Part shown: piece by piece, positions 1-64,000 of the stretch
Position numbering within the stretch: position 1 is the stretch's first letter
Layout of the letters: each line of letters opens with the position of its first letter
Source: Deltaproteobacteria bacterium HGW-Deltaproteobacteria-19
Lineage (GTDB): Bacteria > Desulfobacterota > Syntrophia > Syntrophales > PHBD01
Assembly: GCA_002841865.1 (NCBI GenBank)
Contig: PHBD01000001.1
Span: forward strand, 151,001-215,000
Reading direction: 5' to 3'
Length of the DNA: 64,000 bases
Made by a program: the position numbers and the translations under genes
Notes under the pieces: generated by a model
Seen by the model: only the letters and a program-made list of their open reading frames with translations
The model's database searches: none
Told to the model about the DNA's origin: nothing

Positions 1-677
1 CTCATCCGGTATGTGAAGCCCAGTGTCTGTTCACGGGCCGCAGTCCCGGAGAGGGATACCGTGATCTGCCATGTAGATTTGCGGCGGTCCGGCAGGGCGG
101 CCCTTTCCGCCTCGACTTCGCGGAGGCGCTGCCCGGTCCTGCCAAGGCTTTCCTGGAGGGCGATTTTCTCCTGTCCGGCCTTGCGGATGTTCCGGCCGAT
201 GGCAGCGGCCATGTTCTGGGCGTCGGCAAGGGTCTTTGTTTTGGCCTTGGTCTGGAGCTGCCAGAACTGGATTTGGGACTCTGTCGCGAGAATCGCAGCC
301 CGGATCCGGGCGTCCTCATCTCGCAGTTTTGCCGCCTTTTTCTCGATTTCCGCTTCTTTCGGTCCCAGCGGTGTCTCGATCCGCTTCACCTGGTAGTCCT
401 CGACCCGGCAGGACCCCGCCGGCAGGCAGCCGATGGTCAGCGTGGCAGGGTCCGCCGATCCGGGAAGGGTAAAATTCGCCGACGCCAGGCTGCCGGCCGA
501 GGATGGAAGTTTAGCATGGACCATCTCGGTAATCCGCGCGGAGTCCGGATAGAGGGTCACCTCGACGGGGACGGCGAGCAGCGGGGACGGTCCGATGAGA
601 ACAAGCAGGCCCAGGAAAAAGGGGAATCCACGCCTGGCGGCTCGGTACAGCTTTTTTTCTCCCGCTTTCCCGATCAT
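1..677 (-). CDS. DUF4139/DUF4140 (mucoidy inhibitor MuiA-like) secreted protein, N-terminal part; runs off the window edge
   Basis: Not in the ORF track. Manual translation from ATG at 677 (ATGA overlap with upstream stop) is open to position 1: hydrophobic leader (GFPFFLGLLVLIGPSPLLA), then VEVTLYPDSARITE, a coiled-coil (EIEKKAAKLRDEDARIRAAI...QIQFWQ) and WQITVSLSG, the DUF4140 N-terminal layout. Confidence 0.75.
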   Translation of the reverse strand, partial: MIGKAGEKKLYRAARRGFPFFLGLLVLIGPSPLLAVPVEVTLYPDSARITEMVHAKLPSSAGSLASANFTLPGSADPATLTIGCLPAGSCRVEDYQVKRIETPLGPKEAEIEKKAAKLRDEDARIRAAILATESQIQFWQLQTKAKTKTLADAQNMAAAIGRNIRKAGQEKIALQESLGRTGQRLREVEAERAALPDRRKSTWQITVSLSGTAAREQTLGFTYRM

Positions 678-2011
678 GGTTTCACCGTGCGGTCTGTCTG
701 GATTGTCCGGCCGATCCGGCGCACCTCTTCCATGACGGCGGGCAGGTCGATCGTCAGGAGGCGCCTGTCTTTCATGACGACTTTCCCTCCGACAATGGCT
801 GTCGTAACATCGGAGCCTTGGGCGGCATACACCAGGTGAGAGTACAAGTTGTACAGCGGCGTGAAATGAGGCTTCTCCATGTCGATGAGGATCAGGTCGG
901 CCCATTTCCCGGGTTCGACGGACCCGATCTCCCGCTCCAGGCCGAGGACCTTCGCCCCTTCGATGGTGGCCATGCGGAGGACCGTGGCGGCGTCCATGGC
1001 CGTTGGATCCATTTCGGTCAGCTTGTGGATTTTTGCCGCCGTTCCGATCTCCCCGAACAGGTCCAGGTCGTTGTTGCTGGCGCAGCCGTCGGTCCCCAGG
1101 CCGACGGCGATCCCACGCCGGAGCATTTTCGGGACGGGAGCCATCCCGGAGGCGAGCTTCAGGTTGCTCTCCGGGTTGTGGGACACCTTCACACCCCGCG
1201 TCGCCATCAGGTCCAGCTCGTCCTCTTCAATCCAGTTGCAGTGGACGGCGATTGTTTTCTCGTCCAGAACACCGATGGAATCCAGGTACTGGACGGGAGA
1301 CTTCCCGAAGCGCTCCCGGATGATGTGCACTTCCTCACGGGTCTCCGACAGGTGCGTCTGGAAGGGCACGCCGATTCGGCGGGCCGTTTCCTTGATGGTC
1401 GTCAGTGTCCCCGTCGAACAGGTGTAAGGCGTATGACAGAAGAGGGAAGGGGTGACCAGGGGCGAGCGGTCCCGCCAGGTTCCGACGAACTTCTCGGCAA
1501 TCTCGATCTGCCGGGAGGGGTCCGGGCTGTCGGGGGTGGGAAAATCGATGAAGCCCTGGGCGATGACGCCTCGCATGCCCGCGTCCACGGCGGCCCGGGC
1601 AGCGGAGCCGCTGTAGAAGTAGCTGTCGCAGAAGGTTGTCGTGCCGGAGAGGATCATCTCCGCGATGGCCAGCGAGGTCCCGGCATAGACCATTTCCCGG
1701 TTCACGTATTTCGCCTCGGCGGGCCAGATGTGCCGTTCCAGCCACTCCATCAGGGGCAGGTCGTCGGCGAGCCCGCGGAAACAGACCATCGCCGCGTGAG
1801 TATGGGTGTTCACGAGTCCGGGCAGGATGGTGCAGCCCTTGGCGTCCAACCGTTCCCGAGCTTCCGGCATTTCGGCCGTTCCGGATTTGACGAAGACGAT
1901 CCGCCCCTCCCGGATTCCGATCACGGGATTCTCCAGGAGATCCATCGTCCCGTTCATCGTCAGGAGGGTCCCACCGGTGACGAGCAGGTCCAATGGTTCG
2001 CAGTTCATCAT
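674..2011 (-). CDS. mtaD: Amidohydrolase, 5-methylthioadenosine/S-adenosylhomocysteine deaminase family (copy 2)
   Basis: PGLVNTHTHAAM metal motif, DDLPLMEWLE, HLSE, GTDGCASNNDLD, GSVEPGKWADL. Confidence 0.85.
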   Translation of the reverse strand: MMNCEPLDLLVTGGTLLTMNGTMDLLENPVIGIREGRIVFVKSGTAEMPEARERLDAKGCTILPGLVNTHTHAAMVCFRGLADDLPLMEWLERHIWPAEAKYVNREMVYAGTSLAIAEMILSGTTTFCDSYFYSGSAARAAVDAGMRGVIAQGFIDFPTPDSPDPSRQIEIAEKFVGTWRDRSPLVTPSLFCHTPYTCSTGTLTTIKETARRIGVPFQTHLSETREEVHIIRERFGKSPVQYLDSIGVLDEKTIAVHCNWIEEDELDLMATRGVKVSHNPESNLKLASGMAPVPKMLRRGIAVGLGTDGCASNNDLDLFGEIGTAAKIHKLTEMDPTAMDAATVLRMATIEGAKVLGLEREIGSVEPGKWADLILIDMEKPHFTPLYNLYSHLVYAAQGSDVTTAIVGGKVVMKDRRLLTIDLPAVMEEVRRIGRTIQTDRTVKP

Positions 2012-3333
2012 TTCGCCATGCTCCGCTTCACCCGCTCGGCGATCCGCAGGACCCGCTCCATTGCCTCGTTCACGTCGATCGTGAGGAGCTTTCGGTTTTC
2101 CATGACCAATCTCCCGTTGATGAGGACCGTGTCAACGTCGGAGCCGTTCACGGCGTAGACCAGATGGGAGTATTCGCTGTACATGGGGGTCAGGTGCGGC
2201 TTGTCGAGCTTCACCAGGGCGAGATCGGCCTTCATGCCCGGACGGATGGACCCGACCAGATGATCCAGGCCAAGGACCTTCGCTCCGTTGCAGGTGGCCA
2301 TCCGGAGGACCGTCCGGGCCGACATGACCGTTGGGTCCAGGCGGGCTGACTTCTCCAACTTGGCCGCCGTGTCCATCTCCTGGAACATGTCGAGATTGTT
2401 GTTGCTGGCGCAGCCGTCCGTTCCCAGTCCGACCTTGATGCCCGCTTCCAGCATGCGGGAGACCGGTGCCACGCCGGAAGCCAGCTTCATGTTGCTCTCC
2501 GGGTTGTGCACGACCTTGCAGCCGTGGTCCGCGAAGAGGCGGATGTCCTCGTCGTCCATGTAGACACCATGGAAGACGAAGAAGCGCTCGTCGAGATAGC
2601 CAATCTCCTGCAGAAAAGCGGAGGCCCGCCGGCCCAGCTTCTCCTGGACGATTCCGGGTTCCGTCATGTTTTCGAGATAGTGGGTCGCCACGGGAACGCC
2701 GTAAGCGTCGGCCAGAGCCTTGGCGTCCTTGAGAAGGGTCGGGGAACAGGTATAGAGGGCATGGGGTTCGACGACGACATTCACGAGGGGATCGTCGGCC
2801 CACTTTTGGATCAGCATCTCCGTGTAGCGCAGGCCCTCGCCGGGGGTCTTGACGTTGGGGGAGGGGAAGTCGAAGAGGACTTCGCCCAGGAGGCAGCGCA
2901 TGCCCGCCTCATGGGCCGCTCGGGCCGTCTCGTTCTCGAAGATATACATGTCGCAGAAGGTGGTTGTCCCCGAGAGGATCATCTCCGCACAGGCCAGGAG
3001 GCTCCCCCAGTAGGCCAGTTCCGGATCCACATTTCTGGCCTCGGCGGGGAAGATGTAGTTGCTCAGCCAGTCCATCAGGTCCAGGTCGTCGGCGATCCCC
3101 CGGAAACAGGTCATGGCCGCGTGGGTATGGGAATTCACGAGACCCGGGAGGAGGAGGCAGTTGACACCGTCGATGCGTTTCCGCGCAGTGTACTCCCGGT
3201 CGATCTCCTCCGGTGTTCCCACGGCGGCGATGGAATCGCCGACGACGGCAACGGCACCCCGCTCCAGGATGGTATCCTTATCGTCAAGGAGCAGGACATG
3301 CGCTCCCGAGAGGACAACGTCGGCATCTTTCAT
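2008..3333 (-). CDS. mtaD: Amidohydrolase, MTA/SAH deaminase family (copy 1)
   Basis: NSHTHAAM, HYLE, GTDGCASNNNLD. Start moved to ATG 3333 because GGAGG lies just upstream; ATGA-type overlap with the next gene. Confidence 0.85.
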   Translation of the reverse strand: MKDADVVLSGAHVLLLDDKDTILERGAVAVVGDSIAAVGTPEEIDREYTARKRIDGVNCLLLPGLVNSHTHAAMTCFRGIADDLDLMDWLSNYIFPAEARNVDPELAYWGSLLACAEMILSGTTTFCDMYIFENETARAAHEAGMRCLLGEVLFDFPSPNVKTPGEGLRYTEMLIQKWADDPLVNVVVEPHALYTCSPTLLKDAKALADAYGVPVATHYLENMTEPGIVQEKLGRRASAFLQEIGYLDERFFVFHGVYMDDEDIRLFADHGCKVVHNPESNMKLASGVAPVSRMLEAGIKVGLGTDGCASNNNLDMFQEMDTAAKLEKSARLDPTVMSARTVLRMATCNGAKVLGLDHLVGSIRPGMKADLALVKLDKPHLTPMYSEYSHLVYAVNGSDVDTVLINGRLVMENRKLLTIDVNEAMERVLRIAERVKRSMAK

Positions 3334-3555
3334 GGAGTTCCTCCGGAAATGGAATGTGAGGCGCACTGCTTGTAGCACATCATCCGGAATCCCTTCAAGA
3401 ATGAAAACGCTGGAATTCCCGGTTTGTCCGTGTGTCGCGGCAAGACGGCCGCAACAGGTTCAAGCGGAAGGAATCGGATCCCGGTTGACAGGTATTCACG
3501 GATGACATACTTGCCAGAACATGAAACTCGACCAGCAAAATACCCGTGAATCGGC

Positions 3556-4512
3556 ATGAAGGCCCTTTTCTTTGACGGTACGCTCCGGTTTTGTACAGAC
3601 GTCCCCGAGCCACTGCGGCCGGAAGGATGGGCGCGGATTCGCGTTCTGAAGGCGGGCATCTGCGGGACGGACCTGCAGATTCTTGCCGGTTATCACGGCT
3701 ATCGGGGAATCCTGGGGCACGAATTCGTCGGGGTTGTAGAGGAAAGCGACGATTCATCCATGGCCGGCCGGCGTGTCGTCGGAGAGATCAACATCGGATG
3801 TGGTCGTTGCAACTTCTGCCGCTCCGGGATGGCGCGGCACTGCCTTGAGCGTCGTGTTCCGGGCATCGCCGGCCATCCTGGCTGCATGGCGGAATTCTGC
3901 ACCCTTCCTTCCTCCAATCTCCATCCCGTGCCCGACGCGATTGGCGACGAACGGGCCGTATTCATCGAGCCGCTCGCTGCGGCCTGCGAGATCCTGGAGC
4001 AGGTGCCGCTCACGGGAAGCGAACGGACGGTGGTTCTGGGGGACGGCCGGCTCGGCATACTCTGCGCCTGGGTCCTGTCAACGGTACTGGAGGAGGTGAC
4101 CCTTGTTGGACACCATCCGGCAAAGTTGGAGGCGGCCCACTGGCGTAGCGTAAAGACCTGCGATGCGCTTGGCGATGTGGATCGGAATGTGGATCTCGTC
4201 GTCGAGGCCACCGGGACTGGACGCGGCCTTGAAGAGGCGATCACTCTATGCAGGCCCCGGGGAATAATCATCCTGAAAACCACCATTGCCCAGCCGTTCA
4301 AGATCGATCTGGCGCCAGTTGTCGTCAGGGAGATCACTGTCGTCGGATCCCGCTGTGGCCGCTTCAGTGACGGACTGCAGATCCTCCTTGCCCACCCGGA
4401 TCTGCCGCTTGAACGACTGATCACAGGGCGGTATCCGCTGGAGAAGGGAATCGAGGCCTTCGTGCAGGCAAGGCGGCGAGAAAATCTGAAGGTGCTCCTG
4501 GAAGTCCTTTAG
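3556..4512 (+). CDS. Zinc-dependent alcohol dehydrogenase (MDR superfamily)
   Basis: GICGTD and GHE catalytic Zn motifs, CGRCNFC-x7-C structural Zn, GDGRLG Rossmann motif. Confidence 0.88.
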   Translation: MKALFFDGTLRFCTDVPEPLRPEGWARIRVLKAGICGTDLQILAGYHGYRGILGHEFVGVVEESDDSSMAGRRVVGEINIGCGRCNFCRSGMARHCLERRVPGIAGHPGCMAEFCTLPSSNLHPVPDAIGDERAVFIEPLAAACEILEQVPLTGSERTVVLGDGRLGILCAWVLSTVLEEVTLVGHHPAKLEAAHWRSVKTCDALGDVDRNVDLVVEATGTGRGLEEAITLCRPRGIIILKTTIAQPFKIDLAPVVVREITVVGSRCGRFSDGLQILLAHPDLPLERLITGRYPLEKGIEAFVQARRRENLKVLLEVL

Positions 4513-4538
4513 AACCGAGTGTTTTCAAGACATTCGCC

Positions 4539-4567
4539 TTGACACCCTCGGGGAAAACCGTTAAGAA
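4539..4567 (+). promoter_or_regulatory. Candidate sigma70 promoter for tRNA-Leu
   Basis: TTGACA (4539-4544), 17 nt spacer, TAAGAA, about 10 nt before the tRNA; the -10 match is weak. Confidence 0.45.
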
Positions 4568-4576
4568 CCGCACCAT

Positions 4577-4664
4577 GCCCGGGTGGCGGAACTGGTAGAC
4601 GCAAGGGACTTAAAATCCCTCGGTCCTTGAGGCTGTGCGGGTTCGATTCCCGCCCCGGGCACCA
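4577..4664 (+). tRNA. tRNA-Leu (anticodon TAA), with encoded CCA
   Basis: GCCCGGG acceptor stem pairs with CCCGGGC+ACCA; D-loop GGAACTGGTAGAC; anticodon arm AGGGA-CTTAAAA-TCCCT; long variable arm; T-loop GGTTCGATTCC. Confidence 0.97.
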
Positions 4665-4746
4665 AATGAAAACGGGGGCTTACACGGCATGATGGGATCT
4701 GACCCATTGGCATAGTTCCAAATAACCGTCTATCCGCTGAAGGTTT

Positions 4747-4968
4747 TCAATCTCTGAAACCCTCGATCCCCGCTTCAAGTCTCCCATCAATGTATGTCCG
4801 TATGGGAGGTGTTGTGATTTCAGGAACGCGCATCTCTTCAAATGCGGTTTTCAGGTGCGTGACGCTACGTTCCGCCCGGACCTCGGTCTTTGTGAACTCC
4901 CGATAGGGTTTTCCGTTCCGGTAATACTTGATCCACCAGACCTCGCCGCGCTTGTAAAGGCTTCCCGT
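4747..4968 (-). pseudogene. Remnant of a phage/island tyrosine integrase (N-terminal arm-binding plus part of core-binding domain)
   Basis: AAAGGAGG RBS, then ACG in place of ATG; translates (T)GSLYKRGEVWWIKYYRNGKPYREFTKTE...VTHLKTAFEEMRVPEITTPPIRTYIDGRLEAG, stop after 73 codons, no catalytic domain; about 80 bp from the tRNA 3' end and pointing toward it. Confidence 0.75.
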
Positions 4969-5023
4969 CGCGCTTGACCTCCTTTCCCGTCTTCTGTTTC
5001 GTTTCCTCCTTGCCGCTCCCTAT

Positions 5024-5658
5024 GTGAAAGTCGCAAAGAACCAGCAGCCTTATGTCAAGTTCGTGTTGGCCATCGAGCAGAAGATCAGCAATCCCGTCCG
5101 CGCAATTCTTCCCATAAGAATGGGAGGCCGTGACATGACGGGCAGGATCATTCTCGTCGGCACGCTGCGTTTCTGGCCATTGATATCGTTGATTCGACGG
5201 GAATGAAAGTGGACGAGGAGAAGGCCGTCGTTCAGCACGACTTCATTCAGTACCGGAATTTTGTCAGCCAGATCCTGACCGATCACAAGTGCCTGAAGTC
5301 GACCTGGACGCCTGACGGTGTCATGACCTGCTTTCCCACCGTTGATGGTGCCGCCCTTGCCGCCACCGACGTAATCAGCGGCCTGGAGGCATACAACCGG
5401 GACGTCAAACAGATGCGGCGGGACTTCTCGGTCCGGTGCGGCGTAAACTCAGGTTTCGTCATCTTTGATGAATCCATGCCATTGGAGATGATCAGCGATC
5501 GCGCCATCGACATCGCGGGCCATATGCAGATGTATGCTGAGCCCAATACGGTTAATATCGCAAAGCCGGCCATTGAGCCTCTCCTTGAGCGAACAGGTTT
5601 CTCCCCGTCAGGGAAGGTAGTCGACGGACACGAAGTCTACGCTTGGAAAAAAGCATAA
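5024..5658 (+). pseudogene. Disrupted class III adenylate/guanylate cyclase family gene
   Basis: The frame of ORF 5203..5658 extends upstream through FLAIDIVDSTGMK (metal-binding DIVDST motif) to a TGA at 5131 with no ATG; DGVMTCF, VRCGVNSG and AIDIAGHMQ follow. A separate upstream frame (5024..5206) may be the N-terminus. Confidence 0.6.
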
Positions 5659-5766
5659 ACTGACCAGAACCGACCAGGAATACAATTCATGTCATTGGCT
5701 GAGATGCAGAGGCGTTCCGCTATCTACTCGCATGAGTGTAGAAATGCATAGTGGATCGGAACCATG

Positions 5767-5803
5767 AAGAGGGGGCTGGCCGGAAGGTTAAGCCCCCTCT
5801 TTT
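5767..5803. terminator. Intrinsic terminator hairpin between convergent units
   Basis: AAGAGGGGGCT (5767-5777) pairs with AGCCCCCTCTT (5791-5801), followed by T run. Confidence 0.7.
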
Positions 5804-5940
5804 ACAGTTCGGCTTTATTCCAGGTCCCCCAGAGACTCGAAAGCCCCGCCGGGCTGGGACCCGGGGGGCTGCTCGAGGAACACAGATCAGAAGTAGATCC
5901 GGTTGTTATGTCCTGTGCCCTTTGCGGGGCGCGTTTTGAA

Positions 5941-6180
5941 TCAGACGTCCTTTTTCTTGGACCAAGCCTCCTGGTAGAGCCGGCCGATGGTCGTCACCAG
6001 GGCCAGGAAGAACAGCCCCAGCATGAAGTTCGGGGCCGTCCCGAGGAGGTTGTCCAGGAGGTGCCCCACGTACAGGAAGAGGAAAGAGGCGATGCCGATC
6101 ACGAACCCCCAGGCGCTCAACATGAACACGTGCCGGAGCTGGTTGTACTGTTCCACTTGCTGTTTCCTGAGCGTTGTCAT
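5941..6180 (-). CDS. AtpZ/AtpI family (ATPase gene 1-like) small membrane protein
   Basis: 79 aa, two hydrophobic helices with G-x2-LD-x2-LGT-x-P-x-F pattern (VGHLLDNLLGTAPNFMLGLFFL); AAAGGAGG RBS. Confidence 0.75.
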   Translation of the reverse strand: MTTLRKQQVEQYNQLRHVFMLSAWGFVIGIASFLFLYVGHLLDNLLGTAPNFMLGLFFLALVTTIGRLYQEAWSKKKDV

Positions 6181-6288
6181 GATCCCTGCCTCCTTTCCCT
6201 TTCGTTCGTCCTTGAAGTCTGCCGTGTCTTTCGTTTGCCGAATGGGACGGACGGGGGAAGTTCCTCCCGTTTCATCCCTTCTGTTCGT

Positions 6289-6564
6289 TCAGCCGACGAG
6301 CCCCTTGATGGCGTCGATGACGGGGTTCGTGAAGAGGGCCACCAGGACCGTGTAGAGGGCGAAGGCGCCCACGGCCTCGTTGGTATACATCTTCTCAAAC
6401 TTGTGTTTCAGCGATACGATCGTCAGACCGCCCACGATCAGGCATCCCAGCTGGAAGAAGGGGAAGTTTCCCACACCTGCCGCCGTGTATTCCGCGAAGC
6501 TGAAAGTTGCCGTCAGAAGAACCACAATCCCTGCCACCATCATCGTTCCCAGTGTCTTTTTCAT
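6289..6564 (-). CDS. Small multi-pass membrane protein of unknown function (91 aa)
   Basis: GAGGAG RBS before ATG 6564; signal-like N-terminus plus two hydrophobic segments. The long 7035 start in the ORF track is not supported. Confidence 0.7.
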   Translation of the reverse strand: MKKTLGTMMVAGIVVLLTATFSFAEYTAAGVGNFPFFQLGCLIVGGLTIVSLKHKFEKMYTNEAVGAFALYTVLVALFTNPVIDAIKGLVG

Positions 6565-6611
6565 GATCTGTCTCCTCTCTGAGGGTTTTTGTTCTGTTTG
6601 ACTTTTAGTAT

Positions 6612-6627
6612 TGCGAAAGCTGTGCCA
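6612..6627 (-). promoter_or_regulatory. Candidate sigma54 (-24/-12) promoter
   Basis: Minus strand TGGCACAGCTTTCGCA; GG-N10-GC spacing, one mismatch to TGGCAC-N5-TTGCW; about 50 nt upstream of ATG 6564. Confidence 0.6.
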
Positions 6628-7110
6628 GGAGAGGGGACAATCCGCCGATGAAGTACAACCATATGATATGCAATAGAATAATGCGAAGGTGGGAAACTGT
6701 CGGAAAGATGAATAAGGCGTTCCGGTAGGGCTTCGGAGGATGTTTCGTTCAACCGACTTGAACGAAACAATCAGTGATCCCCCCTCCCGGACGGAAAGCC
6801 CGTCGGATGAGCATATGATCCGCTCTTCGATACTCCAAACTGGACTATTGTTTTCTTGTGGAGTAAAAAATGATGTACGATCAATCATAGAAATCCCGAC
6901 TCTCAAGGGGTGCAAGTGCCTGTGAAGGCCCCGTGGAAAGGGATGTCCGGCGATGGTTCCAAGTGTCCTTCGGGTGCAGGCTGAAACCGGTGCCAGAGGG
7001 CATGACACCATGCACAATGGCGAAATCATTGTCATCCGTTTGGATTCCCTTTTCTACAGTTCCTTGGATCAAAGACTCCGACAGTGGAAAGATGGAAAGA
7101 GGATCTCAAT

Positions 7111-9363
7111 ATGGGAAGAGCGATGGGGGATAAAACCAAAAGCTCGAAACGAGCGTTCCGGCTGACAGGCTTTCTGGCATGCCTGTTTCTTATTTCTGTG
7201 TCACATTTGCCGGTTTCCGCTGCGGAGCCGCCGGGAATCGTGGTCGGCCGCATCTACCATGCTGAGGGAAGCCTGCTTCGCTTCGTTCCGGAGGAGAATG
7301 ACTGGGTGGCCGCCGTGAAGGATGCGCCCTTCGGTGTGGAGGATGTGCTCTTCACCGGAAGCCGTGGAATGGCCGAACTGATCGTTCCCAACGGGGCTCG
7401 GATCCGAATCGGGAATGCCACGCAGATCCAGTTCATTTCCCTTACCCCGGACGTGTCTGAAATCGAAGTCGCCTCGGGCGTTGCCCGGTTCTACAATAAA
7501 GGAACCGGAACGATCATCAAGGCCGTTACTCCCTTCGGTTATGCCCTGGCCGATCCCGATACCGTCTTCGACCTGTATGCAGGCGAGGCTTCTGTCGAAG
7601 TTGTTGCACTCAAAGGGCATGTACGTTTTGTCCACGCGGCGACCAATTCGAGATACGACGTGGAGGCTGGTTTTCCATCCATCCTGGCTGATCAGAGCAA
7701 GGTTTCTTACGGAGATGGGAAAATCGACCCGGATTGGGGTCGCTGGAACGCCACCCGGGAAGACTTCTGGCGTGCAAAGGCCGGAATGGGCGGGCAAGCG
7801 GCGGAATATCTGCCACCCGGCCTCCGGTATGACAACAATATTTTCGAAGAATATGGCAACTGGGAGAGGGTTTCTTACGAAGGTGCGGATCGCTGGTTCT
7901 GGCGACCCACGGTCGTGGCTGGGGGTTGGTCGCCCTTCACGGTGGGGCGATGGACCTACTGGTACGGTGATCAGACCTGGATCCCGGTTGAGCCTTTCGG
8001 CTACATCACCCACCATTACGGGAATTGGGTCTATATAAGAAACCGGTGGTACTGGGCGCCTCCGATCGTCAGCGGCCGCATGGGATCTTCGCTTCTCGAT
8101 GTGGGCTTCTTCTGGTTTCCGGGAAGGGTATCCTGGATTCATCGCGGAACCCACGTCGGATGGGTACCGCTGGCACCCCGTGAAAATTACTACTGCCATC
8201 GCGATTGGGGTGGTCCCCGCACGGTGGTGATCGGCACGGCGAATGTCTCCCGTTTCCGAAGCAGCACCCGGGATTATGCGTACATAGGCCAGGCCGTTGT
8301 GGTGGATCGAAAGCACTACTATGCCGGCAGCAATTACAGCCGCGTCCGCGTAACCGGCCTCAAGCCATCCAGGCTCCTCAACGACTATCGGACGGCGGCG
8401 GCCATTGACATCAAGGTAATCGGCAGCATCGCGCAGAACAGACAGCGCTATAATTTCGCAAACATCAAGGTGAACGAGAAGCCTCATGCCACCGCGATCG
8501 ACAGGATTCGGCGGAATCGTCCGGCCGCAAACGAGAGCGGGAGAGGGGATGCAGCCCTGCTCCAGAAGCAAGTGATGCAGCTTCCGGAGGGAAGAGTCGA
8601 TGATGGGGATCGTGTCGAACAGCCGCGGGGCATGAACTACGTCGTTCCGGCCGGCGAAGTGAATCGTCCGAGGTCCGATTTAAGGCTTCAACAGAGGACT
8701 ATCAAAGGGAGAAAAGAAGGTGTATCGCAAGTTCCGCCCGATCAGGGCAACGGAAGGGAAGTGCTCAGCCCGGCAAGATCCGTTCCGACAAAACAAACCA
8801 GGGCGGTTAGAAAGCCTTTTCTTCAGCCGGAGAAAGCCGAACCGGAGCGTCCTCTTTCTGTAACGCCGGCCAAGCCGGTACTTCAGCAAAAGCCAGGCCG
8901 GAAGGCGCCGGCCCGCGCGGTCCCCGCCCCCGTACGCCCGTCTCAAACCATACAGACGATAACGCCCAAGACCTCGACTTCCGTGCAGCCGCGTCAACCC
9001 GACAGGACAAGAAGTGAGCGGGCGCTACCGGTTAAGAAACGAGAGCAGCAGGAGAAACTCGTTCTCCCCTCCGGATCAAAGCCGGCAACCCCTACACGGC
9101 CCGCTCAGACGGAGCGGACAAGGCAGGATCGCCTGACACCGGCCGTTTCCGATCGCCAGAAGCAACCCGGCTCGGTCAAAAAACCCGAGGTGAAGGAAAC
9201 AACACCCGTAAAACCGCTTCCCCAGCGTTTGGCACCTTCCAAGCCCGCAAAACCGGAGAAGAAGAAGACGGATGATCCGACTCCAGCGAGACAAGACCAG
9301 CCGGACAAACCCGATCAACAGCATGAGCGTGATCGGACGAAGACCCAACCATATAGCCGTTGA
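7111..9363 (+). CDS. Secreted FecR-like / DUF6600-type protein with Pro/Lys/Gln-rich tail
   Basis: Signal peptide (FLACLFLISVSHLPVSAAE); FecR-like beta region (LFTGSRGMAELIVPNGARIRIG); W/G/P-rich YGNW...WRP...GWSPF..GRW...W.P.EPFG.ITHHYG.W...W.W.P segment; low-complexity C-terminus. GAGGA RBS supports ATG 7111. Confidence 0.75.
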   Translation: MGRAMGDKTKSSKRAFRLTGFLACLFLISVSHLPVSAAEPPGIVVGRIYHAEGSLLRFVPEENDWVAAVKDAPFGVEDVLFTGSRGMAELIVPNGARIRIGNATQIQFISLTPDVSEIEVASGVARFYNKGTGTIIKAVTPFGYALADPDTVFDLYAGEASVEVVALKGHVRFVHAATNSRYDVEAGFPSILADQSKVSYGDGKIDPDWGRWNATREDFWRAKAGMGGQAAEYLPPGLRYDNNIFEEYGNWERVSYEGADRWFWRPTVVAGGWSPFTVGRWTYWYGDQTWIPVEPFGYITHHYGNWVYIRNRWYWAPPIVSGRMGSSLLDVGFFWFPGRVSWIHRGTHVGWVPLAPRENYYCHRDWGGPRTVVIGTANVSRFRSSTRDYAYIGQAVVVDRKHYYAGSNYSRVRVTGLKPSRLLNDYRTAAAIDIKVIGSIAQNRQRYNFANIKVNEKPHATAIDRIRRNRPAANESGRGDAALLQKQVMQLPEGRVDDGDRVEQPRGMNYVVPAGEVNRPRSDLRLQQRTIKGRKEGVSQVPPDQGNGREVLSPARSVPTKQTRAVRKPFLQPEKAEPERPLSVTPAKPVLQQKPGRKAPARAVPAPVRPSQTIQTITPKTSTSVQPRQPDRTRSERALPVKKREQQEKLVLPSGSKPATPTRPAQTERTRQDRLTPAVSDRQKQPGSVKKPEVKETTPVKPLPQRLAPSKPAKPEKKKTDDPTPARQDQPDKPDQQHERDRTKTQPYSR

Positions 9364-9549
9364 TGGCCCAGGGGTTATGTTCCTCTCCTTTTCAGCGGGA
9401 TGGGCACTTGTGTTTTTGTCATTTTTTTTAATCGGCGGTGGCGTTGTTTTTCAATGCGGAACGAGGGACTGCAATCGAGGCCGGAAAGTTATTCCCAGGG
9501 TGGTGGGCGCAGGCCTTACCACATTTCTGTGCAGCTATGAGGAGGAAAA

Positions 9550-9708
9550 ATGGAGACGGCGGCTTTAGTTATAAGCCTTCTTTTCATGGTTCTTGCCATT
9601 GCCATTATCGTGGGCATTTCAAGGTGGGTATTCAGGATCAACGATATCATCGGCCGGATGGATAAAGTAATCGAATTGCTCGAAAGACAAATCCGCCTGC
9701 GGGAATAG
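9550..9708 (+). CDS. 52-aa single-pass membrane protein
   Basis: Not in the ORF track. GGAGG RBS at 9541; METAALVISLLFMVLAIAIIVGISRWVFRINDIIGRMDKVIELLERQIRLRE; TM helix followed by a short coiled-coil. Confidence 0.6.
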   Translation: METAALVISLLFMVLAIAIIVGISRWVFRINDIIGRMDKVIELLERQIRLRE

Positions 9709-9735
9709 GCCGAACAGACAAAGAAAGCGGGTCTG

Positions 9736-10545
9736 TTACTCACACTCGATGATATCAAATCCGTCGCAGCCCCGAATGCCGCAGGTCTTGTCGTCACCGA
9801 TCACATACGTGGGAGTCATGTATCCGATGTCATAGGCGATTTTCCATGTCCTGGCCTGCCTGAAGCCGTTGATCTGGCAGAAGCGGTCTGCGGCAGGTTT
9901 CTGGCAGGACTGGCTCCAGTGCAGGCAAATGTCAACGCGATGCCCGCGATACATCGGTTTATTGAAGATCCTGGACGCCGCCGGCTGCCTGACCGCCTCT
10001 TTCGTGATCGGGGGCGTCGAGACGCCGAGCTTCAGCAGGTCGGCAATGGTTGCCGTCTTGGCAATGTCGCCGCGTGCCGATCCAACCACTTTTGCTGTTC
10101 TCGTGTCGATCGCTTTGCACGAAACGCGGATGCTGTCTCCGAAAGGAGTAATGGTCCCCGCAATGATGACGTCGGCGCCGGCCAGTTTGCCGATTTTCTT
10201 GATTGCACTGGGATCCATCAGACCCGACATCGAAAGCTTCTGCTCTTCAAGGAGCCGTTTGATGTGATTGCGGTCGAGAACGTCGAAGGTGGAGGACTGG
10301 GAAGTCATGTTGCCCGACATTTCTTCGGCAATGAATCTCCCGAGTTCGTTTACCTGACCCTGAAGGTCCGTAAAATCGACCACAGCGATCGATTTTTTCC
10401 CCGACTTGCTGATACTGGAAGCGAGAATGGAAGACAGATTGGCTATCTCCCGTTCATAGGAGGATGCGGAAGATGGAAGCAAAAGCATGAGCGATGCGAT
10501 CAGGGAAAAAAGGATGCCAATCAAGCCGTATTTTCGGATGATCAT
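9736..10545 (-). CDS. Secreted CsgG/FlgO(FlgT)-like domain protein with C-terminal 6-Cys domain
   Basis: AGGAG RBS at ATG 10545; signal peptide; SIAVVDFTDLQG...LGRFIAEE...FDVLDRNHIKRLLEEQKLSMSGL.D......IGKL.GAD.II.G typical of CsgG/TolB-N-like domains; Cys-rich tail. Confidence 0.8.
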   Translation of the reverse strand: MIIRKYGLIGILFSLIASLMLLLPSSASSYEREIANLSSILASSISKSGKKSIAVVDFTDLQGQVNELGRFIAEEMSGNMTSQSSTFDVLDRNHIKRLLEEQKLSMSGLMDPSAIKKIGKLAGADVIIAGTITPFGDSIRVSCKAIDTRTAKVVGSARGDIAKTATIADLLKLGVSTPPITKEAVRQPAASRIFNKPMYRGHRVDICLHWSQSCQKPAADRFCQINGFRQARTWKIAYDIGYMTPTYVIGDDKTCGIRGCDGFDIIECE

Positions 10546-10575
10546 TGTTTTTTCTCCTGTCAGCAATGTTACAGC

Positions 10576-10604
10576 ATCATAAGAAAGACTTCTCAATTTG
10601 TCAA
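10576..10604 (-). promoter_or_regulatory. sigma70 promoter
   Basis: Minus strand TTGACA-N17-TATGAT, 30 nt upstream of ATG 10545. Confidence 0.75.
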
Positions 10605-10811
10605 AAGTAATCATGGTGTTCGGTCAACAGGAAAAGTGGTTCACCATGAGCATCGACAGGGGGGACGCTATCTTCATGATAGCTTTCTCTGTTATATCCA
10701 ATTATAAATGTATTGACATTTATGCAAAGTTTGACATAAGCACCTCTTACATCCGTTCTGGAAGGTCTTCCTTTTCCATTTATGTGTTCATAACCTCTGG
10801 AACGTGATTCA

Positions 10812-10856
10812 GAAAGCCCGGCCATGAAGGGAACATGGTCCGGGCTTTCGCTTTTT
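10812..10856 (+). terminator. Intrinsic terminator-like hairpin
   Basis: GAAAGCCCGG-CCATG...CATGG-T-CCGGGCTTTC followed by GCTTTTT. Confidence 0.6.
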
Positions 10857-11308
10857 CATGCGATCCTAATCTTTTAAAATACATGGAACGACGAAGTATT
10901 GTACTAACATCGCAAGAAACAATTATTGAACTGCATTTTCCGCGGCGGCAGGCATGACACGATCACAAAAACACCCTCCGGCTTCAATCATCCGCAAGGC
11001 AGTGAATATGCACGCGACTGCCGGAACAGGCAGCGCAATCGTCCCCGCTTCCTGACAGCCCGCTCCTGCTGGCTTCGTCTCTCACCATAGAATGCCTCGA
11101 CCCCGGAAACACCGCACTGCATCGGATTTCCTTATTTGAAGATACAAATTCCGGTGAAGAATCTGAAATTGTCCGAATGCCTTTCGGGAAGAATTGCCGA
11201 AAGATTTTTCAGACTGCATCGTATGGCTTCAATCCTTTTCTCCTGCCATCAATAATCCGGAGCATCAAGAGCATGAAGAAAACGGATGCCCGGAAAGAAG
11301 GTTGAAAC

Positions 11309-11722
11309 GTGGAGATCAGGTTTAAAATCTGGGTGGAAAATGACGGCGTCACCCTGTTTGGCCATGGAGTGGAAGAACTGCTGAAAGGCATCGATGAATG
11401 TAGAAGCCTCTTTGCCGCCGCCAAGAAGCTGAAAATGTCCTATCGGGCGGCCTGGGGAAAAATCAAAGACGCCGAAAAACGCACGGGGATGCAACTTGTC
11501 GTCACCAACGGCCGCAAGGGAATGCACCTGACAGAGAATGCGCAAAGAATCATTATGGAATTCGCAAAATTGGAAAACAACGTAAATGAATTACTTCATA
11601 ATTGCAGCAATTCATTGCCGATTCAGGATCGTGAGAGCCTGCAGAACACATCCGCGACTCGTCCCGCCCCCCAAACACTGGAGCATTCCCGCCTTCATAT
11701 GCCTCACAGGGCATATGCATAA
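11309..11722 (+). CDS. ModE-family winged-helix regulator (DNA-binding domain only)
   Basis: KIWVENDG..LFG.G...LL..IDE..SL..AAKKL.MSYRAAWGKIK.AE matches the ModE N-terminal wHTH; GTG start; no C-terminal Mop/TOBE domains. Confidence 0.85.
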   Translation: MEIRFKIWVENDGVTLFGHGVEELLKGIDECRSLFAAAKKLKMSYRAAWGKIKDAEKRTGMQLVVTNGRKGMHLTENAQRIIMEFAKLENNVNELLHNCSNSLPIQDRESLQNTSATRPAPQTLEHSRLHMPHRAYA

Positions 11723-11765
11723 AATTGCATAACCTACTGATATTATTATTTATTTCTGCTTGACA
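11714..11765 (+). promoter_or_regulatory. Inverted repeat TATGCA-N6-TGCATA and -35-like TTGACA upstream of the oxidoreductase operon
   Basis: Repeat at 11714-11731; TTGACA at 11760-11765; no good -10 hexamer found. Confidence 0.4.
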
Positions 11766-11942
11766 ATTTCTCCGTGAAGGCATACGCAACAGTCGTCCGG
11801 TTCACAGGAACTGAAACCGGATCTCAGGTGTCGCCCTCGCCGGGCGGCAGAAAGATTGGGCATCGACTTTATTGCGGAGCGGCCGGAGAGCAGCGGATCC
11901 GTCCCTATCCCCGGAACGCAAGATTGCAGAGGAGGTTACAGC

Positions 11943-14522
11943 ATGAAAGACAAGTTTGAGATGCCAAGACGAAGATTTTTACAGATGACCGGTGCAATCG
12001 GGATCGCCACCGCGATGACGGCTTTTCCCTTCCGAAACCTGCAATCGGCATGGGCGTTCGGAGATCATCCGCAGGAACAGCTTCCCTACCGGATCACGAA
12101 GAAGGTCCCACAGGTCTGTGCAAGGGCCTGTGAAGCCGACTGCGCCTACTATGTCGTCATGGGCGTGGACCCGGCTACGGGCCTGGAGAGGGCCATCACA
12201 CTGGAAGGACGGCCGGAGGATCCCGTTTCAAACGGGAAATTCTGCATCAAGGGCATGGGGTTCGTCGATTCGCTGTACGATCCGGACCGCCTGATGGTCT
12301 CGCTGAAGCGGACCAATCCCGTCAAGGGAACGGACGTGGATCCGGGCTGGATCACCATGAAGACGGCAGACGCGGTGAACGAAGTCATCGCCGGCCTCAA
12401 GAAGCTGAAGCCAGAGGAGATTCTCTTCGCATCCCCCGGTGACCCCTATACGAACAGGCTCTGCCAGTCCATCGGGGCCACCCGGAGCGACCAGCGGACG
12501 GAATGCTTCGGTACCCATTACTACATCAACTGCCTGACGCTGACCAATCCGCCCAACAAGTTCTATTCCAGCTGCTATACCCCCAGCCATCACGTTTGCG
12601 GGTATGACTTCGACAAGTCAAAGTACCAGGTATGGTTCGGATTCGACTCTTTCTCCAAGTGCGGCAAGGCGGGTATGCTCAACCACTGGGCCGCTGGAAA
12701 GAGGAACGGCTGCAAGATCGTCATGTTCAACCCTGTCCGGACGCCTATGGCGGACGGTTATGCCAGCGAGACCTATGGCATCAAGCCGGGGACCGACCTT
12801 GCCGTGGCATTGGCCATGATCCGCACGATCCTGGCGGGCAAGAAGTACAATGCCTCTTTCGTAAAGAAGTACTCGGACGCAACCGCCCTGGTCGATGTGA
12901 ATGGGCGCGTCGCCCTGAAAACGGATGACGGGCAGTTTCTTGCCTGGTGCAGCAGGCACAGGAAGGCCGAGCCGATCGACGACTGCGATGCCCCGGTCCT
13001 TACAAGCGGTCCCTTCAAGGTGTCCATCGGTGGCAAAACGATTGTCGCCAAACCGGTCCTGCAGATCCTGACGGAGACGACCAGCACCTACACGTCCGAA
13101 TGGGCCGCCAGGATCAGCGGGGTGCCAGCCAAGGCGATCAGCAGGATTGCCCTGGAATTTGCAGCAGCCGCGCCCTACTCCATGGTCCCGACCTACAAGC
13201 GCGACGCCGCAGGACCCAACTATGCCAATAGCTGGCGTCTCCGCCACGCTATCAATATTCTCAACACCCTGTCCGGCTCGATCGACCACGAAGGCGGTAT
13301 TCTGCTCCTCCACGGCGTGAAGATCCCCTGGATCGACGAACTGGCTCCACCGGTGGTTCCCTATCCGGAGCAACCAGCCAAGTCCGTCGATTTTCGTGAT
13401 GAATTCCCGGTAACAAATGACATTTACCGGAAAAAGGATTTCTCCGCGCCGGGCCATTACGGAATGGTCGGCTGGGGTCTCTACAAGACGAACCGGGCCA
13501 AGGCGGTCTTCTTCCGGAATCCCCACCGGGGGCTCTTCGCCATGATTCAGCCGCAGATGCTGGAAAAGGCTGCGGACAAGATGCAGATGGTCGTCGACTG
13601 GAACCTCTACCTGGATGATCTTGGATACTTCTGCGACTACGTCATTCCGGCCCCGCACCAGTTCGAGGAGGGCAAGCTCGACCTGCGCCTCTACTACCCG
13701 AAGTATCCCTGCCTCGCCGGCGGCGTCCCGGTCCAGAAATCGCCCGGCGATCAGATCGGCTGGGGCGGATTCGCCGCCAAGATAGGCCTGGCCATGGCGC
13801 CAAAATATTGGACCACCGACGGGAGCAGCGATCCCAAAAAGCTGATCCCCACGAACATGGGCGATGTGGCTGTCAAAAATATGGGGGCTGCGGAGAATGC
13901 AGCCGATTTCAACAAGAAGGGGGCGTTCTGGATCGACAGGAAACCCTACGAAAACTACAAGCAGATCGAAGAGATCGGTTACGGACGGCCCAAGGGGAGG
14001 GTACGGATGTACATCGACGAATTCTCCCAGGTAGGTCATGAACCGCTGCCGGTCTGGGCAAAGCGATGGCATGATTCTACGGGGGATTACAAGTTTTCTC
14101 TCCTGATCACACGCGCCCCCTGGCACATGCACGCCGACCCGAACTTCATCAACAATCCCGTCATGAAGGAGATTACGGTCAGGAATCACATGGAATGCAT
14201 CTGGATGAACCCGGAGGCAGGCAGGAAACTGGGCCTGAAGGAAGGGGACATGGTGATCCTGGAAAACGATCCCAATTACATGAAGGATCTTCCCAGGCCG
14301 CAGAAGGCAAAGCTGCATCTGACAAATCGCGTTGTCCGGCAGGATTGCATCCTGACCTTCCACGGAATCGGCCACCGGGCAAAAAATCTTCGGCATGCCA
14401 AGGATTTCGGTTACCGGGATGGAGATCTGATTCCGCAGAAAGATCCCAACATCGTCAAGAAACACGATCCTACCGGGATGGGTTGGGTGGAAGACGTCTA
14501 TGTCAGCGTCAGAAAAGCATAA
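11943..14522 (+). CDS. Tat-exported molybdopterin (Mo/W-bisPGD) oxidoreductase catalytic subunit, Psr/Phs/Arr-like but divergent
   Basis: GAGGAGG RBS; twin-arginine signal PRRRFLQ...AWA; N-terminal Fe-S motif CARACEADC...CIKG; DPDRL..; IKPGTDLAVALAMI; likely Cys ligand in QRTECFG; VVDWNLYLDD...DYVIP; C-terminal molydop-binding region (WMNPEAGRKLGLKEGD.V). Confidence 0.9.
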   Translation: MKDKFEMPRRRFLQMTGAIGIATAMTAFPFRNLQSAWAFGDHPQEQLPYRITKKVPQVCARACEADCAYYVVMGVDPATGLERAITLEGRPEDPVSNGKFCIKGMGFVDSLYDPDRLMVSLKRTNPVKGTDVDPGWITMKTADAVNEVIAGLKKLKPEEILFASPGDPYTNRLCQSIGATRSDQRTECFGTHYYINCLTLTNPPNKFYSSCYTPSHHVCGYDFDKSKYQVWFGFDSFSKCGKAGMLNHWAAGKRNGCKIVMFNPVRTPMADGYASETYGIKPGTDLAVALAMIRTILAGKKYNASFVKKYSDATALVDVNGRVALKTDDGQFLAWCSRHRKAEPIDDCDAPVLTSGPFKVSIGGKTIVAKPVLQILTETTSTYTSEWAARISGVPAKAISRIALEFAAAAPYSMVPTYKRDAAGPNYANSWRLRHAINILNTLSGSIDHEGGILLLHGVKIPWIDELAPPVVPYPEQPAKSVDFRDEFPVTNDIYRKKDFSAPGHYGMVGWGLYKTNRAKAVFFRNPHRGLFAMIQPQMLEKAADKMQMVVDWNLYLDDLGYFCDYVIPAPHQFEEGKLDLRLYYPKYPCLAGGVPVQKSPGDQIGWGGFAAKIGLAMAPKYWTTDGSSDPKKLIPTNMGDVAVKNMGAAENAADFNKKGAFWIDRKPYENYKQIEEIGYGRPKGRVRMYIDEFSQVGHEPLPVWAKRWHDSTGDYKFSLLITRAPWHMHADPNFINNPVMKEITVRNHMECIWMNPEAGRKLGLKEGDMVILENDPNYMKDLPRPQKAKLHLTNRVVRQDCILTFHGIGHRAKNLRHAKDFGYRDGDLIPQKDPNIVKKHDPTGMGWVEDVYVSVRKA

Positions 14523-14531
14523 GCGAGGTGA

Positions 14532-15245
14532 ATGACGATGAAAGAATATGCGATCCTGCTCGACAATACGTTCTGCACCGGCTGCAACAGTTGCGCATAC
14601 CGGTGTATCCAGGAGTTCCGATATCACGACCAGGCGTCGAAGGGTCTTTTCAGGACCTTCGTTTCGATCAACGACGGCGGTCTCTACCAGAAACGGTGCA
14701 TGCACTGTATCGACCCGCAGTGCGTCAAGAACTGTCCGGTCAAGGCCCTGACCAAGTCGGATTATGGACCGGTTCTCTACGATGCGAAGGTCTGCATCGG
14801 CTGCCAGACCTGCGTCCGGGTCTGCCCGTTCCATGTCCCGCTGTTCGATGAAATGACGAAGAAAATCGTCAAGTGCAGTCTCTGCGCCCAGCGGCTGGGC
14901 AGCGGGAAGCAGCCGGCCTGTGTTGAAGTCTGTCCGACCGGGGCGTTGCAGTTCGGCGAATACGGGGCGATGAAGACCCTGGCTTTGAAACGGGCCAAAG
15001 AAAAGAAACTCAAACTGTACGGCTACGACGAGAGCGGCGGGACTCATGTATTCGTCCTCGCCAAGGAAGATCCCGTGGCGGCCGGCTATCCGAAAGTACA
15101 GAAGAAGGCGCTGAAAGGCGGGAGGGCTTCCCTGGACGGAGGCCTCGGCGTGCCCGCCGTGGCGGTGCTGGCCGTGACCGGCATGAAAAAGTTCAGCGAG
15201 CGGCGCGCCCGCATCGAGGCGGAAACGAGAAAAGAAAAATCCTGA
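14532..15245 (+). CDS. 4x[4Fe-4S] electron-transfer subunit (FdnH/HybA/DmsB-like) with hydrophobic C-tail
   Basis: CTGCNSCAYRC, CMHCIDPQCVKNCP, CIGCQTCVRVCP, CSLC...PACVEVCP; C-terminal LGVPAVAVLAVTG followed by basic residues. Confidence 0.92.
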   Translation: MTMKEYAILLDNTFCTGCNSCAYRCIQEFRYHDQASKGLFRTFVSINDGGLYQKRCMHCIDPQCVKNCPVKALTKSDYGPVLYDAKVCIGCQTCVRVCPFHVPLFDEMTKKIVKCSLCAQRLGSGKQPACVEVCPTGALQFGEYGAMKTLALKRAKEKKLKLYGYDESGGTHVFVLAKEDPVAAGYPKVQKKALKGGRASLDGGLGVPAVAVLAVTGMKKFSERRARIEAETRKEKS

Positions 15246-15261
15246 TGTTGAACGGAAGGCG

Positions 15262-15297
15262 TTCCCCGGGCCGAGTGAAAGAAGCCGGCCCGGGGAA
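15262..15297. terminator. GC-rich intergenic stem-loop (no clear U-tract)
   Basis: TTCCCCGGGCCG pairs with CGGCCCGGGGAA; lies between the Fe-S subunit and chaperone genes. Confidence 0.5.
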
Positions 15298-15384
15298 TCC
15301 GAATATCCCTCCGGTGCCGCGCATGGACATCGATGCCGGAAGGTACGTTTTCACTGGGAACAATTCTTCGGAAAGGACACCATC

Positions 15385-16044
15385 ATGACCGCAGACAATA
15401 AAATAATTCTGGATCTGGAAGCCAGGGCAACCGTTTTCTCCCTTCTGGCCCAGGCCTTCAACTATCCCGACCGCGAACTGATCGCAAGCCTCCGCAAGGG
15501 GGAGTTTCCCGCCGCCCTTCGTTCCGCCGTCGGCTGTTTTCAGAATGCCGCATCCGTGTCCAAGGAAGTTGCAGCCATCGAAAAAGAATACGTCGCTTCC
15601 GCCCGGACGGATGACGCAGTGCTTCTGGATCTGGAAAAAGACTACACCAACATGTTCTTTTCCTCCAAACCGCGGCTGGTCTATCTATTTGAATCCGTAT
15701 ACAACGAGGGCAAGCTTCTCCAGGATTCGACCTTCCAGATCGCAAGGCTGTACTATGATGCCGGCCTCAGGCCTGCCGAGCATTTTAAATTGCCGCCGGA
15801 CCACATCGCGGTGGAATTCGAGTTCATGTCCTATTTATATTTCAACGAGATCAAAGCAATCGAAACGAACAACCTGAAGAATGCGGACTTCGCCCGAAAG
15901 CTGCAGGACGATGTCATGAACAACCACCTGGCATCCTTCGGACGTACGCTCGCAGAAAAGGTGGCGTTGCACGGGAAGACGGTATTTTACAAAGAGATTG
16001 GCAAAATAACCGCTTTTGTTCTTGCAAAGGCCCAATCCCGATGA
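15385..16044 (+). CDS. TorD/DmsD family redox enzyme maturation chaperone
   Basis: LFESVY and PPDHIAVEFEFM motifs (E/P-x-D-H-x-x-x-E-x-x-F); AAGGA RBS; follows the Mo enzyme genes. Confidence 0.9.
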   Translation: MTADNKIILDLEARATVFSLLAQAFNYPDRELIASLRKGEFPAALRSAVGCFQNAASVSKEVAAIEKEYVASARTDDAVLLDLEKDYTNMFFSSKPRLVYLFESVYNEGKLLQDSTFQIARLYYDAGLRPAEHFKLPPDHIAVEFEFMSYLYFNEIKAIETNNLKNADFARKLQDDVMNNHLASFGRTLAEKVALHGKTVFYKEIGKITAFVLAKAQSR

Positions 16045-16349
16045 TTTCGTAAAAACGCTACACCTGCATTCATTACCGTTCCATCCTTAAACGGATCTGA
16101 CAGGCCATCACGTCCCGCCTCCGGACGATCAGCGAAAAATCCGGGATCTTTCGTCCGTATTCTATATCTGTGTCCAACCTGCCCATCAGACTTTTTTATC
16201 TCTCCCATCATCCTGAAGAAAGAATTTAATGAAACAAAAGCTACTCCATCATATAATGGCGGAAATGCAGCTATTAGCATTTTAACAAGCGATTGGTGAT
16301 GAACCGAGATACAGGATGACCTTTCTGACAGTGAGGGAGGGACTGACCA

Positions 16350-18575
16350 ATGGCGCGGATTCTGATCGTCGACGACGCCCCGGAAAACATCTACATGCTG
16401 GATATCATTCTGAGAGAGGAGGGTTTCGAGACCCTCAGCGCCGCCAACGGGAAAGAAGCGCTGGAGCAGGCAAGGACCTCATTGCCGGATCTCATCGTTT
16501 CGGACATCTTCATGCCCGTCATGGACGGATTCACCTTGTTGAGAGAATGCAAACGCGACGAAATCCTAAAGGATATTCCTTTCGTCTTTTACACGGCAAC
16601 CTACACCGACACGAAAGACCAGCGGTTCGCCATGGATCAGGGGGCAGACCTGATCGTTATCAAACCCGTCGATCCGTTCGAACTCGTGAAATCGATCCGC
16701 GGGCTCCTCGAAAAGCGGGGCAGGGGAGTCCTGCCGTCGAGAAGGGTGGAGCCGCCCCCTGATGAAGAATTCCTGAAGGGATACAGCGAAACCGTCGTCC
16801 GAAAGCTGGAAGAGAAGGTGCATGAACTGGACGATGCGAATCAGGCACTTTCGGAGAGCGAGCGCAAGTATCATCACCTTTTTGAAGATGCCGTTCTCGG
16901 GATTTTCCAGTCCACACCGGAGGGACGCTATACACTGGTCAATCCCGCTCTTGCGCGTATGTTTGGTTACGACTCGTCGCAGGAGATGATCGATTCGATA
17001 GAGAATATCGGCCAGCAGCTTTACGCTGATCCCCGGGACAGGGAGAGGGCCAGAAAAGTGCTGTCGGAGACGGGAGAACTCCGGGGATTTATCGCTCCGT
17101 TCCGGCACCGCAGCGGAAAGACGATCTGGATATCCGTGAACAGTCACGCTGTTCGCGGGAAGGATGGAGGCATCGAATACTACGAAGGAACGGCGGAAAA
17201 CGTCACGGAAAAGGTCGAGTTGGAAGGTCTTTACAAGAGCCTGACGGATCGGTCGTTTACCGGGATCTACCTGGTCCAGGACGGCACCTTCCGTTTCCTC
17301 AATCAAAGCGCAGCCGCTTTTGCGGGATACACGCCCGATGAACTCGTTGGGAAAGATTCCCTGTACTGCATTTATCCCGATGATTGGGGAACGGCCCGAA
17401 TCCTGTCCCAACGCATGATCCGGGAAGGGTTGACCATGCCCTTTGAAGTCCGCATCCTTCACAAGAACGGGACCATCCGTTGGATCATGTTGACACTCAC
17501 CCCCACGGATTACAAGGGCCGGCCGGCAATCCTGGGCAACTCGATCGACATCACGGAACTGAAGGATGCCCGGGAGAAGCTTGACGATTCGAGGGCCATG
17601 GAATCCTCCATTCTCGATTCGATTCCCCTGGCGGTCATCGGGATGGAGAATCGGCGGATCATGTTTGCCAATTCCGATACGACGACCATTTTCGGCTGGC
17701 AGCCCGATGAACTCATCGGCCGGTCCGCCCGCATCCTGTACCGCAGCGAAGAGGATTATGAGCAGGTGGGAGACCGGCTTTATCAAGCCCTGAGCGGGGC
17801 GAGAACGTTCACAGCTGAAATCGAGCATCTATACCGACACAGGGACGGGCGCGACATTCTGTGCAGGATGAAGGCCGCCCGGATCGGGGAATCTCTTCAG
17901 GGACGCCGGATTGTCACCACCTACGAAGACGTTACGGAGCTGATTCAAACCAAGGAAAAACTGGGGCAGACCAACGAACAGCTGCAGCGTACGCTGTCGG
18001 GTACGATCAAGACCATCTCCTCATTGCTGGAGGCAAAGGATCCCTATACTGCGGGACACCAGGAAAGAGTGTACCACCTGGTCATGGCCATTGCCGGGGA
18101 GATGAATCTTCCTGAGGACCTTGCCCAGGCCCTCGGGACGGCGGCGCTGCTCCATGATGTGGGGAAAATTCAAATCCCCTCGGACATTCTTTCCAAACCG
18201 GGGAAATTGAGCAACGTCGAATACGATCTGATCAAAATCCATCCGGAAGAAGGTCATGATATCATTCGGAACATCGATTTCGTTTTCCCGATCGCGGAGA
18301 TGATCCTCCAGCACCATGAACGCCTCGACGGATCCGGATATCCACGGGGGTTGACGGGCGGGCAGATTCTCTTGGAAGCCCGCATCATTGCCGTGGCCGA
18401 TGTGGTGGAGGCCATGGCTTCCCATCGGCCATACCGGCCGGCGCTGGGTATCGATGCGGCCATGGAAGAAATCCGGAAGTACAGGGGAATCCGATATGAC
18501 GCCGACGTTGTCGATGCATGCCGGCGGCTCTTTCATGACCGGGGATTCCAGTTCGCACAGAAGCCGTCACGCTGA
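16350..18575 (+). CDS. Response regulator REC-PAS(x3)-HD-GYP, putative c-di-GMP phosphodiesterase
   Basis: ILIVDD...SDIFMPVMDG receiver; PAS/PAC repeats; KDPYTAGHQERV, LLHDVGKI, HHERLDGSGYP, ADVVEAMASHRPYR. Confidence 0.92.
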   Translation: MARILIVDDAPENIYMLDIILREEGFETLSAANGKEALEQARTSLPDLIVSDIFMPVMDGFTLLRECKRDEILKDIPFVFYTATYTDTKDQRFAMDQGADLIVIKPVDPFELVKSIRGLLEKRGRGVLPSRRVEPPPDEEFLKGYSETVVRKLEEKVHELDDANQALSESERKYHHLFEDAVLGIFQSTPEGRYTLVNPALARMFGYDSSQEMIDSIENIGQQLYADPRDRERARKVLSETGELRGFIAPFRHRSGKTIWISVNSHAVRGKDGGIEYYEGTAENVTEKVELEGLYKSLTDRSFTGIYLVQDGTFRFLNQSAAAFAGYTPDELVGKDSLYCIYPDDWGTARILSQRMIREGLTMPFEVRILHKNGTIRWIMLTLTPTDYKGRPAILGNSIDITELKDAREKLDDSRAMESSILDSIPLAVIGMENRRIMFANSDTTTIFGWQPDELIGRSARILYRSEEDYEQVGDRLYQALSGARTFTAEIEHLYRHRDGRDILCRMKAARIGESLQGRRIVTTYEDVTELIQTKEKLGQTNEQLQRTLSGTIKTISSLLEAKDPYTAGHQERVYHLVMAIAGEMNLPEDLAQALGTAALLHDVGKIQIPSDILSKPGKLSNVEYDLIKIHPEEGHDIIRNIDFVFPIAEMILQHHERLDGSGYPRGLTGGQILLEARIIAVADVVEAMASHRPYRPALGIDAAMEEIRKYRGIRYDADVVDACRRLFHDRGFQFAQKPSR

Positions 18576-18659
18576 AAGACTTGCGGATTGTTCTGCGTCA
18601 CAGAACAAGACCGCGGGTTTCCTGCCTGCAACATGTCAACGGAGGATGAGGAAGGCACC

Positions 18660-21299
18660 ATGAAACGATGTTTGATCGTGGATGATCAGGAGGAGAATCT
18701 CTATCTCCTGGAAACAATCCTCAAAGGAAACGGATATGAGGTCGACCGCGCCGGAAACGGTGCGGAGGCCCTGGAAAAGGCAAGGCGCCAACCGCCGGAC
18801 ATGGTCATCTCGGACATCCTGATGCCGGTCATGGACGGTTACACCTTGTGCCGGGAGTGGAAAGCGGACAATGCGCTGAAACACATCCCCTTCGTTTTTT
18901 ACACGGCTACATACACGGAAACGAAAGACGAGGAGTTTGCCCTGAGCCTAGGGGCGGACCGGTTCCTCATCAAGCCCCAGGAGCCGGACGTCCTGATCCG
19001 CATGATCAGGGAAGTGATGGATGAATCCTACTCGGCAAGGCAGGTGGCGGCAAGGCCCCTCGGCGAGGAGATGGAGATTTTCCGGCAGCACAACGAGATC
19101 CTGTTCCGGAAACTGGAAAAGAAGATGTCGGACCTGGAGGCGGCCAACCGTCAATTACAGAGCCTGGAAGAGAAGTACCGCCTGAGCTTCGCGCATGCGA
19201 CGGACGTGATCTTCATGATCGATGCCGACCTCGTCATTTCCGGGGTCTCGCCCTGTGTTGAGAGGATCCTGGGTTACAGACCGGAAGAGTTTGTCGGACA
19301 GCCGGTTTCCGGCCTCGAAGCAATCATGCCGCCGGAATCTTTCGAGCGAGCCGTGTCCGACGTAGACCTAATCCTGCGCGGCGACACCATCGAGGGGGTG
19401 ATATACCGGTTTATCGCCAAGGACGGCTGCATCAAGCATGGTGAGGTCAGCGGATCCCCCATCCGGAGCGACGGGAAAATCATCGGGATCGTCTCCATTG
19501 CCCGGGACATCACCGAGCGCCGGAGGATGGAGGAGAAACTGCAGGCGGCTTATGCGAAGAGGCAGGAACTGGAATTCATCATCGACCGCAGCCCGGCGGT
19601 TGTGTGGCTGTGGAAGGCCGAACCGGGATGGCCGGTGGAATATGTATCCGGCAACATCACCTCCTACGGCTATGTCCCCAGCGACTTCACGGGCGGCCGG
19701 ATCGCCTTTGCCTCCATCGTTCATCCCGAAGACCTTCAGAGGGTGGGCACGGAAGTGGAGCAGTATACCCGGGAAGGCCGGTCCGAGTTCACCCAGGAAT
19801 ACCGCATCTACATGAAATCCGGTGAGATGCGTTGGATCGACGACAGGACGTGGGTGCGACGTGGACCCGACGGCTCGATCACCCATTTCCAGGGAATCGC
19901 CATCGACATCACCGACCGCAAGCGGGCTGAAGAGACCATGCTGAAGAGTGAGAACCGTTTCCGCAAGCTCTTCGAACAGATGTGCAGTTGCGCGGTCATT
20001 TACGAAGCCGTGGACGATGGGGAAGACTTCGTGATCCGGGACTTCAACCGGGCGGCGGAACGGCTGGAGAAGATCGGAAGAGAGGAGGTGTTGGGCCGGA
20101 GGGTGACGGAGGTCTTCCCGGGGGTACGGGATTTCGGTCTTTTCGCGGTATTCCAGCGGGTCTGGAATACCGGCAATCCAGAGGATCACAAGATTTCCTT
20201 ATACAAGGACCACCGCATCGCGGGATGGCGGGAGAATCACGTTTTCAGGCTGCCTTCCGGGGAGATGGTCGCGCTCTATGAGGACGTGACGGCCAGGAAA
20301 CAGGCGGACGAGGCGCTGACGGTCAGCGAAAAGAAGTACCGCAACATCCTCGAAGACATGGACGATGCTTATTTCGAACTTGACCTGAAAGGAAACCTTG
20401 TCTTCTTCAACGAAGCCCTGGTCAGAAAGACCGGGTATACTCGTGAAGAGCTCACGGGCATGAACTATCGAAACTTTATAAGTCCCGAGACAAGCAGGCT
20501 GGTGTTAACGGTATTTTCGGAAATCTACAAGACAGGCCAGGCGGTTCGGCTTTTTGACTATGAAGTGGTCATGAAGGACGGGCAGGTGAGAAATTATGAA
20601 TCCTGGGCGAATCTTCTGTTCGACGAACAGGACCGTCCCGTCGGTTTTCGCGGGATGGCCCGGGACATCACCAGTCGCAAACAGGCGGAAATGAGCCTGC
20701 AGAAGTCCCTGGAGAATCTCCGGAAGGCACTGCAAACGACCATCCAGGTTCTGGTTGTGGCTGTGGAAACCCGGGATCCCTATACGGCGGGCCACCAGGT
20801 CCGGGTTGCCGACCTTGCCCGCAATATCGCCCTGGAAATGGGATTGCCTCCGGACCGGATCGAGGGCATCCGCCTGGCGGCCGTCATTCACGATATCGGG
20901 AAACTGTACGTGCCCGCCGAGATACTGACCAAACCGACCAGGTTGAGGGACATCGAGTTTGCCCTGATCCAGGAACACGCCCAAAAAGGGTATGAAATCC
21001 TGAAGGATGTCGAATCTGCGTGGCCGCTTGCCCAGATTGTCTACCAGCACCATGAGCGGATGGACGGATCGGGGTACCCGAGAAATCTGAAAGGGGACGA
21101 GATTATCCTGGAAGCCCGGATTCTGGCCGTTTCCGATGTCGTGGAATCCATGGCCTCCCATCGCCCCTACCGGCCGACTCTGGGCATTGAGGCAGCCCTC
21201 GAGGAGATTGAGAGGAATCGGGGAACCCATTACGACAAAGTCGTGGTCGACGCCTGCCTGAAACTGTTCCGCGAAAAAGGCTATCACGTGGTGTATTGA
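18660..21299 (+). CDS. Response regulator REC-PAS(x4)-HD-GYP, putative c-di-GMP phosphodiesterase
   Basis: CLIVDD...SDILMPVMDG; PAS/PAC repeats (ARDITER, AIDITDRK, ARDITSRK); RDPYTAGHQ, IHDIGK, HHERMDGSGYP. Start set at MKRCLIV (18660). Confidence 0.92.
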   Translation: MKRCLIVDDQEENLYLLETILKGNGYEVDRAGNGAEALEKARRQPPDMVISDILMPVMDGYTLCREWKADNALKHIPFVFYTATYTETKDEEFALSLGADRFLIKPQEPDVLIRMIREVMDESYSARQVAARPLGEEMEIFRQHNEILFRKLEKKMSDLEAANRQLQSLEEKYRLSFAHATDVIFMIDADLVISGVSPCVERILGYRPEEFVGQPVSGLEAIMPPESFERAVSDVDLILRGDTIEGVIYRFIAKDGCIKHGEVSGSPIRSDGKIIGIVSIARDITERRRMEEKLQAAYAKRQELEFIIDRSPAVVWLWKAEPGWPVEYVSGNITSYGYVPSDFTGGRIAFASIVHPEDLQRVGTEVEQYTREGRSEFTQEYRIYMKSGEMRWIDDRTWVRRGPDGSITHFQGIAIDITDRKRAEETMLKSENRFRKLFEQMCSCAVIYEAVDDGEDFVIRDFNRAAERLEKIGREEVLGRRVTEVFPGVRDFGLFAVFQRVWNTGNPEDHKISLYKDHRIAGWRENHVFRLPSGEMVALYEDVTARKQADEALTVSEKKYRNILEDMDDAYFELDLKGNLVFFNEALVRKTGYTREELTGMNYRNFISPETSRLVLTVFSEIYKTGQAVRLFDYEVVMKDGQVRNYESWANLLFDEQDRPVGFRGMARDITSRKQAEMSLQKSLENLRKALQTTIQVLVVAVETRDPYTAGHQVRVADLARNIALEMGLPPDRIEGIRLAAVIHDIGKLYVPAEILTKPTRLRDIEFALIQEHAQKGYEILKDVESAWPLAQIVYQHHERMDGSGYPRNLKGDEIILEARILAVSDVVESMASHRPYRPTLGIEAALEEIERNRGTHYDKVVVDACLKLFREKGYHVVY

Positions 21300-21449
21300 T
21301 CCGGAAGATCATTCGGGACCTTGCAAAGTTCCGCATCTCCTCCGCAGGCCTCCGGGGCAAAGACCGTCAGAAGACAGAACAGGGCCGGGCATCAAAGACG
21401 GGAAACACCGGACATGGATGCTCCATGTTTCGGGAAAACCACCCGCGGA

Positions 21450-23252
21450 CTAATCGATGCCCTCGCACGGTCCGTCGTTGAGAAAGTCGGAGACGGTCTT
21501 GAGGTACTCTGCGAGGAGCTGTTTGCTCACGACGAAGATGTGGCCGATGTTCTTTTCGAAGGTCCGGTTCAGCCCGCCGCGGGTCATCTGGATGTTCCCC
21601 TCGGCCCGCATCCCCCATAACTGGCTGGCTACGCAGGAACCGGGAGGGGCGATGGGATCCCTCGAACCCCGGTAATCGAAGATCCGCACCTCGCCCCTGC
21701 GAAGGGCATCCATATCGACGGGCCGTCCGTCGAGGTCCGGATTCGTGGAAGGCATGCAGTAGGTTCCCTTAACCAGCTCGTTGCCCATGAAAAACTGTTC
21801 GATCCACTGCCGGTGGGCCTTCGCGGGAAACTTCGTTCCGTGGGTGAGCCAGTATAGGAAAGGCGCCGAATCTTCGATGGCGCGGGAATAGATTGCGCGG
21901 CCGTAGAAACCGGAGAGAACGGTGTAATGAACGCCCGGCTGAATCTCGTTCATCCCGAAATCGATGATCTGGGGCGGGATGTTGACGCTCCCGAACAGCT
22001 CATTCATCAGGTTGGGATCGTAGTTCTGACGGATAAAGGACCGCATCAACTCATGCCCGCTCTCTTCGTCGTCGAACTGGACCGGCGACGCCATGAGGGC
22101 GATTTTGCAGATGTCCATTTTCTCGCCCCTTGCCATTCGCTCTTCCGCACGCCGGGCTAGATAAGGCAGCATCAGTGTACCGCCCATGCAGTATCCCATC
22201 ACGTCGATCCGGCACTTCGGGTGTCGCTTGCCGATGATCTCCAGGTACCGGTCGTGGATGGTTTTGTTGAAAAAGGCCAGTTCAAGATGCGTGTCATCGG
22301 GACCGCATTCCCCGTGATCGACCAGATAGACCGCATAGCCTTCCCGAAGCATGCCCTGTACGACCGACTTGCCTTCGGCCAGATCGAACAGCTCCGGCTT
22401 GTTGATCAGCGGGGTCGAGATGTAGAGAACCCTGCCGTTGGGCTTGATCCCCTTCGGCAGGAAATAGCGGCGGAGTCTCACGCTGTGAAGCCTGGATCCC
22501 TTGACGATTTCATAGTCGGAGCAGCCGATCCGGCCCTGCGTGGCCCGCTCCGAATATTCCTTCGGGTCGAAGGCGTTGGCCCCGTACAGGCATTCCAGGC
22601 GAAACCGGTTTTCCGCCAGGTATTCCTCGAAGGTCATGCCGTCCGTGCCGTCCGGCTTCTTTCTCATGTAGGGAAGGGCTTCTCCGTCCAGCGGCATCTC
22701 CGTGATGACGACCAGAAGGCACTTGAGCATTTCCTTCATGGCATGAAGCCGCGTCATGCCCATAGAATTATAGGAATTCTCCATCTGGCCGAATTCCTGG
22801 ACATATTCCTTCAGCATGCGGTGACCTTCCGGGGTCGTGGCGACGGATCGGGCTTTGGACCGGTCGAACTTTCCATCCTTCATGAAATACCCGCAGAGGT
22901 CGTAGAGGGACCGGGCGTAGTTCTTGTAAATCCAGCCGTTCAGGTCCCGATAGATGTCCGGTTCCTTCCCGGAACGTGCGGTGATGCGGGCGTGGACCCT
23001 GACCGGATCCGTGAAGAAGGGCTTGAAAAGGGTGTTCTGAAAACTGGCGGCAATGGCGAGGGGACCGAACAAATGATAATTTTGACTGATCGTGTCGAGA
23101 AGCTGCTGGTACTGGAAAAGCATCCGGGTCTGCATTCCTCCTCCCATGCTTTTCCAGGGGATGGCCGTTTTCAGCCCCTCCCTGTTGTCTGCCGGCGTGA
23201 TTCCCATCCGGATCAAGAGACTGGAGGGACTGATTCTGGTTTCGTCCTTCAT
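21450..23252 (-). CDS. PhaC-like polyhydroxyalkanoate synthase / alpha-beta hydrolase with long N-terminal extension
   Basis: LYISTPLINKPELFDL...KSVV..ML..G..VYLVD (class III PhaC-like), lipase box GYCMGG, RDPIAP (Asp), GHI (His); AAGGAG RBS at 23252. Confidence 0.72.
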   Translation of the reverse strand: MKDETRISPSSLLIRMGITPADNREGLKTAIPWKSMGGGMQTRMLFQYQQLLDTISQNYHLFGPLAIAASFQNTLFKPFFTDPVRVHARITARSGKEPDIYRDLNGWIYKNYARSLYDLCGYFMKDGKFDRSKARSVATTPEGHRMLKEYVQEFGQMENSYNSMGMTRLHAMKEMLKCLLVVITEMPLDGEALPYMRKKPDGTDGMTFEEYLAENRFRLECLYGANAFDPKEYSERATQGRIGCSDYEIVKGSRLHSVRLRRYFLPKGIKPNGRVLYISTPLINKPELFDLAEGKSVVQGMLREGYAVYLVDHGECGPDDTHLELAFFNKTIHDRYLEIIGKRHPKCRIDVMGYCMGGTLMLPYLARRAEERMARGEKMDICKIALMASPVQFDDEESGHELMRSFIRQNYDPNLMNELFGSVNIPPQIIDFGMNEIQPGVHYTVLSGFYGRAIYSRAIEDSAPFLYWLTHGTKFPAKAHRQWIEQFFMGNELVKGTYCMPSTNPDLDGRPVDMDALRRGEVRIFDYRGSRDPIAPPGSCVASQLWGMRAEGNIQMTRGGLNRTFEKNIGHIFVVSKQLLAEYLKTVSDFLNDGPCEGID

Positions 23253-23487
23253 GGTTGTCTTCTCCTTTTGGGATTATTCTGCTGGATGAACGTTGATTGA
23301 ATTTGTCAGATTGATCCACAGGATGCAAGAAGGGAAAATCACATTCGGGCCATAAATTGCATCTCCGTCAAAATGGCAGAACTCACACCCTTCATATGAT
23401 ATAATCCGCCAACGTTTGTTGAACCTTTCCGTTCATGATCAAATGTGGCAGCCCCATCCGGCAGGGCTCCTTCGTCTCGGAACGGCC

Positions 23488-24684
23488 ATGATTCAGATTA
23501 CAAGCTACCTGCAACGCGACATTCTTGATGATATCATCCGGCGCTGGATGTATGGAGACCCTCGTCCCGACGACAGTGAGACCATCGTGCGGCTGATCCA
23601 TTTCAACAACCTGTTTTTATGCCGTTGCCTCAGGATTCTCGCGGAGAGCATTTTCGGGAAGTCCCAGAATGACAAGATGACGTTCCGTCGCATCTCCTGC
23701 AAGGGGGGGCTGAAGGATCTGCTCATTGAAAATCCTCCCTACAGGAACGACAGAATCGATTCCCTCATTCATGAGTATCTGCGTCGGCCGGGCCATTACT
23801 ACCGGGAGACGCCCTTTCACGGTGTCCTTGTTTCCCGAATGGATGGGGAAGGACGCCATTACGCCGGGTCCTACCGGATCAAGCGGGCCAGGCGCATCGC
23901 CGAAAAGGCGGCCCGACGCATTGCGGACCATGTTTTTGCGACGATCCGGAGAAACGCCGATACGCTGGCGGAAGGGCGTGCGAGGCGTTTCGGCATTTCC
24001 AGGCACGAGCTTATCACGTCACAGGAGGAGATGAACGAGGAATTCCTGCACGCCGAAGAGGCGTTTCTCGACGACCTCAGAAATCATCGCCCGTTGGAAG
24101 GGCAGGGGGCAATCGTCATCAATGATGTTGGAGGATTGAAGATTGTCTGGGAAGATCCCTCCCTGGACCCCCTGTACGAGACACTTTCACGGGGAGGTTG
24201 CACCATCGTGGAGCGGGAGGAACATCGGGGGCGCTATAATGCGGTGAACCTGACGGTTCGTTACCGTCCTCCCCGCGAAGCGATTATTTCACCTCCCGTA
24301 GGCGGTCACGTCCTTTCCCATTTCCAGGAAAGAGGCTGGGATGCCGAATCGATCAACCATGCATTCGCCGGGTTCGTGGATTCAGGAGAAGAAAGCGTTC
24401 TTCTGGAGATCATCGTCTCGACGTTCCAGGAATTGCTGGAAAGTGAGATCGGTCGCTGCATGCATGAGGACCGGATCATGGAGCAGCGGGCGGCGCGTCC
24501 CTACCGGGGCCATCTGGCTCGAAACATCGGATATCTTCTCGAATACCTGTTTACACTGCCGGAAGCGCCGCTGCCCATCACACGGGAATTGCCGATCCGG
24601 TTATGGGACCGCTACCTTCCCGACACGTTTTTCGAGATCATGAAGGATCTCTTCAGGATTCCTTCGATCGGTCCCCTTGAATAA
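23488..24684 (+). CDS. Hypothetical protein, probable divergent RelA/SpoT-type nucleotidyltransferase
   Basis: Motifs in synthetase order: YRIKR...EKAAR, INDVGGLKIV, GRYNAVNLTV, LEIIVST, ESEIGRCMHE. Start uncertain (23416 or 23488). Family call is inference. Confidence 0.55.
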   Translation: MIQITSYLQRDILDDIIRRWMYGDPRPDDSETIVRLIHFNNLFLCRCLRILAESIFGKSQNDKMTFRRISCKGGLKDLLIENPPYRNDRIDSLIHEYLRRPGHYYRETPFHGVLVSRMDGEGRHYAGSYRIKRARRIAEKAARRIADHVFATIRRNADTLAEGRARRFGISRHELITSQEEMNEEFLHAEEAFLDDLRNHRPLEGQGAIVINDVGGLKIVWEDPSLDPLYETLSRGGCTIVEREEHRGRYNAVNLTVRYRPPREAIISPPVGGHVLSHFQERGWDAESINHAFAGFVDSGEESVLLEIIVSTFQELLESEIGRCMHEDRIMEQRAARPYRGHLARNIGYLLEYLFTLPEAPLPITRELPIRLWDRYLPDTFFEIMKDLFRIPSIGPLE

Positions 24685-24736
24685 AAGTCGGAGATCCCTT
24701 CACGACAGATTACAATCCAAGGATAAGGAGGCATAC

Positions 24737-25165
24737 ATGTCACAGGTAAAGAAAGGCAGTCGGGTGAAAATCTTCTACACGGGCAGGCTCAAGGACGGAA
24801 AGATTTTCGAGACCAACGTGGGTGGTGCACCACTGGAATTCTCCGTTGGAAAGGGCAAGGTTATCAAGGGTTTCGAAAACGGCGTCATCGGCATGAAGAT
24901 GGGTGAAATGAAGACCGTCACCATTAAACCTGCGGACGGCTATGGCCCGAAGGATCCCTCCCTGGTCTGGACAGTGGCGAGTGCGGAACTGCCCTCCGGA
25001 ACCGTCCCGGAGCCCGGCAGGGAGGTCGTTTTCACCCGATCCGACGGTGTCGAGGTGGAAGGACGCATCGTAAAAATGGAGGACGATCAGGTGACCGTCG
25101 ACGGCAACCATCCACTCGCCGGCCGCAACCTCACCTTCGAGATCAAGGTCGTGGGCGTCGGATAG
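24737..25165 (+). CDS. FKBP-type peptidyl-prolyl isomerase (SlyD/SlpA-like, no His-rich tail)
   Basis: YTGRLKDGKIFET, PLEFSVG.G.VIKGFE, GYG, VDGNHPLAGRNLTF; AAGGAGG RBS. Confidence 0.93.
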   Translation: MSQVKKGSRVKIFYTGRLKDGKIFETNVGGAPLEFSVGKGKVIKGFENGVIGMKMGEMKTVTIKPADGYGPKDPSLVWTVASAELPSGTVPEPGREVVFTRSDGVEVEGRIVKMEDDQVTVDGNHPLAGRNLTFEIKVVGVG

Positions 25166-25237
25166 GATTCCCGTCATGGAGGGGTTACGGGCCGGCCACC
25201 GTTAAGCGGATGGTCGAAGAAAGGCCGGCCGCTGTTT

Positions 25238-27007
25238 TCAGGGTTGCCGTTCTTCCGGGAGTTCCTTTTCATCCATTTTTTTGACGATCAGGTCCACATA
25301 CTGCCGCCAGCCGTCGCCAAGCCTGCTCAAGGGGTCCGGCCTCCAGCGGTTTTTGGGTCGGGCGATAATGGAGGCGAGAAATGCGCATTCCTCGTCCGTC
25401 AGTTCGGAAGGATGCTTCTGGAAATAATACCTTGCCGCAGGACCGAGGCCATAGATCCCATCGCCCCATTCGATGATGTTCAGGTAGATTTCCAGGATGC
25501 GACGCTTGGACAGCTCCTGTTCGAGAGCAATCGTGATGAACAATTCCTCGAACTTTCTGCTCAGCGTCCTCTCCCTGGGAAGGTACAGATTTTTTGCCAG
25601 TTGCATGGTGATCGTGCTGGCGCCGCGGACAACCCGGCCGGCCCGGATGTTGTCCGCCGAGGCCTCGATGAACTGCTGGATGCTGAATCCCCTATGACGG
25701 AAGAAGCCACCGTCTTCCGCCGACATGACGGCTTTGATCATCGCCGGCGGGATCTCCTCATACGGAACAAAATCGGGGTTGTCCGGACCGACCCATATGG
25801 TGACGGTTTTCCCCTGTTCCGTCCGGAAACTGTGCCGGAAGGGGCCTTTCACCATGGAGATCCGGATACCCGGCCCCAGCGCGAGTACCCGGAGCCGGTC
25901 CGATTCACCCGAAAACCGGTAGGCCGTCCGGTACGGCGGGGCGGTGGCGATGGAAGCCGAAAAATTCCCTCTGAGATATCCCGTGACCTTCAGATCGGAC
26001 AGATTCGGACGAAACGACACGGGAACGGCCAAAACGGCGCGTTCGAAGGAAAAATCCGGAAACGTAGCATCCACTAGGATTACAGGCCGGCTTCCTTTCG
26101 CTGTGGCCACGGAAAATTCCATGGTTTCTCCATCCAGGGCCATCTTTCCGCGAACTTCCTCCAATCCGGCAGGGTTTCCAAGTCCTTCCATATCCAAATG
26201 GACCTTCAGGTTCCCATCCAGCCCCCTGCCGAAGAGGAGTCCCGAAGCGGTAAAGGCGAATCGACCGGGAGAGATTTCCCGGATGGCGGCTTTCCCGCCC
26301 AAGAAGAGACGATCGAAAGGCAGGACCGGTGAAGTGAACAGCAGCAAGGGCTCAAGGGAAACGGCATCCGCCTCGACCTCAGCCTGTCGCCCCTGATCCA
26401 TACGGAAGGCGATCTTCAGTTTCTCAGCTCCTCCTTGAAGGTTCAGGTTGGCGGTCCTGCTCACGGGATCATAACGGGCTTCGAGACGTTCGTAATTCCT
26501 CTTTATTGCCCCTCTGGGCGTCGAGATGTCGACGCCCAGCCCCCTGACGGAGCAAAGGATCGAGGAGGACGAAGAGAAGGTCTTTGCCCCGGCTTCTTCG
26601 TCCTTCCGGGAAGGGGAGAGCGGCAGGGGAAGGATCCATTCACCCGCAGCGGACCTCTCCAGATGGACATTCACACCGGCGGCTTCGAAGGATTTCAGGA
26701 TCCGGGAACTCAGGGATCGGTTCTTCAGATAATCCGTCAAGCGAATGCGGAAGGTCATCTGCGTTGCGTCCAGGAACGGCTTCTCCCGAAAGGAGATCCT
26801 GATCCCGGTCGCCCGGACGCCGTCCGGGAAAGCATAATCAAGATCGTCCACTTCACAGTTCAGACCGTAGTGCAAGCGCGCATGTTCCGAAAGACGAGGT
26901 TTCCAGAGCTTGACCTTATGCTGGATGATCCCGTATGCCGCAACCACGGTGAGCAGGCATAGAGAGAGGCCAATGACCGCGATGATCCTACTTCGGGTTG
27001 ATTTCAT
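25238..27007 (-). CDS. Monofunctional peptidoglycan transglycosylase (GT51) with large N-terminal AsmA-like region
   Basis: C-terminal GT51 motifs AEDGGFFRHRG, GASTITMQLAKN, RKFEE, LEIYLN.IEWG; N-terminal TM and about 350 aa beta-rich region. Confidence 0.85.
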   Translation of the reverse strand: MKSTRSRIIAVIGLSLCLLTVVAAYGIIQHKVKLWKPRLSEHARLHYGLNCEVDDLDYAFPDGVRATGIRISFREKPFLDATQMTFRIRLTDYLKNRSLSSRILKSFEAAGVNVHLERSAAGEWILPLPLSPSRKDEEAGAKTFSSSSSILCSVRGLGVDISTPRGAIKRNYERLEARYDPVSRTANLNLQGGAEKLKIAFRMDQGRQAEVEADAVSLEPLLLFTSPVLPFDRLFLGGKAAIREISPGRFAFTASGLLFGRGLDGNLKVHLDMEGLGNPAGLEEVRGKMALDGETMEFSVATAKGSRPVILVDATFPDFSFERAVLAVPVSFRPNLSDLKVTGYLRGNFSASIATAPPYRTAYRFSGESDRLRVLALGPGIRISMVKGPFRHSFRTEQGKTVTIWVGPDNPDFVPYEEIPPAMIKAVMSAEDGGFFRHRGFSIQQFIEASADNIRAGRVVRGASTITMQLAKNLYLPRERTLSRKFEELFITIALEQELSKRRILEIYLNIIEWGDGIYGLGPAARYYFQKHPSELTDEECAFLASIIARPKNRWRPDPLSRLGDGWRQYVDLIVKKMDEKELPEERQP

Positions 27008-27348
27008 GATGGCGTTTCCACGATCTGTTCATGTCTCTTCGATCTCCAGGTAACAGATGTAATAAGGAACAGGAATTGGTATATGCCATAAGTTCGATGT
27101 GATTTCCATGAGGCTCTGAAACGGGGGGACGATGGTCATCAAGCTCTTGTTGTTTATGCTGTCTTTTATGCTTACGGAGGAGTTTCCTGCAGGCATGTAC
27201 CTGGGATCTGACACAACCTTGATCTTTGACAGTTATTAACATTATTTCGAGAATTCCGTGTTTTGTTTTTCAACGACTTCGGCTATATAACTGGAGATCC
27301 TTTGAAAAATACCGGCGCATTCCGAGCTATGTGAAAAGGAGGAGGCAG

Positions 27349-27726
27349 ATGTTCCAGATCGCCACTTACGAAAATCATCCGGACGGGACGATGATTTTCT
27401 CCGAGGGATCCCATGGAGACTGGATCTATGTTGTCGATGAGGGTTGCGTTGAAATCTTCCGGACCGTGAACGGCAAGGAAATCATTGTCGCCCGGATGAA
27501 GGAAGGCGAGATCTTCGGTGAAGTGGCATATATCACCAAAGGGGAACGCACAGCGTCCGCCCGGACGGTCGGTGACACCGTCGTGGGGATTATCGACCGG
27601 AACTTTTTCGATCAGGAATACAATAAGCTATCCGACAATTTCCGGATGGTGCTCAAAACCATGGCGAGCCGTCTTCGGGCTGCCACAGACAGCCTGGTGA
27701 AATATCAGTCCGAAAACGGTGCGTGA
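27349..27726 (+). CDS. Stand-alone cyclic nucleotide-binding domain protein
   Basis: IFSEG..GD.IYVV.EG.VEI, GEIFGEVA, RTASA; no HTH; AGGAGGAGG RBS before ATG 27349. Confidence 0.88.
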   Translation: MFQIATYENHPDGTMIFSEGSHGDWIYVVDEGCVEIFRTVNGKEIIVARMKEGEIFGEVAYITKGERTASARTVGDTVVGIIDRNFFDQEYNKLSDNFRMVLKTMASRLRAATDSLVKYQSENGA

Positions 27727-27837
27727 ACCGGGAAATATCAGACGGGATCATGCGGGCCTCCGCATCATCGCATCAACTGGGCAAAGGTTCTCGATCGTAA
27801 ATTGTGCGAGAGAACGGCCTTTTTTTGCAGTCTTTCC

Positions 27838-28416
27838 TCAGGCCTGGCTGTCTACGACGGTTGACAGGTCTTCGGTCATCTCGGCAATCTGCACTTCCAA
27901 TTCCGGACTTGGTTCACCTGACGCTTCTGCAGGATTCAATGCCTCGGTTTCAGACACCCCATTTTCAGCGGGGTCTGTTGCTGTCAGCGATTCATCTGCC
28001 GTGACGGGTGACTCGACCAGGGATTCATCGGCGCCGACGGGCAATGCAGGCTCAAGATATCCACGTCGTTCCAGATTTTCCCGAATATGCTGAACAGCGT
28101 TCTGCAATCCCCTGACTTCCGGCCTCAGAGCGCTGCGTGAGGAAAGTTTTTCCAGGACGGCCAGGAGGCCCGTTCCCTCGCCTTTTATCCCGGTGGATGG
28201 AAGATCGGATCCTGACTGATCGGGTACAGTTGTCTCTTCCGCATTTGCCGATGCTCCATTCTCAAGACTGAGGATGTCGGCAAAATCTTCCGCTGTTGCC
28301 ACCTGAGCCGTCGCGCCTGAATTGTAAATTCGTTCGGCGCGGCAAGTGTGACTTTTTCTGCCCGATGCATAAAGGATCGGATCTGTTGAAGGTGCAATGC
28401 AATTGACTGACTTCAT
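27838..28416 (-). CDS. Acidic low-complexity hypothetical protein
   Basis: GGGAGG RBS; 192 aa, Glu/Ala/Ser-rich with one amphipathic helical segment (LLAVLEKL...LQNAVQHIRENLERRGYL). Confidence 0.6.
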   Translation of the reverse strand: MKSVNCIAPSTDPILYASGRKSHTCRAERIYNSGATAQVATAEDFADILSLENGASANAEETTVPDQSGSDLPSTGIKGEGTGLLAVLEKLSSRSALRPEVRGLQNAVQHIRENLERRGYLEPALPVGADESLVESPVTADESLTATDPAENGVSETEALNPAEASGEPSPELEVQIAEMTEDLSTVVDSQA

Positions 28417-28452
28417 GGTTGCCTCCCGATGGAATAATCTCGTAGGAAGAAA

Positions 28453-28468
28453 AGCAAACTTTGTGCCC
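28453..28468 (-). promoter_or_regulatory. Candidate sigma54 (-24/-12) promoter
   Basis: Minus strand GGGCACAAAGTTTGCT matches the consensus except first T>G; about 37 nt upstream of ATG 28416. Confidence 0.65.
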
Positions 28469-28873
28469 CGTTTGCCGCAGCCAACAACAATTCCTAATTA
28501 CGTAATTATTTCAGCATACTGAAACCCGTTTTTCTTCTATTCTTGAGAATCAATGACGAATCGACCGATGCCGGAAGCGGCAGTTTATTCTTCGCCAGAC
28601 TTAGGAGCATACTGCCCAGGAGCATCGCAAATCCTTCGACTCCTCCATCACAATATTTAAAGAACGCATATGTCTCAGCATCGAAAAGGATCTGCCTTGA
28701 CTACGGAACGTTGTTCATTTATAAATCTTGAAATTTGCAGGGGAAGTGCCAACAGAAGCGGTCCGTCGGCCCTATTGTCTGCAAGCTGTTGAATCCAACA
28801 GGGTTTGTATTGCAGCGAGGAAGAAAAACGGAATTCCATGAAAACACCACTTGAGAAAGACAGGAGGTCGGTC

Positions 28874-29128
28874 ATGAAAAAAGCCGGTTCGAAGAAGTCG
28901 GCCAAGGGTACCGAAAGTCTGGTTTCCATCAAGACGGTTGACGGATCCTTGCTGCGGGGAAAGATCAACCTGGGTGATGAAAAGAGGGTATCCGACATTT
29001 TTGCCAAGTCGAAGAATCCGTTTATCGTCCTGTACGATGTCACGACCCAGAGTGCAGAGAGCAAGGTCATGATCATCAATAAGGAACACATCGTCTGGGC
29101 CGAACCGGAAGAGGATGCCGCCGGCTGA
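28874..29128 (+). CDS. Small beta-rich (Sm-like, DUF6812-type) protein
   Basis: AGGAGG RBS; I.TVDGS.LRGKINL....RVSD.F.....PFIVL.DV......KVMIINKEHIVW.EP pattern. Confidence 0.7.
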   Translation: MKKAGSKKSAKGTESLVSIKTVDGSLLRGKINLGDEKRVSDIFAKSKNPFIVLYDVTTQSAESKVMIINKEHIVWAEPEEDAAG

Positions 29129-29214
29129 GTATGATACCCGAAAGGCGACCTGTAAAATGGCTGCCAATGATTCCAAGGGAAGCACCGACAAACAAGCAGG
29201 GAAGGGGAGAAGGG

Positions 29215-30210
29215 ATGCCTGACCAGGATGTCTACATGGAACTGTCGAAGAAGGTCGGAGCGGAACACTCCAGTATTGTTCCCCGGATCTGGGAAGCTGT
29301 CTGCTCGCAGGATGAGGCCCGACTGATCAATTCCTTGCCGGCAACGGCGGAGGAACTGGCGCGACAGTTTGATAAATCCCGGAATGAAATGGAAAACATC
29401 CTCCAGTTTCTCTTCCGGAAGGGACTTGTTTTTGAAGCGATCAAAGATGGGCGGGCGATCTATCGAATGCCGCGACACATCATCCAGTTCCACGATGCCT
29501 CGACCCTCTGGCCGGACGCGTCGATCGAACTTCTCGATCTCTGGCGTCGCTATACGGAGGAAGAATATCCGCAGGTGCCGGTCCTTCTGAAGGCAATTCA
29601 GGCGCCTCCATTCTTCAGGGTGATTCCCATCAATGAGAAAATCGAACCGGAGAGCCAGGTCCTCGCCTATGAGGATGCCAGCCGGATCGTCGAAAACGCC
29701 GCCGTCCTCGCCGTTACAAAATGTCCCTGCCGGATGATCATGCGCAAATGTGATAAACCGCTGGAGGTTTGCCTCCAGATGAACCGGGGAGCTGAATATG
29801 CCATCAAGCGGGGAACGGGTCGACAAGTCGACGTCGAGGAGGCAAAAGCCATTCTCCGCAGTGCAGAAGAGGCCGGGCTGGTTCACCTGACCGAAAACAA
29901 GGCCGGCATTGGAACGGTGATCTGCAACTGCTGCCAGTGCTGCTGCGTAGGTCTTCCCTATGCCCGCAAGGCGGAGACGAACGGCCTGCTGGTTCCCAGC
30001 AGGTATCGGGCCGTTGTCGAGGCGTCATCCTGCACAGGATGCGGGATCTGTGTGGATGACTGTCCCATGGGGGCCATATCACTGGATGCAGGAGACGTGG
30101 CAAGCGTGAACGCCGACACCTGCATCGGATGCGGCGTCTGCAGCCATTCCTGTCCGCCCGGGGCGATCCACTTGACGGTTGCGCGAGGCCGGGACTTCAT
30201 CCCGGCGTAG
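29215..30210 (+). CDS. 4Fe-4S binding protein with N-terminal HTH-like region and Cys-rich middle domain
   Basis: KCPCR...CDKPLEVC, ICNCCQCCC, C-terminal CTGCGICVDDCP and CIGCGVCSHSCP. Confidence 0.88.
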   Translation: MPDQDVYMELSKKVGAEHSSIVPRIWEAVCSQDEARLINSLPATAEELARQFDKSRNEMENILQFLFRKGLVFEAIKDGRAIYRMPRHIIQFHDASTLWPDASIELLDLWRRYTEEEYPQVPVLLKAIQAPPFFRVIPINEKIEPESQVLAYEDASRIVENAAVLAVTKCPCRMIMRKCDKPLEVCLQMNRGAEYAIKRGTGRQVDVEEAKAILRSAEEAGLVHLTENKAGIGTVICNCCQCCCVGLPYARKAETNGLLVPSRYRAVVEASSCTGCGICVDDCPMGAISLDAGDVASVNADTCIGCGVCSHSCPPGAIHLTVARGRDFIPA

Positions 30211-30217
30211 CCTCCGG

Positions 30218-31009
30218 ATGAAAAAAATCCTCGTCCAGATCTACGAAATTCAGGAACCCCAGGAAGCAGCACCACTTATTGAACTGGGTGTTGATCACAT
30301 CGGCGGAGTGATCCTGTTTCGCGATCAGTGGCGAATGCCACTTCTCCGGGAGTCCATCGAACTGATCAACCAGTCTTCATCGGCGAGCACACTGATTCCG
30401 CTGCTCATGGAAACCGATGGAATTCTCCAGGCTATCGCATATTACAATCCCAGACTGGTCCATTTCTGCGACGATATTCCCCTTCAGGATGGGAACCACA
30501 CAGAGAAAGCATGCGAAAGGATCATCCGGCTTCACGAGCGTGTCCACCGTGAATTCCCCGCCATCAGGGTCATTCGATCCATACCTGTTCCGGAGGCCCA
30601 TCTGCCGGGTGTCGATGAGGCCGGACGCGCAGTCCTTCGGATTGCCTCCCTGCTTGAGGATTCGTGTGATTTCTTCATGACCGACACACTTATGGGCTGG
30701 ACAACCGGTGAATCCTCAAGCCCACAGCCCGTGGAAGGATTCGTCGGAATCACGGGGAGGTGCTGCCACTGGGGAATCGCCTCCGCTCTTTGCCGGCAGG
30801 CTCGAATCCCGGTGATCCTTGCCGGAGGCATTTCGCCGGACAATGTCCGGGAGGCTCTTCTGGCCGTCCGTCCGGCAGGAGTGGACAGTTGTACGCTGAC
30901 CAACATCACGGACCACAAGGGCTTGCCTGTTCGCTTCCGGAAGGATCCCGCCAGGGTCCGCCGGCTCCTCGATGAGGTTCGGCTCATAGAGGCCGACTCC
31001 GATTCCTGA
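30218..31009 (+). CDS. Phosphoribosylanthranilate isomerase-like (TrpF-like) TIM barrel
   Basis: GVDHIG, FFMTDT, GITG, PVILAGGISPDNV..AL..VRPAGVDSCT; lacks the usual N-terminal KICG. Confidence 0.7.
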   Translation: MKKILVQIYEIQEPQEAAPLIELGVDHIGGVILFRDQWRMPLLRESIELINQSSSASTLIPLLMETDGILQAIAYYNPRLVHFCDDIPLQDGNHTEKACERIIRLHERVHREFPAIRVIRSIPVPEAHLPGVDEAGRAVLRIASLLEDSCDFFMTDTLMGWTTGESSSPQPVEGFVGITGRCCHWGIASALCRQARIPVILAGGISPDNVREALLAVRPAGVDSCTLTNITDHKGLPVRFRKDPARVRRLLDEVRLIEADSDS

Positions 31010-31242
31010 TGCGTCAACTGGAAAATCCTTGTACTTTGCTCTCTCTTCAGTCCCTGATCCGCATTCAAGTCCATTGAGTCATACATCTTTGCTCTTTCCT
31101 GTCCTGCATGCCATGCATCAGCAGGCCTAATCCCCTTGCAAACCAGCGTCACGTCGGATATCTTACGGGGCCTTCGATGAGACGGCCGATTCTTATAGCC
31201 CGGGTCGTCGCATGGAAGATGCATCCTCAGGGAGGTCGTTCG

Positions 31243-31767
31243 ATGCAGGAGAGGGAAGGGGTCAGACAGCTTCCGAAAATGGAAAACCACTTGTGTTTCG
31301 GCTGTGGACCAGCCAATGAACACGGGTTGAATATGCAGTTTTATGGCAATGGTGCGTCCATCATGTCCTGGGTCACAGTGCCCGGGCATCTGTGCGGATG
31401 GAACAATCTGGTTCACGGTGGAATCATCTCCACACTCCTCGATGAGATCATGAGCAGTTCTGTGGTTTACGTTCTCCAGGCCATGGGGATGACCCGTTCG
31501 ATGTCCCTCGATTTTATCCAGCCCGTTTACGCAGGCCGGGAGATAAAAGTTCAAAGCAGGATCCTGGAAGTTAAAAACGGGCGCGAGGCTACCGTTGAAG
31601 GAATTCTGAGTAATGAAAACGGCGAGATATGCGCAAAATCCACGGGAACGTACATCCTGTTTTCCCCGGAAAAGATCCGTAAGATGGGAATCATCACGGA
31701 TGATGTGGTGGGATGGTTCGAACACTTCATTCAGGGGAGGGAAGTCTCCGGACAAGGGGCAGCTTGA
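31243..31767 (+). CDS. PaaI family (hotdog) thioesterase
   Basis: CFGCG..N..GL...F, CGWNNLVHGGIISTLLDE; GGAGG RBS before ATG 31243. Confidence 0.9.
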   Translation: MQEREGVRQLPKMENHLCFGCGPANEHGLNMQFYGNGASIMSWVTVPGHLCGWNNLVHGGIISTLLDEIMSSSVVYVLQAMGMTRSMSLDFIQPVYAGREIKVQSRILEVKNGREATVEGILSNENGEICAKSTGTYILFSPEKIRKMGIITDDVVGWFEHFIQGREVSGQGAA

Positions 31768-31835
31768 GCGGAGATCCCATTTGAATCCGTATGAAATCAA
31801 ATCTCGATCATATACCAGAAGGAAGCGGACGACCC

Positions 31836-32663
31836 GTGAATACGAAGACTGTAACCATCGCCGTTCTTCTGCTTTCGATTGCAACCATTCTTCTCTGCGT
31901 GTTTTTCCTGCATCAAGGCTCCGGTCGTCTCGAAGCGGCTCCGTCAGGCAAGGTGTTCTGCGACCGGATGGTGTGGCAGGAGTTTGGGAAGAGGGGCTCC
32001 CAGATAACAATCTGGAAGCAGCGCGGGTATGATGTCTTCTTTTTCGAAACCGGCATGACTATTGACGCGGACGGATCTCCGCACGCATACCATCCGTCAA
32101 ACATAGGAATCGATGATAATGAAAACGGCAAGGACGAGCAGGGCAACTGGGTTGGGATCGTTCTGGCAAACAAGAAACCTTACATCCAGAATTCAACGGA
32201 TCCGGCCCCTGGGTACTACGTTTCCGCCACCAGCCTTTACGACATGACAAAGAGACGCACCGACCCGAGAAGATATGTTGATTCTGAGAAAATACCCTAT
32301 ATCGCGTTGCCTCGCCAGGTTATGCATCCGGACGGTCGCTGCCAGCGAGACGCCAAGGCCTGCCTGGGCGACATTACGATTGTCCGCAATATCGAGAACG
32401 GCCGGTATGCCTTCGCCATCCTTGCGGATCAGGCGCCATCCTCCGGTATCGGAGAAGGATCGATCGCCCTCGCCACGGCGCTCGGCATAGACCCCGATGC
32501 ACGCATCGGCGGAGCCAAAGAGGGAATCCAATACCTGATCTTTCCCGGAACAGGTGATGAAAAGCCCAAGTCAATCGAGCAGATCAACGACATGGGAAAG
32601 AAAATTCTGGAGCGATGGGGCGGCATGGGAAAACTGGATGCCTGTTTTGCCGATCAATCCTGA
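31836..32663 (+). CDS. Glycoside hydrolase family 75 (chitosanase-like) with N-terminal signal/anchor
   Basis: MTIDADGSPHAY, VDSEKIPYIALP, LGD...V, AILADQAP..GIGEGSIALA.ALGI, IQYLIFPG; hydrophobic N-terminus; GTG start 31836. Confidence 0.8.
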   Translation: MNTKTVTIAVLLLSIATILLCVFFLHQGSGRLEAAPSGKVFCDRMVWQEFGKRGSQITIWKQRGYDVFFFETGMTIDADGSPHAYHPSNIGIDDNENGKDEQGNWVGIVLANKKPYIQNSTDPAPGYYVSATSLYDMTKRRTDPRRYVDSEKIPYIALPRQVMHPDGRCQRDAKACLGDITIVRNIENGRYAFAILADQAPSSGIGEGSIALATALGIDPDARIGGAKEGIQYLIFPGTGDEKPKSIEQINDMGKKILERWGGMGKLDACFADQS

Positions 32664-32712
32664 CGATCTCTCATCCCCCCAGAAAGATCCCGCATAATCC
32701 CCATCCATTCCG

Positions 32713-35700
32713 TTACTTTATGCCCGTCAACACCTGCCGGAAGCTCTTTTTCAGGGCATCATACGCCGGCTTCATGTAGGGCCTCACCTGCATCTCATTC
32801 CAGTCCGTCCACGTGAACGCAGGCAATGTGGAGTCGATCCTGTTATTTCCGGAACGCGGAAGGCTTTCCTGGAAACGAAGCCCCGTCCCGGCAACGGACA
32901 GGTGCAGGGCAGCGATCCCGATACCGCCTCCCCGGGTGAAGACGGGTTCCGACTGACCGTCCGTCCCCCCATAGAAGAGGTGCGTGGAGGGGTCAGCCAC
33001 GTAGAGCATTCCCCAGGGAATCCGGACCTCGATCATTGTGCCCGTTGAGTCCACATGCCAGGCGGCCAGGGTCGAAGAGCCCGGTGCCGCGGGATCCGCC
33101 GTCCCTGCTGGCAATTCGCTCCGGTTGACGAAGACGGGTGGGAAGATACTTCCGTCTCTCCCCCAGCGCGGCGGGTTCGCCTGCGTCATCATCGATTCAA
33201 ATGAGGATCTATCCCGGACTCTCAGTTTGATGTCCTTCTTGCGTACAATGAGACGCCCCCCCGGCACGGAATCCTTTATCCAATGGTTGGGATTGAAGCC
33301 CTCAGCAATGAGCAGGGTGGCACGATCCGGGTGATCGAACTTCAGGAGAAATGTGGCCCCGTCCGCGATGCGGGGTGCCGGCTTCGGCAGTTCCCGGCTT
33401 CCCGCCCGGCCCGGCAGAGTGCTCAAGACCACCCAGAAGGCGTCCTTCTTCCAGTCGATCGCCGGGCTGTTTCTGTCCAGATCGATGCGGAGATAAAAAT
33501 AGGCGTAGTCCGACATGGCGCGGACTCCCCGAATCCGTCCCTCCCGGTTGGATGGTGCGGCCGAAATTGTGACCGCTTTTTCCCAGTCTTTTTCACTTCC
33601 CCTTAACAAAGGTACGGTATAAGCTGGACGATATCCAACAATGCCGAAGTTTTCTTCCGGATTGAGCATGTTCTGCCAGAACGTGCGCCGCTCCGGAGGC
33701 TGATCGAAAGGCCGTGTATAATTGTCGGCCACGGATTTCCACCATTCATCCAGCCAGGCAAAGACGATCCCGCCGGCACATCCCGAGTCCTTAATGTTTC
33801 GCGTCATGCGCTCCAGCAGGTCGGCCTGCGCTTTTTCGCTGAATCCGCCGTTGTGCCAGCCATCGGGATGAACATGGGCGACCCCCCAACTGCTCGGCAC
33901 GCCGTACTCTGCAATCAGGAGAGGCATGCCGCGATGGTGCTTTTTGAGGTCGAGGAGATATCCGTAATACCGGTTCGAACCGAGATCATCGCTGACTTTC
34001 GGATATTCCTTGTCGTACATGAGGAAGTCAGGCCAGTATGTGTAAACATGGAAGGCGGCGAATAGACCGGCGGGATAGGCCGACGTGGTGGTCAACTTCA
34101 TCACGTCCAGCGACACGGCATCGCTGTCATTCATTTCCTTGGTCGCCTTCTCTGTATGCATTCCGCGCATCGTCATTTCCTCGGCGTAGTTTGCCTCGGT
34201 GACATGGCTCATGGGATCCAGGGGGGGCCAGTTCACGATGGTCATCGGCCTCTGTGCATTGTACCGATCCATTTCGTAAGACGCGACATAATCGATCGTG
34301 TTGGCAAACCATACCTCGCTCGGATTTCCGTTTTTCACTTCGACATAGCGGCCTTTGTATGAGGTTTTGTCCGGATGAAGACGATTGGTCGTCAGGACGA
34401 TGGAGGTTTCCACTTCGCGTCCCGGACCGATGGCGAAGACATACGGGGAGACGTCTGCGGTGTAGACGCCAGCGGCATGGCCCGGGCGGTAAGGGATTAC
34501 CGCATTTCCGTGAAGCAGGTCGACGATGCGACGGGCCTCCTCAAGAAATTCTTCCCGCCATTGGCTGTTGTAAAGATCCAGCATATCTTCCTTTTCACTC
34601 AGCCAGACCTCCTGGAAGAGCCACAGTGGACGGGAAGCCTTTTCGTTGTAGATTTTCAGGGCCGTGTAAAAGGCCGGCGGCAGGATCGTGTAGGCCCGGA
34701 TCATGTTCGATTCCATCGCCGCTATCTGGTCAAACCAGGTTAAGTACGCGGCGACATCCCTGGGGGCCGTCGAGGGGTATTCACCGGGAGCGGCCGGACC
34801 GATGTTTACGCCCACCAGGTAGGCGCGCTGCCAGCCCTTCCCGTTGAAATACTCGAAGTAATCTCCTTTTGTGCGATAGAGAAACTGCATATTGGCGGGC
34901 CTTGCCCTTGTGAGTGGCGACGGTTTCTGCCACCACTGGACCTCGTCCGGCCGGACGCCATAGATTCTCGATAGTTGCAGCTTGGCCATATCGGCGCCGA
35001 TCCCTCTTTCAATCATCAGGCGATATACATCCGAGGCACCCGTTAGATTCCCAAGCCGGTAATGGCAATCTGCAAGGGATGACAGAACCGTCTCGTTCAT
35101 CTTACCGTCGAAAACGATCTTCTTGAGCAACGTCCGAGCCGCATCCCACTCCCCTTTCCGGTATGTGTCGATAGCGATTCGAATCGGATCTTCAGGCGGC
35201 CGTTCTTCGGTCAGTTCCAGGCGTCGCATGACGGCGAGGGCCAATTCATTGGCCTTATCCTTCTTCAAAACGGTTTCAGCCGCCTGTTTCGCCCCCGTTC
35301 TGTCACCGGTCTGCTCCAATGCCATGGCGAGGCCGGCGAAGCAGTCAAGATTCGTCCTGCCGTATTCCAGCCCGGTCCTGAAAGATTTTATCGCGTCTGC
35401 GGGAGTTCCGCGGCGGAGCTGCACATATCCGAGGCCGCAGTTTGCATCTGCCTGTTTCGCCTTGAGGCCAATGCTGCGCCGAAACGCCGTCTCCGCTGCA
35501 TCCGGTTCGTTCAAGCGCATGTAGGCCCATCCCTGGATTGCCGAAAGCCCGGCATCTTTCATGGCTTTGGGGGTCGACAGAAGAGTCACCGCCTGCTGGG
35601 GCTGTCCCTTCCTCATCAGGAGTAATGCTCGATCAGAAAGGCTTTCCGCAGAATACACGGAGGGTGTGAACACAAGGATCATGAGGACTGAAATCACGAC

Positions 35701-35730
35701 TAACGAGGCCAGACGCGGCAGTCTGTTCAT
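32713..35730 (-). CDS. Periplasmic TPR + putative glycoside hydrolase (clan GH-A-like TIM barrel) protein
   Basis: GGAG RBS at ATG 35730; signal peptide; several TPRs; GVNIG...G.YP, NMIRAYTILPPAFY.AL..YN, GREVE (acid/base-like), PLLIAEYGVPSS (nucleophile-like), GGIVFAWLDEWWK. Confidence 0.75.
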   Translation of the reverse strand: MNRLPRLASLVVISVLMILVFTPSVYSAESLSDRALLLMRKGQPQQAVTLLSTPKAMKDAGLSAIQGWAYMRLNEPDAAETAFRRSIGLKAKQADANCGLGYVQLRRGTPADAIKSFRTGLEYGRTNLDCFAGLAMALEQTGDRTGAKQAAETVLKKDKANELALAVMRRLELTEERPPEDPIRIAIDTYRKGEWDAARTLLKKIVFDGKMNETVLSSLADCHYRLGNLTGASDVYRLMIERGIGADMAKLQLSRIYGVRPDEVQWWQKPSPLTRARPANMQFLYRTKGDYFEYFNGKGWQRAYLVGVNIGPAAPGEYPSTAPRDVAAYLTWFDQIAAMESNMIRAYTILPPAFYTALKIYNEKASRPLWLFQEVWLSEKEDMLDLYNSQWREEFLEEARRIVDLLHGNAVIPYRPGHAAGVYTADVSPYVFAIGPGREVETSIVLTTNRLHPDKTSYKGRYVEVKNGNPSEVWFANTIDYVASYEMDRYNAQRPMTIVNWPPLDPMSHVTEANYAEEMTMRGMHTEKATKEMNDSDAVSLDVMKLTTTSAYPAGLFAAFHVYTYWPDFLMYDKEYPKVSDDLGSNRYYGYLLDLKKHHRGMPLLIAEYGVPSSWGVAHVHPDGWHNGGFSEKAQADLLERMTRNIKDSGCAGGIVFAWLDEWWKSVADNYTRPFDQPPERRTFWQNMLNPEENFGIVGYRPAYTVPLLRGSEKDWEKAVTISAAPSNREGRIRGVRAMSDYAYFYLRIDLDRNSPAIDWKKDAFWVVLSTLPGRAGSRELPKPAPRIADGATFLLKFDHPDRATLLIAEGFNPNHWIKDSVPGGRLIVRKKDIKLRVRDRSSFESMMTQANPPRWGRDGSIFPPVFVNRSELPAGTADPAAPGSSTLAAWHVDSTGTMIEVRIPWGMLYVADPSTHLFYGGTDGQSEPVFTRGGGIGIAALHLSVAGTGLRFQESLPRSGNNRIDSTLPAFTWTDWNEMQVRPYMKPAYDALKKSFRQVLTGIK

Positions 35731-35762
35731 TATTATCTCCAATATCTTTGATTTCATTATAT

Positions 35763-36683
35763 TTACTTGCGGGTGGGATAGTGGTTGATGACGGCATTCC
35801 CGGCCGGAGCAGATCCAGCCATCGGGGACACGTCCGTAAGATTTCTCGTGAGAAGCTGTCCGAACTGCTCTACGGAGAACTGTCCATAAACCGGGTACCT
35901 GCGGATTTTCATGGGACTCATGCCGGGCATGTTCAGTCCCTGATCCGTGGTCACCGTCGTAATGTATCCAGAATCTCTGGCGATGGCCAGTAATTCGTCA
36001 TTATACCAGCCGCTTGGCCAGGAATAATGAACAACCGGGCGTTGGAGTTTTTCTTCCATTACCTTTTTCGCCCCTGCAATTTCGGCCACGACATCCTTCC
36101 GTGAGCGATTCGGAGTCTTCCCCGCGAGCCACGAAATGAGATGATTCCCCGGAATCCATGGGTGTGTGCTTGAATGGCATCCGAAATCAAAGTCCTGGTG
36201 GGATGCAATCTCTGCCAGCTCGGGCCAGGTCAGGAAAGCCGGATAGGAACCGTCGATGTACTCCAGCACGATGAAGAAGGTCGCTTTAAACTTGTATTTT
36301 TTCAGAATCGGTACAGCGTTCTGAACGCTCTTCCATCCGTCATCAAATGTGAGAACGACCGATTTTTCGGGTAGCGATATTCTTCTTTCCATATATGCTT
36401 TAAGATCGTACAGGTCGACGGTCGTATAACCGTTATCCTTTAAGTATTTCATCTGCTCTTCAAAACGGGCGAGATGAGTCAGCGTATGGTCCGGTGTTTC
36501 CGTCGGGTTGTTGGAAATCTTGTGATACATGAGGACAGAGACATTGGCGGGCGTTATGGTCTGGCCGGCTGGAAGATCCTTATCTGCGCACCACCCTTGA
36601 GATATGAAAAGAAAAAGGAAGGCTACAGAATAAATGAAACCACCCCTCTTTTTCCAGTTGCAATCTTTCAAATTTTTGTTCAT
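35763..36683 (-). CDS. Secreted polysaccharide deacetylase (CE4, IcaB/PgaB-like NodB domain)
   Basis: Signal peptide; VLMYHKI, VVLTFDDG, GCHSSTH, YSWPSG motifs. Confidence 0.92.
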   Translation of the reverse strand: MNKNLKDCNWKKRGGFIYSVAFLFLFISQGWCADKDLPAGQTITPANVSVLMYHKISNNPTETPDHTLTHLARFEEQMKYLKDNGYTTVDLYDLKAYMERRISLPEKSVVLTFDDGWKSVQNAVPILKKYKFKATFFIVLEYIDGSYPAFLTWPELAEIASHQDFDFGCHSSTHPWIPGNHLISWLAGKTPNRSRKDVVAEIAGAKKVMEEKLQRPVVHYSWPSGWYNDELLAIARDSGYITTVTTDQGLNMPGMSPMKIRRYPVYGQFSVEQFGQLLTRNLTDVSPMAGSAPAGNAVINHYPTRK

Positions 36684-37176
36684 ATTTAGGCCCCATTCTA
36701 TTATGTTTTTTATCTGCGAACAGAAAACACTTCATTAGGATGTGTTTACCATCCGGGGGTCGTTTTGTCGAGATGAATTGTTTGCAGTGGCCGCAAGGGT
36801 AAATCAAACACATCCGAAATTGACTAGATGTCGTCTCAGCCGACAGGTTGAGTTTTGTTCGCCTGGATCGACAGGAACGGATCGAAATTCTCTTACCAAC
36901 GGCAAGATTCGAAAGAGATCGGATCGATATTTTTTTGCCGGGCATTCCAGCCTGGGCTTCAGAAGCGTGTTCAAGCCCGACGATGTTCTTTCAGGAATGA
37001 AATACCGGATCGTGCAACACTTGGCTTGTAAGAACTGCGAAATTTTTCTGTAAGCTCTTGCGGTGGCGTAACGATTAGATCCTACAACGTTATTTCTTTA
37101 TGCGGTGTGCTGGTTTAGAGGGCAAATATGCGGCGGATTGTTTCTGGAGGACACCAACGAATTATTTAAAAATAGT

Positions 37177-37205
37177 TAGACAAAAGAATCAAAGAGTTGT
37201 ATAGA
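37177..37205 (+). promoter_or_regulatory. Candidate sigma70 promoter for the HEAT-GT2-TPR operon
   Basis: TAGACA-N17-TATAGA, 35 nt upstream of ATG 37240. Confidence 0.55.
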
Positions 37206-37239
37206 ACGCAGTCAAAATCGAAGAGAGGCGGAAGATGAT

Positions 37240-38505
37240 ATGAGTGATTTGCGGTTGATCCTGATCGTCTCTATTTTGTTAGTGTTTTCTTTCGTTCTTG
37301 GCTTTATTCTTGCTTCAGTTTTCCGAAGATACAGGAACGAACGACGTTATTCTCAAATCGACCAACTCAGGGATCGGTTTCGTTCCAAATTGGCGCAAAT
37401 CGACTCAATCACGGCGATAGACCGATTCTCCGTGAGTCAGTGGCAGTCAGCAGTTCGCAAAGGTTCTGTTGAATGGGTCGCTCTTGAAGATGTCATCTTC
37501 GAATTCGCCGAGCGAAAGGGTCAAAAGGCCTTTGCTAGACGTCTTTTTGCCGCGCTCGGTTATACAAAGCATTATCAGGGTCAGTTGTCTCTCCGTTCCG
37601 CCATTGATTTATCGGTAGCGGCCGATAAACTGGGACGGATAGGAGATCCCTCCTCCATGGAAGCCCTGAGCAAACTTCTGGATCATCCCAAATCTGAAGT
37701 ATCCACGGTTGCCTTCCGGGCTCTCTGTCGCATCGGGAAAAGAGATTCCCTCCACCGATTGCTGAATGCGCTCCCAAGATTGATGAAAAATGAGAACATA
37801 TCATCAAAAACGATCCAGACATCCCTTCTCCTCTTTGAACCTTGGGCCAGTGCAACCATCATAGAGTATGCGGGCAAAACAGCGGACCCTAAGATTCTCG
37901 CCCTGCTTGTCGAGACGCTGATCGGTTTTCCTGCACACAAAGAAATGTTCGATCTGGCTATCACCTTGGTTTCTCACTCGGATCCTGAAGTTCGGGGGAA
38001 AGCCCTCCGTCTCCTGGCCCGCGAAGATAATGTATCTTTTTCCTGCGACCCGGCCATCCTTCAGCCCCTTCTCTCGGATCCGGTGTGGTTTGTCCGTCTT
38101 CAGGCTGCAAAGACAATCGGCAGGATAAAGTGTGATAATTTCATGGCAATGCTGAAAAAATTCGCACTTGACGAGAAATGGCAGGTGCGTGATTCCGCAG
38201 CCTTCGCCCTCTCCGAACTTGGCGAGTCTTCCATTGATACCTTCCTCGAACTCATGGAGACACCGGACAAATATGCAAAGGAAAGCATCTGCGAAGAAAT
38301 TCAGCGAAGCGGGTATGTGCTTGGACTCATCGATTATCTTGGAGATCGTGAAAGCGATAGAAAAACAAAGGCTAAACGGATTCTCCAATTGATGCATCAA
38401 CTTGGTTTTTCGGCGCCGCTTCGCGATGCCGTGGAAGCCAATACCAGTTCTCCCCAAGTTCGCTCTGAAATCCAAAGTATCCTGAATGCTGGCGGTGCCC
38501 AATGA
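37240..38505 (+). CDS. HEAT-repeat protein with N-terminal transmembrane helix
   Basis: TM segment LILIVSILLVFSFVLGFILASVF; repeats such as AADKLGRIG, LLDHP..EV...AFRAL, DPEVRGKALRLL, DPVWFVRLQAAKTIG, DEKWQVRDSAAFAL; ATGA overlap with GT2. Confidence 0.88.
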   Translation: MSDLRLILIVSILLVFSFVLGFILASVFRRYRNERRYSQIDQLRDRFRSKLAQIDSITAIDRFSVSQWQSAVRKGSVEWVALEDVIFEFAERKGQKAFARRLFAALGYTKHYQGQLSLRSAIDLSVAADKLGRIGDPSSMEALSKLLDHPKSEVSTVAFRALCRIGKRDSLHRLLNALPRLMKNENISSKTIQTSLLLFEPWASATIIEYAGKTADPKILALLVETLIGFPAHKEMFDLAITLVSHSDPEVRGKALRLLAREDNVSFSCDPAILQPLLSDPVWFVRLQAAKTIGRIKCDNFMAMLKKFALDEKWQVRDSAAFALSELGESSIDTFLELMETPDKYAKESICEEIQRSGYVLGLIDYLGDRESDRKTKAKRILQLMHQLGFSAPLRDAVEANTSSPQVRSEIQSILNAGGAQ

Positions 38506-39932
38506 AAGCGATCCTTTATTCCATCGTTATCGGCTTCAACTACTTCGTCGGTTTCTACTTCGGGTTGGTCAACGCAGTTTATTCCATCCTCCTGGCCATA
38601 GCCCTGGTTGTTATCCTCCGGCATGTCCGCCGAATCCGTTATGCTCCCTTCCGGGATCTCGAAAATCGCTCGGAGATGCCTCCTGTCGCGATTCTGATCC
38701 CTGCCAGAAACGAGCGCAACGTGATTATCCGCACAGTCGAGTCCGTTCGGGCACTCATTTATCCCTGGACGGAAATAGTCGTTATCAACGACGGGTCCAC
38801 GGATGATATGCTGCAAACTCTGATCTCTCACTATAATCTGCGCAGGATTGACCCTCTATACAGGGACATCATCAAGACCAGACCGGTCAAAGGGTTTTAT
38901 TATACCAGCCAGATTCCGAACCTGATCGTCATCGACAAGGAGAATGGAGGCAAGTCGGATGCCCTCAATTGCGGAATCAACGTCTGCAAGAGTCCGTACA
39001 TCTGTACTCTTGATGCAGACTCCGTTTTTGAGCCGGAATCGCTGATTCGACTGGTTACACCGCTTATTCAGAGTACGGTTCCTGTCATCGCCTCCGGCGG
39101 CGTTGTCCGCGTGCTCAACGGTGTAAAGCGTGAAAAAGGGGTTGTAAAATCGATTGAACTTCCTCGATCAAGCTCCCTCGCAATTTTTCAGATTGTCGAA
39201 TATTTGCGAAGTTTCCTCTTCGGCCGGGTCGGCCTGGATGCTTTGAACTGCAATCTGATCCTGTCGGGTGCTTTTTCGCTGTTTCAAAAGGCTGCGGTCA
39301 TCACGGTCGGCGGTTTTCGACTGGGAAACGTGACAGAGGATATGGAATTGGTCATCCGCCTCCACAAGCATTACAGTCTCAAAGGAGATCCCTACGTTAT
39401 CCGCTTCGTTTCCGATCCAATCTGCTGGACGGAGGTTCCCGAAACCCTGAAAATGCTTGGCCGTCAGCGACGTAGATGGCATCTGGGAATGATTCAGAGC
39501 ATCTGGGAACACAAGACGACGATTTTCAACCCAAGATACGGCAGGCTTGGAATGTTCGCGATGCCCTACAATGTTTTTATTGAAATGGTCAGTCCCATCA
39601 TCGAGTTCCTGGGATACATCATTGTCATCATGTCATATATCCTTGGCATGATCGATTATGATTTCTTTATGCTGTTCCTGTTTCTGGCTATCGGTTACGG
39701 GATTTTTCTGTCCACGACCGGCATTTTTCTCGAAGAGCTGACATACCGCCGCTATCCTAAATGGAGTGACCTCTTTGTCATGCTTGCCTACGGGGCATTG
39801 GAGAATTTCGGTTATCGACAGATCAATTCATTCTGGCGATTCTCAGCCTTCTTCCAATTTATCTTTGGCCGGGGTAAATGGGAAACTGTGCGGCATAAAG
39901 GAGAAAAGAAACCTGCCTCAGCGGCGGCTTGA
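38502..39932 (+). CDS. Processive GT2 polysaccharide synthase (PgaC/IcaA-like)
   Basis: N-terminal TM; IPARNE, VINDGSTD, NGGKSDALN, DADS, VTEDMEL, QRRRW (D,D,D,QxxRW); C-terminal TM helices. Confidence 0.92.
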   Translation: MKAILYSIVIGFNYFVGFYFGLVNAVYSILLAIALVVILRHVRRIRYAPFRDLENRSEMPPVAILIPARNERNVIIRTVESVRALIYPWTEIVVINDGSTDDMLQTLISHYNLRRIDPLYRDIIKTRPVKGFYYTSQIPNLIVIDKENGGKSDALNCGINVCKSPYICTLDADSVFEPESLIRLVTPLIQSTVPVIASGGVVRVLNGVKREKGVVKSIELPRSSSLAIFQIVEYLRSFLFGRVGLDALNCNLILSGAFSLFQKAAVITVGGFRLGNVTEDMELVIRLHKHYSLKGDPYVIRFVSDPICWTEVPETLKMLGRQRRRWHLGMIQSIWEHKTTIFNPRYGRLGMFAMPYNVFIEMVSPIIEFLGYIIVIMSYILGMIDYDFFMLFLFLAIGYGIFLSTTGIFLEELTYRRYPKWSDLFVMLAYGALENFGYRQINSFWRFSAFFQFIFGRGKWETVRHKGEKKPASAAA

Positions 39933-40002
39933 TTGCTGAACTGCACAATGGGACAGATCTGTATTTATCATTATTTTAAATAATTTTTTTAAGGAGAAGC
40001 GA

Positions 40003-42177
40003 ATGAAGAAAGTTTCTTTGTTTCTGCTTGTGAGTTTTCTCTGTTGTGTAACAATTGCCTTTGCGGCCGATGCAATCGATGATTTCAATAAACGCCTTGC
40101 CGCCGCGAAAGACAATGTGGAAAAGGCAACTGTACTAAAAGAGATGGGAGATTATTACACAGCAGAGGGGCAACACGAAAAGGCCGCGGACACTTATCTC
40201 AAGGCGTTGCCTGAACTTCGGGACAGGCTGCCGGAAGATCAGTTGACGGATGTGGCAATCGGTCTTTCCTGGGGGGGGAAACTGGAGGCATCTTCCACGG
40301 AATTGCGATCCATCCTGAAGCGAAATCCAAAAAACACAAAAGCGAGAGCACACCTCGCGAAAGTCCTCCTCTGGTCTGAAAAACCGGATGAAGCTCTGGC
40401 AGAAGCCAATGCCGCGCTTGCCATACAAGCCAATGATCGGGATGCTATTCTGGTAAAGGCAGAAGTCCTTCGGATCAAGGACGAGTTGGACGCCGCAATC
40501 TCTATTTATAACGAGCTTCTGAAAGGTGGTGAAGATTTCGACACAAGTCTTGGGCTGGCTTGGGCTTACTTTCAGAAGGGTGATGTTTCCGCATCGCAAA
40601 AAACGATTCCGACTGCAAAGCCTGTCTATCCCTACCAGGAACAGGAACTCAAGAATCTGAACGGTGAAATTCAAAAAGTTCTCGATTCCAGACAGGCGGC
40701 CGTCGCTGCCGTTGGTCCCGAGGCTGATAAGTTGAAGACGGAAGGGGATGTGCTCTCAGAAGCCGAGAAGTACCCGGCCGCCGCGGAGAAATACGTTAAG
40801 GCGCTGGATCTCTCCCGTGGTTTCCCGGTTGCATCCCGCGTGGAGATGGCGACAGTCATGGCCTGGGCTGGAATGCACAAGAGATCCGCCAAGGAATTGG
40901 AAGACGTCATCGCCAAAGATCCATCAAATATGGAAGCGCGTGTCCAATTAACCCAGGTGCTTCTCTGGCAGGGCGAGTTTGATGCGTCCATTCGGCAGGC
41001 CGACATCGTTCTGGCCAAAGATCCAAACAACCGTGAAGCCAACCTTTCGAAGGCGAACGCTCTCCGTTCAAAGGGTTTTTTCCGCAAGGCAGACCAGTAT
41101 TACAAAGCCCTTCTTGCAAAATCGGACGACTTTGATGTTCGCACCGGCCAGACATACGGCTTCCTGGCAAGTGGAAACAAGACCGCTACCGATGATAGCC
41201 TGGCACGCATAAAACCACGAAACAGTGCAGAGGAAAAAGAGCTTTCCGATCTCCGTGCCGAGCGCTTCTGGGAGATGCGTCCCAGGCTCTATGCGGGCAC
41301 CAACTTCTATTATGACAACGACGACAACCGAGTAACGACCCTTTACGGTGGAACCCAGTTCTGGCTCGGCAATTTCAAGACAAACATCGATTACTCCCGA
41401 CTGAGACTGCAAGGGGAAGGTACGGGATTCGACGATAATGGCAATGCAATTGCTCTCGCTACCGGCAAAGAGACCGATTTTGTCCAGCTCTCGACCTATT
41501 CCAGGATGCCTTGGTATGGCGGACTCGGTGGTGGAGTAGGGCTTTCGGACGGCAAGTTCTTCACCTGGCACGGGAAAGCCGATGTGGAAGTGCTTTGGGG
41601 ATCCGCCGGCGTCTATGTTGCAAATGAAACCTTCAACTACCTTACAGACCTCGTCGACAACAACATCAGGGCCATGACCTATCAGGCATGGCTCAACCAG
41701 CGCCCCACAGACCGCATCACCATACTGGGCAGTTTCACTCATCGCGAATATTCGGACAGCAATGGTCAGAATGACACACAGGCGAGCATTGCCTACCTGC
41801 TTTTGAGAAGGCCGTCCGTTTCCGTTGGTTACCAATTCCGCCACATGGATTTCCGCCGTCAGAGCGGAGGCGGCTACTTTGATCCTGATGATTACCAGGC
41901 ACATTCCATCTTTGTGGGTTTCGGCTATTACGAACTGCCGTTTTACATGAACGTCACACCATATGCCGGTTACCAGGATTTCAGTCGCAATGATGAGCAC
42001 TTCAGCGGCATTTTCGGAGGTGTTACCGGCCTTGTTGGATATCGATTCGGTAACCGGGTGGCTGTTGAAGCGACCGGTGAGTGGGGCAATTCGCCCGCCG
42101 GTGGCGGGTCGTCGGCCGGAGCCGGAACCGGGTGGTATTACTGGGTCGGAGGCTTGAGGGTCATCTTTGTTCTCTAG
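40003..42177 (+). CDS. TPR-containing outer-membrane beta-barrel, putative polysaccharide export protein (PgaA/BcsC-like architecture)
   Basis: Signal peptide; about 400 aa of TPRs; C-terminal about 300 aa of alternating aromatic/Gly beta-strands ending WYYWVGGLRVIFVL. Confidence 0.8.
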   Translation: MKKVSLFLLVSFLCCVTIAFAADAIDDFNKRLAAAKDNVEKATVLKEMGDYYTAEGQHEKAADTYLKALPELRDRLPEDQLTDVAIGLSWGGKLEASSTELRSILKRNPKNTKARAHLAKVLLWSEKPDEALAEANAALAIQANDRDAILVKAEVLRIKDELDAAISIYNELLKGGEDFDTSLGLAWAYFQKGDVSASQKTIPTAKPVYPYQEQELKNLNGEIQKVLDSRQAAVAAVGPEADKLKTEGDVLSEAEKYPAAAEKYVKALDLSRGFPVASRVEMATVMAWAGMHKRSAKELEDVIAKDPSNMEARVQLTQVLLWQGEFDASIRQADIVLAKDPNNREANLSKANALRSKGFFRKADQYYKALLAKSDDFDVRTGQTYGFLASGNKTATDDSLARIKPRNSAEEKELSDLRAERFWEMRPRLYAGTNFYYDNDDNRVTTLYGGTQFWLGNFKTNIDYSRLRLQGEGTGFDDNGNAIALATGKETDFVQLSTYSRMPWYGGLGGGVGLSDGKFFTWHGKADVEVLWGSAGVYVANETFNYLTDLVDNNIRAMTYQAWLNQRPTDRITILGSFTHREYSDSNGQNDTQASIAYLLLRRPSVSVGYQFRHMDFRRQSGGGYFDPDDYQAHSIFVGFGYYELPFYMNVTPYAGYQDFSRNDEHFSGIFGGVTGLVGYRFGNRVAVEATGEWGNSPAGGGSSAGAGTGWYYWVGGLRVIFVL

Positions 42178-42237
42178 AGAGAATGACAGATTGGTCTTCC
42201 GTATTCTGCCTTCCGTACGATCACAGTTCCTATCGAT

Positions 42238-43254
42238 ATGACTGGAACTCAGGAACACAGATCAAAGGTCGAAATCTGGAGCCCTGCTCTGCATGATGTT
42301 CTGGAGCTTCTAAAAAACCCCTTTCATCCCGGTGACCGCATCGGCGTCAAGCTTCACTGGGGTGAAAGGGGTAACCGCAGTTTCCTCCCCCCCGATTATG
42401 CGAAAGCCATCATCGACTGGATCCTGAAAAAAGGCGGACATCCCTTTGTTTTTGATACAACAGTTCTTTATTCTGGAAGCCGCCGAAATGGAAAGGATTC
42501 GCTAACAACGGCCTCCCGTCACGGCTATTCTGAAGAATTCCTGGGCTGCCCCGTCCTGATCGCGGACGGTCTCGACGGCCGGGACACCGTTTCCATCCCT
42601 TCCAATTACCGTCACTTCGAAACGGTTCAGGTGGCGAATGTCTTCACACGAGCCGATGGTTTCGTAATTTTTTCCCATTTCAAGGGTCATCTGGCGTCCG
42701 GATTCGGAGGCGCTATCAAGAACCTCTCCATGGGCTTCGCCTCTCGAGCCCAGAAGCAGCGGATGCATGCCGACGTGTCCCCCACATTGGAGGAGTCGCG
42801 CTGCACCAAATGCGGTGTTTGCACTGCAATATGCCCTGTCGGCGCCGCCTGCATGGAAGAAGGGGAGTTTCCAACCTACGATCTCGAAACCTGCATCGGC
42901 TGCGCACAATGCATCGGCGCCTGCCCTGAAGTGGCCCTCCGGATCCTCTGGGATACGGATGAAACGGTCTTTCAGGAAAAACTCGTGGAAACTGCGGCGG
43001 CCGTCTGGCGGATGATTGAAGGCCGGACAATCCTGATCAATGCGCTTCTCAATATTACTGTGGACTGCGACTGCCTTCCCGGAAAGAACCCCTCGATCGC
43101 ATCAGACGCAGGATTCATCACTGGAATCCATCCAGTCGCAATCGACGAGGAGTCGCTCCGGATCATCGGGCCGGAACCTTTCGACAGGGCACATCCCGGA
43201 ACCCCCTGGCGGCGTCAGTTTTCCTATGCCCGGGAAATCGGATTTGCCCAATGA
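42238..43254 (+). CDS. DUF362 domain protein with 2x[4Fe-4S]
   Basis: IGVKLHWGE, SHFKGH...GFGGAIKNLSMG, CTKCGVCTAICP, CIGCAQCIGACP, DCDC. Confidence 0.9.
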   Translation: MTGTQEHRSKVEIWSPALHDVLELLKNPFHPGDRIGVKLHWGERGNRSFLPPDYAKAIIDWILKKGGHPFVFDTTVLYSGSRRNGKDSLTTASRHGYSEEFLGCPVLIADGLDGRDTVSIPSNYRHFETVQVANVFTRADGFVIFSHFKGHLASGFGGAIKNLSMGFASRAQKQRMHADVSPTLEESRCTKCGVCTAICPVGAACMEEGEFPTYDLETCIGCAQCIGACPEVALRILWDTDETVFQEKLVETAAAVWRMIEGRTILINALLNITVDCDCLPGKNPSIASDAGFITGIHPVAIDEESLRIIGPEPFDRAHPGTPWRRQFSYAREIGFAQ

Positions 43255-43273
43255 AGGAGACTTTAACCCATTC

Positions 43274-43855
43274 ATGAAGCAGAAGGAACGGATCCATTCG
43301 AGAAATATCGCCATCGACTGTTACGAGACGCCGGACGGTAAGCTTTTTGTGGAGGCATCCCTCGCGGACGAGAGGTATGTCCCTTTTTTTCTCTACACCG
43401 CCAACCGGGTTCACGATCCCGGGATCATTCACGGCATGACGGCACGGATGACCTTGAGTGTTCCGGATTTGACGATCCTCGATGCCGAGGCGGATATGCC
43501 AACCGTTCCCATCGAAGAATGTACCGAGGCCCGGGATTCTATCCGTCGGCTCGTAGGAATGCGGATACGGGCCGGTTTCACCAATGAAGTGAAACAAATG
43601 CTGGGCAAGAGAGCAGGCTGTCAACACCTGACAAACCTGATCATGACAATGAGCTCTGGTGCCGTACAGGGGCTTTGGACCATCATGAGCCGTCTGCGCG
43701 ATGAAGGATCCGGTCTGAAACAGCATCTGGATCCCGAGCTTCTTCTTGATAGTTGCTGGTTGTGGAGGAGCGATGGCCCTCTCGCAGAGCGGCTCCGTCA
43801 GGCAAGGGAACAGTCAGAGGGAAGGGCGGAAGCGACTTCCCAAAAACCTCTATGA
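43274..43855 (+). CDS. DUF2889 domain protein
   Basis: IHSRNI.I..Y, IHGM, P..EC, L.GM.I..GF, GCQHLTNL, LLDSC; AAGGAG RBS before ATG 43274. Confidence 0.85.
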   Translation: MKQKERIHSRNIAIDCYETPDGKLFVEASLADERYVPFFLYTANRVHDPGIIHGMTARMTLSVPDLTILDAEADMPTVPIEECTEARDSIRRLVGMRIRAGFTNEVKQMLGKRAGCQHLTNLIMTMSSGAVQGLWTIMSRLRDEGSGLKQHLDPELLLDSCWLWRSDGPLAERLRQAREQSEGRAEATSQKPL

Positions 43856-44301
43856 GCCAGGCGACAGTCCAAAATCGAAATATCCGTTATCGCTTCCCTG
43901 TTCTTTTCTACATGTTCCTTCTTTTCTGTCTCTCATCCATGCCTGGTCCGCCCCCCGATGCTTCGGCCATCCCGAATTTCGACAAGATTCTTCACTTTTT
44001 GGCCTATACAGGTCTCGGCGTGGTTCTGATGCACCTCTTCCATACCTCTCCGACGCAGCGAATCGCCCGCCAGGCAATTTTTCTGACCATCCTCACGGGT
44101 ACGATGTATGGCATGAGCGACGAGTGGCATCAATCCTTCATTCCCGGTCGAGATGCCTCTCTCCTTGATGCCGCTTTCGACAGCCTCGGCTGTATGGCGG
44201 CGGCATTGCTGTACCGACCGCTCGGTCGCCGATTTATATTCCCCAGCATGAATGTCGCACAGGGGAATGAAAGGGACCTCACATGCCCCCCCCCTTCCTG
44301 A
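43852..44301 (+). CDS. VanZ family membrane protein
   Basis: DKILHFLAY, YGMSDEWHQSFIPGR.AS..D...D; ATGA overlap with upstream gene. Confidence 0.9.
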   Translation: MSQATVQNRNIRYRFPVLFYMFLLFCLSSMPGPPPDASAIPNFDKILHFLAYTGLGVVLMHLFHTSPTQRIARQAIFLTILTGTMYGMSDEWHQSFIPGRDASLLDAAFDSLGCMAAALLYRPLGRRFIFPSMNVAQGNERDLTCPPPS

Positions 44302-44981
44302 TTGCGATCGATGGTCCCGCCGGAGCCGGCAAGAGCACGGTAGCCAAGGCACTGGCTCGTTGCCTGTCCTTTCTATATTTGGATACCGGTGCCCTTTATC
44401 GGGCTCTGGCGCTCAAGGCACAGAGGGAAGGGATCCCATCGGCCGATGCGGCTGCACTCGACAGTTTGTGCGAAAGGACGAAAATCGATCTTCTCCAGGG
44501 CGATGCTGGCATGCGGGTATTGCTGGATGGGGAGGATGTGACGTCAAAAATCCGGGGTGAACCGATCAGCATTCTGGCATCCGCCATTTCGGCGCATGGA
44601 CCAGTTCGAAAAGCGCTTCTTTCCGTCCAGAGACGGGTCGCCGAACAGGGATCGCTTGTTGCGGAGGGACGCGACATGGGAACGGTGGTCTTCCCTGAGG
44701 CAGACGTCAAATTTTATCTGGATGCCGCACCGGAAGAAAGGGCGCTCCGGAGATACAGGGAACTGGAACATTCCCATGAAAACGTGAATCTTGACTCGGT
44801 ACATCAGGACCTTCAGAAAAGGGACCGGCAGGACCGTCTGCGATCCGTGGCTCCTTTGAGGATTGCCGAGGGATCTCACGTGATCGACTGCTCGCTCCTG
44901 ACAGCCGAGGAAGTCGTGGAGGAAATGCTTTGCGAGGTCGGAAGGAGGCAGAGGAATCGCCGGAAATGCAGGGAGGATTGA
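44283..44981 (+). CDS. cmk: Cytidylate kinase
   Basis: IAIDGPAGAGKST, YLDTGALYRA, VAEGRDMGTVVFP, RDRQD. Confidence 0.96.
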   Translation: MPPPFLIAIDGPAGAGKSTVAKALARCLSFLYLDTGALYRALALKAQREGIPSADAAALDSLCERTKIDLLQGDAGMRVLLDGEDVTSKIRGEPISILASAISAHGPVRKALLSVQRRVAEQGSLVAEGRDMGTVVFPEADVKFYLDAAPEERALRRYRELEHSHENVNLDSVHQDLQKRDRQDRLRSVAPLRIAEGSHVIDCSLLTAEEVVEEMLCEVGRRQRNRRKCRED

Positions 44982-45149
44982 GTCCAACCTGTTTCAGATA
45001 AGGACAAAACGGATTGATTCGCAGGCCCAAAAGGGAAAGTCCGCTTTTTTCGATACGTTCCCTGATTGAAATTACTTGATCTTTAATGATGCCTATGTTA
45101 GGCGGCTTAGTTCATACGGGTTGAAAAATTTCAGGGGGTATTCAGGTCT

Positions 45150-46910
45150 ATGGCCAACGGCAACGACATGACGGTTAATCAGGAAACAGACAAGGAAAAC
45201 CAGAGTCAATCCAGCGAAATCCAGACTGACAAATCAGATGAGGGGTTCGGTTTCAAGGAACTGTATGAGCAGAGCCTTCAGAACCTCCAGATGGGTGAAA
45301 TCGTCCGGGGTAAGGTCGTGCAGATCGGCCTGGACGTGATCATGGTGGATGTGGGCTGGAAGACGGAAGGTTACATCCTGGCACGGGAACTAAAGGACGC
45401 CGACGGAAACATCACCGTCGCTGTCGGAGATGAAATCGAGATTCTAGTAGACAAGAGGGATTCGGATGGCAATCTGGTTCTCTCAAGGGAAAAGGCGGCG
45501 AAAATCAAAGTATGGGAAAATGTCCGCTCCGCCTATGAACAAAACAGAGCTATCCGCGGGACCATTGTCGAACGTCTCAAGGGGGGACTATCCGTAGATA
45601 TAGGGATTCCGGCATTTCTACCCGGATCGCAGGTGGATATCAGGCCGGTTCGGGATCTGGAGCGATATATCGGCCAGACCTATCTTTTTGAAATCCTCAA
45701 GTACGACCGAAAACGAAACAATGTGGTTCTTTCCCGGAGAACCATTCTTGAGCGGGAACGGGAAGAGCTGAAGAAAGAGACCCTCGGCAAGATCGAAGAA
45801 GGAATCATCGTCGAAGGGATCATCAAGAACATCACAGACTACGGAATATTCGTAGATCTGGGCGGAATCGACGGCCTTCTTCATGTGACGGACATCTCCT
45901 GGGGCAGGATCTCCAGACCTTCGGATGGTTTCTCGCGAGGTGACAAGATCACGGTCAAAGTTCTTTCCTTCGACCGTGAAAAGGAGAGGGTATCCCTCGG
46001 CCTCAAGCAGCTTGCCGATAACCCATGGCATACAATTCTGGAGAAGTATCCCGTCGGATCCGTCATTGACGGCCGCGTCGTGAACGTCACCGATTACGGT
46101 GCATTCATCGAGTTGGAACCAGGCGTAGAAGGCCTTATCCACATTTCGGAGATGTTCTGGACCCGGGAGATTCGCCATCCATCGAAGGTGCTTCAGGTAG
46201 GACAGAAGGTTCAGGTCATGATTCTGGACATCAACCAGGAATCGAAGCGCATTTCTCTCGGACTCAAACAGACCACGCAAAATCCCTGGGAGAACCTCCG
46301 CCAGAAGTATCCCGAAGGGACAGTCATTCGCGGGACGATCCGGAACATCACCAATTTCGGAATCTTCGTGGGCGTTGAGGACGGCATTGACGGCCTGGTT
46401 CATGTATCGGACATCTCCTGGAAACAGCGTGTGAAACACCCCTCGGAGTTCTACAAGAAGGGACAGGAAATCGAGGCCGTGGTTCTCCATGTGGACGTGG
46501 AAAACGAAAAGTTCTCCCTGGGCATCAAACAGATCGAGAGAAACCCCTGGGAAGAGCTGGCCCAGCGCTTTGCCACAGGCACCATCGTTTCAGGAAAGGT
46601 GACCAACCTGACGGACTTCGGAATCTTTGTCGAGATCGAGGAGGGCATCGAAGGTCTCGTCCACATCTCCGAACTGAGCCAGCGGCGCGTCAAATCTCCC
46701 TCGGAGTTGTTTGCCGTGGGAGATGTGATCTCCGCCGTTGTCAAGAGTGTGGATTCGAAGAACCGTAAGATCCGCCTTAGCGTCAAGGATTACGAGGCTT
46801 CCGTGGACGGCAGCCATTCCACCACGCAATACCTCAACAACCGGGAGAACATCGGATCCAATCTGGGGAAAGCGCTGGCAAACGCTAAACTTCAAGATCC
46901 GGAGCGGTGA
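45150..46910 (+). CDS. rpsA: 30S ribosomal protein S1
   Basis: Six S1 repeats (AFLPGSQVD, GIDGLLHVTDISW, GVEGLIHISEM, GIDGLVHVSDISW, GIEGLVHISEL). Confidence 0.98.
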   Translation: MANGNDMTVNQETDKENQSQSSEIQTDKSDEGFGFKELYEQSLQNLQMGEIVRGKVVQIGLDVIMVDVGWKTEGYILARELKDADGNITVAVGDEIEILVDKRDSDGNLVLSREKAAKIKVWENVRSAYEQNRAIRGTIVERLKGGLSVDIGIPAFLPGSQVDIRPVRDLERYIGQTYLFEILKYDRKRNNVVLSRRTILEREREELKKETLGKIEEGIIVEGIIKNITDYGIFVDLGGIDGLLHVTDISWGRISRPSDGFSRGDKITVKVLSFDREKERVSLGLKQLADNPWHTILEKYPVGSVIDGRVVNVTDYGAFIELEPGVEGLIHISEMFWTREIRHPSKVLQVGQKVQVMILDINQESKRISLGLKQTTQNPWENLRQKYPEGTVIRGTIRNITNFGIFVGVEDGIDGLVHVSDISWKQRVKHPSEFYKKGQEIEAVVLHVDVENEKFSLGIKQIERNPWEELAQRFATGTIVSGKVTNLTDFGIFVEIEEGIEGLVHISELSQRRVKSPSELFAVGDVISAVVKSVDSKNRKIRLSVKDYEASVDGSHSTTQYLNNRENIGSNLGKALANAKLQDPER

Positions 46911-46935
46911 AGTCCCGGAAAGCGCTCCCAGAGTC

Positions 46936-47841
46936 ATGATCCGAAGACATCCTATCCTTTTCGGCCTGTTGATGCTCCTTGTCGCGGGAACGGCATTTTT
47001 CGCAGCCGTTTATACCCTCGGCAACCTTTCCGGTGGGAAGCGATCCCTCACCCTGGCGGACAAGGTCGGGGTCGTAACGGTCGACGGCGTGATCACGGGC
47101 TCCAAAGACACCGTGGAGCAGCTTGAAGCGTTTGGGAAAGATCCTTCCATCAAAGCCGTGGTTCTTAGGATCGATTCTCCCGGTGGAGGCGTTGCACCGT
47201 CACAGGAGATCTTCGGAGCCATCCTGGAGTTGAGGAAAAAGAAAAAAGTCGTTGCCTCCCTCGGCTCAATCGCCGCTTCAGGAGGGTATCTGATCGCCTG
47301 CGCATCCGATCGTATCATCTCAAATCCAGGGACCATCACGGGAAGCATCTCCGCAATCATGCACTTCGCCAATGCCGAAGAGCTGATGAAGAAGATCGGC
47401 GTCCGGGCAACTGTCATCAAGAGTGGAAAATTCAAGGATATCGGAACACCCGCCCGGGGCATGACGGATGAGGAGCGGGAACTCCTCCAGGACCTCGTCG
47501 ACGACATTTACGATCAGTTTCTCGATTCGGTCGCAGTCAACCGGAAGCTTTCAAAGGATGCTCTTCGCACCTTTGCGGACGGACGTGTTTTTTCCGGTCG
47601 CAGGGCCATGAAGCTCGGTCTTGTGGATGAGTTGGGAGACATGACAACGGCCGTTCGCGTAGCCGGTGCTCTTTCCGGAATCAAGGGAGATCCCGAGGTT
47701 ATCTGGCCGCCCAAAAAACGTTCCTCCCTGTTTGAATTCCTGCTTCAGGATGCACGATCTTATGTAGTCAAGGCCCTGCGGGAGCAACCTGCTGGTCCGG
47801 TTGGCGCACATTACCTGTATCTGAACGGATCCACTCTGTGA
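46936..47841 (+). CDS. sppA: Signal peptide peptidase SppA (short type)
   Basis: N-terminal TM; LRIDSPGG, AASGGYLIA, TITGSIS, KSGKFKD, DGRVFSG..A..LGLVDELG. Confidence 0.93.
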   Translation: MIRRHPILFGLLMLLVAGTAFFAAVYTLGNLSGGKRSLTLADKVGVVTVDGVITGSKDTVEQLEAFGKDPSIKAVVLRIDSPGGGVAPSQEIFGAILELRKKKKVVASLGSIAASGGYLIACASDRIISNPGTITGSISAIMHFANAEELMKKIGVRATVIKSGKFKDIGTPARGMTDEERELLQDLVDDIYDQFLDSVAVNRKLSKDALRTFADGRVFSGRRAMKLGLVDELGDMTTAVRVAGALSGIKGDPEVIWPPKKRSSLFEFLLQDARSYVVKALREQPAGPVGAHYLYLNGSTL

Positions 47842-47872
47842 GATTGAATCCGTTCAACAAAGGATTTCCGGC

Positions 47873-48661
47873 ATGAACCAGACAACGGAAGATGCAACGA
47901 TACTCCTAGAGAAACGGAACAGCATCGCTATCCTGACGCTGAACCGCCCCCACGAGATGAATGCATTGTCTTCCGATATGCGCCGGGAGCTGATGGAGGC
48001 ACTGCTTCTCCTGGAGGATGATTGCGATGTTCGTGCGATTGTGCTGACCGGCGGCGAGTATGTTTTCTCCGCCGGCATGGACATCAAGGAAATGTCAGAG
48101 ATTCTCGACGAACAGATCGACGATTATTTTCGCTCCATGGTCCGCTACCTTTCCAAGATCTACACATTCCGCAAGCCCGTGGTCGCCGCAGTCGGAGGAA
48201 TCGCCCTCGGCGGAGGCTTCAACCTGGCCGTTGTCTGCGACATCATCATCGCCTCCGAAAGCGCTATTTTCGGCCATCCCGAATTGAAATTCGGACTGAA
48301 TCCACTTTTCGGACCACTCATGCAACTGGTCGGCATGGCCAAAGCTAAGGAAATCACAATGCTGGGAGAGCCGATCGGCGCCCGGGAGGCCCTTCGCATC
48401 GGCCTGATCAACAAGGTGGCGCCCCCGGACAACTTCATGAAAGAGGCAGTGGCCATGGCGGAAGAACTGGCGAAACGGTCCCCCAAAGCCTTGGAAGCGG
48501 TAAAAAAACTGTCTGATGTCGTGCCACGCCTCGACAAGGCGTCTGCCTTGGATCTAGAATTCGTCTCCAGCGCTTTCCTTTTCTCCACTCCCGAACGCAA
48601 GGTTCTGATGAATGAATTCATCATGAATCAGTTCCTGCACAAGATGCACAAGCCCTCCTGA
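47873..48661 (+). CDS. Enoyl-CoA hydratase/isomerase family protein
   Basis: TLNRP..MNALS, FSAGMDI, KPVVAAVGGIALGGG, FGHPELKFG. Confidence 0.92.
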   Translation: MNQTTEDATILLEKRNSIAILTLNRPHEMNALSSDMRRELMEALLLLEDDCDVRAIVLTGGEYVFSAGMDIKEMSEILDEQIDDYFRSMVRYLSKIYTFRKPVVAAVGGIALGGGFNLAVVCDIIIASESAIFGHPELKFGLNPLFGPLMQLVGMAKAKEITMLGEPIGAREALRIGLINKVAPPDNFMKEAVAMAEELAKRSPKALEAVKKLSDVVPRLDKASALDLEFVSSAFLFSTPERKVLMNEFIMNQFLHKMHKPS

Positions 48662-48817
48662 CCTGTTCGGCCCGCCAATGCCCGAATCTCCTCGATTCCC
48701 GCACAACAATTGCTTTGACAATCCCAAATTCCTGATATAGAAACAGCGGGTTCGCAAAGCCCCATCCATGTAGTAACCAGCGTGTATTTCACGGATTTCC
48801 GGGAAAGGGATCGACCT

Positions 48818-50128
48818 ATGAAAACCATATCGCTCGGACTGATCGGTTTTGGCACCGTTGGTACCGGAGTGGTCCGGATCCTCCAGGAAAGCGCCGACAT
48901 GCTCTCCCGTAGACTGGGAGCGAAGATCGTCCTGAAACGGATTGCTGATCTGGACATCGAGAGCCCGCGCGCCGCCTCCGTGGACAGAAACCTGCTGACA
49001 ACTGATGCGGGGATTATCCTGTCCGATCCGGAGATCGACATCGTTATTGAACTTGTCGGGGGATATGAGCCGGCCCGGACATTCATTCTCCAGGCCGTGA
49101 AGAATAACAAACACGTCGTTACCGCCAACAAGGCCCTTCTGGCCACACACGGCGATGAGATATTCCGCGCCGCCGAATCTGCAAAGGTGGACATCGGCTT
49201 CGAGGCCAGCGTCGGGGGGACCATTCCCATCATCAAGACGCTCAAGGAATCCCTTGTGGCCAACCGCATCCTGTCGATCCTGGGGATCATGAACGGCACC
49301 TCCAACTTCATACTCACCAAGATGACCGACGAGGGAAAAGCCTTCGACGTCGTCCTCCGGGAGGCCCAAGCCCTTGGTTTTGCCGAGGCAGACCCGACCT
49401 TTGATATCGAAGGAACCGATACGGCTCATAAACTGGCGATTACCCTTTCTCTCGCGTACGGCAAGCGAGTCAATCTCAGCGACCTTTACAGGGAGGGAAT
49501 CACCCGAATCAGCGAACAGGACATCGAATTCGCCCGCGAACTCGGCTACCGGATCAAGCTTCTTGCAATCGCCATTCAGCGGGGACAGGCCGTGGAGGCG
49601 CGGATCCATCCCACGATGATTCCATCGAATCACCTGCTGGCCAATGTGAACGGAAATTTCAATGCCTTCCATATCGTGGGAGATGCGGCGGACTCTGTTT
49701 TTCTCTATGGGCAGGGCGCGGGCATGATGCCGACGGCCAGTGCCGTCATCGGAGATGTGGTGGACATCTCACGCCAGATACTCAAAGGTATCTCCTGCAG
49801 GGTTCCTCACCGGACCCTCGGGGAAGATTTCCTCGAAGACATTCGCCTTGTCCCTTTTGACGAGATGACGACAAACTACTACTTCCGCTTCACCGCCGCT
49901 GACCGGGCCGGGGTTCTGTCGAAGATCTCTGGTATTCTGGGCGAAAAGAACATCAGCATCGCCTCCGTCATTCAGAAAGGAAAAAAGCAGGGCGGGGCCG
50001 TACCGGTCGTGATGACCACCTACAAGGCCAGGGAAAAGGATGTTCGGGAAGCCCTCGAGCATATCGACCGGCTTGACGTGGTCCACGGAGAAACGATCGT
50101 GATCCGGATCGAGGACGAAAATCTGTAA
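48818..50128 (+). CDS. hom: Homoserine dehydrogenase with C-terminal ACT domain
   Basis: GFGTVG, HVVTANKA, FEASVGGTIP, GIMNGTSNFIL, GFAEADPTFD, GAGMMPTASAV; ACT (DRAGVLSKISGILG). Confidence 0.96.
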   Translation: MKTISLGLIGFGTVGTGVVRILQESADMLSRRLGAKIVLKRIADLDIESPRAASVDRNLLTTDAGIILSDPEIDIVIELVGGYEPARTFILQAVKNNKHVVTANKALLATHGDEIFRAAESAKVDIGFEASVGGTIPIIKTLKESLVANRILSILGIMNGTSNFILTKMTDEGKAFDVVLREAQALGFAEADPTFDIEGTDTAHKLAITLSLAYGKRVNLSDLYREGITRISEQDIEFARELGYRIKLLAIAIQRGQAVEARIHPTMIPSNHLLANVNGNFNAFHIVGDAADSVFLYGQGAGMMPTASAVIGDVVDISRQILKGISCRVPHRTLGEDFLEDIRLVPFDEMTTNYYFRFTAADRAGVLSKISGILGEKNISIASVIQKGKKQGGAVPVVMTTYKAREKDVREALEHIDRLDVVHGETIVIRIEDENL

Positions 50129-51339
50129 TGAAATATGCAATCCTTCTGGGAGACGGAATGGCGGACCGGCCTCTGGCCGAACTGGGTGGAAAAACGCCCC
50201 TGGAGGCCGCCCGGACACCCAATATGGACCGTATTGCCGGAACAGGCCTGATCGGGCTCGTGGATACCATCCCGGAAGGACTCAAGCCGGGCAGTGACGT
50301 GGCAAACCTGTCCGTGCTCGGCTACGACCCGCGTCGCGTCTACAGCGGCCGGGGACCTCTTGAAGCGGCCAACATGGGTGTCCGTCTTGAATCCGGCGAC
50401 GTGGCGTTCCGCTGCAACCTGGTGACCCTCGGGGGGGATCGCCTGGACGTGATGGACAGCTACAGTGCCGGCCACATCGGAACGGACGAGGCCGCGCAGA
50501 TCATAGCCGACCTGCAGCGCTCCCTGGGAAGCAGGGAATTCCAGTTCCACCCAGGCATCAGCTACCGGCACCTCCTGGTCTGGAAGGGGGGGAAGTCCTC
50601 TCTGGTCACCACTCCACCCCATGATATTACGGGGCAAAGTACGATGTCCTGCCTTCCAAAAGGGGAAGGGGAGCAGGCCATTTTGCACCTCATGAGGGAC
50701 GCCGCTCCGATTTTGAAGGACCATCCAGTCAACCGGCAGCGGATTGCAGACGGGAAAAAACCAGCCAACGCAATCTGGCCCTGGGGCCAGGGGCTTGCCC
50801 CTCGCCTCGTTCCGCTCACGGAAACATACGGCATCCGCGGGGGAATGATCTCGGCGGTGGATCTCCTGAATGGAATGGGCGTGTATGCCGGCCTGAAAGT
50901 CATCCGGGTCGAGGGCGCCACCGGCTTCACGGATACAAACTACATCGGCAAGGCGCAAAAAGCGATCGAGTCCTTGGAAGAGATGGATTTCGTCTTCGTT
51001 CACGTGGAAGCCCCCGACGAAATGGGCCATGCAGGAGATATCAACGGAAAGATCAAGGCCATCGAAGATTTCGATGAAAAGGTAGTCGGCACAGTCCTGA
51101 AGGGACTGGAAGGGCTGAGACCTTACCGGGTCATGGTGTTGAGCGATCACCCGACACCGATCGTCCTTCGAACCCACTCGGCCGAACCGAGCCCCTTCGC
51201 GGTCCTTTCCTCTGAGAGTGGAGAGAATTCGGGCCGGGGCACCGTCTACTCGGAGGCGGAAGGGAGCAGATCGGGGCTCCTGCTCTCCCCGGGGCATCAT
51301 CTGATGGAGCGGTTCATTCTGGGGCGGCTCCATGCCTAG
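50128..51339 (+). CDS. apgM: Cofactor-independent phosphoglycerate mutase, ApgM type (family proposed as alternative homoserine kinase)
   Basis: GDGMAD, KTPLEAA.TP.MD, PGSDVANLSVLGY, YSGRGPLEAA, HVEAPDEMGH, SDHPTP; TAATG coupling to hom. Confidence 0.9.
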   Translation: MKYAILLGDGMADRPLAELGGKTPLEAARTPNMDRIAGTGLIGLVDTIPEGLKPGSDVANLSVLGYDPRRVYSGRGPLEAANMGVRLESGDVAFRCNLVTLGGDRLDVMDSYSAGHIGTDEAAQIIADLQRSLGSREFQFHPGISYRHLLVWKGGKSSLVTTPPHDITGQSTMSCLPKGEGEQAILHLMRDAAPILKDHPVNRQRIADGKKPANAIWPWGQGLAPRLVPLTETYGIRGGMISAVDLLNGMGVYAGLKVIRVEGATGFTDTNYIGKAQKAIESLEEMDFVFVHVEAPDEMGHAGDINGKIKAIEDFDEKVVGTVLKGLEGLRPYRVMVLSDHPTPIVLRTHSAEPSPFAVLSSESGENSGRGTVYSEAEGSRSGLLLSPGHHLMERFILGRLHA

Positions 51340-51766
51340 GCATCGCGTCCAAGTCCGGGTTATCTACGCGGACACGGATGCCATGGGAATTGTCTATCAT
51401 ACGAATTATATCCGCTGGTTCGAAATCGGACGGACGGAATTGCTACGCGACATGGGCCTCAGCCACGCCCGGATGGAGGGAGAACCGTTCCTTCTGCCTC
51501 TGACCCGCGTCTATTGTCACTATCTTGTCCCGGCCCGGATCGACCAGCTATTGACGTTGGAAACGGAAATTGCCTATCTCAAACGCGCGAGTGTAAAGTT
51601 TCACTACGAGATCTGGGATGAACAGCGGGAGGTGAAAATGGTGGAGGGGTACTCGGTCCATGCCTGCACGGATCGGAACGGGCAAATTGTAAAGCTGCCT
51701 GAGTTCTGCGTCCGGCAGGTCCTTCATCACGAGCCTCAATTGAAAGGAGAAAAGCATGGCGGATAA
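51332..51766 (+). CDS. YbgC/FadM family acyl-CoA thioesterase
   Basis: VRVIYADTDAMGIVYHTNYIRWFEIGRTE. Confidence 0.92.
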   Translation: MPRHRVQVRVIYADTDAMGIVYHTNYIRWFEIGRTELLRDMGLSHARMEGEPFLLPLTRVYCHYLVPARIDQLLTLETEIAYLKRASVKFHYEIWDEQREVKMVEGYSVHACTDRNGQIVKLPEFCVRQVLHHEPQLKGEKHGG

Positions 51767-52427
51767 GACCCAGGAACTGGACCTGAAAGGGCCGGATCGC
51801 TTCCAGACCCTGATCATGGAGATAACCCGATACCTATCGGAAAACAGGAAGCAGTTTTATATCGGCACTGCAATCGCCGTTCTGCTCGTTCTTCTGGTCG
51901 GTGGGTGGTTTGTCTATCGATGGTATGATGAAAAAAGCGCCTCCGCGCTCTACGGGCAGGCAATGAGCAAGGCCCGGGGCGAACAGGTTCAGCCGGCGGA
52001 CGTCATCAAGGCCTACCAGGAGGTCGTGACCCGTCATCCTTCAAGCAATGCGGCAGCCCTGGCCTCATTCCGCCTGGGTAACATCCATTACCTCCTGAAA
52101 GACTATGACGCCTCCCTGAAAGCCTACCAGGCTTTCCTCTCCAACGCCCCTGCCCGAAGCGACCTCGTGACGCTGGCCTATACGGGGGAGGGATATTGCC
52201 ACGAGGCAAAAGGGGATTTCAAGAGTGCCCTCTCCTCTTTTGAAAAAGCGGAAAAATCGAAGGGCGGGATCCATTTCGAGTCCATAACCTTACGAAACAT
52301 CGCCCGGATTCACGAGTCCCTGAACGATTCGGCGAAGGCGCTGGAATACTACAAGAAGGCCCTGGGGAAGAGCAACGATCCCTTTGTGGAGAGTCTCATC
52401 AAGGTAAAAATCGCCACGCTGGGGTAG
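51756..52427 (+). CDS. Membrane-anchored TPR protein (YfgM-like)
   Basis: N-terminal TM after DRFQT..; multiple TPRs. Confidence 0.82.
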   Translation: MADKTQELDLKGPDRFQTLIMEITRYLSENRKQFYIGTAIAVLLVLLVGGWFVYRWYDEKSASALYGQAMSKARGEQVQPADVIKAYQEVVTRHPSSNAAALASFRLGNIHYLLKDYDASLKAYQAFLSNAPARSDLVTLAYTGEGYCHEAKGDFKSALSSFEKAEKSKGGIHFESITLRNIARIHESLNDSAKALEYYKKALGKSNDPFVESLIKVKIATLG

Positions 52428-52450
52428 GGCGACCCCCAACCTGACCAATC

Positions 52451-54109
52451 ATGCCGAGCCTATCCAATCTGCAGGCCGTTCCGGACTTCCTCAAACGCGA
52501 GGATGTCCGGTCTCGCCTGTTCTACGCTGTTCTTTTCGCGATCCTGGCTGTCCAGCTTTGGGCCGCCCTGGTCAATATTCACTTCGGAATCGACAGCATC
52601 CAGATGATGTCCGTTTTCGAATCCGATGAGACGGCGGCCGTAGCCCGTACCCAGAAGAACCTCGCCGAAGGCGACCTTTCGCCCGACGGCATGTTCCAGT
52701 ATGGTTTTTTCTTCAACACGCTGGCCTACTGGAGCATTCGTTTTTTCCAGTTCCTGGACTACAACCGGGACACGACGGTGTCTTTCCTGGCCATAAACTA
52801 CCGCCTCATCACCGTTTTTTCATTCCTCCTGCTCCTCTTTTTTTTCCAGCGCCTGTCGCTGCTCCTTGTTGAATCCCGCGAGTTGTCCTGGCTGGCCGTA
52901 CTCCTTCTTGCTTCCGTCCAGCAAATCTACTACTGGTCCCAGACGATCCACCCCGACATCACGCAGACCCTGCTGATCGTGGCGGCCGCCTGGGTAGCCA
53001 TGAAAACCCACACCTTCCGAAACGCCAACTGGGCAGCTTTTCTGGCCGGCATGGCCTTCGGAACAAAATACGGAGGGATCTTCATCCTGCCGTTTCTCTT
53101 CATCCCGGCCTTGCTGAACGATCGACCGGAAATCTCCCTGGCCGGAAAACTCCGCGGGAAAGCTCTGCCGTTTCTTCTCTGTTTTCTGCTGGGATGGCTT
53201 ATCTTTAACCCTTACGTCATTTTCAACTTCATCCATTTCGTTCGCTGGCTGAAACTGATTGTCATGTACACGCTGACAGGATTTGTCGGATCAACCGGAC
53301 AGATCACGTCGGCCAATCCATTGCTCTGGTTCCCTGTCCTCTACAGATCTTTTTTTCCATCAGGCGCCCTTGTCCTTCTGGCAGGGCTGCTTCCCGCACT
53401 GTGGTTTCTGGTCCGGGCCATGAAGCGGAAAGAAGGCCTCCGGGAACCCAATATGCTGAACCGGATTGTCATCGGAGCCTACTGCCTTTTTGCGCTTCTG
53501 TACATCCTTCTGGGCGTCAAGTCTCGCGAAGTGCGCTACGCATTTCACCTCATCCCCTTTCTCATTCTCCTGTCTTTCATCGGCTGGTCGATTCTGTCCC
53601 GTCAGATGAAGGAACAGGGAAGGGCGTTCCTTTTCTTTGCTCTGCTCATTCTTATCGTACCGGCTAACCTGAATGCTGTACACTCCATGGCTTCCTGTTC
53701 AAACAAGGAATCAGACGCCCGGCTCGCTTCAGGACGTGTCCTGGAAGAGCGGTATTCTCCAGATACAAGGATCCTGGCCGATTTTTACGCCTATGTTCCG
53801 CCCAAGTTTAAAAATACTCTGATTGAGTGGGGAATCAGAAGCGAGTCGATCAACAGGGACAATCCGCAAGTTATCATTCTCAGCCGGGCCATGACGGGTC
53901 GCTGGATCTGGAAGGCACCGGGTACGTCGTTCAGCGACGGGTCCTTTGTGACAAACCCGTCCTACCCGGAAGAGCAATTGAGATCAGGCCGGGATGTATT
54001 CTCCACTCTGTTCGGGAAATCCTCCGCTCCATATCGTCCGGTTTACGAGGATGAACATGTATTGATCCTGGAACGGCGGAATCTCCCGGAGGGAAAGGAC
54101 CAACCGTGA
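52451..54109 (+). CDS. Lipid-carrier-dependent (GT-C, ArnT/PMT-like) membrane glycosyltransferase
   Basis: About 11-13 hydrophobic segments; acidic DE pair after the first TM (FESDET), HPD, GTKY, RY; soluble C-terminal domain. Confidence 0.72.
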   Translation: MPSLSNLQAVPDFLKREDVRSRLFYAVLFAILAVQLWAALVNIHFGIDSIQMMSVFESDETAAVARTQKNLAEGDLSPDGMFQYGFFFNTLAYWSIRFFQFLDYNRDTTVSFLAINYRLITVFSFLLLLFFFQRLSLLLVESRELSWLAVLLLASVQQIYYWSQTIHPDITQTLLIVAAAWVAMKTHTFRNANWAAFLAGMAFGTKYGGIFILPFLFIPALLNDRPEISLAGKLRGKALPFLLCFLLGWLIFNPYVIFNFIHFVRWLKLIVMYTLTGFVGSTGQITSANPLLWFPVLYRSFFPSGALVLLAGLLPALWFLVRAMKRKEGLREPNMLNRIVIGAYCLFALLYILLGVKSREVRYAFHLIPFLILLSFIGWSILSRQMKEQGRAFLFFALLILIVPANLNAVHSMASCSNKESDARLASGRVLEERYSPDTRILADFYAYVPPKFKNTLIEWGIRSESINRDNPQVIILSRAMTGRWIWKAPGTSFSDGSFVTNPSYPEEQLRSGRDVFSTLFGKSSAPYRPVYEDEHVLILERRNLPEGKDQP

Positions 54110-55578
54110 AGAATCATTCCAACGGACTGCAGAACATCCGGGAAGAAGCACAGGACGGCCACCGGTTTTATCAGACTCGCTCCTCGCATTGGGACAGTGT
54201 TGCTCAAACTGGCAATCCTCCGGGGCATGGCTGGGGAGGCGCTTATCGCTCCCGTCTTTCCGAGGTCTATCGCTTCCTGATTCCGCCCGGTTCCAAGGTT
54301 CTGGAACTGGGATGCGGCCAGGGAGACCTGCTCGCTTCCGTCCGTCCCGCCCGGGGGGTAGGGGTTGATTTCTCCGCTGCCATGCTTGAACGGGGGAGAC
54401 AGCGCCACCCGGAAATCCATTTTGTCTGCGAGGACATCCACAGTCTGAAGCTGGACGAGACTTTTGATTTCATCATTATTTCCGATCTCCTGAACGATCT
54501 CTGGGATGTCCAACAGGTATTTGAAGTCGTCCGGCCGAACTGTCACTCCCGAACGCGGGTCGTGATCAACCTGTACAGCCACCTTTGGGAGAAACCGTTG
54601 GAATTTGTCCAGAAATGGGGGTTGGCCACTCCCACTCTCCCGCAGAACTGGCTGACCGTCGAGGACGTGGCTAATCTGCTCTATCTGACTGATTTCGAGA
54701 TGATCCGCTCCTGGCCTGAAATTCTCTGGCCCTTTCGCATTCCCCTGTTCTCGTCGCTTCTCAACCGCTATGCGGTGAGGTTCTGGCCTTTCCGCTGGTT
54801 CGCCCTGACAAATTTTCTCATTGCACGGCCATGCTCCAATGACGCAGCACCGGATCCTGCTCCCCTTGTGTCGGTTATCGTCCCGGCACGGAACGAGGCG
54901 GGCAATGTCCCGCGCATCTTTTCCCGTACACCGGAAATGGGCCGGGGAATCGAGTTGGTCTTCGTCGAGGGACATTCCCGGGATGGAACTTACGAGGCAA
55001 TCGAGAAGGCCATTGCCGAAAACCCGCATCGTCGCTGCCAGCTCCATCGCCAGACGGGGGCCGGAAAGGGTGATGCCGTCCGTCTCGGTTTTTCCAAGGC
55101 GACGGGAGATGTCCTGATGATCCTGGATGCAGACCTCACGGTGCCCCCGGAAGACCTGCCCCGCTTTCTCGCAGCCCTCACATCGGGCAAGGCGGAATTT
55201 GTCAACGGGGTTCGTCTTGTCTATCCCATGGAAAACAGGGCGATGCGCTTTTTCAATCTCCTGGGAAACAAGTTTTTCAGCCTGACCTTTTCCTGGCTCC
55301 TTGGACAGTCGATCAAAGACACTCTCTGTGGAACCAAGGTCCTGAAAAGGGAAGAGTACGGACGAATTGAACAGAACCGATCCTATTTCGGAGACTTTGA
55401 CCCCTTCGGCGATTTTGACCTGATTTTCGGTGCTGCAAAGCTGAACCTGAAGATCGTCGATCTGCCGGTGAGATACCGGGAGCGGACTTACGGCACCACC
55501 CAGATCCAGCGCTGGAGTCATGGCTGGCTTCTGCTCAAAATGGTTGCGTTCGCCGCCCGGAGAATCAAATTCATCTAA
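54106..55578 (+). CDS. Fusion of class I SAM methyltransferase and GT2 (polyprenol-P glycosyltransferase-like)
   Basis: VLELGCGQG, GVGVDFS in the N-half; VIVPARNEAGN, VEGHSRDGT, GKGDAV, ILDADL, DTLCGTK in the C-half. Confidence 0.9.
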   Translation: MKNHSNGLQNIREEAQDGHRFYQTRSSHWDSVAQTGNPPGHGWGGAYRSRLSEVYRFLIPPGSKVLELGCGQGDLLASVRPARGVGVDFSAAMLERGRQRHPEIHFVCEDIHSLKLDETFDFIIISDLLNDLWDVQQVFEVVRPNCHSRTRVVINLYSHLWEKPLEFVQKWGLATPTLPQNWLTVEDVANLLYLTDFEMIRSWPEILWPFRIPLFSSLLNRYAVRFWPFRWFALTNFLIARPCSNDAAPDPAPLVSVIVPARNEAGNVPRIFSRTPEMGRGIELVFVEGHSRDGTYEAIEKAIAENPHRRCQLHRQTGAGKGDAVRLGFSKATGDVLMILDADLTVPPEDLPRFLAALTSGKAEFVNGVRLVYPMENRAMRFFNLLGNKFFSLTFSWLLGQSIKDTLCGTKVLKREEYGRIEQNRSYFGDFDPFGDFDLIFGAAKLNLKIVDLPVRYRERTYGTTQIQRWSHGWLLLKMVAFAARRIKFI

Positions 55579-55592
55579 TTTCGGCATGCCGG

Positions 55593-56390
55593 ATGATCAA
55601 GAATCTCTTCCTTCATCCCCTGGCTCGAGGCCTGGATGTCGATGATCCCGCGACGACAGAGGTCAGGCGGAGAATCATCCGGAGCAAACCGTTTTTGCGG
55701 CGTCTTTATGACGAATGGTATGAGAGCATCGTGGCCGGTCTACCCGACGTGGACGGCCCGGTCGTCGAATTGGGTTCAGGAGCAGGCCACCTGGAAGAGT
55801 TTCTTCCCGGCGTTGTCAAATCGGAGATCCTGACCTGTCCTCATGTGGCTGTTGTTCTGGACGCGGGGTTTCTTCCTTTTGCCGATGCATCGCTGCGAGC
55901 GCTCACCATGACAGACGTGTTTCATCATCTTCCCAAACCGGAGGCTTTCCTCCGGGAGGCGGTTCGTTGTCTCCGGCCCGGCGGATCGGTCGTCATGATT
56001 GAACCGTGGGTCACTTCCTGGTCCCGATTTGTCTATCGCCGCCTTCATCCCGAGCCTTTCGATCCGGATGCTCAATCCTGGGAGTTCCCAAGCAGCGGAC
56101 CTCTCTCGGGGGCCAACTCCGCCCTGCCCTGGATCGTCTTCAACCGTGACAGGGACCGCTTTCACACCGAGTTTCCTCTGCTCCGGATTGAAAGCGTCGA
56201 TCCAATGATGCCCGTTCGATATCTCCTCTCCGGGGGCGTCTCCCTGAGAGGCCTCCAGCCCGGATGGACATTCCCGTTATGGCGTTCCCTGGAGCGAGCG
56301 CTGAAGCCGTATTGGCCGGCCATGGCCATGTTTGCCCGGATCGTCATCAGGCGGACCGACGGAGAGAATACGAGGGGAGGGAAAGGATGA
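55593..56390 (+). CDS. Class I SAM-dependent methyltransferase
   Basis: [28 protein letters not shown]. Confidence 0.9.
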
Positions 56391-56968
56391 AGGAGAAGAC
56401 CCGTGGACCGCTCGGGCGGTTTCTGAAAAAATACGGATCCCACGCCCTTCACCTCTGGTTCGAGGAATATGGAGGCTGGATCACTCGCAACCTGCCTTCC
56501 CTTGAGGGAATGGCGATCCGCTATGCCCTGTACCGCTCGCTGTTCAAAAGACTTCCCTCCTTTCCCCTCATCTACCCAGGCGTTTATTTCACCCATACCT
56601 ACGGCCTCATCGTTGGACATCGATTCTCCGTAAACACGGGGGCACTTCTGGACGGGAGGGGAGGCATCACGATCGGCGACGGAGTCATGATCGGCCCATT
56701 TGCCGTCATCGTGTCTTCGGATCATGAACTCGGCCGGCCGGGGATTCCCATAACGTCCAGGGACCATGTCCTATCGCCGGTGGCGATCGGGGACGACGTG
56801 TTGATCGGGGCCCATGCGGTAATTCTCAAGGGCGTGACGATCGGCTGCGGAGCCGTCGTGGCCGCCGGCGCCGTCGTGTCATCCGACGTTGAACCTTATG
56901 CGGTTGTGGCCGGAATTCCGGCAAAGATCATCGAGAGCAGAATGCCTTCCAGGGAGGAATCGGAATGA
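56387..56968 (+). CDS. Hexapeptide-repeat O-acetyltransferase (maltose/galactoside acetyltransferase-like)
   Basis: [50 protein letters not shown]; ATG 56387 overlaps upstream stop. Confidence 0.92.
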
Positions 56969-58092
56969 CCGAGGAACCGAATCAGCAGGGGAAGCAAAGC
57001 GTTTCCCCGCCTTCTACCCGCAACAGGGTGCGGGTAGGGATGCTGAATGTTCTTCTTCTTGCGGCGACGCTGTTTATAGGTTTGATTTTCATCGACTGGT
57101 TCAGCACGCTCTTTATCGACAGCCGCTCCCCATTTGAGCGCATGTTCCCGGTGGAGCAGACGAGGCATCCCGAACCCTTCATCATGTTCAAGGGAAAGCC
57201 CGGAGGAGGGCACAACGATCTTGGATACAGGGGAAGATCCCCGGCCAAGGCGCAGACGGGGAGCTATCGCATATTCTTCCTCGGGGGCTCAACTGCATAT
57301 GACGGAGAGCCGCCCATCGCGGAACTGATTGAAAAACGGTTCCATGAGATGGGGGCGAAAAATGTGGAGGTGTTCAACTTCGGCGTTGTCAGTTCCAATT
57401 CCGGGATGGAACTTGCCCGCGTCGCACATGAGGTCCTGGATTACAGGCCCGACTTCGTCATTTTTTACAACGGGGGCAACGATCTTATCTCTCCTCTCGG
57501 CTGGGACCCGCGTCCTGGATATCCATTCAATTTCATGGCTTATGAGAAAAATCCCCTGATTGAAACCCGCCGGCAGTATAGCCTCACGAAATCCATTGCC
57601 CTGGGAAGCAACCTGTTCCGGATCGCCGCTGCCCGCTATCCTTTCCTTAATGAATGGCTCCTGGGCCAGGAGGAACTCCGGAAGCAGGCCGGTTTCGAGA
57701 CAGCCCCCTGGAAGGAACAGATCGTCGCCGCCTACCTGGGAAACGCAATGAAGGCCCAGACGGCCCTCTCCGGCGCCGACGCCCGCTTTGCCGCATTTTT
57801 CCAGCCCCTGATTTATTACAAGGACCACCTGGGAGCGAAGGAAAAACCTCTCTGCGCCGAACAGGGGCGGTCTTATTACGAAGAGATGAGGGGAATGGTG
57901 CGGTCGATGCGCCAGGAGCGCTTTCCCACCCTGAATTTCTTTGATGTCAGCGACATTTATGATACAGAGCGTGGCGACGTTTTTACAGATATTATTCACA
58001 CAACCCAGGAGGGGCGGATGGCCATGGCCGGAATGATCTTTGACCGGATTGCCGCGGACGCCCTCCGGGACATAAAGAGGAAAGGCAAATGA
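56965..58092 (+). CDS. SGNH/GDSL hydrolase family membrane-anchored protein
   Basis: N-terminal TM; FFLGGSTA (block I), NFGV (II), YNGGND (III), DIIH (V). Confidence 0.85.
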
Positions 58093-59909
58093 CAGCATCG
58101 AGAAAGAATGGGGCAGCGGGAAAACGGCTGATGTCGGGAAACGAAGCCATCGCCCGCGGTGCATATGAATGCGGAGTCCGCTTCGGTTCCGGTTATCCCG
58201 GAACTCCGAGTACGGAGATCATGGAAGAGTTCGCCCGGTATGAAGGCGTGTATGCCGAATGGTCCCCCAATGAAAAGGTGGCCCTGGAAGTGGGGATCGG
58301 TGCCGCCCTGGCCGGGGCGAGGGCCCTTGTGACCATGAAGCATGTCGGTGTAAATGTTGCCGCCGATCCTCTCTTCACCGTCAGTTATACCGGAACGAAC
58401 GGAGCCCTGGTGATCGTCTCCGCCGACGACCCGTCGCTTCACAGTTCGCAGAACGAGCAGGACAACCGGAATTACGCGAAATTCGCCAAGATCCCGATGC
58501 TCGAGCCGGCTGACTCAGAGGAGGCGCGGCAATTCATCAAGATCGCTTTTGAAATGAGCGAACGATTCGACACGCCGGTGTTCCTGCGATCCGTGACGAG
58601 ACTCTCCCATTCCAAGGCAGTCGTAACGCCCGAAGATCCAGTCCCGGTGGAAGACCGCACAGCCATTAACATCAACGCCGCCAAGTATGTCATGGTCCCC
58701 TTCAACGCCCGGGTCCGGCGCGTGGAAGTGGAAAAAAGAATGAATGCCCTCCGGGAATTCGCCGAGACGTTCCCGGAGAACCGAATGGAAATCAACGATC
58801 CAGAAGTGGGTATCATCACGGCCGGCATGTGCTACCACTATGCGAAGGCCGCCTTTCGCGATTATTCCTATCTGAAGCTGGGGATGGTATACCCGCTCCC
58901 GGTGGGCATGATCCGTGAGTTCGCCCGAAAGGTGAAAAAGATCTACGTGCTGGAGGAGATGGATCCGTTCTTCGAAGAGCAGATCAAAGCCCTCGGCATT
59001 TCCGTGATCGGAAAGGAGATTTTCCCCTATACCGGCGAGTTCGATCCGGGAATCGTACAGACGGCCATTTCCGGTACAAAACCGGAATCCATCTCTTGCC
59101 CCGTCGACATTCCTCCCCGGCCGCCCAACCTCTGTCCCGGTTGTCCCCACCGCGGACTCTTCCACGTCCTGAGCCGCCTGAAGACCTTCGTTACGGGGGA
59201 CATCGGCTGTTATACACTTTCATTCATGAAACCTCTCGAGGGACTGCATTCCTGCATCTGCATGGGCGCCAGCATCGGCATGGCCCACGGAATGAGCAAG
59301 GCCCTGGGAGAGAAGGGAAGGGGAAAGATCGTCGGCGTGATCGGCGATTCCACCTTCCTTCACAGCGGCATCACGCCCCTTCTTAACCTGGCCTACAACA
59401 AAGGGGATGCGGTGATCGTCATCTGCGACAACCGGACGACCGCCATGACAGGCATGCAGGAGCATCCGGGGACCGGTTATACCCTGCAGGGGGAGAAAAC
59501 AAAGCCGGTGGACCTCAAGGCACTGATCACCGCGCTGGGCATCGATTCCGTCAGGGTCGTGGATCCCTATGACCTGAAGGTGACTCGCGCGGTTCTCAAG
59601 GAAGAGCTCGACCGGCCGGGACCTTCCGTTGTCATCTCCCAGCGGGCCTGTGTTTTGTTCAAGCGGGAAGCGAAGGCCGCACGCAAGCCCCTGCGGGTGA
59701 ACCCGGACAAGTGCATCGGCTGCCGGTCCTGCATCGGCCTGGGTTGTCCGCCCATCGCCTGGCGCAATTTCTCGGAGTTGCCCCCGGAGCAGGTGAAGAA
59801 AAACGCCAAGAAGCAGGACGGAATGGCTGTCATCGATGGAACCCTCTGCAACGGCTGCACGGTCTGTCAGCAGTTGTGCAAGGTCGGGGCCATTGTCGAG
59901 GAGGACTGA
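58089..59909 (+). CDS. iorA: Indolepyruvate:ferredoxin oxidoreductase alpha subunit
   Basis: MSGNEAIARGA, GYPGTPSTE, NEKVALE, MKHVG.NVAADP, RPPNLCPGCPHR, GDIGCY, IGDSTF.HSG, DNRTTAMTG, C-terminal 2x[4Fe-4S]. Confidence 0.96.
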   Translation: MTASRKNGAAGKRLMSGNEAIARGAYECGVRFGSGYPGTPSTEIMEEFARYEGVYAEWSPNEKVALEVGIGAALAGARALVTMKHVGVNVAADPLFTVSYTGTNGALVIVSADDPSLHSSQNEQDNRNYAKFAKIPMLEPADSEEARQFIKIAFEMSERFDTPVFLRSVTRLSHSKAVVTPEDPVPVEDRTAININAAKYVMVPFNARVRRVEVEKRMNALREFAETFPENRMEINDPEVGIITAGMCYHYAKAAFRDYSYLKLGMVYPLPVGMIREFARKVKKIYVLEEMDPFFEEQIKALGISVIGKEIFPYTGEFDPGIVQTAISGTKPESISCPVDIPPRPPNLCPGCPHRGLFHVLSRLKTFVTGDIGCYTLSFMKPLEGLHSCICMGASIGMAHGMSKALGEKGRGKIVGVIGDSTFLHSGITPLLNLAYNKGDAVIVICDNRTTAMTGMQEHPGTGYTLQGEKTKPVDLKALITALGIDSVRVVDPYDLKVTRAVLKEELDRPGPSVVISQRACVLFKREAKAARKPLRVNPDKCIGCRSCIGLGCPPIAWRNFSELPPEQVKKNAKKQDGMAVIDGTLCNGCTVCQQLCKVGAIVEED

Positions 59910-59912
59910 CGG

Positions 59913-60491
59913 ATGAAAAGCGAAGTCAAAAGCATTCTCATGGCCGGCGTGGGCGGGCAGGGCGTCCTCCGGGCGAGTGATATCCTCTGCCAGGTGATGA
60001 TGGATTCGGGACTGGACGTGAAAAAGAGCGAAGTCCACGGCATGGCCCAGCGGGGTGGATGCGTTACAAGCCACGTCCGCTATGGGCAAAAGGTCCATTC
60101 CCCTCTGGCGAAAAAGGGGGATGTGGAGATCCTGCTGGCCTTCGAAAAACTGGAGACGCTGCGCTACCTGGATTACCTGAAACCGGGCGGCATCGTCATC
60201 ATCAACGATGAAGAGATGAATCCGCCGTCCGTCAACCTGGGGGCGGCGGCATATCCGGAAACCGTGGTTCCCATCGTCCGGGAACGTTTTCCATCGGTTA
60301 TCGTGGTCAACGCCCCGGAACTTGCCGACCGGGCCGGCAACCGCCGGGCTGTCAATACGGTTCTCCTCGGGGTCCTGTCGAAATATCTCAAAATCGAAGA
60401 GCAGCAATGGGAAAAGGGTATCCGCGATTCCTTTCCGCCAAAGACCGTAGACGCCAATATCAAGGCATTTCACCTGGGCAGGGGCATATAA
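59913..60491 (+). CDS. iorB: Indolepyruvate:ferredoxin oxidoreductase beta subunit
   Basis: GVGGQG, SEVHGMAQRGG.V.SHVR, AFEKLE.LR, N.VLLG. Confidence 0.96.
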   Translation: MKSEVKSILMAGVGGQGVLRASDILCQVMMDSGLDVKKSEVHGMAQRGGCVTSHVRYGQKVHSPLAKKGDVEILLAFEKLETLRYLDYLKPGGIVIINDEEMNPPSVNLGAAAYPETVVPIVRERFPSVIVVNAPELADRAGNRRAVNTVLLGVLSKYLKIEEQQWEKGIRDSFPPKTVDANIKAFHLGRGI

Positions 60492-60594
60492 TCGTATTCC
60501 TATTTGCTTTGACGTAACTCTTCCCACACGTTCTTACCGGGAAAGCGAACGTTGCGACGGTAGTGTCACAACCATCGACGGTTAAAGGTCTTTC

Positions 60595-60622
60595 TTGACA
60601 AATTCAAGGCGATGGCTACTCT
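60595..60622 (+). promoter_or_regulatory. Candidate sigma70 promoter for the J-domain gene
   Basis: TTGACA-N16-TACTCT, 57 nt upstream of ATG 60679. Confidence 0.45.
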
Positions 60623-60678
60623 TGATCCAAAAAGAAGAAATCTTTTTCAGGTGGAAATAGAAGGCGCAGAGACTGAAC

Positions 60679-61623
60679 ATGGCGGATGACTACTACAAGA
60701 CCCTAGGGGTCGAAAAATCGGCCTCGGCGGAGGAGATCAAGAAGGCTTACCGGAAGCTGGCCCTGAAGTACCATCCGGACAGGAACCCCAACAACAAGGC
60801 CTCGGAAGAGAAGTTCAAGAAGATCAGTGAGGCCTATGCCGTCCTCAGTGACACGGAGAAAAAGCAGCAATACGACCAGTTCGGCTCTGACCAGTTCCGC
60901 CAGCGCTACTCCCAGGAGGATATTTTTCGGGGCGTCGATCTGGATGAAATTCTTCGCGGTTTCGGATTCGGGGGCTTTGGCCGGGGGGGTGCCAGGACCT
61001 ATCGAACCTCCACCAGGAGGGGAGGGGGATTCGGAGGCGCGGAAGCGGACCCGTTTGCCGATCTGTTTGGTGGCGGCCAAGGATACTCGAATATACCCCA
61101 GCAGGGCCAGGACCTGGAGTACAATCTGGCCATAACGTTGGAAGAATCTGTGTTCGGTGCGGAGAAGAAAGTCGCCGTGCCCCACGATGGAAAAGTTGAG
61201 GAGATCAACATCCGCATCCCTGCCGGCATCGCCGCCGGTAAGAAGCTGCGCTTGGCAGGGAAGGGCTCTCCCGGCGCCCTCGGAGGCCACCCGGGCGACC
61301 TCTATCTCCATATTTCACTCTTGCCGCACCCGATCTTCGCCCGGGACGGGAATGACATCTACCTGGAAAAAACCGTTACCTTCACACAGGCGGCACTCGG
61401 GTTCACCGTCGATGTGCCGACCCTGGACGGTACAACCAAGCGGATCAAGATTCCCCCGGGAACCCAGAACAACACGAAAATCCGTATGAAAGGGTATGGC
61501 GTGCCCCTTTTGAAAAGCGCAGGGAAGGGCGATCAGTTCGTCAAGATCAGCATCCAGGTTCCCAAAAACCTGACGGACCGGCAGCTTCAACTCCTTAAAA
61601 AGCTGGCCGAAGAAGGGATGTAG
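60679..61623 (+). CDS. Class B J-domain protein (DnaJ/CbpA-like, no zinc finger)
   Basis: DYY..LGV, HPD, G/F-rich linker, DnaJ C-terminal domains; no CxxCxGxG repeats. Confidence 0.95.
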
Positions 61624-61634
61624 GTGAACGCGAA

Positions 61635-62015
61635 ATGACGAGACGGCTATTGCTTTCGGGATTGATTGTTTTGACACTATATGCGGCGGGCTGTGCGGCC
61701 GTAGGGCGGACCCGCGATTTTCGTCCTATCGAGCAGTCGTCCCTTTCCCGCATTACACCGGGGGTAACGACGGGGGCAGAGGTCATCCGCCTGTTTGGGC
61801 CGCCGTCCCATCTTGTCAAGCTATCCAATGGTAATGCTTACATTTATTCAAGTAAACTGTCCAAGACAACAGGGCTTTGGCTGGCCATTGTCACATTCGT
61901 CAACATGGACACCCGCCAAGATCAAGTGGTGTTCTTCCTCAATGCCCAGGACGTGGTGACCCATCATGGCGCTTCTTTTCATGCCGCTGAGGCGTCCTAT
62001 GGCCTCCCGTTTTAA
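61635..62015 (+). CDS. Lipoprotein, BamE/SmpA-like
   Basis: Lipobox YAAG-C; I.PG.TT..EV..LFG.P...; V.FF....VV pattern. Confidence 0.75.
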   Translation: MTRRLLLSGLIVLTLYAAGCAAVGRTRDFRPIEQSSLSRITPGVTTGAEVIRLFGPPSHLVKLSNGNAYIYSSKLSKTTGLWLAIVTFVNMDTRQDQVVFFLNAQDVVTHHGASFHAAEASYGLPF

Positions 62016-62439
62016 ATTCTCTCTGCTCTTCATACTTGCCGCCGTCCTGATGACGGGCTGCTTTTCCTTCCGGGTCATGAATGCCCGGGAAGGAAATGAT
62101 GTCGCCGATCCGGGAAATCGTTTTCACCCCGGGAAAAGCAGCCTCACGGAAGTTCTCGCCGTCTATGGCGCACCTACGGAAATCCATCATCTTGGAAAGG
62201 AATTCCTTTTGATCTATGAGAGGATGCATTATCGTGGCGGACAGATAACCATGGGAATCCCGATGAGCGAAGTCATGCCCACCAGTATCAATCTCAGCGG
62301 CCATGGCGACCTGATCCGCTACGACACGGCCGCCTTCTTTTTTCGGCCTGATTCCGTTCTCATTCGGACTTCCTACGTTCAGGGAAGCTCCTATCCTTTT
62401 TGGGATACTTTCTGGAGCGACAAAACCGGCCGACCATAA
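61999..62439 (+). CDS. Lipoprotein, BamE/SmpA-like (second)
   Basis: Lipobox LMTG-C; F.PG.SS..EVL..YGAP; start at ATG 61999 gives a clean signal peptide. Confidence 0.65.
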   Translation: MASRFKFSLLFILAAVLMTGCFSFRVMNAREGNDVADPGNRFHPGKSSLTEVLAVYGAPTEIHHLGKEFLLIYERMHYRGGQITMGIPMSEVMPTSINLSGHGDLIRYDTAAFFFRPDSVLIRTSYVQGSSYPFWDTFWSDKTGRP

Positions 62440-62445
62440 TTCTTC

Positions 62446-63315
62446 CTATTTTTTATTTGTCAGATAAATACCGGATAGAATCAAAACTCCTCCCGATATC
62501 AACTCAGTCGTCATTTCTTCCTTAAGCACAATCACGCCAAGAATCACTGCCGTCAGTGGGATAACGTTGATGTAGATGGATGCTTTCCCTGAATCGACAC
62601 CGCTCAACCCCCAATTCCAGAAATAATATCCTCCTATAGAACAGACTAAGGTCAAATACAAAATGTTACCAAGTGTAGAAATTGAAATGTTTATGTATGT
62701 TGATCCCATCGACTCCAAGATCATAAGAGGAATCAAGAGAATAGTTCCATAAAAGAATGTGAAAGCGGTTATTTGGACAGGCGAGCGCGAAACCAGAAGT
62801 TTCTTCCCTATGACCGTGTATAACGAAAATGATATCATCGCAATGAAGATATAAATGTAGCCGACATTTAAACTGTCAAGTTCATATATATTGCAGTCTT
62901 TTAAAACAATTTGACATGCACCAAGCAAAGCTATTACAGCACCGAACCAATTGACCAACCTGTTTTTTTCTTTTAGGAATATTGTCGATAAGATCATAGT
63001 CGCCGCAGGAATCAAGGCAAGAATGAGGGACGCACTCGACGTAGATATATAAATCAAGGATACATTTTCAGCACAATAATAAATTGTTATTCCGAATAAT
63101 CCCAACAATAGTAGTTGAAATGTATCCAAAAAAAATAAGTTTATTTTTTCTTTTTTAATGAAGATAATAAAGAATAAAAGGCAGGACGATGCCAAAAGAA
63201 ATCTTATAAAAGCAATCGTTATGGGAGGAATACTGCCCAATAACAATTTCGTCGCCATGAACGATGTTCCCCAGATTACACCTGCTATTATTAATGACAA
63301 ATGATGCTTTATCAT
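62446..63315 (-). CDS. DMT/EamA family transporter, AT-rich gene
   Basis: About 10 TM in two EamA repeats (WGTSF, IAFIRF, LIPA, YTVIGK, GGYYFWNWGL, PLTAVILG...L.E); start MIKHH at 63315. Confidence 0.9.
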   Translation of the reverse strand: MIKHHLSLIIAGVIWGTSFMATKLLLGSIPPITIAFIRFLLASSCLLFFIIFIKKEKINLFFLDTFQLLLLGLFGITIYYCAENVSLIYISTSSASLILALIPAATMILSTIFLKEKNRLVNWFGAVIALLGACQIVLKDCNIYELDSLNVGYIYIFIAMISFSLYTVIGKKLLVSRSPVQITAFTFFYGTILLIPLMILESMGSTYINISISTLGNILYLTLVCSIGGYYFWNWGLSGVDSGKASIYINVIPLTAVILGVIVLKEEMTTELISGGVLILSGIYLTNKK

Positions 63316-63586
63316 CGTAGCGCTGATGTAGTTGAGGTAACTGGTCCATTGCAATACCTGATCATGTCTTAAATACAGCGGACTAATCGTTTGGTGTGGT
63401 CCCGACGGCACCCCCAACCGTCACCACATAACGTCCGATAAGATATATTATGTAAACCTGTCGACAGGATTTGTATTTGGACGATCCGAAACGATGGATT
63501 GATCTATCTCGGCAGGCAAATTTTACGGTTTGCGGGAAAAGCTGGTTCAGGAAGGAAGATCTTACCCAGGATGGATGTGGCATTTT

Positions 63587-64000
63587 TCAGCCCAGTTCCA
63601 CCTCGCCCCAAGCACCCATTCGATCGGCAATGATGATGACGACCCCGAGGACTCCGGGAATTTGCTTCGCCCTCTCGAGGCCTTTCTTTATCGTTGCAGG
63701 ATTTTGAACAAGGTTGCCGATGGATGTCGCTGCTGCATCGGCCAGGGCAGCCGACTTTGAGATAACCGTCACGGCATCCGCGCGACCTAGGCTGAGGCTC
63801 GGCCCCACGGTGCCAGATGAAGTGCAGATGCCAAGAGGAGTTCGTTCCGGACTGATTTTCAGAAATATCCTGTCGCTCAGCGGGGAAGCGCCGGCAAAAA
63901 GGCCGACCCGGACTTCCCTGTCCGTCCTGATATAGATGTCTCCGCCATTTTCAACAATGATGTTGGCGGATAATGGCAGCAGATCCTTGCCCACTCTTTC
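63587..64000 (-). CDS. UPF0280 family (ApbE-like) protein, C-terminal part; start outside the window
   Basis: IIVENGGDI, LFAG.SP, GICTSSGTVGPSLSLG.ADAV.V, ALADAAAT..GN. Confidence 0.9.
   Translation of the reverse strand, partial: ERVGKDLLPLSANIIVENGGDIYIRTDREVRVGLFAGASPLSDRIFLKISPERTPLGICTSSGTVGPSLSLGRADAVTVISKSAALADAAATSIGNLVQNPATIKKGLERAKQIPGVLGVVIIIADRMGAWGEVELG

Follow-up and report, generated by a model that had tools for sequence, protein, structure and literature searches.

A family of very divergent, stand-alone RSH synthetase homologues in Syntrophales-type Thermodesulfobacteriota

Bacterial stress signalling by nucleotides such as ppGpp centres on synthetases of the RSH (RelA/SpoT homologue) superfamily. 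Besides the long enzymes of the Rel/RelA/SpoT type, they include stand-alone small alarmone synthetases (SAS) such as RelP and RelQ, together with the toxSAS, i.e., the tRNA CCA pyrophosphokinases FaRel2, CapRel, and PhRel2 and the (pp)pApp synthetase FaRel. Nine ATP/Mg residues are described for SaRelP, namely R78, K80, S84, K88, R91, D107, R112, E174, and H190, and the first five of these, the donor residues, follow one another at +2/+6/+10/+13 (PMC5794853); the donor residues of FaRel2, R64, K66, S70, K74, and R77, have the same spacing (PMC11782079). The toxSAS were discovered through antitoxin genes conserved beside them in bi- or tricistronic arrangements (PMC7229694). Active (p)ppApp synthetases deviate from the usual sequences at syn2 to syn4, and the specificity of one of them, Apk2, was not converted by swapping motifs of the AxN/GxN type (PMC12226406). 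Censuses of the whole superfamily depend on hidden Markov models (HMMs) of the synthetase domain (PMC3153485, PMC7229694).

The gene considered here lies in a 64,000-nucleotide stretch of the genome of an uncultured Syntrophaceae bacterium, the window to which all coordinates refer. Its open reading frame (ORF) and the four synthetase-like motifs that an earlier note had quoted from it are all present in the translation of 398 residues. The ORF opens with ATG at 23488, and an in-frame TTG occurs upstream at 23416; the former start is supported because all homologues carry MI.I at the N-terminus. The promoter listed below is a weak candidate, as the consensus scan gave 2 sites against 0.9 expected in shuffles. 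The parts of the gene, and its divergent neighbour across a 235-bp intergenic region, are as follows.

21450-23252, minus strand: PhaC-like gene, 600 aa (TIGR01836 at 93.6 bits, against a cut-off of 365)
23373-23404, plus strand: sigma-70-like promoter candidate (weak), ATGGCA-16-TATGAT with an overlapping TATAAT, ~85 nt before the ATG
23488-24684, plus strand: whole gene including the stop codon, encoding the divergent SAS-like protein of predicted RSH synthetase fold, 398 aa (ORF and translation)
23488-23799, plus strand: family-specific N-terminal region, residues 1-104 (conservation; helices and one strand in the model)
23800-23937, plus strand: beta-hairpin whose last strand is RSH beta1, followed by the basic donor helix, residues 105-150 (alignment to 2be3 and RelP; conservation)
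23938-24099, plus strand: insertion 1, a long helical hairpin that separates the donor helix from strand beta2, residues 151-204 (predicted secondary structure)
24100-24273, plus strand: core strands beta2 to beta4 with syn2 and the G-loop/syn3, residues 205-262 (HMMER alignment; pLDDT above 90)
24274-24384, plus strand: insertion 2, three short helices between beta4 and beta5, residues 263-299 (predicted secondary structure, conservation)
24385-24522, plus strand: strand beta5 with syn4, then helices (alignment to 2be3; conservation)
24523-24681, plus strand: C-terminal tail, residues 346-398 (conserved motif; low-confidence model)

Standard annotation does not recognize this protein. The native sequence had no match to PF04607 even at E <= 1 (the gathering score is 27 bits), none in NCBIfam, PADLOC, or PHROGs, and neither the single sequence nor the full-length family profile found anything among PDB sequences. 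Pfam and NCBIfam miss it because an N-terminal region, two insertions, and a C-terminal tail have been added to the core. Comparison of the family with an alignment of 20 long-RSH synthetase sequences by hhalign, at full length and in sub-blocks, was not significant (P 0.07-0.35); the best local alignments nonetheless fell in the expected register, which at low confidence involves R52/K54/K62, D75/R80, Y121/H125, E137/T142, and E150/G152/H156 of the genome's own Rel, the last three being paired with E320, G322, and H326 of the 398-residue protein. When a long-RSH HMM was run against all 16,590 ORFs of the genome, the protein ranked 766th. The two ORFs that follow Rel in that ranking are noise, being FliG-like and radical-SAM-like by sequence.

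Two independent tests, one of predicted fold and one of sequence profile, show that the protein is a very divergent homologue of RSH synthetases. Regarding the fold, residues 100-345 were modelled by AF2 without templates (pLDDT 78.8) and the model was compared with the PDB by Foldseek; the top 27 matches were all RSH synthetase domains. RelQ (5dec) came first, with E 1.9e-4 and probability 1.00, and the others included 2be3, RelP (6fgk, 6ex0, and 6ewz), FaRel2 (8pu4), Mtb Rel (5xnx), and FaRel (8pu1); five matches had E <= 1e-3, and the best 10 all had a probability of 1.00. Generic nucleotidyltransferases such as JHP933 and Pol lambda ranked below every RSH match, with E > 0.28. The order of strands and helices in the core model agrees with that of the RSH synthetase domain, and the full-length model (pLDDT 79, pTM 0.76) also has RelQ as its top match. 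TM-scores of the core model against SAS structures are only 0.25-0.37 because of the insertions. The predicted fold is thus RSH-like, as the earlier note had proposed.

Regarding the sequence, the decisive profile was made from the family alignment with the two helical insertions removed, their boundaries having been picked from predicted secondary structure when the motif positions were already known, and it was run against 177,635 PDB sequences. It matched SAS alone, i.e., 2be3 at E 2.3e-7, YwaC/RelP at 1.2e-6, and SaRelP at 2.6e-5 and 8.1e-5, with the next match at E about 1, and the alignment was collinear and in the predicted register from syn1 through syn4. This excision was required for detection by sequence profile. 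With the insertions excised, 21 of 39 members also matched PF04607, all below threshold (best E 6.5e-4), and any other Pfam family was matched by at most one member; the window's own excised copy did not match PF04607. In addition, one homologue bears the JGI COG-based name "ppGpp synthetase/RelA/SpoT-type nucleotidyltransferase". The motifs by themselves do not exceed chance, since R.K.{7}K..R followed by D..G.[RK] occurs in one of the 16,590 ORFs and in 0-4 residue-shuffled ORFs (mean 1.6); it is their invariance in 47 homologues, with the collinear SAS match at E 2e-7 and the fold, that lifts these residues above chance.

Both Foldseek and the HMMER alignments to RelP-type structures reproduce exactly the motif-to-motif assignments of the earlier note. 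The motif residues themselves are conserved in the 47 homologues, the lowest identity being 23%, and all the counts below refer to this set. The beta-hairpin and donor-helix part contains YRETPFHG (23800-23823) and syn1, SYRIKRARRIAEKAARR (residues 128-144, 23869-23919), whose pattern R130-x-K132-x3-R136-x3-K140-x2-R143 is the putative ATP triphosphate-binding motif. This part aligns with GRVKPIESIKEKMARR of 2be3 and with RelP by HMMER; R130, K132, K140, and R143 have a spacing identical to that of known syn1 and are kept in 44-47 of the 47, while the position of the syn1 Ser is taken by the invariant Arg136. In the core strands, syn2 and syn3 were aligned by HMMER to LQDIAGLRVM and SGYRSYHVVVE of SAS structures. 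The former, INDVGGLKIV (residues 211-220, 24118-24147), reads I-N-D213-V-G-G216-L-K218, in which D213 would be the Mg-binding Asp (47/47) and K218 the adenine-side Lys (45/47, with Arg in one member); G216 is invariant (47/47). The latter, GRYNAVNL (residues 248-255, 24229-24252), reads H246-x-G248-x-Y250-N-A252-x-N254, and its Y250, aligned to the SAS Tyr and putatively stacking on the acceptor base, is kept in 44. The SxH of syn3 is not kept: A252 is found in 34 members (Gly in 5) and N254 in 34 (His in 8). Finally, syn4 is LEIIVST (residues 306-312, 24403-24423), i.e., L-E307-I-I309-V-S311-T, followed by ESEIGRCMHEDR (residues 318-329, 24439-24474) with the pattern E318-S-E320-x-G322-x3-H326-E327-x-R329. 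E307, the putative catalytic/Mg Glu, pairs in the alignment with the Glu in the AEIQ of 2be3 and occurs in 45 members, with Asp in the other 2; both putative metal-binding residues are kept, as the earlier note had suggested. Across the family Q is changed to I in 42 (I309), and R to S or T in 37. The R>K, H>N, and Q>I changes from which the earlier note suspected an altered substrate therefore hold family-wide, and this makes such an alteration plausible.

The remaining parts are peculiar to the family. The N-terminal region has D29 and K72 invariant and R19 and K76 near-invariant, and its profile found no relative in the PDB, only noise (E > 0.6). Insertion 1 (~55 aa), with helices predicted at residues 134-167 and 179-198, is absent from known SAS, and known RSH enzymes have about 12 residues there; they also have about 12 at the position of insertion 2, against ~37 in this family, where the near-invariant R282-G283 is found. 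The tail carries the motif L-P369-I-x-L-W373-x-R-Y376-L-P378-D379 (LWDRYLPD at 24601-24624), with Y376 in 46 members, P369 in 45, and W373 in 37; its profile against the PDB likewise gave noise and no relative, and residues 358-398 were modelled at pLDDT below 50.

The family comprises 802 homologues, nearly all of about 400 aa and labelled "hypothetical", and it occurs only in Thermodesulfobacteriota of the Syntrophales type and a small number of neighbouring lineages. Its distribution is patchy, as the gene occurs in 15 of 301 genomes of the phylum, in all 15 single-copy and intact. The window's genome also has one canonical long Rel of 715 aa at a separate locus. Among 80 loci examined no universal or conserved partner gene was found, so the context yields no functional inference; a D-Ala-D-Ala carboxypeptidase gene in convergent orientation is the neighbour seen most often (18/80), and same-strand neighbours vary by lineage, with a PDZ protein in 6, GidB-SpoU in 5, and fumarase beta in 5. 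Atypical members were checked for domain fusions and none was informative; one member, P0232, looks chimeric. The name fpRel, applied to a protein of Syntrophus aciditrophicus, was considered as a prior name and probably does not apply, for by its definition fpRel is a conventional, SYNTH-HMM-positive SAS of Firmicutes and alpha/beta-proteobacteria (Atkinson 2011, Tables S1/S2).

We propose, with a probability of about 0.62, that the protein is a stand-alone, divergent small alarmone synthetase homologue that is catalytically active as a purine-nucleotide 3'-pyrophosphokinase and serves as a single-copy regulator beside the long Rel. Most likely it uses ATP to pyrophosphorylate the 3' position of a purine nucleotide, either G or A. 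ATP-Mg2+ would bind the conserved donor site, with the triphosphate held by R130, K132, R136, K140, and R143, Mg2+ bound by D213 and E307, and the adenine lying next to G216 and K218. From there the beta,gamma-pyrophosphate would pass to an acceptor at its 3'-OH, the acceptor base being stacked on Tyr250 of the G-loop. This acceptor, most likely a guanosine or adenosine nucleotide, would become a (p)ppNpp-type signal nucleotide. Such an enzyme would be chromosomal and regulatory, working alongside the one canonical Rel. At the nine ATP/Mg sites of SaRelP the protein has seven identical residues, one R>K and one S>R, and conservation of all nine sites in 44-47 of the 47 homologues argues for selection on catalysis. 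Three syn residues that known synthetases conserve strongly are altered, namely Q>I and R>S in ExQxRT and H>N in YxSxH, and the activity or the chemistry may accordingly be different. The likeness of AxN to GxN is a weak guide to the acceptor, since the motif swap did not convert Apk2 (PMC12226406). A bolder proposal, possible but one that we lean against, is a chromosomal, non-toxin RSH-fold enzyme for a non-guanosine acceptor. In syntrophic Thermodesulfobacteriota it could make (p)ppApp in a housekeeping role, or else produce a 3'-pyrophosphorylated nucleotide that is as yet undescribed, and the N-terminal region, the insertions, and the WxRY tail would be its built-in regulators.

The protein is probably not the toxin of a toxin-antitoxin pair. 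A related alternative is that it acts on RNA in the manner of a toxSAS and is restrained by its own extra parts, for example by the W373-x-R-Y376 tail, which would serve in cis as a plug of the ATP site, as do the YXXY motif of ATfaRel2 and the pseudo-ZFD of CapRel. FaRel2 and FaRel are among the fold matches, many conserved basic residues lie outside the core (R19, K72, K76, R282, R329, and R334), the aromatic C-terminal motif is conserved and modelled as disordered, and 5 loci have RNA methyltransferase genes (the GidB-SpoU fusion) immediately upstream; tRNA-modifying toxSAS also have the donor site and acceptor Tyr in common with the family (PMC11782079). We nevertheless consider this unlikely, because the 80 loci lack a conserved bicistronic partner, PADLOC and PHROGs gave no match and no defence-island context is seen, the sequence matches are to housekeeping SAS of the RelP/RelQ type and not to toxSAS, and the low pLDDT of the tail lends the plug no structural support.

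It is also improbable that the protein is catalytically dead or repurposed, its RSH fold binding ATP or (p)ppGpp as a nucleotide or alarmone sensor, or as a scaffold, and transferring nothing. To the Q>I, R>S, and H>N changes this reading can add the R>K at the adenine-stacking position and the S>R in the donor helix, and the large insertions and extra regions do suggest new interactions. However, homologues with identities as low as 23% retain both metal ligands, the full triphosphate set, and the acceptor Tyr (44/47), the pattern expected of catalysis and not of binding alone, and the active (p)ppApp synthetases show deviations at syn2 to syn4 as well (PMC12226406).

That the RSH likeness is convergent or spurious, with chance motifs in a generic Pol-beta-superfamily nucleotidyltransferase or an unrelated fold, we regard as very improbable. 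The unrecognized native sequence, the negative hhalign and long-RSH HMM results, a motif pair no rarer than in shuffles, and the low TM-scores would all fit it, but they are opposed by the exclusively RSH top 27 fold matches, by a database-wide profile that finds SAS alone and runs collinearly over four motifs, by the 21 of 39 members that point to PF04607 when nothing else recurs, and by the sequence itself, in which neither the classical Pol-beta hG[GS] loop nor the DxD/DxE metal triad was found.

Functional coupling to the PhaC-like gene in the control of storage-polymer metabolism is hardly credible, for although the divergent adjacency noted earlier is real and (p)ppGpp influences PHA metabolism in some bacteria, the adjacency is kept in only three of the 80 loci, all of them the closest relatives (79-82% identity), and among the 301 genomes the PhaC-like gene occurs in 4, the 398-aa gene in 15 and both in 2, with the two on different contigs in genome G116, so that synteny and co-occurrence both speak against the suggested PHA-storage link and the enzyme is not part of PHA metabolism.

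If the preferred reading of an active pyrophosphokinase holds, the family would be a naturally occurring variant with a conserved ATP site, shifted acceptor-side signatures (AxN, ExIxST), and a context other than that of a toxin. It raises the question of whether (p)ppApp-like or other alarmones act as ordinary regulators in free-living anaerobes. Since the domain is split by long insertions, clear homologues such as these escape synthetase-domain HMMs, and the known extent of RSH diversity may be an underestimate. About 800 proteins labelled "hypothetical" can now be given the annotation of SAS-like pyrophosphokinase homologue.

Compared with known systems, the family is closest to SAS of the RelP/RelQ type, which give the best profile matches (E 2e-7 to 8e-5) and the best fold matches. 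The two share a stand-alone build with no hydrolase domain and the order beta1 RxK, basic helix, beta2 DxxGx[RK], G-loop Tyr, and beta5 Glu. They differ in size, 398 aa being about double the roughly 210-230 aa of RelP/RelQ, the additions being the N-terminal region (~105 aa), the pair of helical insertions, and the conserved tail, and in the S>R of the donor helix, the R>K at the second adenine-stacking position, SxH>AxN, and ExQxRT>ExIxST. With the toxSAS the family shares the fold (8pu4, 8pu3, and 8pu1 were matched), the +2/+6/+10/+13 donor spacing that FaRel2 and SaRelP also have, an identical spacing of D90/G93/R95, and an acceptor Tyr (PMC11782079); in contrast, the equivalent of Q147 is Ile, no antitoxin gene is adjacent, there is no defence context, and the extra domains are unrelated to the toxSAS pseudo-ZFD. 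The adenosine 3'-pyrophosphokinases Apk2 and Tas1 are (p)ppApp-making C-terminal domains of secreted or polymorphic toxins with adjacent immunity genes. Apk2 has GxN at syn3 (PMC12226406) where the family has AxN, in both cases a small residue-x-Asn in place of the guanosine-type SxH, and Tas1 (6ox6) is a weak fold match of the core model (rank 35, E 0.54); the RYT and YH of Apk2 at syn2 and syn4 differ from the family, whose gene is cytoplasmic-looking, chromosomal, and single-copy, with neither toxin architecture nor an immunity gene. Finally, with the long RSH enzymes (Rel/RelA/SpoT) the family has the PF04607 superfamily in common, while the HD, TGS, and ACT domains belong to the long enzymes alone.

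The 398-aa protein encoded by the intact open reading frame at 23488-24684 (+), hereafter the target, is homologous to the synthetase domain of the RelA/SpoT homologue (RSH) superfamily, a conclusion that we regard as established with a probability of about 0.9. An in-frame TTG lies 72 nt 5' of its ATG, and the start is placed at 23488 because all homologues begin at the equivalent of this ATG, with an "MI.I" opening; a weak sigma-70-like site lies ~85 nt 5' of the gene. The four synthetase-like motifs quoted in the earlier note are all found in the target where that note placed them.

As a single sequence or as a full-length profile, the target matches no PDB sequence, and searches of Pfam, NCBIfam, PADLOC and PHROGs also gave no match. 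The decisive evidence came from a profile of 39 diverse members from which two inserted helical segments (residues 151-204 and 263-299, bounded by predicted secondary structure) had been cut, searched against all 177,635 distinct PDB sequences. Its significant matches were small alarmone synthetases (SAS) only, the next match having an E value of ~1:

2be3_A, S. pneumoniae GTP pyrophosphokinase family, E 2.3e-7
6fgk_A, B. subtilis YwaC/RelP, E 1.2e-6
6fgj_A, S. aureus RelP, E 2.6e-5
6ewz_A, S. aureus RelP, E 8.1e-5

Every one of these alignments is a single collinear stretch, pairing sRiKrvrRiaeKasrr with GRVKPIESIKEKMARR, inDvaGikvi with LQDIAGLRVM and geYnatnlvve with SGYRSYHVVVE, and that to 2be3 extends further through leii/AEIQ; this is exactly the motif assignment proposed in the earlier note. 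The excision boundaries were picked with the motif positions already known, and removing residues cannot produce a resemblance to genuine SAS sequences. The same search with the N-terminal region and with the C-terminal tail returned only noise. When the 39 insertion-free sequences were compared singly with Pfam, 21 matched the synthetase family PF04607 (best E 6.5e-4), and every other Pfam family was matched by at most one of them.

Structure prediction points the same way. When the whole protein was modelled by AlphaFold2 without templates (pLDDT 79, pTM 0.76), its elements came in the order of an RxK-ending strand, a long helical hairpin, the NDVGGLK strand, a helix, two strands flanking the Tyr loop, three short helices, the LEIIVST strand and further helices; the model's best PDB fold match is B. 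subtilis SAS1/RelQ (E 4.6e-3, probability 1.00), with all others at E > 0.5. For a second model, built for residues 100-345 alone from a deeper alignment (pLDDT 78.8), the top 27 fold matches are all RSH synthetase domains, namely RelQ (best E 1.9e-4), 2be3, RelP of two species, FaRel2, FaRel and M. tuberculosis Rel, and generic nucleotidyltransferases rank below all of them. The TM-scores to these matches are low (0.25-0.37), as expected from the ~90 inserted residues.

Several other comparisons were negative. PF04607 does not match the intact target even at E ≤ 1, and by Pfam's own criterion the protein is not a member. Against a long-RSH synthetase-domain alignment seeded with this genome's own Rel, profile-profile comparison of the target family was not significant (P 0.07-0.35), with the best local alignments in the expected register, and when all ORFs of the genome were scored with an HMM of that alignment the target came 766th. 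In the genome, the published donor-site pattern (R.K.{7}K..R and then D..G.[RK]) has a single occurrence, which is the target ORF; residue-shuffled ORFs give 0-4 matches, and therefore the motifs alone prove nothing.

The family is small: 168 clusters at 50% identity were all that exhaustive searching of 1.84 billion representatives yielded. About 800 homologues were found in a collection of 5.8 billion proteins, nearly all ~400 aa long, from Syntrophales/Syntrophaceae-type MAGs and labelled "hypothetical protein"; one bears the JGI name "ppGpp synthetase/RelA/SpoT-type nucleotidyltransferase". Across the phylum, 15 of 301 sampled genomes carry the gene, each time single-copy and intact; it is present in six of the seven genomes of its own genus and absent from the two other genera of its family. 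One full-length member lies on a 2,378-bp contig (locus L011) assigned to a Methanoregula (archaeal) MAG; mis-binning of sequence from a syntrophic consortium is the likeliest explanation, rather than an archaeal homologue. The library protein P0232 (439 aa), whose N-terminal half is of the enolase superfamily (MR_MLE) and is joined to the C-terminal third of the target family, probably reflects a chimeric or mis-called ORF rather than a true fusion. This genome also encodes one canonical Rel of 715 aa, and the target would therefore be a second, unconventional RSH.

The donor site is defined by the structures of SaRelP (PMC5794853) and FaRel2 (R64, K66, S70, K74, R77, D90, G93, R95, E145 and Q147; PMC11782079). 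Its residue spacing is identical in the target (+2, +6, +10 and +13 along the helix; D, +3 and +5 on the strand), and the motif residues singled out in the earlier note proved invariant or nearly so among 47 members reaching down to 23% identity. Of the residues listed below, R130 to R143 belong to block syn1, D213 to K218 to syn2, Y250 to the G-loop and E307 to syn4, with H326 and E327 coming after syn4.

Conserved residues of the target with, where assigned, their counterparts in SaRelP (roles from PMC5794853) or FaRel2 and, in parentheses, conservation among 47 family members
Adenine stacking/phosphates: R78, target R130 (46)
Phosphates: K80, target K132 (47)
Alpha-phosphate: S84, target R136, S>R (47)
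Phosphates: K88, target K140 (46)
Phosphates: R91, target R143 (44)
Mg2+: D107, target D213 (47)
FaRel2 G93: target G216 (47)
Adenine stacking: R112, target K218, R>K (45)
Acceptor side, G-loop Tyr: target Y250 (44)
Mg2+: E174, target E307 (45)
Ribose: H190, target probably H326, low-confidence register (46)
Following syn4: target E327 (47)

On the acceptor side, the SxH of the third motif block is replaced by AxN (A in 34 and G in 5, N in 34 and H in 8, of 47), and ExQxRT by ExIx[ST][ST]. In the (p)ppApp synthetase Apk2, GxN stands in place of the SxH of guanosine enzymes, a site to which guanosine recognition is ascribed, and motif swaps failed to switch specificity (PMC12226406). From the kept donor site and Tyr, together with the altered SxH and ExQxRT, we infer that the target would be an active ATP-dependent pyrophosphokinase whose acceptor is a purine nucleotide, G or A. 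The protein is moderately interesting now, and would be more so if the acceptor proves to be other than guanosine.

The genes around the target are as follows:

18588-21299 (+): 903 aa, with a receiver domain, several PAS-like repeats and a C-terminal HD-GYP-type module (HHERMDGSGYP) read by eye; probably a c-di-GMP phosphodiesterase response regulator
21450-23252 (-): PhaC-like alpha/beta hydrolase, 600 aa, distantly related to class III PhaC (TIGR01836 score 93.6 bits, cut-off 365); the sub-threshold match spans the C-terminal half only, and an N-terminal region of ~240 aa is unassigned
52 nt downstream of the target: FKBP-type isomerase
25238-27007 (-): 589 aa, its C-terminal domain a peptidoglycan transglycosylase (PF00912, E 4e-53); a faint AsmA-like match falls in its long N-terminal region

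The divergent PhaC-like gene had suggested a link to storage-polymer control, which did not hold up. Among 80 loci from species-representative genomes, the PhaC-like, FKBP and transglycosylase genes flank the homologue in its three closest relatives only (79-82% identity). At high similarity, the PhaC-like gene occurs in 4 of the 301 genomes, all of the window's order, against 15 for the target; the two co-occur in only two genomes, in one of them on different contigs, and the proposed link is therefore local synteny only.

The 80 loci show no general partner and nothing antitoxin-like, and a domain-fusion search in the family gave nothing informative. Downstream neighbours include a convergent D-Ala-D-Ala carboxypeptidase (18 loci), PAS-GGDEF proteins (4-5) and an NTPase (3); upstream are guanylate-kinase-like (7), PDZ (6), GidB-SpoU fusion (5), fumarase beta (5) and NUDIX (4) genes. 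Cell-wall genes (S11 carboxypeptidase, SLT, YkuD, alanine racemase) recur near homologues at other loci. The PDZ-domain gene (~413 aa; L043, L065, L066, L072, L074 and L078) ends at ~5997-6004, either 4 bases ahead of the start codon of the homologue or 3 bases inside it, an arrangement that points to translational coupling confined to that lineage; L065, L072, L074 and L078 are among the most divergent members kept (~45-47% identity), three of them labelled Myxococcota/Myxococcales. In Desulfobacterales-labelled MAGs (L040, L046, L047, L057 and L058), the gene immediately upstream, at a gap of -13 to +35, is the fused GidB (RsmG)-SpoU methyltransferase gene, and L040 has a PAS-GGDEF diguanylate cyclase directly downstream.

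Among known proteins, the housekeeping SAS RelP and RelQ come closest. Members of the target family are about twice as large as these and escape the standard models; they differ further in an N-terminal region that is unrelated, in two insertions, in changed syn3 and syn4 signatures, and in a conserved C-terminal tail, L-P-I-x-L-W-x-R-Y-L-P-D, which is disordered in the model. By analogy with the YXXY motif of ATfaRel2 or with CapRel, precedents for plugging of the ATP site (PMC11782079), one may speculate that the WxRY tail plugs this site in cis. RSH censuses made with SYNTH HMMs list 12, then 30 SAS subfamilies, and fpRel is the sole SAS that they give for Syntrophus (PMC3153485, PMC7229694); judged by its description there, as a conventional group found in Firmicutes and alpha/beta-proteobacteria, it would differ from the target.

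Follow-up and report, generated by a model that had tools for sequence, protein, structure and literature searches.

We asked which kind of polymer-making machine is encoded by a divergent six-gene locus in the window, that is, the whole 64,000-nucleotide stretch of contig PHBD01000001.1 (Deltaproteobacteria bacterium HGW-Deltaproteobacteria-19) analysed here, and what its product may be. Few synthase-dependent exopolysaccharide systems have been characterised, namely those for cellulose, PNAG and alginate, the Pel system and, most recently, Nfr, and these are the basis of most mechanistic thinking on biofilm matrices. The initial annotation had named six genes and proposed a synthase-dependent system that matches no classical parts list. 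As a result of our analysis, all six open reading frames proved real, and their identities were confirmed by domains and motifs, as follows.

31791..32663, plus strand: GH75 chitosanase homologue, 290 aa (Pfam PF07335; match to V-Csn 7TVM)
32713..35757, minus strand: TPR-tethered, predicted periplasmic glycoside hydrolase, 1014 aa (Pfam TPRs, AF2 model, Foldseek)
33610..34884, minus strand: predicted catalytic barrel of the hydrolase, residues about 292-716 (Foldseek; profile match to LaGH157)
35763..36683, minus strand: predicted secreted CE4 polysaccharide deacetylase, 306 aa (PF01522, motifs)
36684..37239, no strand: divergent intergenic region between the two arms, 556 bp (ORF coordinates)
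37240..38505, plus strand: predicted inner-membrane-anchored cytoplasmic HEAT-repeat protein, 421 aa (HEAT_2, TM)
38502..39932, plus strand: predicted processive membrane GT2 synthase, 476 aa (D, DxD, TED, QRRRW)
40003..42177, plus strand: predicted outer-membrane export protein (TPR plus porin), 724 aa (AF2 model, Foldseek)

The flanking genes encode an Fe-S protein, a thioesterase, DUF362, DUF2889 and VanZ proteins and a cytidylate kinase; since these are unrelated to a polysaccharide locus, the boundaries drawn initially are right, except at the GH75 gene, whose longest open reading frame starts at 31791 and not at 31836. The 556-bp divergent region presumably holds the promoters of both arms, and a scan of it for promoter-like sequences gave a signal not above chance. 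An Rfam search of the same region returned zero families, and thus no c-di-GMP riboswitch there.

The best explanation, to which we give a probability of about 0.6, is that the locus encodes a full synthase-dependent machine for an exopolysaccharide, of a kind not described before, comprising the GT2, HEAT, CE4, hydrolase and porin proteins and probably making a HexNAc polymer; a literature search for a characterised HEAT-GT2 example found none. In such a machine, the GT2 would polymerise a beta-linked glycan from a UDP-sugar donor by an inverting mechanism and thread it through the inner membrane. The single-pass cytoplasmic HEAT solenoid would be its obligate partner, in place of PgaD, IcaD, the PilZ domain of BcsA, PelD/E or Alg44. 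In the periplasm, the CE4 enzyme would remove some acetyl groups from the chain, and the TPR-tethered retaining glycanase of clan GH-A would trim or clear it, before export through the BcsC/PgaA-like protein, made of TPRs and a 16-strand porin. The cassette thus follows the same logic as the known systems, with non-homologous accessory parts, namely a HEAT co-subunit, a hydrolase lacking a Pfam family, and swappable hydrolase/deacetylase arms.

The synthase and its HEAT-repeat partner

The GT2 carries the motifs NDGS96, DAD171, TED278 and QRRRW322, together with two N-terminal and three to four C-terminal hydrophobic helices, by which it is predicted to be an inner-membrane processive synthase that would also translocate its chain. 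Its homologues, numbering more than 6600, are without exception annotated merely as 'glycosyltransferase'. Among the curated NCBIfam models, PgaC_IcaA (TIGR03937) was the best match with 112.6 bits, far under its cut-off of 422.3 bits, and those for NodC (21 bits), BcsA/CelA (49 bits) and other glucan synthases scored far lower than PgaC_IcaA. Indeed, none of the curated Pga, Ica, Bcs, Nod and Nfr models reached its cut-off with the locus proteins, in line with the initial claim that no classical system fits. The GT2 is merely 25% identical to E. coli PgaC across 336 aa, and the residues after its DxD region read xSGxF, as in PgaC/IcaA, whereas BcsA has FFCGS. A GT2 phylogeny, which the initial annotation had proposed as a check, left the window enzyme, like every HEAT-associated GT2 (18 of 18), outside the clade formed by PgaC and IcaA (support 100/100). 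Since the deep branches of this tree are weakly supported (42/9), the closeness to PgaC/IcaA is not phylogenetically secured. When the genome was searched for another candidate GT2 of the PgaC/IcaA type, none was found.

The HEAT protein (HEAT_2, E=9e-22 in Pfam) has a single N-terminal transmembrane segment at residues 6-24, followed by RRYRNERR, which places the repeats on the cytoplasmic side. Its stop codon overlaps the GT2 start as ATGA, read directly in the sequence, and the two genes are therefore predicted to be translationally coupled. A small ORF resembling PgaD or IcaD was sought between and beside the locus genes without success; the 421-aa TM-HEAT protein stands there instead. The initial observation of neither PgaD nor a fused PgaB thus holds, the CE4 and the hydrolase being separate genes.

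The HEAT protein is a conserved partner of the GT2 synthase. HEAT-GT2 pairs recur in seven bacterial phyla and one haloarchaeon, with the HEAT gene directly upstream of the GT2 gene; the hydrolase usually accompanies them, and a CE4 and a porin often do. Colinear HEAT-GT2-hydrolase-CE4-porin clusters were found in Syntrophorhabdus, Thermodesulfobacteriota, Nitrospirota/Thermodesulfovibrio and another member of the Syntrophaceae, and HEAT-GT2-hydrolase also in Clostridium, Bacteroidales and Gemmatimonadota. Natural fusions join the hydrolase to the CE4 (P0154) and the GT2 to the hydrolase (P0182), and in three further proteins (P0144, P0161 and P0168) the TPR-hydrolase continues into a second TPR block and then about 350 unassigned C-terminal residues that are porin-like by length only. 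These pairwise fusions (hydrolase with CE4, GT2 with hydrolase, hydrolase with TPRs) suggest that the proteins are parts of one machine.

We also looked for signs of regulation. The window locus contains no PilZ, GGDEF-I-site or MshEN domain in Pfam and NCBIfam searches, nor a c-di-GMP riboswitch in Rfam. Of 108 ORFs neighbouring related loci, 10 contain Response_reg. A single-domain response regulator lies immediately upstream of the HEAT gene at three unrelated loci, and two GGDEF genes flank the locus of one relative. The HEAT protein would be a regulatory or scaffolding subunit; it may take the place of a c-di-GMP receptor in activation and, in the relatives, may connect single-domain response regulators or c-di-GMP signalling with the synthase.

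Two other known systems were considered as candidates and rejected. The locus resembles Bcs in its porin, for which BcsC is the best structural match, and in pairing the synthase with a dedicated endoglycanase; one of the fold matches of the hydrolase is the clostridial CcsZ (GH5, clan GH-A). However, the CelA model TIGR03030 gave 49 bits against a cut-off of 699, neither PilZ nor a BcsB-like ORF is encoded, and a CE4 is present here. NfrAB of E. coli, which makes poly-ManNAc when activated by c-di-GMP, has recently been recognised as a further synthase-dependent system and shares the combination of a GT2 with a TPR/beta-barrel outer-membrane protein. The window GT2 matched NfrB in the GT region only (BLASTP E=1e-4), ends after its TM bundle and lacks MshEN, and the Nfr locus is without a HEAT partner, CE4 or hydrolase.

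Deacetylase, hydrolase and porin

The CE4 gene opens the leftward operon and is separated from the following hydrolase gene by 5 bp, and both products have signal peptides. In CE4 enzymes, TFDD supplies the base and a metal-binding Asp, H-S/T-x-x-H the pair of metal His, and xxPY/G is the third motif. By its corresponding motifs TFDD112, HSSTH170 and WPSG222, and by a match to PF01522 (E=2.8e-24), the protein is a predicted member of this metal-dependent de-N-acetylase family. Its best NCBIfam match was the N-terminal domain of PgaB (TIGR03938, 99 bits; cut-off 322), the IcaB model gave 45 bits (cut-off 248), and the identity to residues 74-278 of E. coli PgaB was 25%. We therefore rejected an assignment to IcaB or to PgaB, in which the CE4 is fused to a C-terminal GH153 domain: the CE4 scored below the cut-offs, and the hydrolase belongs by its modelled fold to clan GH-A and lacks similarity to PgaB. 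Unlike PgaB, the hydrolase also carries TPRs of its own, and the P0154 fusion has the opposite domain order.

The hydrolase consists of a signal peptide, TPRs (residues about 40-260), a barrel (about 292-716) and a beta-sandwich (about 717-1014). Pfam detected the TPRs alone, with no family model for the catalytic domain, and an AF2 model of residues 285-1014 (pLDDT 81, pTM 0.86) showed a clan GH-A TIM barrel with a beta-sandwich, which together bear out the original label of a TPR-glycoside hydrolase. The top Foldseek match was the GH157 structure 9g5g (E=2e-11, probability 1.0), along with GH2 and GH5 enzymes including CcsZ, and a profile match to LaGH157 was obtained at E=1.8e-4. Clan GH-A enzymes share a (beta/alpha)8 barrel in which strand 4 is followed by the acid/base Glu and strand 7 by the nucleophile Glu. 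The candidate residues here are E617 in LLIAEYG, the predicted nucleophile, which is aligned with the position of LaGH157 changed in the E224A entry, and E448 in GPGREVE, the predicted acid/base, which is at least 90% conserved and follows predicted strand 4 in a G-R-E and not an N-E context. Invariant or near-invariant positions are R354, E448, D514, H518, H570, Y572, E617 and D670-E671-W672, and the protein has the R, H-x-Y, E and W residues that mark clan GH-A. The identity of about 12% is too low for assignment to GH157, and the protein is best described as a putative clan GH-A barrel, distantly GH157-like. It differs from GH157 by the added beta-sandwich region of about 300 aa and the N-terminal TPRs, and by a genomic role that would be polymer processing, in contrast to nutrient acquisition. 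The family comprises 1335 clusters at 50% identity.

The export protein carries a signal peptide and, in its AF2 model (pLDDT 86.7), a TPR solenoid (residues about 22-425) joined to a 16-strand beta-barrel (428-723), which is consistent with a TPR scaffold linked to an outer-membrane porin. Its top Foldseek matches were E. coli BcsC structures (9b8a, E=7e-12; 6tzk), and PgaA (TIGR03939) matched weakly, with 40 bits against a cut-off of 367. Some relatives of the HEAT-GT2 cassette use YaiO-type barrels.

The polymer and the GH75 gene

The product is probably a polymer of N-acetylated amino sugars. The locus has a CE4 but no acetyltransferase, which was sought here and in the related cassettes and found in none; PgaC/IcaA is the closest curated family of the synthase; and in relatives, archaeal-type GlmU and GlmS lie directly downstream of the Halosolutus HEAT-GT2, and TviB-like and TviC-like genes flank another HEAT-GT2. 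These observations favour an N-acetyl-hexosamine polymer, most likely of GlcNAc, which the deacetylase would make partly cationic. The initial proposal of a partly de-N-acetylated GlcNAc polymer thus gains moderate support as to the sugar and its partial deacetylation, but not as to its beta-1,4 linkage: the GH75 gene is confined to one lineage, and a sister species with a 92%-identical GT2 carries a GH16 laminarinase in its cluster instead.

The GH75 homologue itself can be assigned by profile and residues. It scored 32.7 bits on PF07335 (cut-off 27) and aligned over its full length with the solved viral chitosanase V-Csn (7TVM; phmmer E=2.7e-36). DADG92 and AD213-x8-E222 correspond to D34, D36, D148 and E157 of V-Csn, so that four of the four acidic residues, whose role has been described (PMC9485262), are kept. 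The protein has a hydrophobic anchor or signal at residues 21-39, and differs from V-Csn and from the fungal and Streptomyces chitosanases in this feature, in lying beside an exopolysaccharide locus and in coming from a strictly anaerobic syntroph lineage.

We give slightly below even odds to the GH75 enzyme being no functional part of the machine, but a neighbour that came with or beside a swapped arm and cleaves exogenous chitosan or another organism's polymer. The gene lies on the margin of the locus, has an upstream region of its own and converges on the hydrolase gene across a 49-bp spacer. Within the genus, four of seven genomes carry it; none of 34 further genomes from the order does, and it is missing from the congener G002 and from all 33 loci outside the lineage. 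Five homologues examined in other organisms occur in unrelated contexts, one of them by GH20 and HGSNAT catabolic genes. These results undercut the initial suggestion that GH75 hints at beta-1,4 chitosan, and of the neighbourhood survey proposed with it, the recurrence of HEAT, GT2, hydrolase, CE4 and porin together held, while GH75 was not conserved there. On the other hand, the adjacency of GH75 and hydrolase is retained at 62% and 72% protein identity (L060), GH75 tracks the window-type arm exactly (all four genus genomes with this arm also have it), and for an extra polymer-specific hydrolase encoded next to a synthase operon there is a precedent, the GH20 gene by icaA on an S. hominis plasmid. 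GH75 is a lineage-specific accessory add-on, found beside the cassette only in this Syntrophaceae lineage, with a possible role in processing beta-1,4-GlcN stretches of the locus product.

We think it rather unlikely that the product is instead a neutral beta-glucan (beta-1,3 or mixed-linkage, curdlan- or laminarin-like), for which the GH157-like hydrolase and the sister GH16 would be the cognate glucanases, the CE4 would be an O-deacetylase or act on another target, and GH75 would be unrelated. A hint of glucan comes from the hydrolase, whose top fold match and only profile-level match is GH157, a family of endo-beta-1,3-glucanases, and from the congener G002, whose GT2 and HEAT proteins are 92% and 88% identical to those of the window and which has a different hydrolase/CE4 arm. 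Its GH16 gene lies inside the cluster, flanked by the CE4 and HEAT genes and in the same orientation, and the product has a lipobox, an EIDIME motif and similarity to solved laminarinases (E=1e-64). In addition, a GalU gene adjoins a Steroidobacteraceae relative, and a CE4 is missing from 6 of 15 distinct related hydrolase-bearing cassettes (the window lineage counted once). However, the identity to GH157 is low, substrates vary widely across clan GH-A families, the CE4 adjoins the hydrolase in most close cassettes or is fused to it, no locus was found to encode a polysaccharide acetyltransferase, and the synthase models, the xSGxF motif and the GlmS/GlmU and TviB/TviC contexts all point away from a glucan.

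Less probable still is a very divergent Pga/Ica system making classical beta-1,6 PNAG, with PgaB split into the CE4 and a non-homologous hydrolase and HEAT replacing PgaD: the locus shares with Pga its overall functional parts list (a GT2 of TM-GT-TM layout with D/DxD/TED/QxxRW, a small or accessory inner-membrane partner, a periplasmic CE4 and glycoside hydrolase acting on one polymer, and a TPR plus 16-strand porin), and the Pga models rank first or near the top of the curated matches, but all three scores are far under the equivalog cut-offs (112.6/422, 99/322 and 40/367), the PgaC and IcaA clade excludes the HEAT-associated GT2s, the hydrolase is unlike the GH153 domain, and no dispersin-type GH20 is present at the locus. 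To our knowledge, no characterised GH75 or GH16 enzyme cleaves a beta-1,6 linkage, yet the G002 GH16 also scored 61.5 bits on the SKN1/KRE6 model, and SKN1/KRE6 proteins are linked to yeast beta-1,6-glucan synthesis.

A broader form of the preferred reading, a new synthase-dependent HexNAc machine, can also be offered, though we think it rather unlikely. HEAT-GT2 would then be a sixth and very broad system, spanning bacteria and haloarchaea, with its own CAZy-level hydrolase family; HEAT would tie synthesis to CheY-like regulators rather than, or besides, c-di-GMP; and in this syntroph lineage the polymer would be chitin/chitosan-like, beta-1,4-linked and partly de-N-acetylated, with a dedicated GH75. 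If true, the polymer would belong to a class that no synthase-dependent pathway of bacteria is known to make. A role in syntrophic aggregation is speculation. The cassette is widespread among uncultured anaerobes (Nitrospirota, Thermodesulfobacteriota, Omnitrophota and Syntrophales), with further hosts among Clostridium and Thermoanaerobacteraceae MAGs, Bacteroidales, Gemmatimonadota and Actinomycetota, and the identity of its polymer would reveal what binds many anaerobic granules and flocs together and could yield a new CAZy family as well as a new mode of synthase regulation. Two cultured carriers, Erythrobacter aureus YH-07 and the haloarchaeon Halosolutus gelatinilyticus, make it experimentally accessible, and Thermodesulfovibrio sp. 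N1 may be a third.

Architecture of the locus and its enzymes

The locus consists of the six ORFs that the initial annotation described, spanning 31791-42177, and is bordered by unrelated, housekeeping genes.

31791-32663, converging on the leftward arm over 49 bp: GH75 homologue, 290 aa
32713-35757, leftward arm: TPR-hydrolase, 1014 aa, with signal peptide and TPRs
35763-36683, leftward arm: secreted CE4 deacetylase (PF01522, E=2.8e-24; TFDD, HSSTH and WPSG)
37240-38505, rightward arm: HEAT protein, 421 aa, with one N-terminal TM helix, an Arg-rich stretch and HEAT_2 (E=9e-22)
38502-39932, rightward arm: GT2, 476 aa, with NDGS96, DAD171, TED278 and QRRRW322
40003-42177, rightward arm: porin, 724 aa, with signal peptide and TPRs

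The CE4 and hydrolase genes are separated by 5 bp, and the HEAT stop and GT2 start overlap as ATGA. The GT2 motifs are flanked by hydrophobic helices, two N-terminal and three to four C-terminal. The AF2 model of the porin (pLDDT 86.7), built like that of the hydrolase on a shallow alignment (9-15 sequences), combines a TPR solenoid with a 16-strand barrel, with E. coli BcsC as its closest PDB fold (Foldseek; 9b8a, E=7e-12; also 6tzk). BLASTP against PgaA gave nothing significant, and the barrel has no Pfam match, a paralogue having only a weak one to PgaA_barrel (E=0.0023). Within the locus, Rfam returned no c-di-GMP riboswitch or other RNA, and promoter and terminator scans gave no signals above chance. 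Downstream of the porin gene, a DUF362/4Fe-4S ORF and a DUF2889 ORF (42238-43855) overlap by ~215 bp as listed; since this pair is also kept downstream of the porin gene in loci L001 and L002 and in the congener G002, the second ORF probably has a later true start. A second GT2-type frame (~507 aa) with a weak N-terminal PgaC_IcaA match lies outside the locus, at about 54847-55146.

The TPR-hydrolase is without similarity to PgaB, and its residues 290-1014 gave nothing usable against Pfam and NCBIfam, with GH113 only at E=0.023 (C-terminal 723 aa searched). Its AF2 model (pLDDT 81, pTM 0.86), based on 15 homologues from related loci, falls by Foldseek into clan GH-A, with the GH157 endo-beta-1,3-glucanase LaGH157 first (E=2e-11). 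GH2 glucuronidases come next, along with GH5 enzymes such as CcsZ, a clostridial partner of cellulose synthase, and these leading matches are all 10-16% identical. Because the untrimmed profile was dominated by TPR matches in the PDB, we used a barrel-trimmed alignment, which indeed found LaGH157 from sequence alone (E=1.8e-4) and matched E617, the invariant Glu of LLIAEYG, to the position altered in the deposited LaGH157 E224A mutant. The clan GH-A signature positions are held by R354, H570-x-Y572, E617 and W672, while E448 (GPGREVE), at least 90% conserved, comes after predicted strand 4. With this fold and these residues, the domain has the look of an active retaining beta-glycanase whose family lacks a Pfam model. 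Scanning 1.84 billion representatives in full yielded 1335 clusters within E<=1e-3 and 505 within E<=1e-30.

Distribution of the HEAT-GT2 system and its relation to known systems

A GT2 scan with one genome per species gave 35 loci, onto which all six proteins were mapped. The colinear order HEAT-GT2-hydrolase-CE4-porin occurs in Syntrophorhabdus, two Thermodesulfobacteriota MAGs and another Syntrophaceae; Thermodesulfovibrio sp. N1 is listed with it as well, on a contig that begins at the GT2 and leaves the HEAT position outside. Two Nitrospirota-lineage MAGs carry HEAT-GT2-hydrolase-porin without CE4. Clostridium (hydrolase in two copies), Bacteroidales (where a YaiO-type TPR barrel is also present) and Gemmatimonadota have both GT2 and hydrolase, for the most part together with an identifiable HEAT gene. 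The HEAT-GT2 pair alone is present in Thermoanaerobacteraceae, Solirubrobacteraceae, Gammaproteobacteria, Erythrobacter aureus and the haloarchaeon Halosolutus gelatinilyticus. None of the more than 6600 GT2 homologues bears a functional name. The C-terminal GT2 of a 1116-aa 'glycosyltransferase' encoded between IS elements on a B. mycoides plasmid (L066, 3766-7116) is 26% identical to that of the window.

Natural fusions also tie the hydrolase, CE4, GT2 and TPR parts together. The hydrolase and CE4 are joined in protein P0154 (L067, 6235-9537), adjoining a GT2 and a TPR protein, and the GT2 and hydrolase in P0182 (L068, 5760-9476), preceded by HK, RR and HEAT genes. In P0144, P0161 and P0168, another TPR block comes after the TPR-hydrolase, and then ~350 residues without a Pfam match, a tail that is porin-like by length only.

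Within the order, the cassette is confined to the genus of the window, in five of seven genomes as against none of 34 others, and G+C drops to 0.47-0.49 at 36001-40000 (CE4 5' end, divergent intergenic region, HEAT and GT2) from ~0.55 around it, which together suggest that the cassette was horizontally acquired.

Synthase, periplasmic modifier, hydrolase and TPR-porin form the logic common to Pga, Bcs and Pel. The locus nevertheless fell outside Pga/Ica, Bcs and Nfr by every membership criterion tested. Both the architecture and the non-classical character claimed at the outset hold. A full-text literature search found no characterised HEAT-GT2 system; an operon survey (PMC7112194) goes no further than noting divergent pga-like arrangements, left unassigned, in environmental bacteria. 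The Romboutsia mixed-linkage glucan synthase was ruled out as a relative, being a BcsA-like enzyme that carries a PilZ domain. The HEAT-GT2 system is widespread and complete; its hydrolase family lacks a Pfam model, its co-subunit is undescribed, and its cultured carriers make it open to study.

No partner accompanies the GT2 as constantly as this co-subunit, the HEAT protein. Since its N-terminal TM helix is followed by an Arg-rich stretch, its solenoid is cytoplasmic, and by position and topology the protein may fill the niche of PgaD, IcaD, PelE or PilZ; we infer a regulatory or scaffold role. The locus contains no c-di-GMP domain. In three unrelated organisms, the gene directly upstream of HEAT encodes a single-domain response regulator:

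L056, 7393-13442: HEAT-GT2 locus with regulator, Halosolutus plasmid
L055, 6343-10236: HEAT-GT2 locus with regulator, Erythrobacter plasmid
L068, 3038-9476: HEAT-GT2 locus with regulator

Response_reg is also the commonest Pfam family near the relatives (10 of 108 neighbouring ORFs), and the Thermoanaerobacteraceae pair is flanked by two GGDEF genes. In Erythrobacter, PilZ and PAS genes accompany the pair, which lies within a flagellar cluster.

GH75 and exchange of the accessory arm

The GH75 homologue matches the solved viral chitosanase V-Csn (E=2.7e-36) and contains all four acidic residues described as universally conserved in GH75 by the V-Csn study (PMC9485262). The neighbourhood survey placed it beside the cassette in the lineage of the window only (L001, L002, genomes G001, G004 and G005, and, further removed, the metagenomic contig L060, whose GH75 is 62% and whose hydrolase is 72% identical), and all five homologues examined from other organisms have unrelated neighbourhoods. 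The expectation that GH75 would stay with the GT2 elsewhere was therefore not borne out.

The congener G002 keeps the HEAT protein (88% identity), GT2 (92%) and porin (58%), but the hydrolase/CE4 arm of its cluster (locus L042, G002:C1:186000-205000, at 5672-15085) is another one, located on the same strand, and GH75 is absent. Its hydrolase shares 28% identity with that of the window and 74% with the one from another Syntrophaceae genus; for its CE4, identity to that of the window is 29%. Between its CE4 and HEAT genes, again on the same strand, sits a lipoprotein GH16 with an intact EIDIME motif (E=1e-64 to solved laminarinases). The hydrolase/CE4 pair is thus an exchangeable module, and GH75 or GH16, as the third hydrolase, is added in a lineage-specific way. 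On an S. hominis plasmid (L065, 212-3666), a GH20 gene (dispersin-like family) is directly upstream of icaADB, which sets a precedent for an additional, polymer-specific hydrolase next to a synthase operon.

Identity of the polymer

We favour a HexNAc-containing polymer, with a probability of about 0.6. A PgaB/IcaB-like CE4 accompanies the hydrolase and is sometimes fused to it, and no polysaccharide acetyltransferase occurs in any locus examined, so that the acetyl groups most simply come in with the sugar. Of the curated models, PgaC_IcaA scores by far the highest on the GT2 (112.6 bits vs 49 for CelA and 21 for NodC); the GT2 is 25% identical to E. coli PgaC and has the xSGxF motif of the PgaC/IcaA type. 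Comparison around xSGxF, TED and QxxRW showed kinship with PgaC/IcaA-type enzymes, but these motifs do not name the donor sugar.

Within the HexNAc reading, the beta-1,4 chitin/chitosan-like linkage to which GH75 had been taken to point is weakened and now rather unlikely, since GH75 and the GH16 that the congener has instead indicate different linkages, and GH75 thus gives no basis for calling the polymer chitosan. Classical beta-1,6 PNAG is less probable still.

A neutral glucan is the unlikely alternative to HexNAc. The closest characterised relatives of the hydrolase, like the G002 GH16, are beta-1,3-glucanases, GalU adjoins one relative, and CE4 is missing in six of 15 distinct related cassettes with the hydrolase, all of which are neutral or against HexNAc. 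The same applies to the GT2 tree, which separated the HEAT-associated enzymes from the PgaC+IcaA clade (100/100), NodC, NfrB and BcsA, without resolution of the deep branch order. NodC was located on pSymA by tblastn and ORF length.

The HexNAc-containing polymer is favoured further by neighbouring genes in relatives: archaeal-type GlmU and GlmS directly follow the HEAT-GT2 pair in Halosolutus, and genes for a TviB-like UDP-GlcNAc 6-dehydrogenase and a TviC-like epimerase flank the gammaproteobacterial pair.

L027, 4843-12147, in order: TviB-like, SDR, YaiO/TPR porin, 350-aa ORF (candidate HEAT, by position), GT2, TviC-like

This gene content suggests that the L027 branch makes a polymer of N-acetyl-hexosaminuronic acid.

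Follow-up and report, generated by a model that had tools for sequence, protein, structure and literature searches.

Does a hydrolase encoded beside a polysaccharide locus act on the polymer made by that locus, or on a substrate of other origin? The question is raised by a gene of glycoside hydrolase family 75 (GH75) located in the window, by which we mean the whole stretch of 64,000 nucleotides analysed here (contig PHBD01000001.1 of Deltaproteobacteria bacterium HGW-Deltaproteobacteria-19). A preliminary description of this DNA had regarded the product as a homologue of the chitosanases of this family and, from its position next to a synthase and a deacetylase, had proposed that it processes or releases the cell's own polymer rather than serving to feed on chitosan.

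Family, fold and active site of the GH75 protein

The gene and the main features of its product are listed below. V-Csn, to which they are compared, is the GH75 endo-chitosanase of a soil virus, a proven chitosanase of solved structure (PDB 7TVL-7TVP; Wu et al. 2022, PMC9485262).

31791..32663, + strand: GH75 glycoside hydrolase gene, 290 aa; longest open reading frame, starting at ATG 31791; identified by Pfam PF07335, V-Csn homology, structural model and dN/dS
31851..31907, + strand: N-terminal hydrophobic segment, residues 21-39; mean Kyte-Doolittle value 2.87 over 19 residues
32064..32078, + strand: DADGS, residues 92-96; D92 and D94 correspond to V-Csn D34 and D36, and G95 is invariant
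32292..32312, + strand: IPYIALP, residues 168-174, read in the GH75 frame
32322..32366, + strand: clade-specific loop insertion past IPYIALP with two cysteines (C184, C191); a gap in the V-Csn alignment, with lower pLDDT
32424..32462, + strand: ADQAPSSGIGEGS, residues 212-224, containing D213 and E222 with 8 residues between them
32427..32456, + strand: D213-x8-E222, corresponding to V-Csn D148 and E157; G221 is invariant and the codons were verified

An alternative in-frame start, that of the preliminary description, is GTG at 31836, which has the better-placed AGGAAG before it, with a spacing of 10 nt; either codon may be the true start.

The Pfam model PF07335 matches the protein with 32.7 bits (cut-off 27, E = 1.1e-7) over model positions 36-138 of 165, a coverage that is partial because the model was built mostly on fungal sequences; none of the NCBIfam models matched. 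When the protein was compared with the PDB by phmmer, V-Csn was found at E = 2.7e-36 (128.7 bits, query residues 72-284 against chain residues 13-219), and besides V-Csn there was no match below E = 1. The membership in GH75 claimed in the preliminary description is therefore borne out, by a profile match above its cut-off as well as by the V-Csn match, a similarity far above chance; the lack of any GH75 match, which it had named as a refuting outcome, did not occur. An AlphaFold model computed with 23 homologues as input (pLDDT 88.9) was matched by Foldseek to 7TVL-7TVP with E = 4.6e-24 and target-normalised TM-scores of 0.85-0.89, and the next-best matches, all with E > 5e-3, were the double-psi beta-barrel proteins kiwellin, barwin and MltA. 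The protein is thus predicted to have a two-domain fold with a double-psi beta-barrel core, the same fold as V-Csn, to which its catalytic region is homologous over the full length (35-36% identity in the structural alignment).

Residues D92, D94, G95, D213, G221 and E222 show no variation among the 23 homologues and match the six universally conserved GH75 positions (PMC9485262), so that the four acidic residues and both glycines of V-Csn are kept; the V-Csn contacts A90/T91 and D50/N54 are also kept, as A146/T147 and D108/N112. In V-Csn, E157 is the proposed proton donor and D36 the proposed base, while D36 and D148 bind the -2 sugar by its free amine; the D148N mutant is five-fold less active and in E157Q activity is nearly abolished (PMC9485262). 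The motifs DADGS, IPYIALP and AD-x8-E noted in the preliminary description are all present in one frame, and both residues of the latter, which it took for the catalytic pair, are intact. Judging by the V-Csn structures, the glutamate is the general acid, the aspartate orients the substrate, and the proposed base is the second aspartate of DADGS. By homology to V-Csn the protein would be an inverting endo-hydrolase, in which E222 would protonate the glycosidic oxygen and D94 would activate the water, with cleavage by inversion, while D94 and D213 would hold a glucosamine by its free amine in the -2 subsite, two sugars ahead of the bond to be cleaved. Such a contact would demand a de-N-acetylated hexosamine polymer as substrate.

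Compared with four orthologues, the gene has dN/dS values of 0.14-0.18, with dS near saturation, and is under purifying selection. Since the Pfam match, the V-Csn match, the superposition of the model, the conserved residues and dN/dS all agree, we assign the enzyme class GH75 to the reading frame 31791-32663 with high confidence. The enzyme is unexceptional and well preserved, and its family has a solved structure, so that the gene can be annotated with confidence.

Several features separate the protein from its characterised relatives. V-Csn is phage-borne, whereas the window gene is chromosomal in an uncultured, anaerobic Syntrophaceae bacterium and adjoins a polysaccharide locus. V-Csn lacks both the hydrophobic export segment of about 50 residues at the N-terminus of the window protein and its 9-residue insertion with two cysteines after IPYIALP. 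This loop is absent from most of the 23 aligned homologues and common only to P0004, P0005, P0007, P0010 and P0016; four cysteines in total lie outside the hydrophobic segment. The fungal and actinobacterial enzymes (Aspergillus fumigatus, Fusarium solani, Streptomyces avermitilis) belong to the same Pfam family, and D160/E169 of A. fumigatus have the same x8 spacing as D213/E222 (PMC9485262). They are nevertheless a distant match to the window protein, of 32.7 bits only, and are secreted by saprotrophs feeding on or attacking chitosan, whereas no amino-sugar catabolic genes were found in the host of the window gene.

The N-terminal hydrophobic anchor of the preliminary description was recovered at residues 21-39. 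In the model residues 18-41 form a helix, which may be a signal anchor or a long signal peptide with a candidate cleavage site between LEA and A (residues 47-50), and in the alignment the 23 homologues likewise begin with hydrophobic or lipobox N-termini. By means of this segment the protein is probably exported and retained in the periplasm, either anchored or free.

Distribution of the family and origin of the gene

A word-based search returned 1,563 GH75 homologues, several of them titled "glycoside hydrolase family 75 protein" by NCBI, and an exhaustive search of 1.84 billion cluster representatives gave 1,771 at E <= 1e-3 and 317 at E <= 1e-30. At 50% identity the family falls into about 1,800 clusters, most of them from soil Acidobacteriota, with phages also among the sources. 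The best loci in genomes and metagenomes (887 confirmed by tblastn, of which 160 were kept) are overwhelmingly from Acidobacteriota, with some from cyanobacteria, Bacteroidota and others, and 16 GH75 loci are on viral contigs; PHROGs holds no family for the window GH75 or for the viral ones. As clusters and loci are predominantly acidobacterial, GH75 is not mainly a fungal or actinobacterial family, and the earlier view that it is best known from those groups needs correction.

Within the host order the gene is present in 4 genomes out of 151, all of one genus (4 of the 7 genomes of that genus), and within the host phylum in 5 out of 401. Two relatives in the lineage (L005 and L006, Syntrophaceae) encode GH75 proteins 72-76% identical to that of the window, and outside the lineage its nearest relatives on the tree are from a metagenome contig (L086) and from the cyanobacterium Pannus (L007). 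This sporadic presence, together with the identity of the nearest outside relatives, suggests horizontal acquisition, and GH75 is probably a rare gene in the lineage that was obtained in this way.

Such a history would suit a stand-alone chitosanase, acquired horizontally and parked beside the locus, that would act on glucosamine polymers of foreign origin, for example the chitosan in fungal walls or necromass, or deacetylated matrix from other microbes. Almost all homologues in the family are in fact exported proteins that stand alone, in varied contexts (peptidase S9, amino-acid permeases), and the closest characterised relative is a proven chitosanase. The host, however, appears poorly equipped for such a diet. 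The preliminary description had reported no sugar transporter or glucosamine catabolic gene near GH75, and none was found; moreover nagA, nagB and GH20 were not found anywhere in the genome, which is 100% complete by marker genes, while the same search gave matches in control genomes. The products could therefore not feed the canonical amino-sugar pathway, and feeding on chitosan is downgraded. In addition, a Sec-exported protein of a diderm cell that has no dedicated secretion route would stay in the periplasm, out of reach of polymeric chitosan. Also with the evidence from the locus considered below, we hold a foreign substrate to be unlikely.

The polysaccharide locus and its variable cassette

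The genes around GH75 follow the order Fer4, PRAI-like, 4HBT thioesterase and GH75 on the + strand, TPR-hydrolase and CE4 on the - strand, and HEAT, GT2 and TPR again on the + strand:

31108..31767, + strand: 4HBT thioesterase (Pfam 4HBT); ends 24 nt upstream of GH75 and forms the left border of a variable cassette
32713..35757, - strand: 1014-aa protein with TPR, clan GH-A-like hydrolase and beta-rich domains (TPR-hydrolase); recognised by TPR families, by its model and by its PDB neighbours of GH157
35763..36683, - strand: CE4 polysaccharide deacetylase of the PgaB/IcaB type; PF01522 at 85.9 bits, TIGR03938 (PgaB) at 99 bits, below its cut-off, and PDB matches including IcaB and PgaB
37240..38505, + strand: membrane-anchored HEAT-repeat protein; HEAT_2 at 77.6 bits, 3' end overlapping the GT2 start
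38502..39932, + strand: processive GT2 synthase, PgaC/IcaA-like and chitin-synthase-like; PF00535, PF13641, Chitin_synth_2 at 32.7 bits, TIGR03937 at 112.6 bits, below its cut-off of 422
40003..42177, + strand: TPR protein of 724 aa, presumed export component; TPR families, conserved after GT2 in G085, G074 and G062

The HEAT protein is always paired with GT2 in related loci. Of the two neighbours on which the preliminary description relied, the deacetylase is confirmed by its CE4 profile, while the label "GlcNAc-type" for the synthase is uncertain. GT2 is nearest to PgaC/IcaA but far below the cut-off of that model, and a phmmer comparison with the PDB gave generic GT2 matches only, with no pointer to the linkage. 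CE4 is nearest to PgaB/IcaB. The model of the TPR-hydrolase (residues 271-1014, pLDDT 91) has as its best PDB neighbours GH157 endo-beta-1,3-glucanases (Foldseek E = 2.6e-12, slightly ahead of GH2 enzymes; phmmer E = 0.12), and on its hydrolase part Pfam gave only GH113, at E = 0.024. A profile search of the PDB with the alignment of this protein was dominated by TPR proteins, and a literature search on structure 9FZ9 yielded nothing relevant.

The TPR-hydrolase gene converges on GH75 across a gap of 49 nt. Scanned for promoters and terminators, positions 29000-37400 showed counts near those of shuffled sequence, and the convergent gap was empty. As GH75 is convergent to the CE4/TPR-hydrolase operon and co-directional with the Fer4/PRAI-like/thioesterase genes, it is not part of the exopolysaccharide (EPS) transcription unit; a dedicated hydrolase would be expected to share an operon with the synthase or modification genes, which GH75 does not. 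This position is also what a stand-alone enzyme for foreign substrates would show.

The arrangement could equally be read as GH75 being part of the upstream unit, or a neutral passenger in it, without any link to polysaccharide. GH75 follows the thioesterase on the same strand, by 24-35 nt, in the window and in L204, and the order Fer4, PRAI-like, thioesterase, GH75 is conserved. These partners, however, are cytoplasmic redox and thioesterase proteins with no conceivable sugar substrate, and the unit is present without GH75 in G085, G016 and G055. Furthermore, the thioesterase is missing from locus L001, where GH75 stands alone after a 310-nt gap, and the purifying selection on GH75 argues against a neutral passenger. 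We therefore regard this possibility as very improbable.

GH75 abuts the CE4/TPR-hydrolase pair in all the lineage members found (L001-L006, L085, L204), down to a GH75 identity of 62% (L204). This conserved layout alone says little, because the whole neighbourhood is syntenic. It is more telling that exactly the same four genomes out of 151 carry both GH75 and the orthologous 1014-aa hydrolase. A transfer of GH75 and the CE4/TPR-hydrolase pair together, as one cassette, was considered and rejected: the nearest outside relatives of the pair (P0125, P0126) are without GH75, and the nearest outside GH75s (L086, L007, P0007, P0010) are without the pair.

A congener, G085, gives a different picture of the same slot. 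Its GT2 is 93% identical to that of the window, and a 4HBT thioesterase gene precedes the cassette there, as it does in L204; its stretch from the thioesterase to the HEAT gene contains a TPR-hydrolase of 806 aa (32% identity to that of the window), another CE4 and a GH16, all co-directional. GH75 therefore lies inside a variable modification cassette. The GH16 of G085 is a lipoprotein with an intact EIDIME motif and laminarinase matches at E = 8e-65, and its gene, found in 2 of the 151 genomes of the order, is as rare as GH75. A laminarinase in the equivalent slot, despite the nearly identical synthase, counts against the reading in which GH75 cuts the polymer of its own locus. A chitosanase and a beta-1,3-glucanase in one slot with one synthase fit foreign substrates better than a shared polymer, and if the substrate were foreign the laminarinase would be the counterpart of the chitosanase against the other main polymer of fungal walls. 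On the other hand, that two rare hydrolases should occupy the same 5-kb EPS slot, and that the association should recur in cyanobacteria, is unlikely if position is meaningless.

Recurrence in other taxa and proposed role

This recurrence was detected by searching 188 GH75-bearing loci for CE4 and GT2, using tblastn and HMMs built on the CE4 and GT2 proteins gathered in this analysis. Both a CE4 and a GT2 with a strong match stand beside GH75 in two places only, the Syntrophaceae lineage and one cyanobacterial clade, while the other loci, about 180, have neither nearby. In Calothrix sp. NIES-4105, Calothrix sp. HK-06, Scytonematopsis contorta and a MAG labelled Acetobacteraceae, GH75 lies directly upstream (by about 360-460 bp, on the same strand) of a gene for a TM-GH18-CE4-TM-GT2 fusion protein of 1,127-1,163 aa. 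The activities gathered there are those of the window, namely GH75, a TIM-barrel hydrolase, CE4 and a PgaC/chitin-synthase-like GT2, the latter 28-30% identical to the window GT2, and the cyanobacterial GH75 is exported as well, through an N-terminus that in Calothrix NIES-4105 is Tat-like. The two loci differ in that the cyanobacterial GH75 is adjacent on the same strand, the modification domains are fused to the synthase and the HEAT and TPR partners are absent; in its GH75 clade, distinct from that of the window, the Asp and Glu are also further apart. In the GH75 phylogeny the two CE4+GT2-linked clades are separate, each with unlinked sisters behind well-supported branches, and the other cyanobacterial GH75s are without the fusion. 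By a rough estimate, two independent adjacencies of this kind would arise by chance with a probability of a few per cent.

The polysaccharide system itself is widespread, as homologues of the TPR-hydrolase (36-67% identity) are found in Terriglobales, Elusimicrobia, Chlamydiae and Merismopedia. GH75 was at none of the eight other loci of the HEAT-GT2-TPR-hydrolase system that were examined (G074, G062, G073 and the contigs of P0125, P0126, P0127, P0128 and P0130), and the closest CE4/TPR-hydrolase pair outside the lineage, at 67% identity, has no GH75 beside it; conversely, the TPR-hydrolase is absent from five acidobacterial genomes that carry GH75. A dedicated hydrolase should co-occur with its system across taxa, and GH75 does not, although its linkage is kept within the lineage and recurs independently elsewhere. 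With two linked clades and many system loci without GH75, the linkage is recurrent but facultative, and GH75 is not a core component.

A third kind of substrate has to be weighed, peptidoglycan, in which GH75 would cut the beta-1,4 bonds of strands containing de-N-acetylated glucosamine, either in the wall of the cell itself, around the export apparatus for instance, or in that of neighbours. The fold is common to wall-acting proteins of the MltA, barwin and expansin type, and the adjoining CE4 could create the glucosamine. The viral GH75 genes of L224 and L230 follow those of small membrane proteins and a match to an Rz-like spanin, as in a lysis cassette, and in some giant proteins of 1,100-1,400 aa a GH75 domain stands at the end. 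The window gene, by the reading frames and Pfam matches around it, has no holin, spanin, RHS or other toxin carrier, or immunity-like partner as neighbour; CE4 goes with the polysaccharide system in many taxa that are without GH75; and the closest characterised relative acts on chitosan, the papers found showing peptidoglycan activity for no GH75. We judge peptidoglycan an improbable substrate. Small genes downstream of acidobacterial GH75s were also considered as immunity-like partners and discarded, one cluster encoding a cytoplasmic CPC-motif protein and another consisting of opposite-strand reading frames.

The nature of the polymer made by the locus bears directly on the choice. GT2, CE4 and the need of GH75 for a free amine point to a polymer of GlcNAc and GlcN. 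The TPR-hydrolase, on the other hand, is closest to beta-1,3-glucanases of GH157, so that the polymer may hold no glucosamine. To our knowledge GH75 activity is known on beta-1,4 chitosan only, while the PgaC/PgaB-like genes suggest a beta-1,6 linkage, at odds with that specificity. The accessory hydrolases that go with one synthase are of textbook specificities that do not fit together; the polymer would then be mixed, or else one or more of the small hydrolases would act elsewhere.

The reading that we favour, tentatively and at somewhat less than even chances, is that of an intact GH75 enzyme whose physiological substrate is the polymer of the neighbouring locus, in an accessory role of trimming or release. 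According to it, the HEAT-GT2 synthase would extrude the chain, CE4 would remove some of the acetyl groups, the TPR proteins would take part in export, and GH75 would cut the deacetylated stretches in the periplasm as a lineage-specific accessory enzyme alongside the TPR-hydrolase. It is supported by the lineage-wide linkage, the joint occurrence with the orthologous hydrolase in four genomes, the place inside the variable cassette, the cyanobacterial recurrence with CE4 and GT2, the missing canonical amino-sugar genes and the probable export of the protein. The own-polymer processing put forward in the preliminary description thus keeps its support in part; a dedicated core hydrolase it is not, because the gene is outside the synthase and modification operon and absent from the eight other loci.

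Dedicated hydrolases are known from synthase-dependent polysaccharide systems, for example PelA, BcsZ, PslG and Ega3, and in fungal galactosaminogalactan two hydrolases are arranged together, Sph3 and the deacetylation-dependent Ega3, as we propose here for GH75 and the TPR-hydrolase. The C-terminal GH153 domain of PgaB is likewise the dedicated hydrolase of an exopolysaccharide system and cuts only where the polymer is deacetylated (PMC5933820). GH75 would resemble all of these in being a periplasmic or extracellular endo-hydrolase of the cell's own polymer, and the PgaB domain and Ega3 also in the dependence of cutting on deacetylation; moreover its gene lies near those of a GT2 synthase, a CE4 and TPR export proteins. 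It differs from them in its fold and family, which are unrelated to those of PgaB-GH153, PelA, BcsZ, PslG and Ega3, in lying outside the operon and not being conserved with the system, and in that the locus already has a TPR-fused hydrolase. A more specific version, which we consider doubtful, is that the chain is chitin-like beta-1,4 GlcNAc, partly deacetylated to a chitosan-like exopolysaccharide, and that Syntrophaceae and heterocystous cyanobacteria each recruited GH75 independently for its sizing or release.

The connection of GH75 with an exopolysaccharide context, read from gene neighbourhood, is plausible, and it is new to the literature searched (GH75 with biofilm, exopolysaccharide or PNAG), since no paper there links the family to exopolysaccharide processing. 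What is noteworthy is that two unrelated lineages place GH75 beside a synthase and a deacetylase, and that the host seemingly lacks canonical amino-sugar catabolism. If the enzyme did not cut the polymer of its own locus, the case would be a warning that adjacency to an EPS locus is weak evidence, as the laminarinase in the same place in the congener illustrates. If it did, this would be the first self-directed physiological role for GH75 and a further case of deacetylation-dependent matrix trimming, and the linkage of the uncharacterised but widespread HEAT-GT2 polysaccharide system would be constrained. Should the chitosan-like reading be true, it would be evidence for a bacterial matrix polymer of the chitosan type.

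The GH75 protein and its neighbours in the window

31108-31767: upstream thioesterase ORF, 219 aa
32322-32366: insertion of nine residues, two of them cysteines (C184, C191), after the IPYIALP strand of the window GH75
32713-35757 (-): 1014-aa TPR protein with a hydrolase part

The nine-residue insertion is found only in the subclade of the window GH75, which includes Pannus brasiliensis; its C184 and C191, along with C57 and C285, suggest two disulfides. The called thioesterase ORF upstream is probably too long: its orthologues have 166-174 aa, with similarity beginning at about residue 41.

The hydrolase part of the TPR protein has a high-confidence predicted fold (pLDDT 91), whose closest solved structures are those of the Labilibaculum antarcticum GH157 endo-beta-1,3-glucanase (9G5G, 9FZ9, 9G4N), only narrowly ahead of GH2 enzymes; this GH157 is also the sole PDB match by sequence. 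Homologues with 36-67% identity are present in Terriglobales, Elusimicrobia, Chlamydiae and Merismopedia.

Variants of the exopolysaccharide synthase locus

G085:C1:186000-203000, 5672-15085, all genes on one strand: variant locus L182 of a congener
L217 2191-11000; L219 876-8975; contig of P0126: HEAT-GT2-TPR-hydrolase loci in other taxa

L182 occupies the same chromosomal site as the window locus and encodes, in order, a thioesterase, an 806-aa TPR-hydrolase, CE4, a GH16 laminarinase-like lipoprotein, HEAT, GT2 and a TPR protein; its GT2 is 93% identical to that of the window, and GH16 takes the slot of GH75. The HEAT-GT2-TPR-hydrolase loci of the other taxa have GGDEF, response-regulator and PilZ genes at their flanks, a setting that suggests control by c-di-GMP; in one case the flanking genes are MBOAT and AlgX/DHHW-like, suggesting that the polymer is O-acetylated there.

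Other settings of GH75

L064 9812-14412; also L069, L039, L052: GH75 and fusion gene of heterocystous cyanobacteria
L224 2845-4564; L230 2240-4543: viral GH75 genes on IMG/VR contigs

Directly downstream of GH75, whose N-terminus is Tat-like as read in L064, the heterocystous cyanobacteria encode a TM-GH18(NIDFE)-CE4-TM-GT2 fusion of 1,127-1,163 aa. This uncharacterised fusion would be synthase and modifier in one protein, partnered by a chitosanase. Among three large proteins (P0326, P0287, P0256), those of 1,405 and 1,124 aa carry GH75 at the C-terminus, the architecture expected for polymorphic toxin tips, and the one of 1,852 aa carries it close to the N-terminus.

The viral GH75 proteins lack signal peptides. 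Their genes come after genes for small membrane proteins, for small lipoproteins and for a protein with a match to an Rz-like spanin (E 1e-4). This neighbourhood looks like a lysis cassette, and phage GH75 "chitosanases" may therefore be endolysins and not auxiliary metabolic genes.
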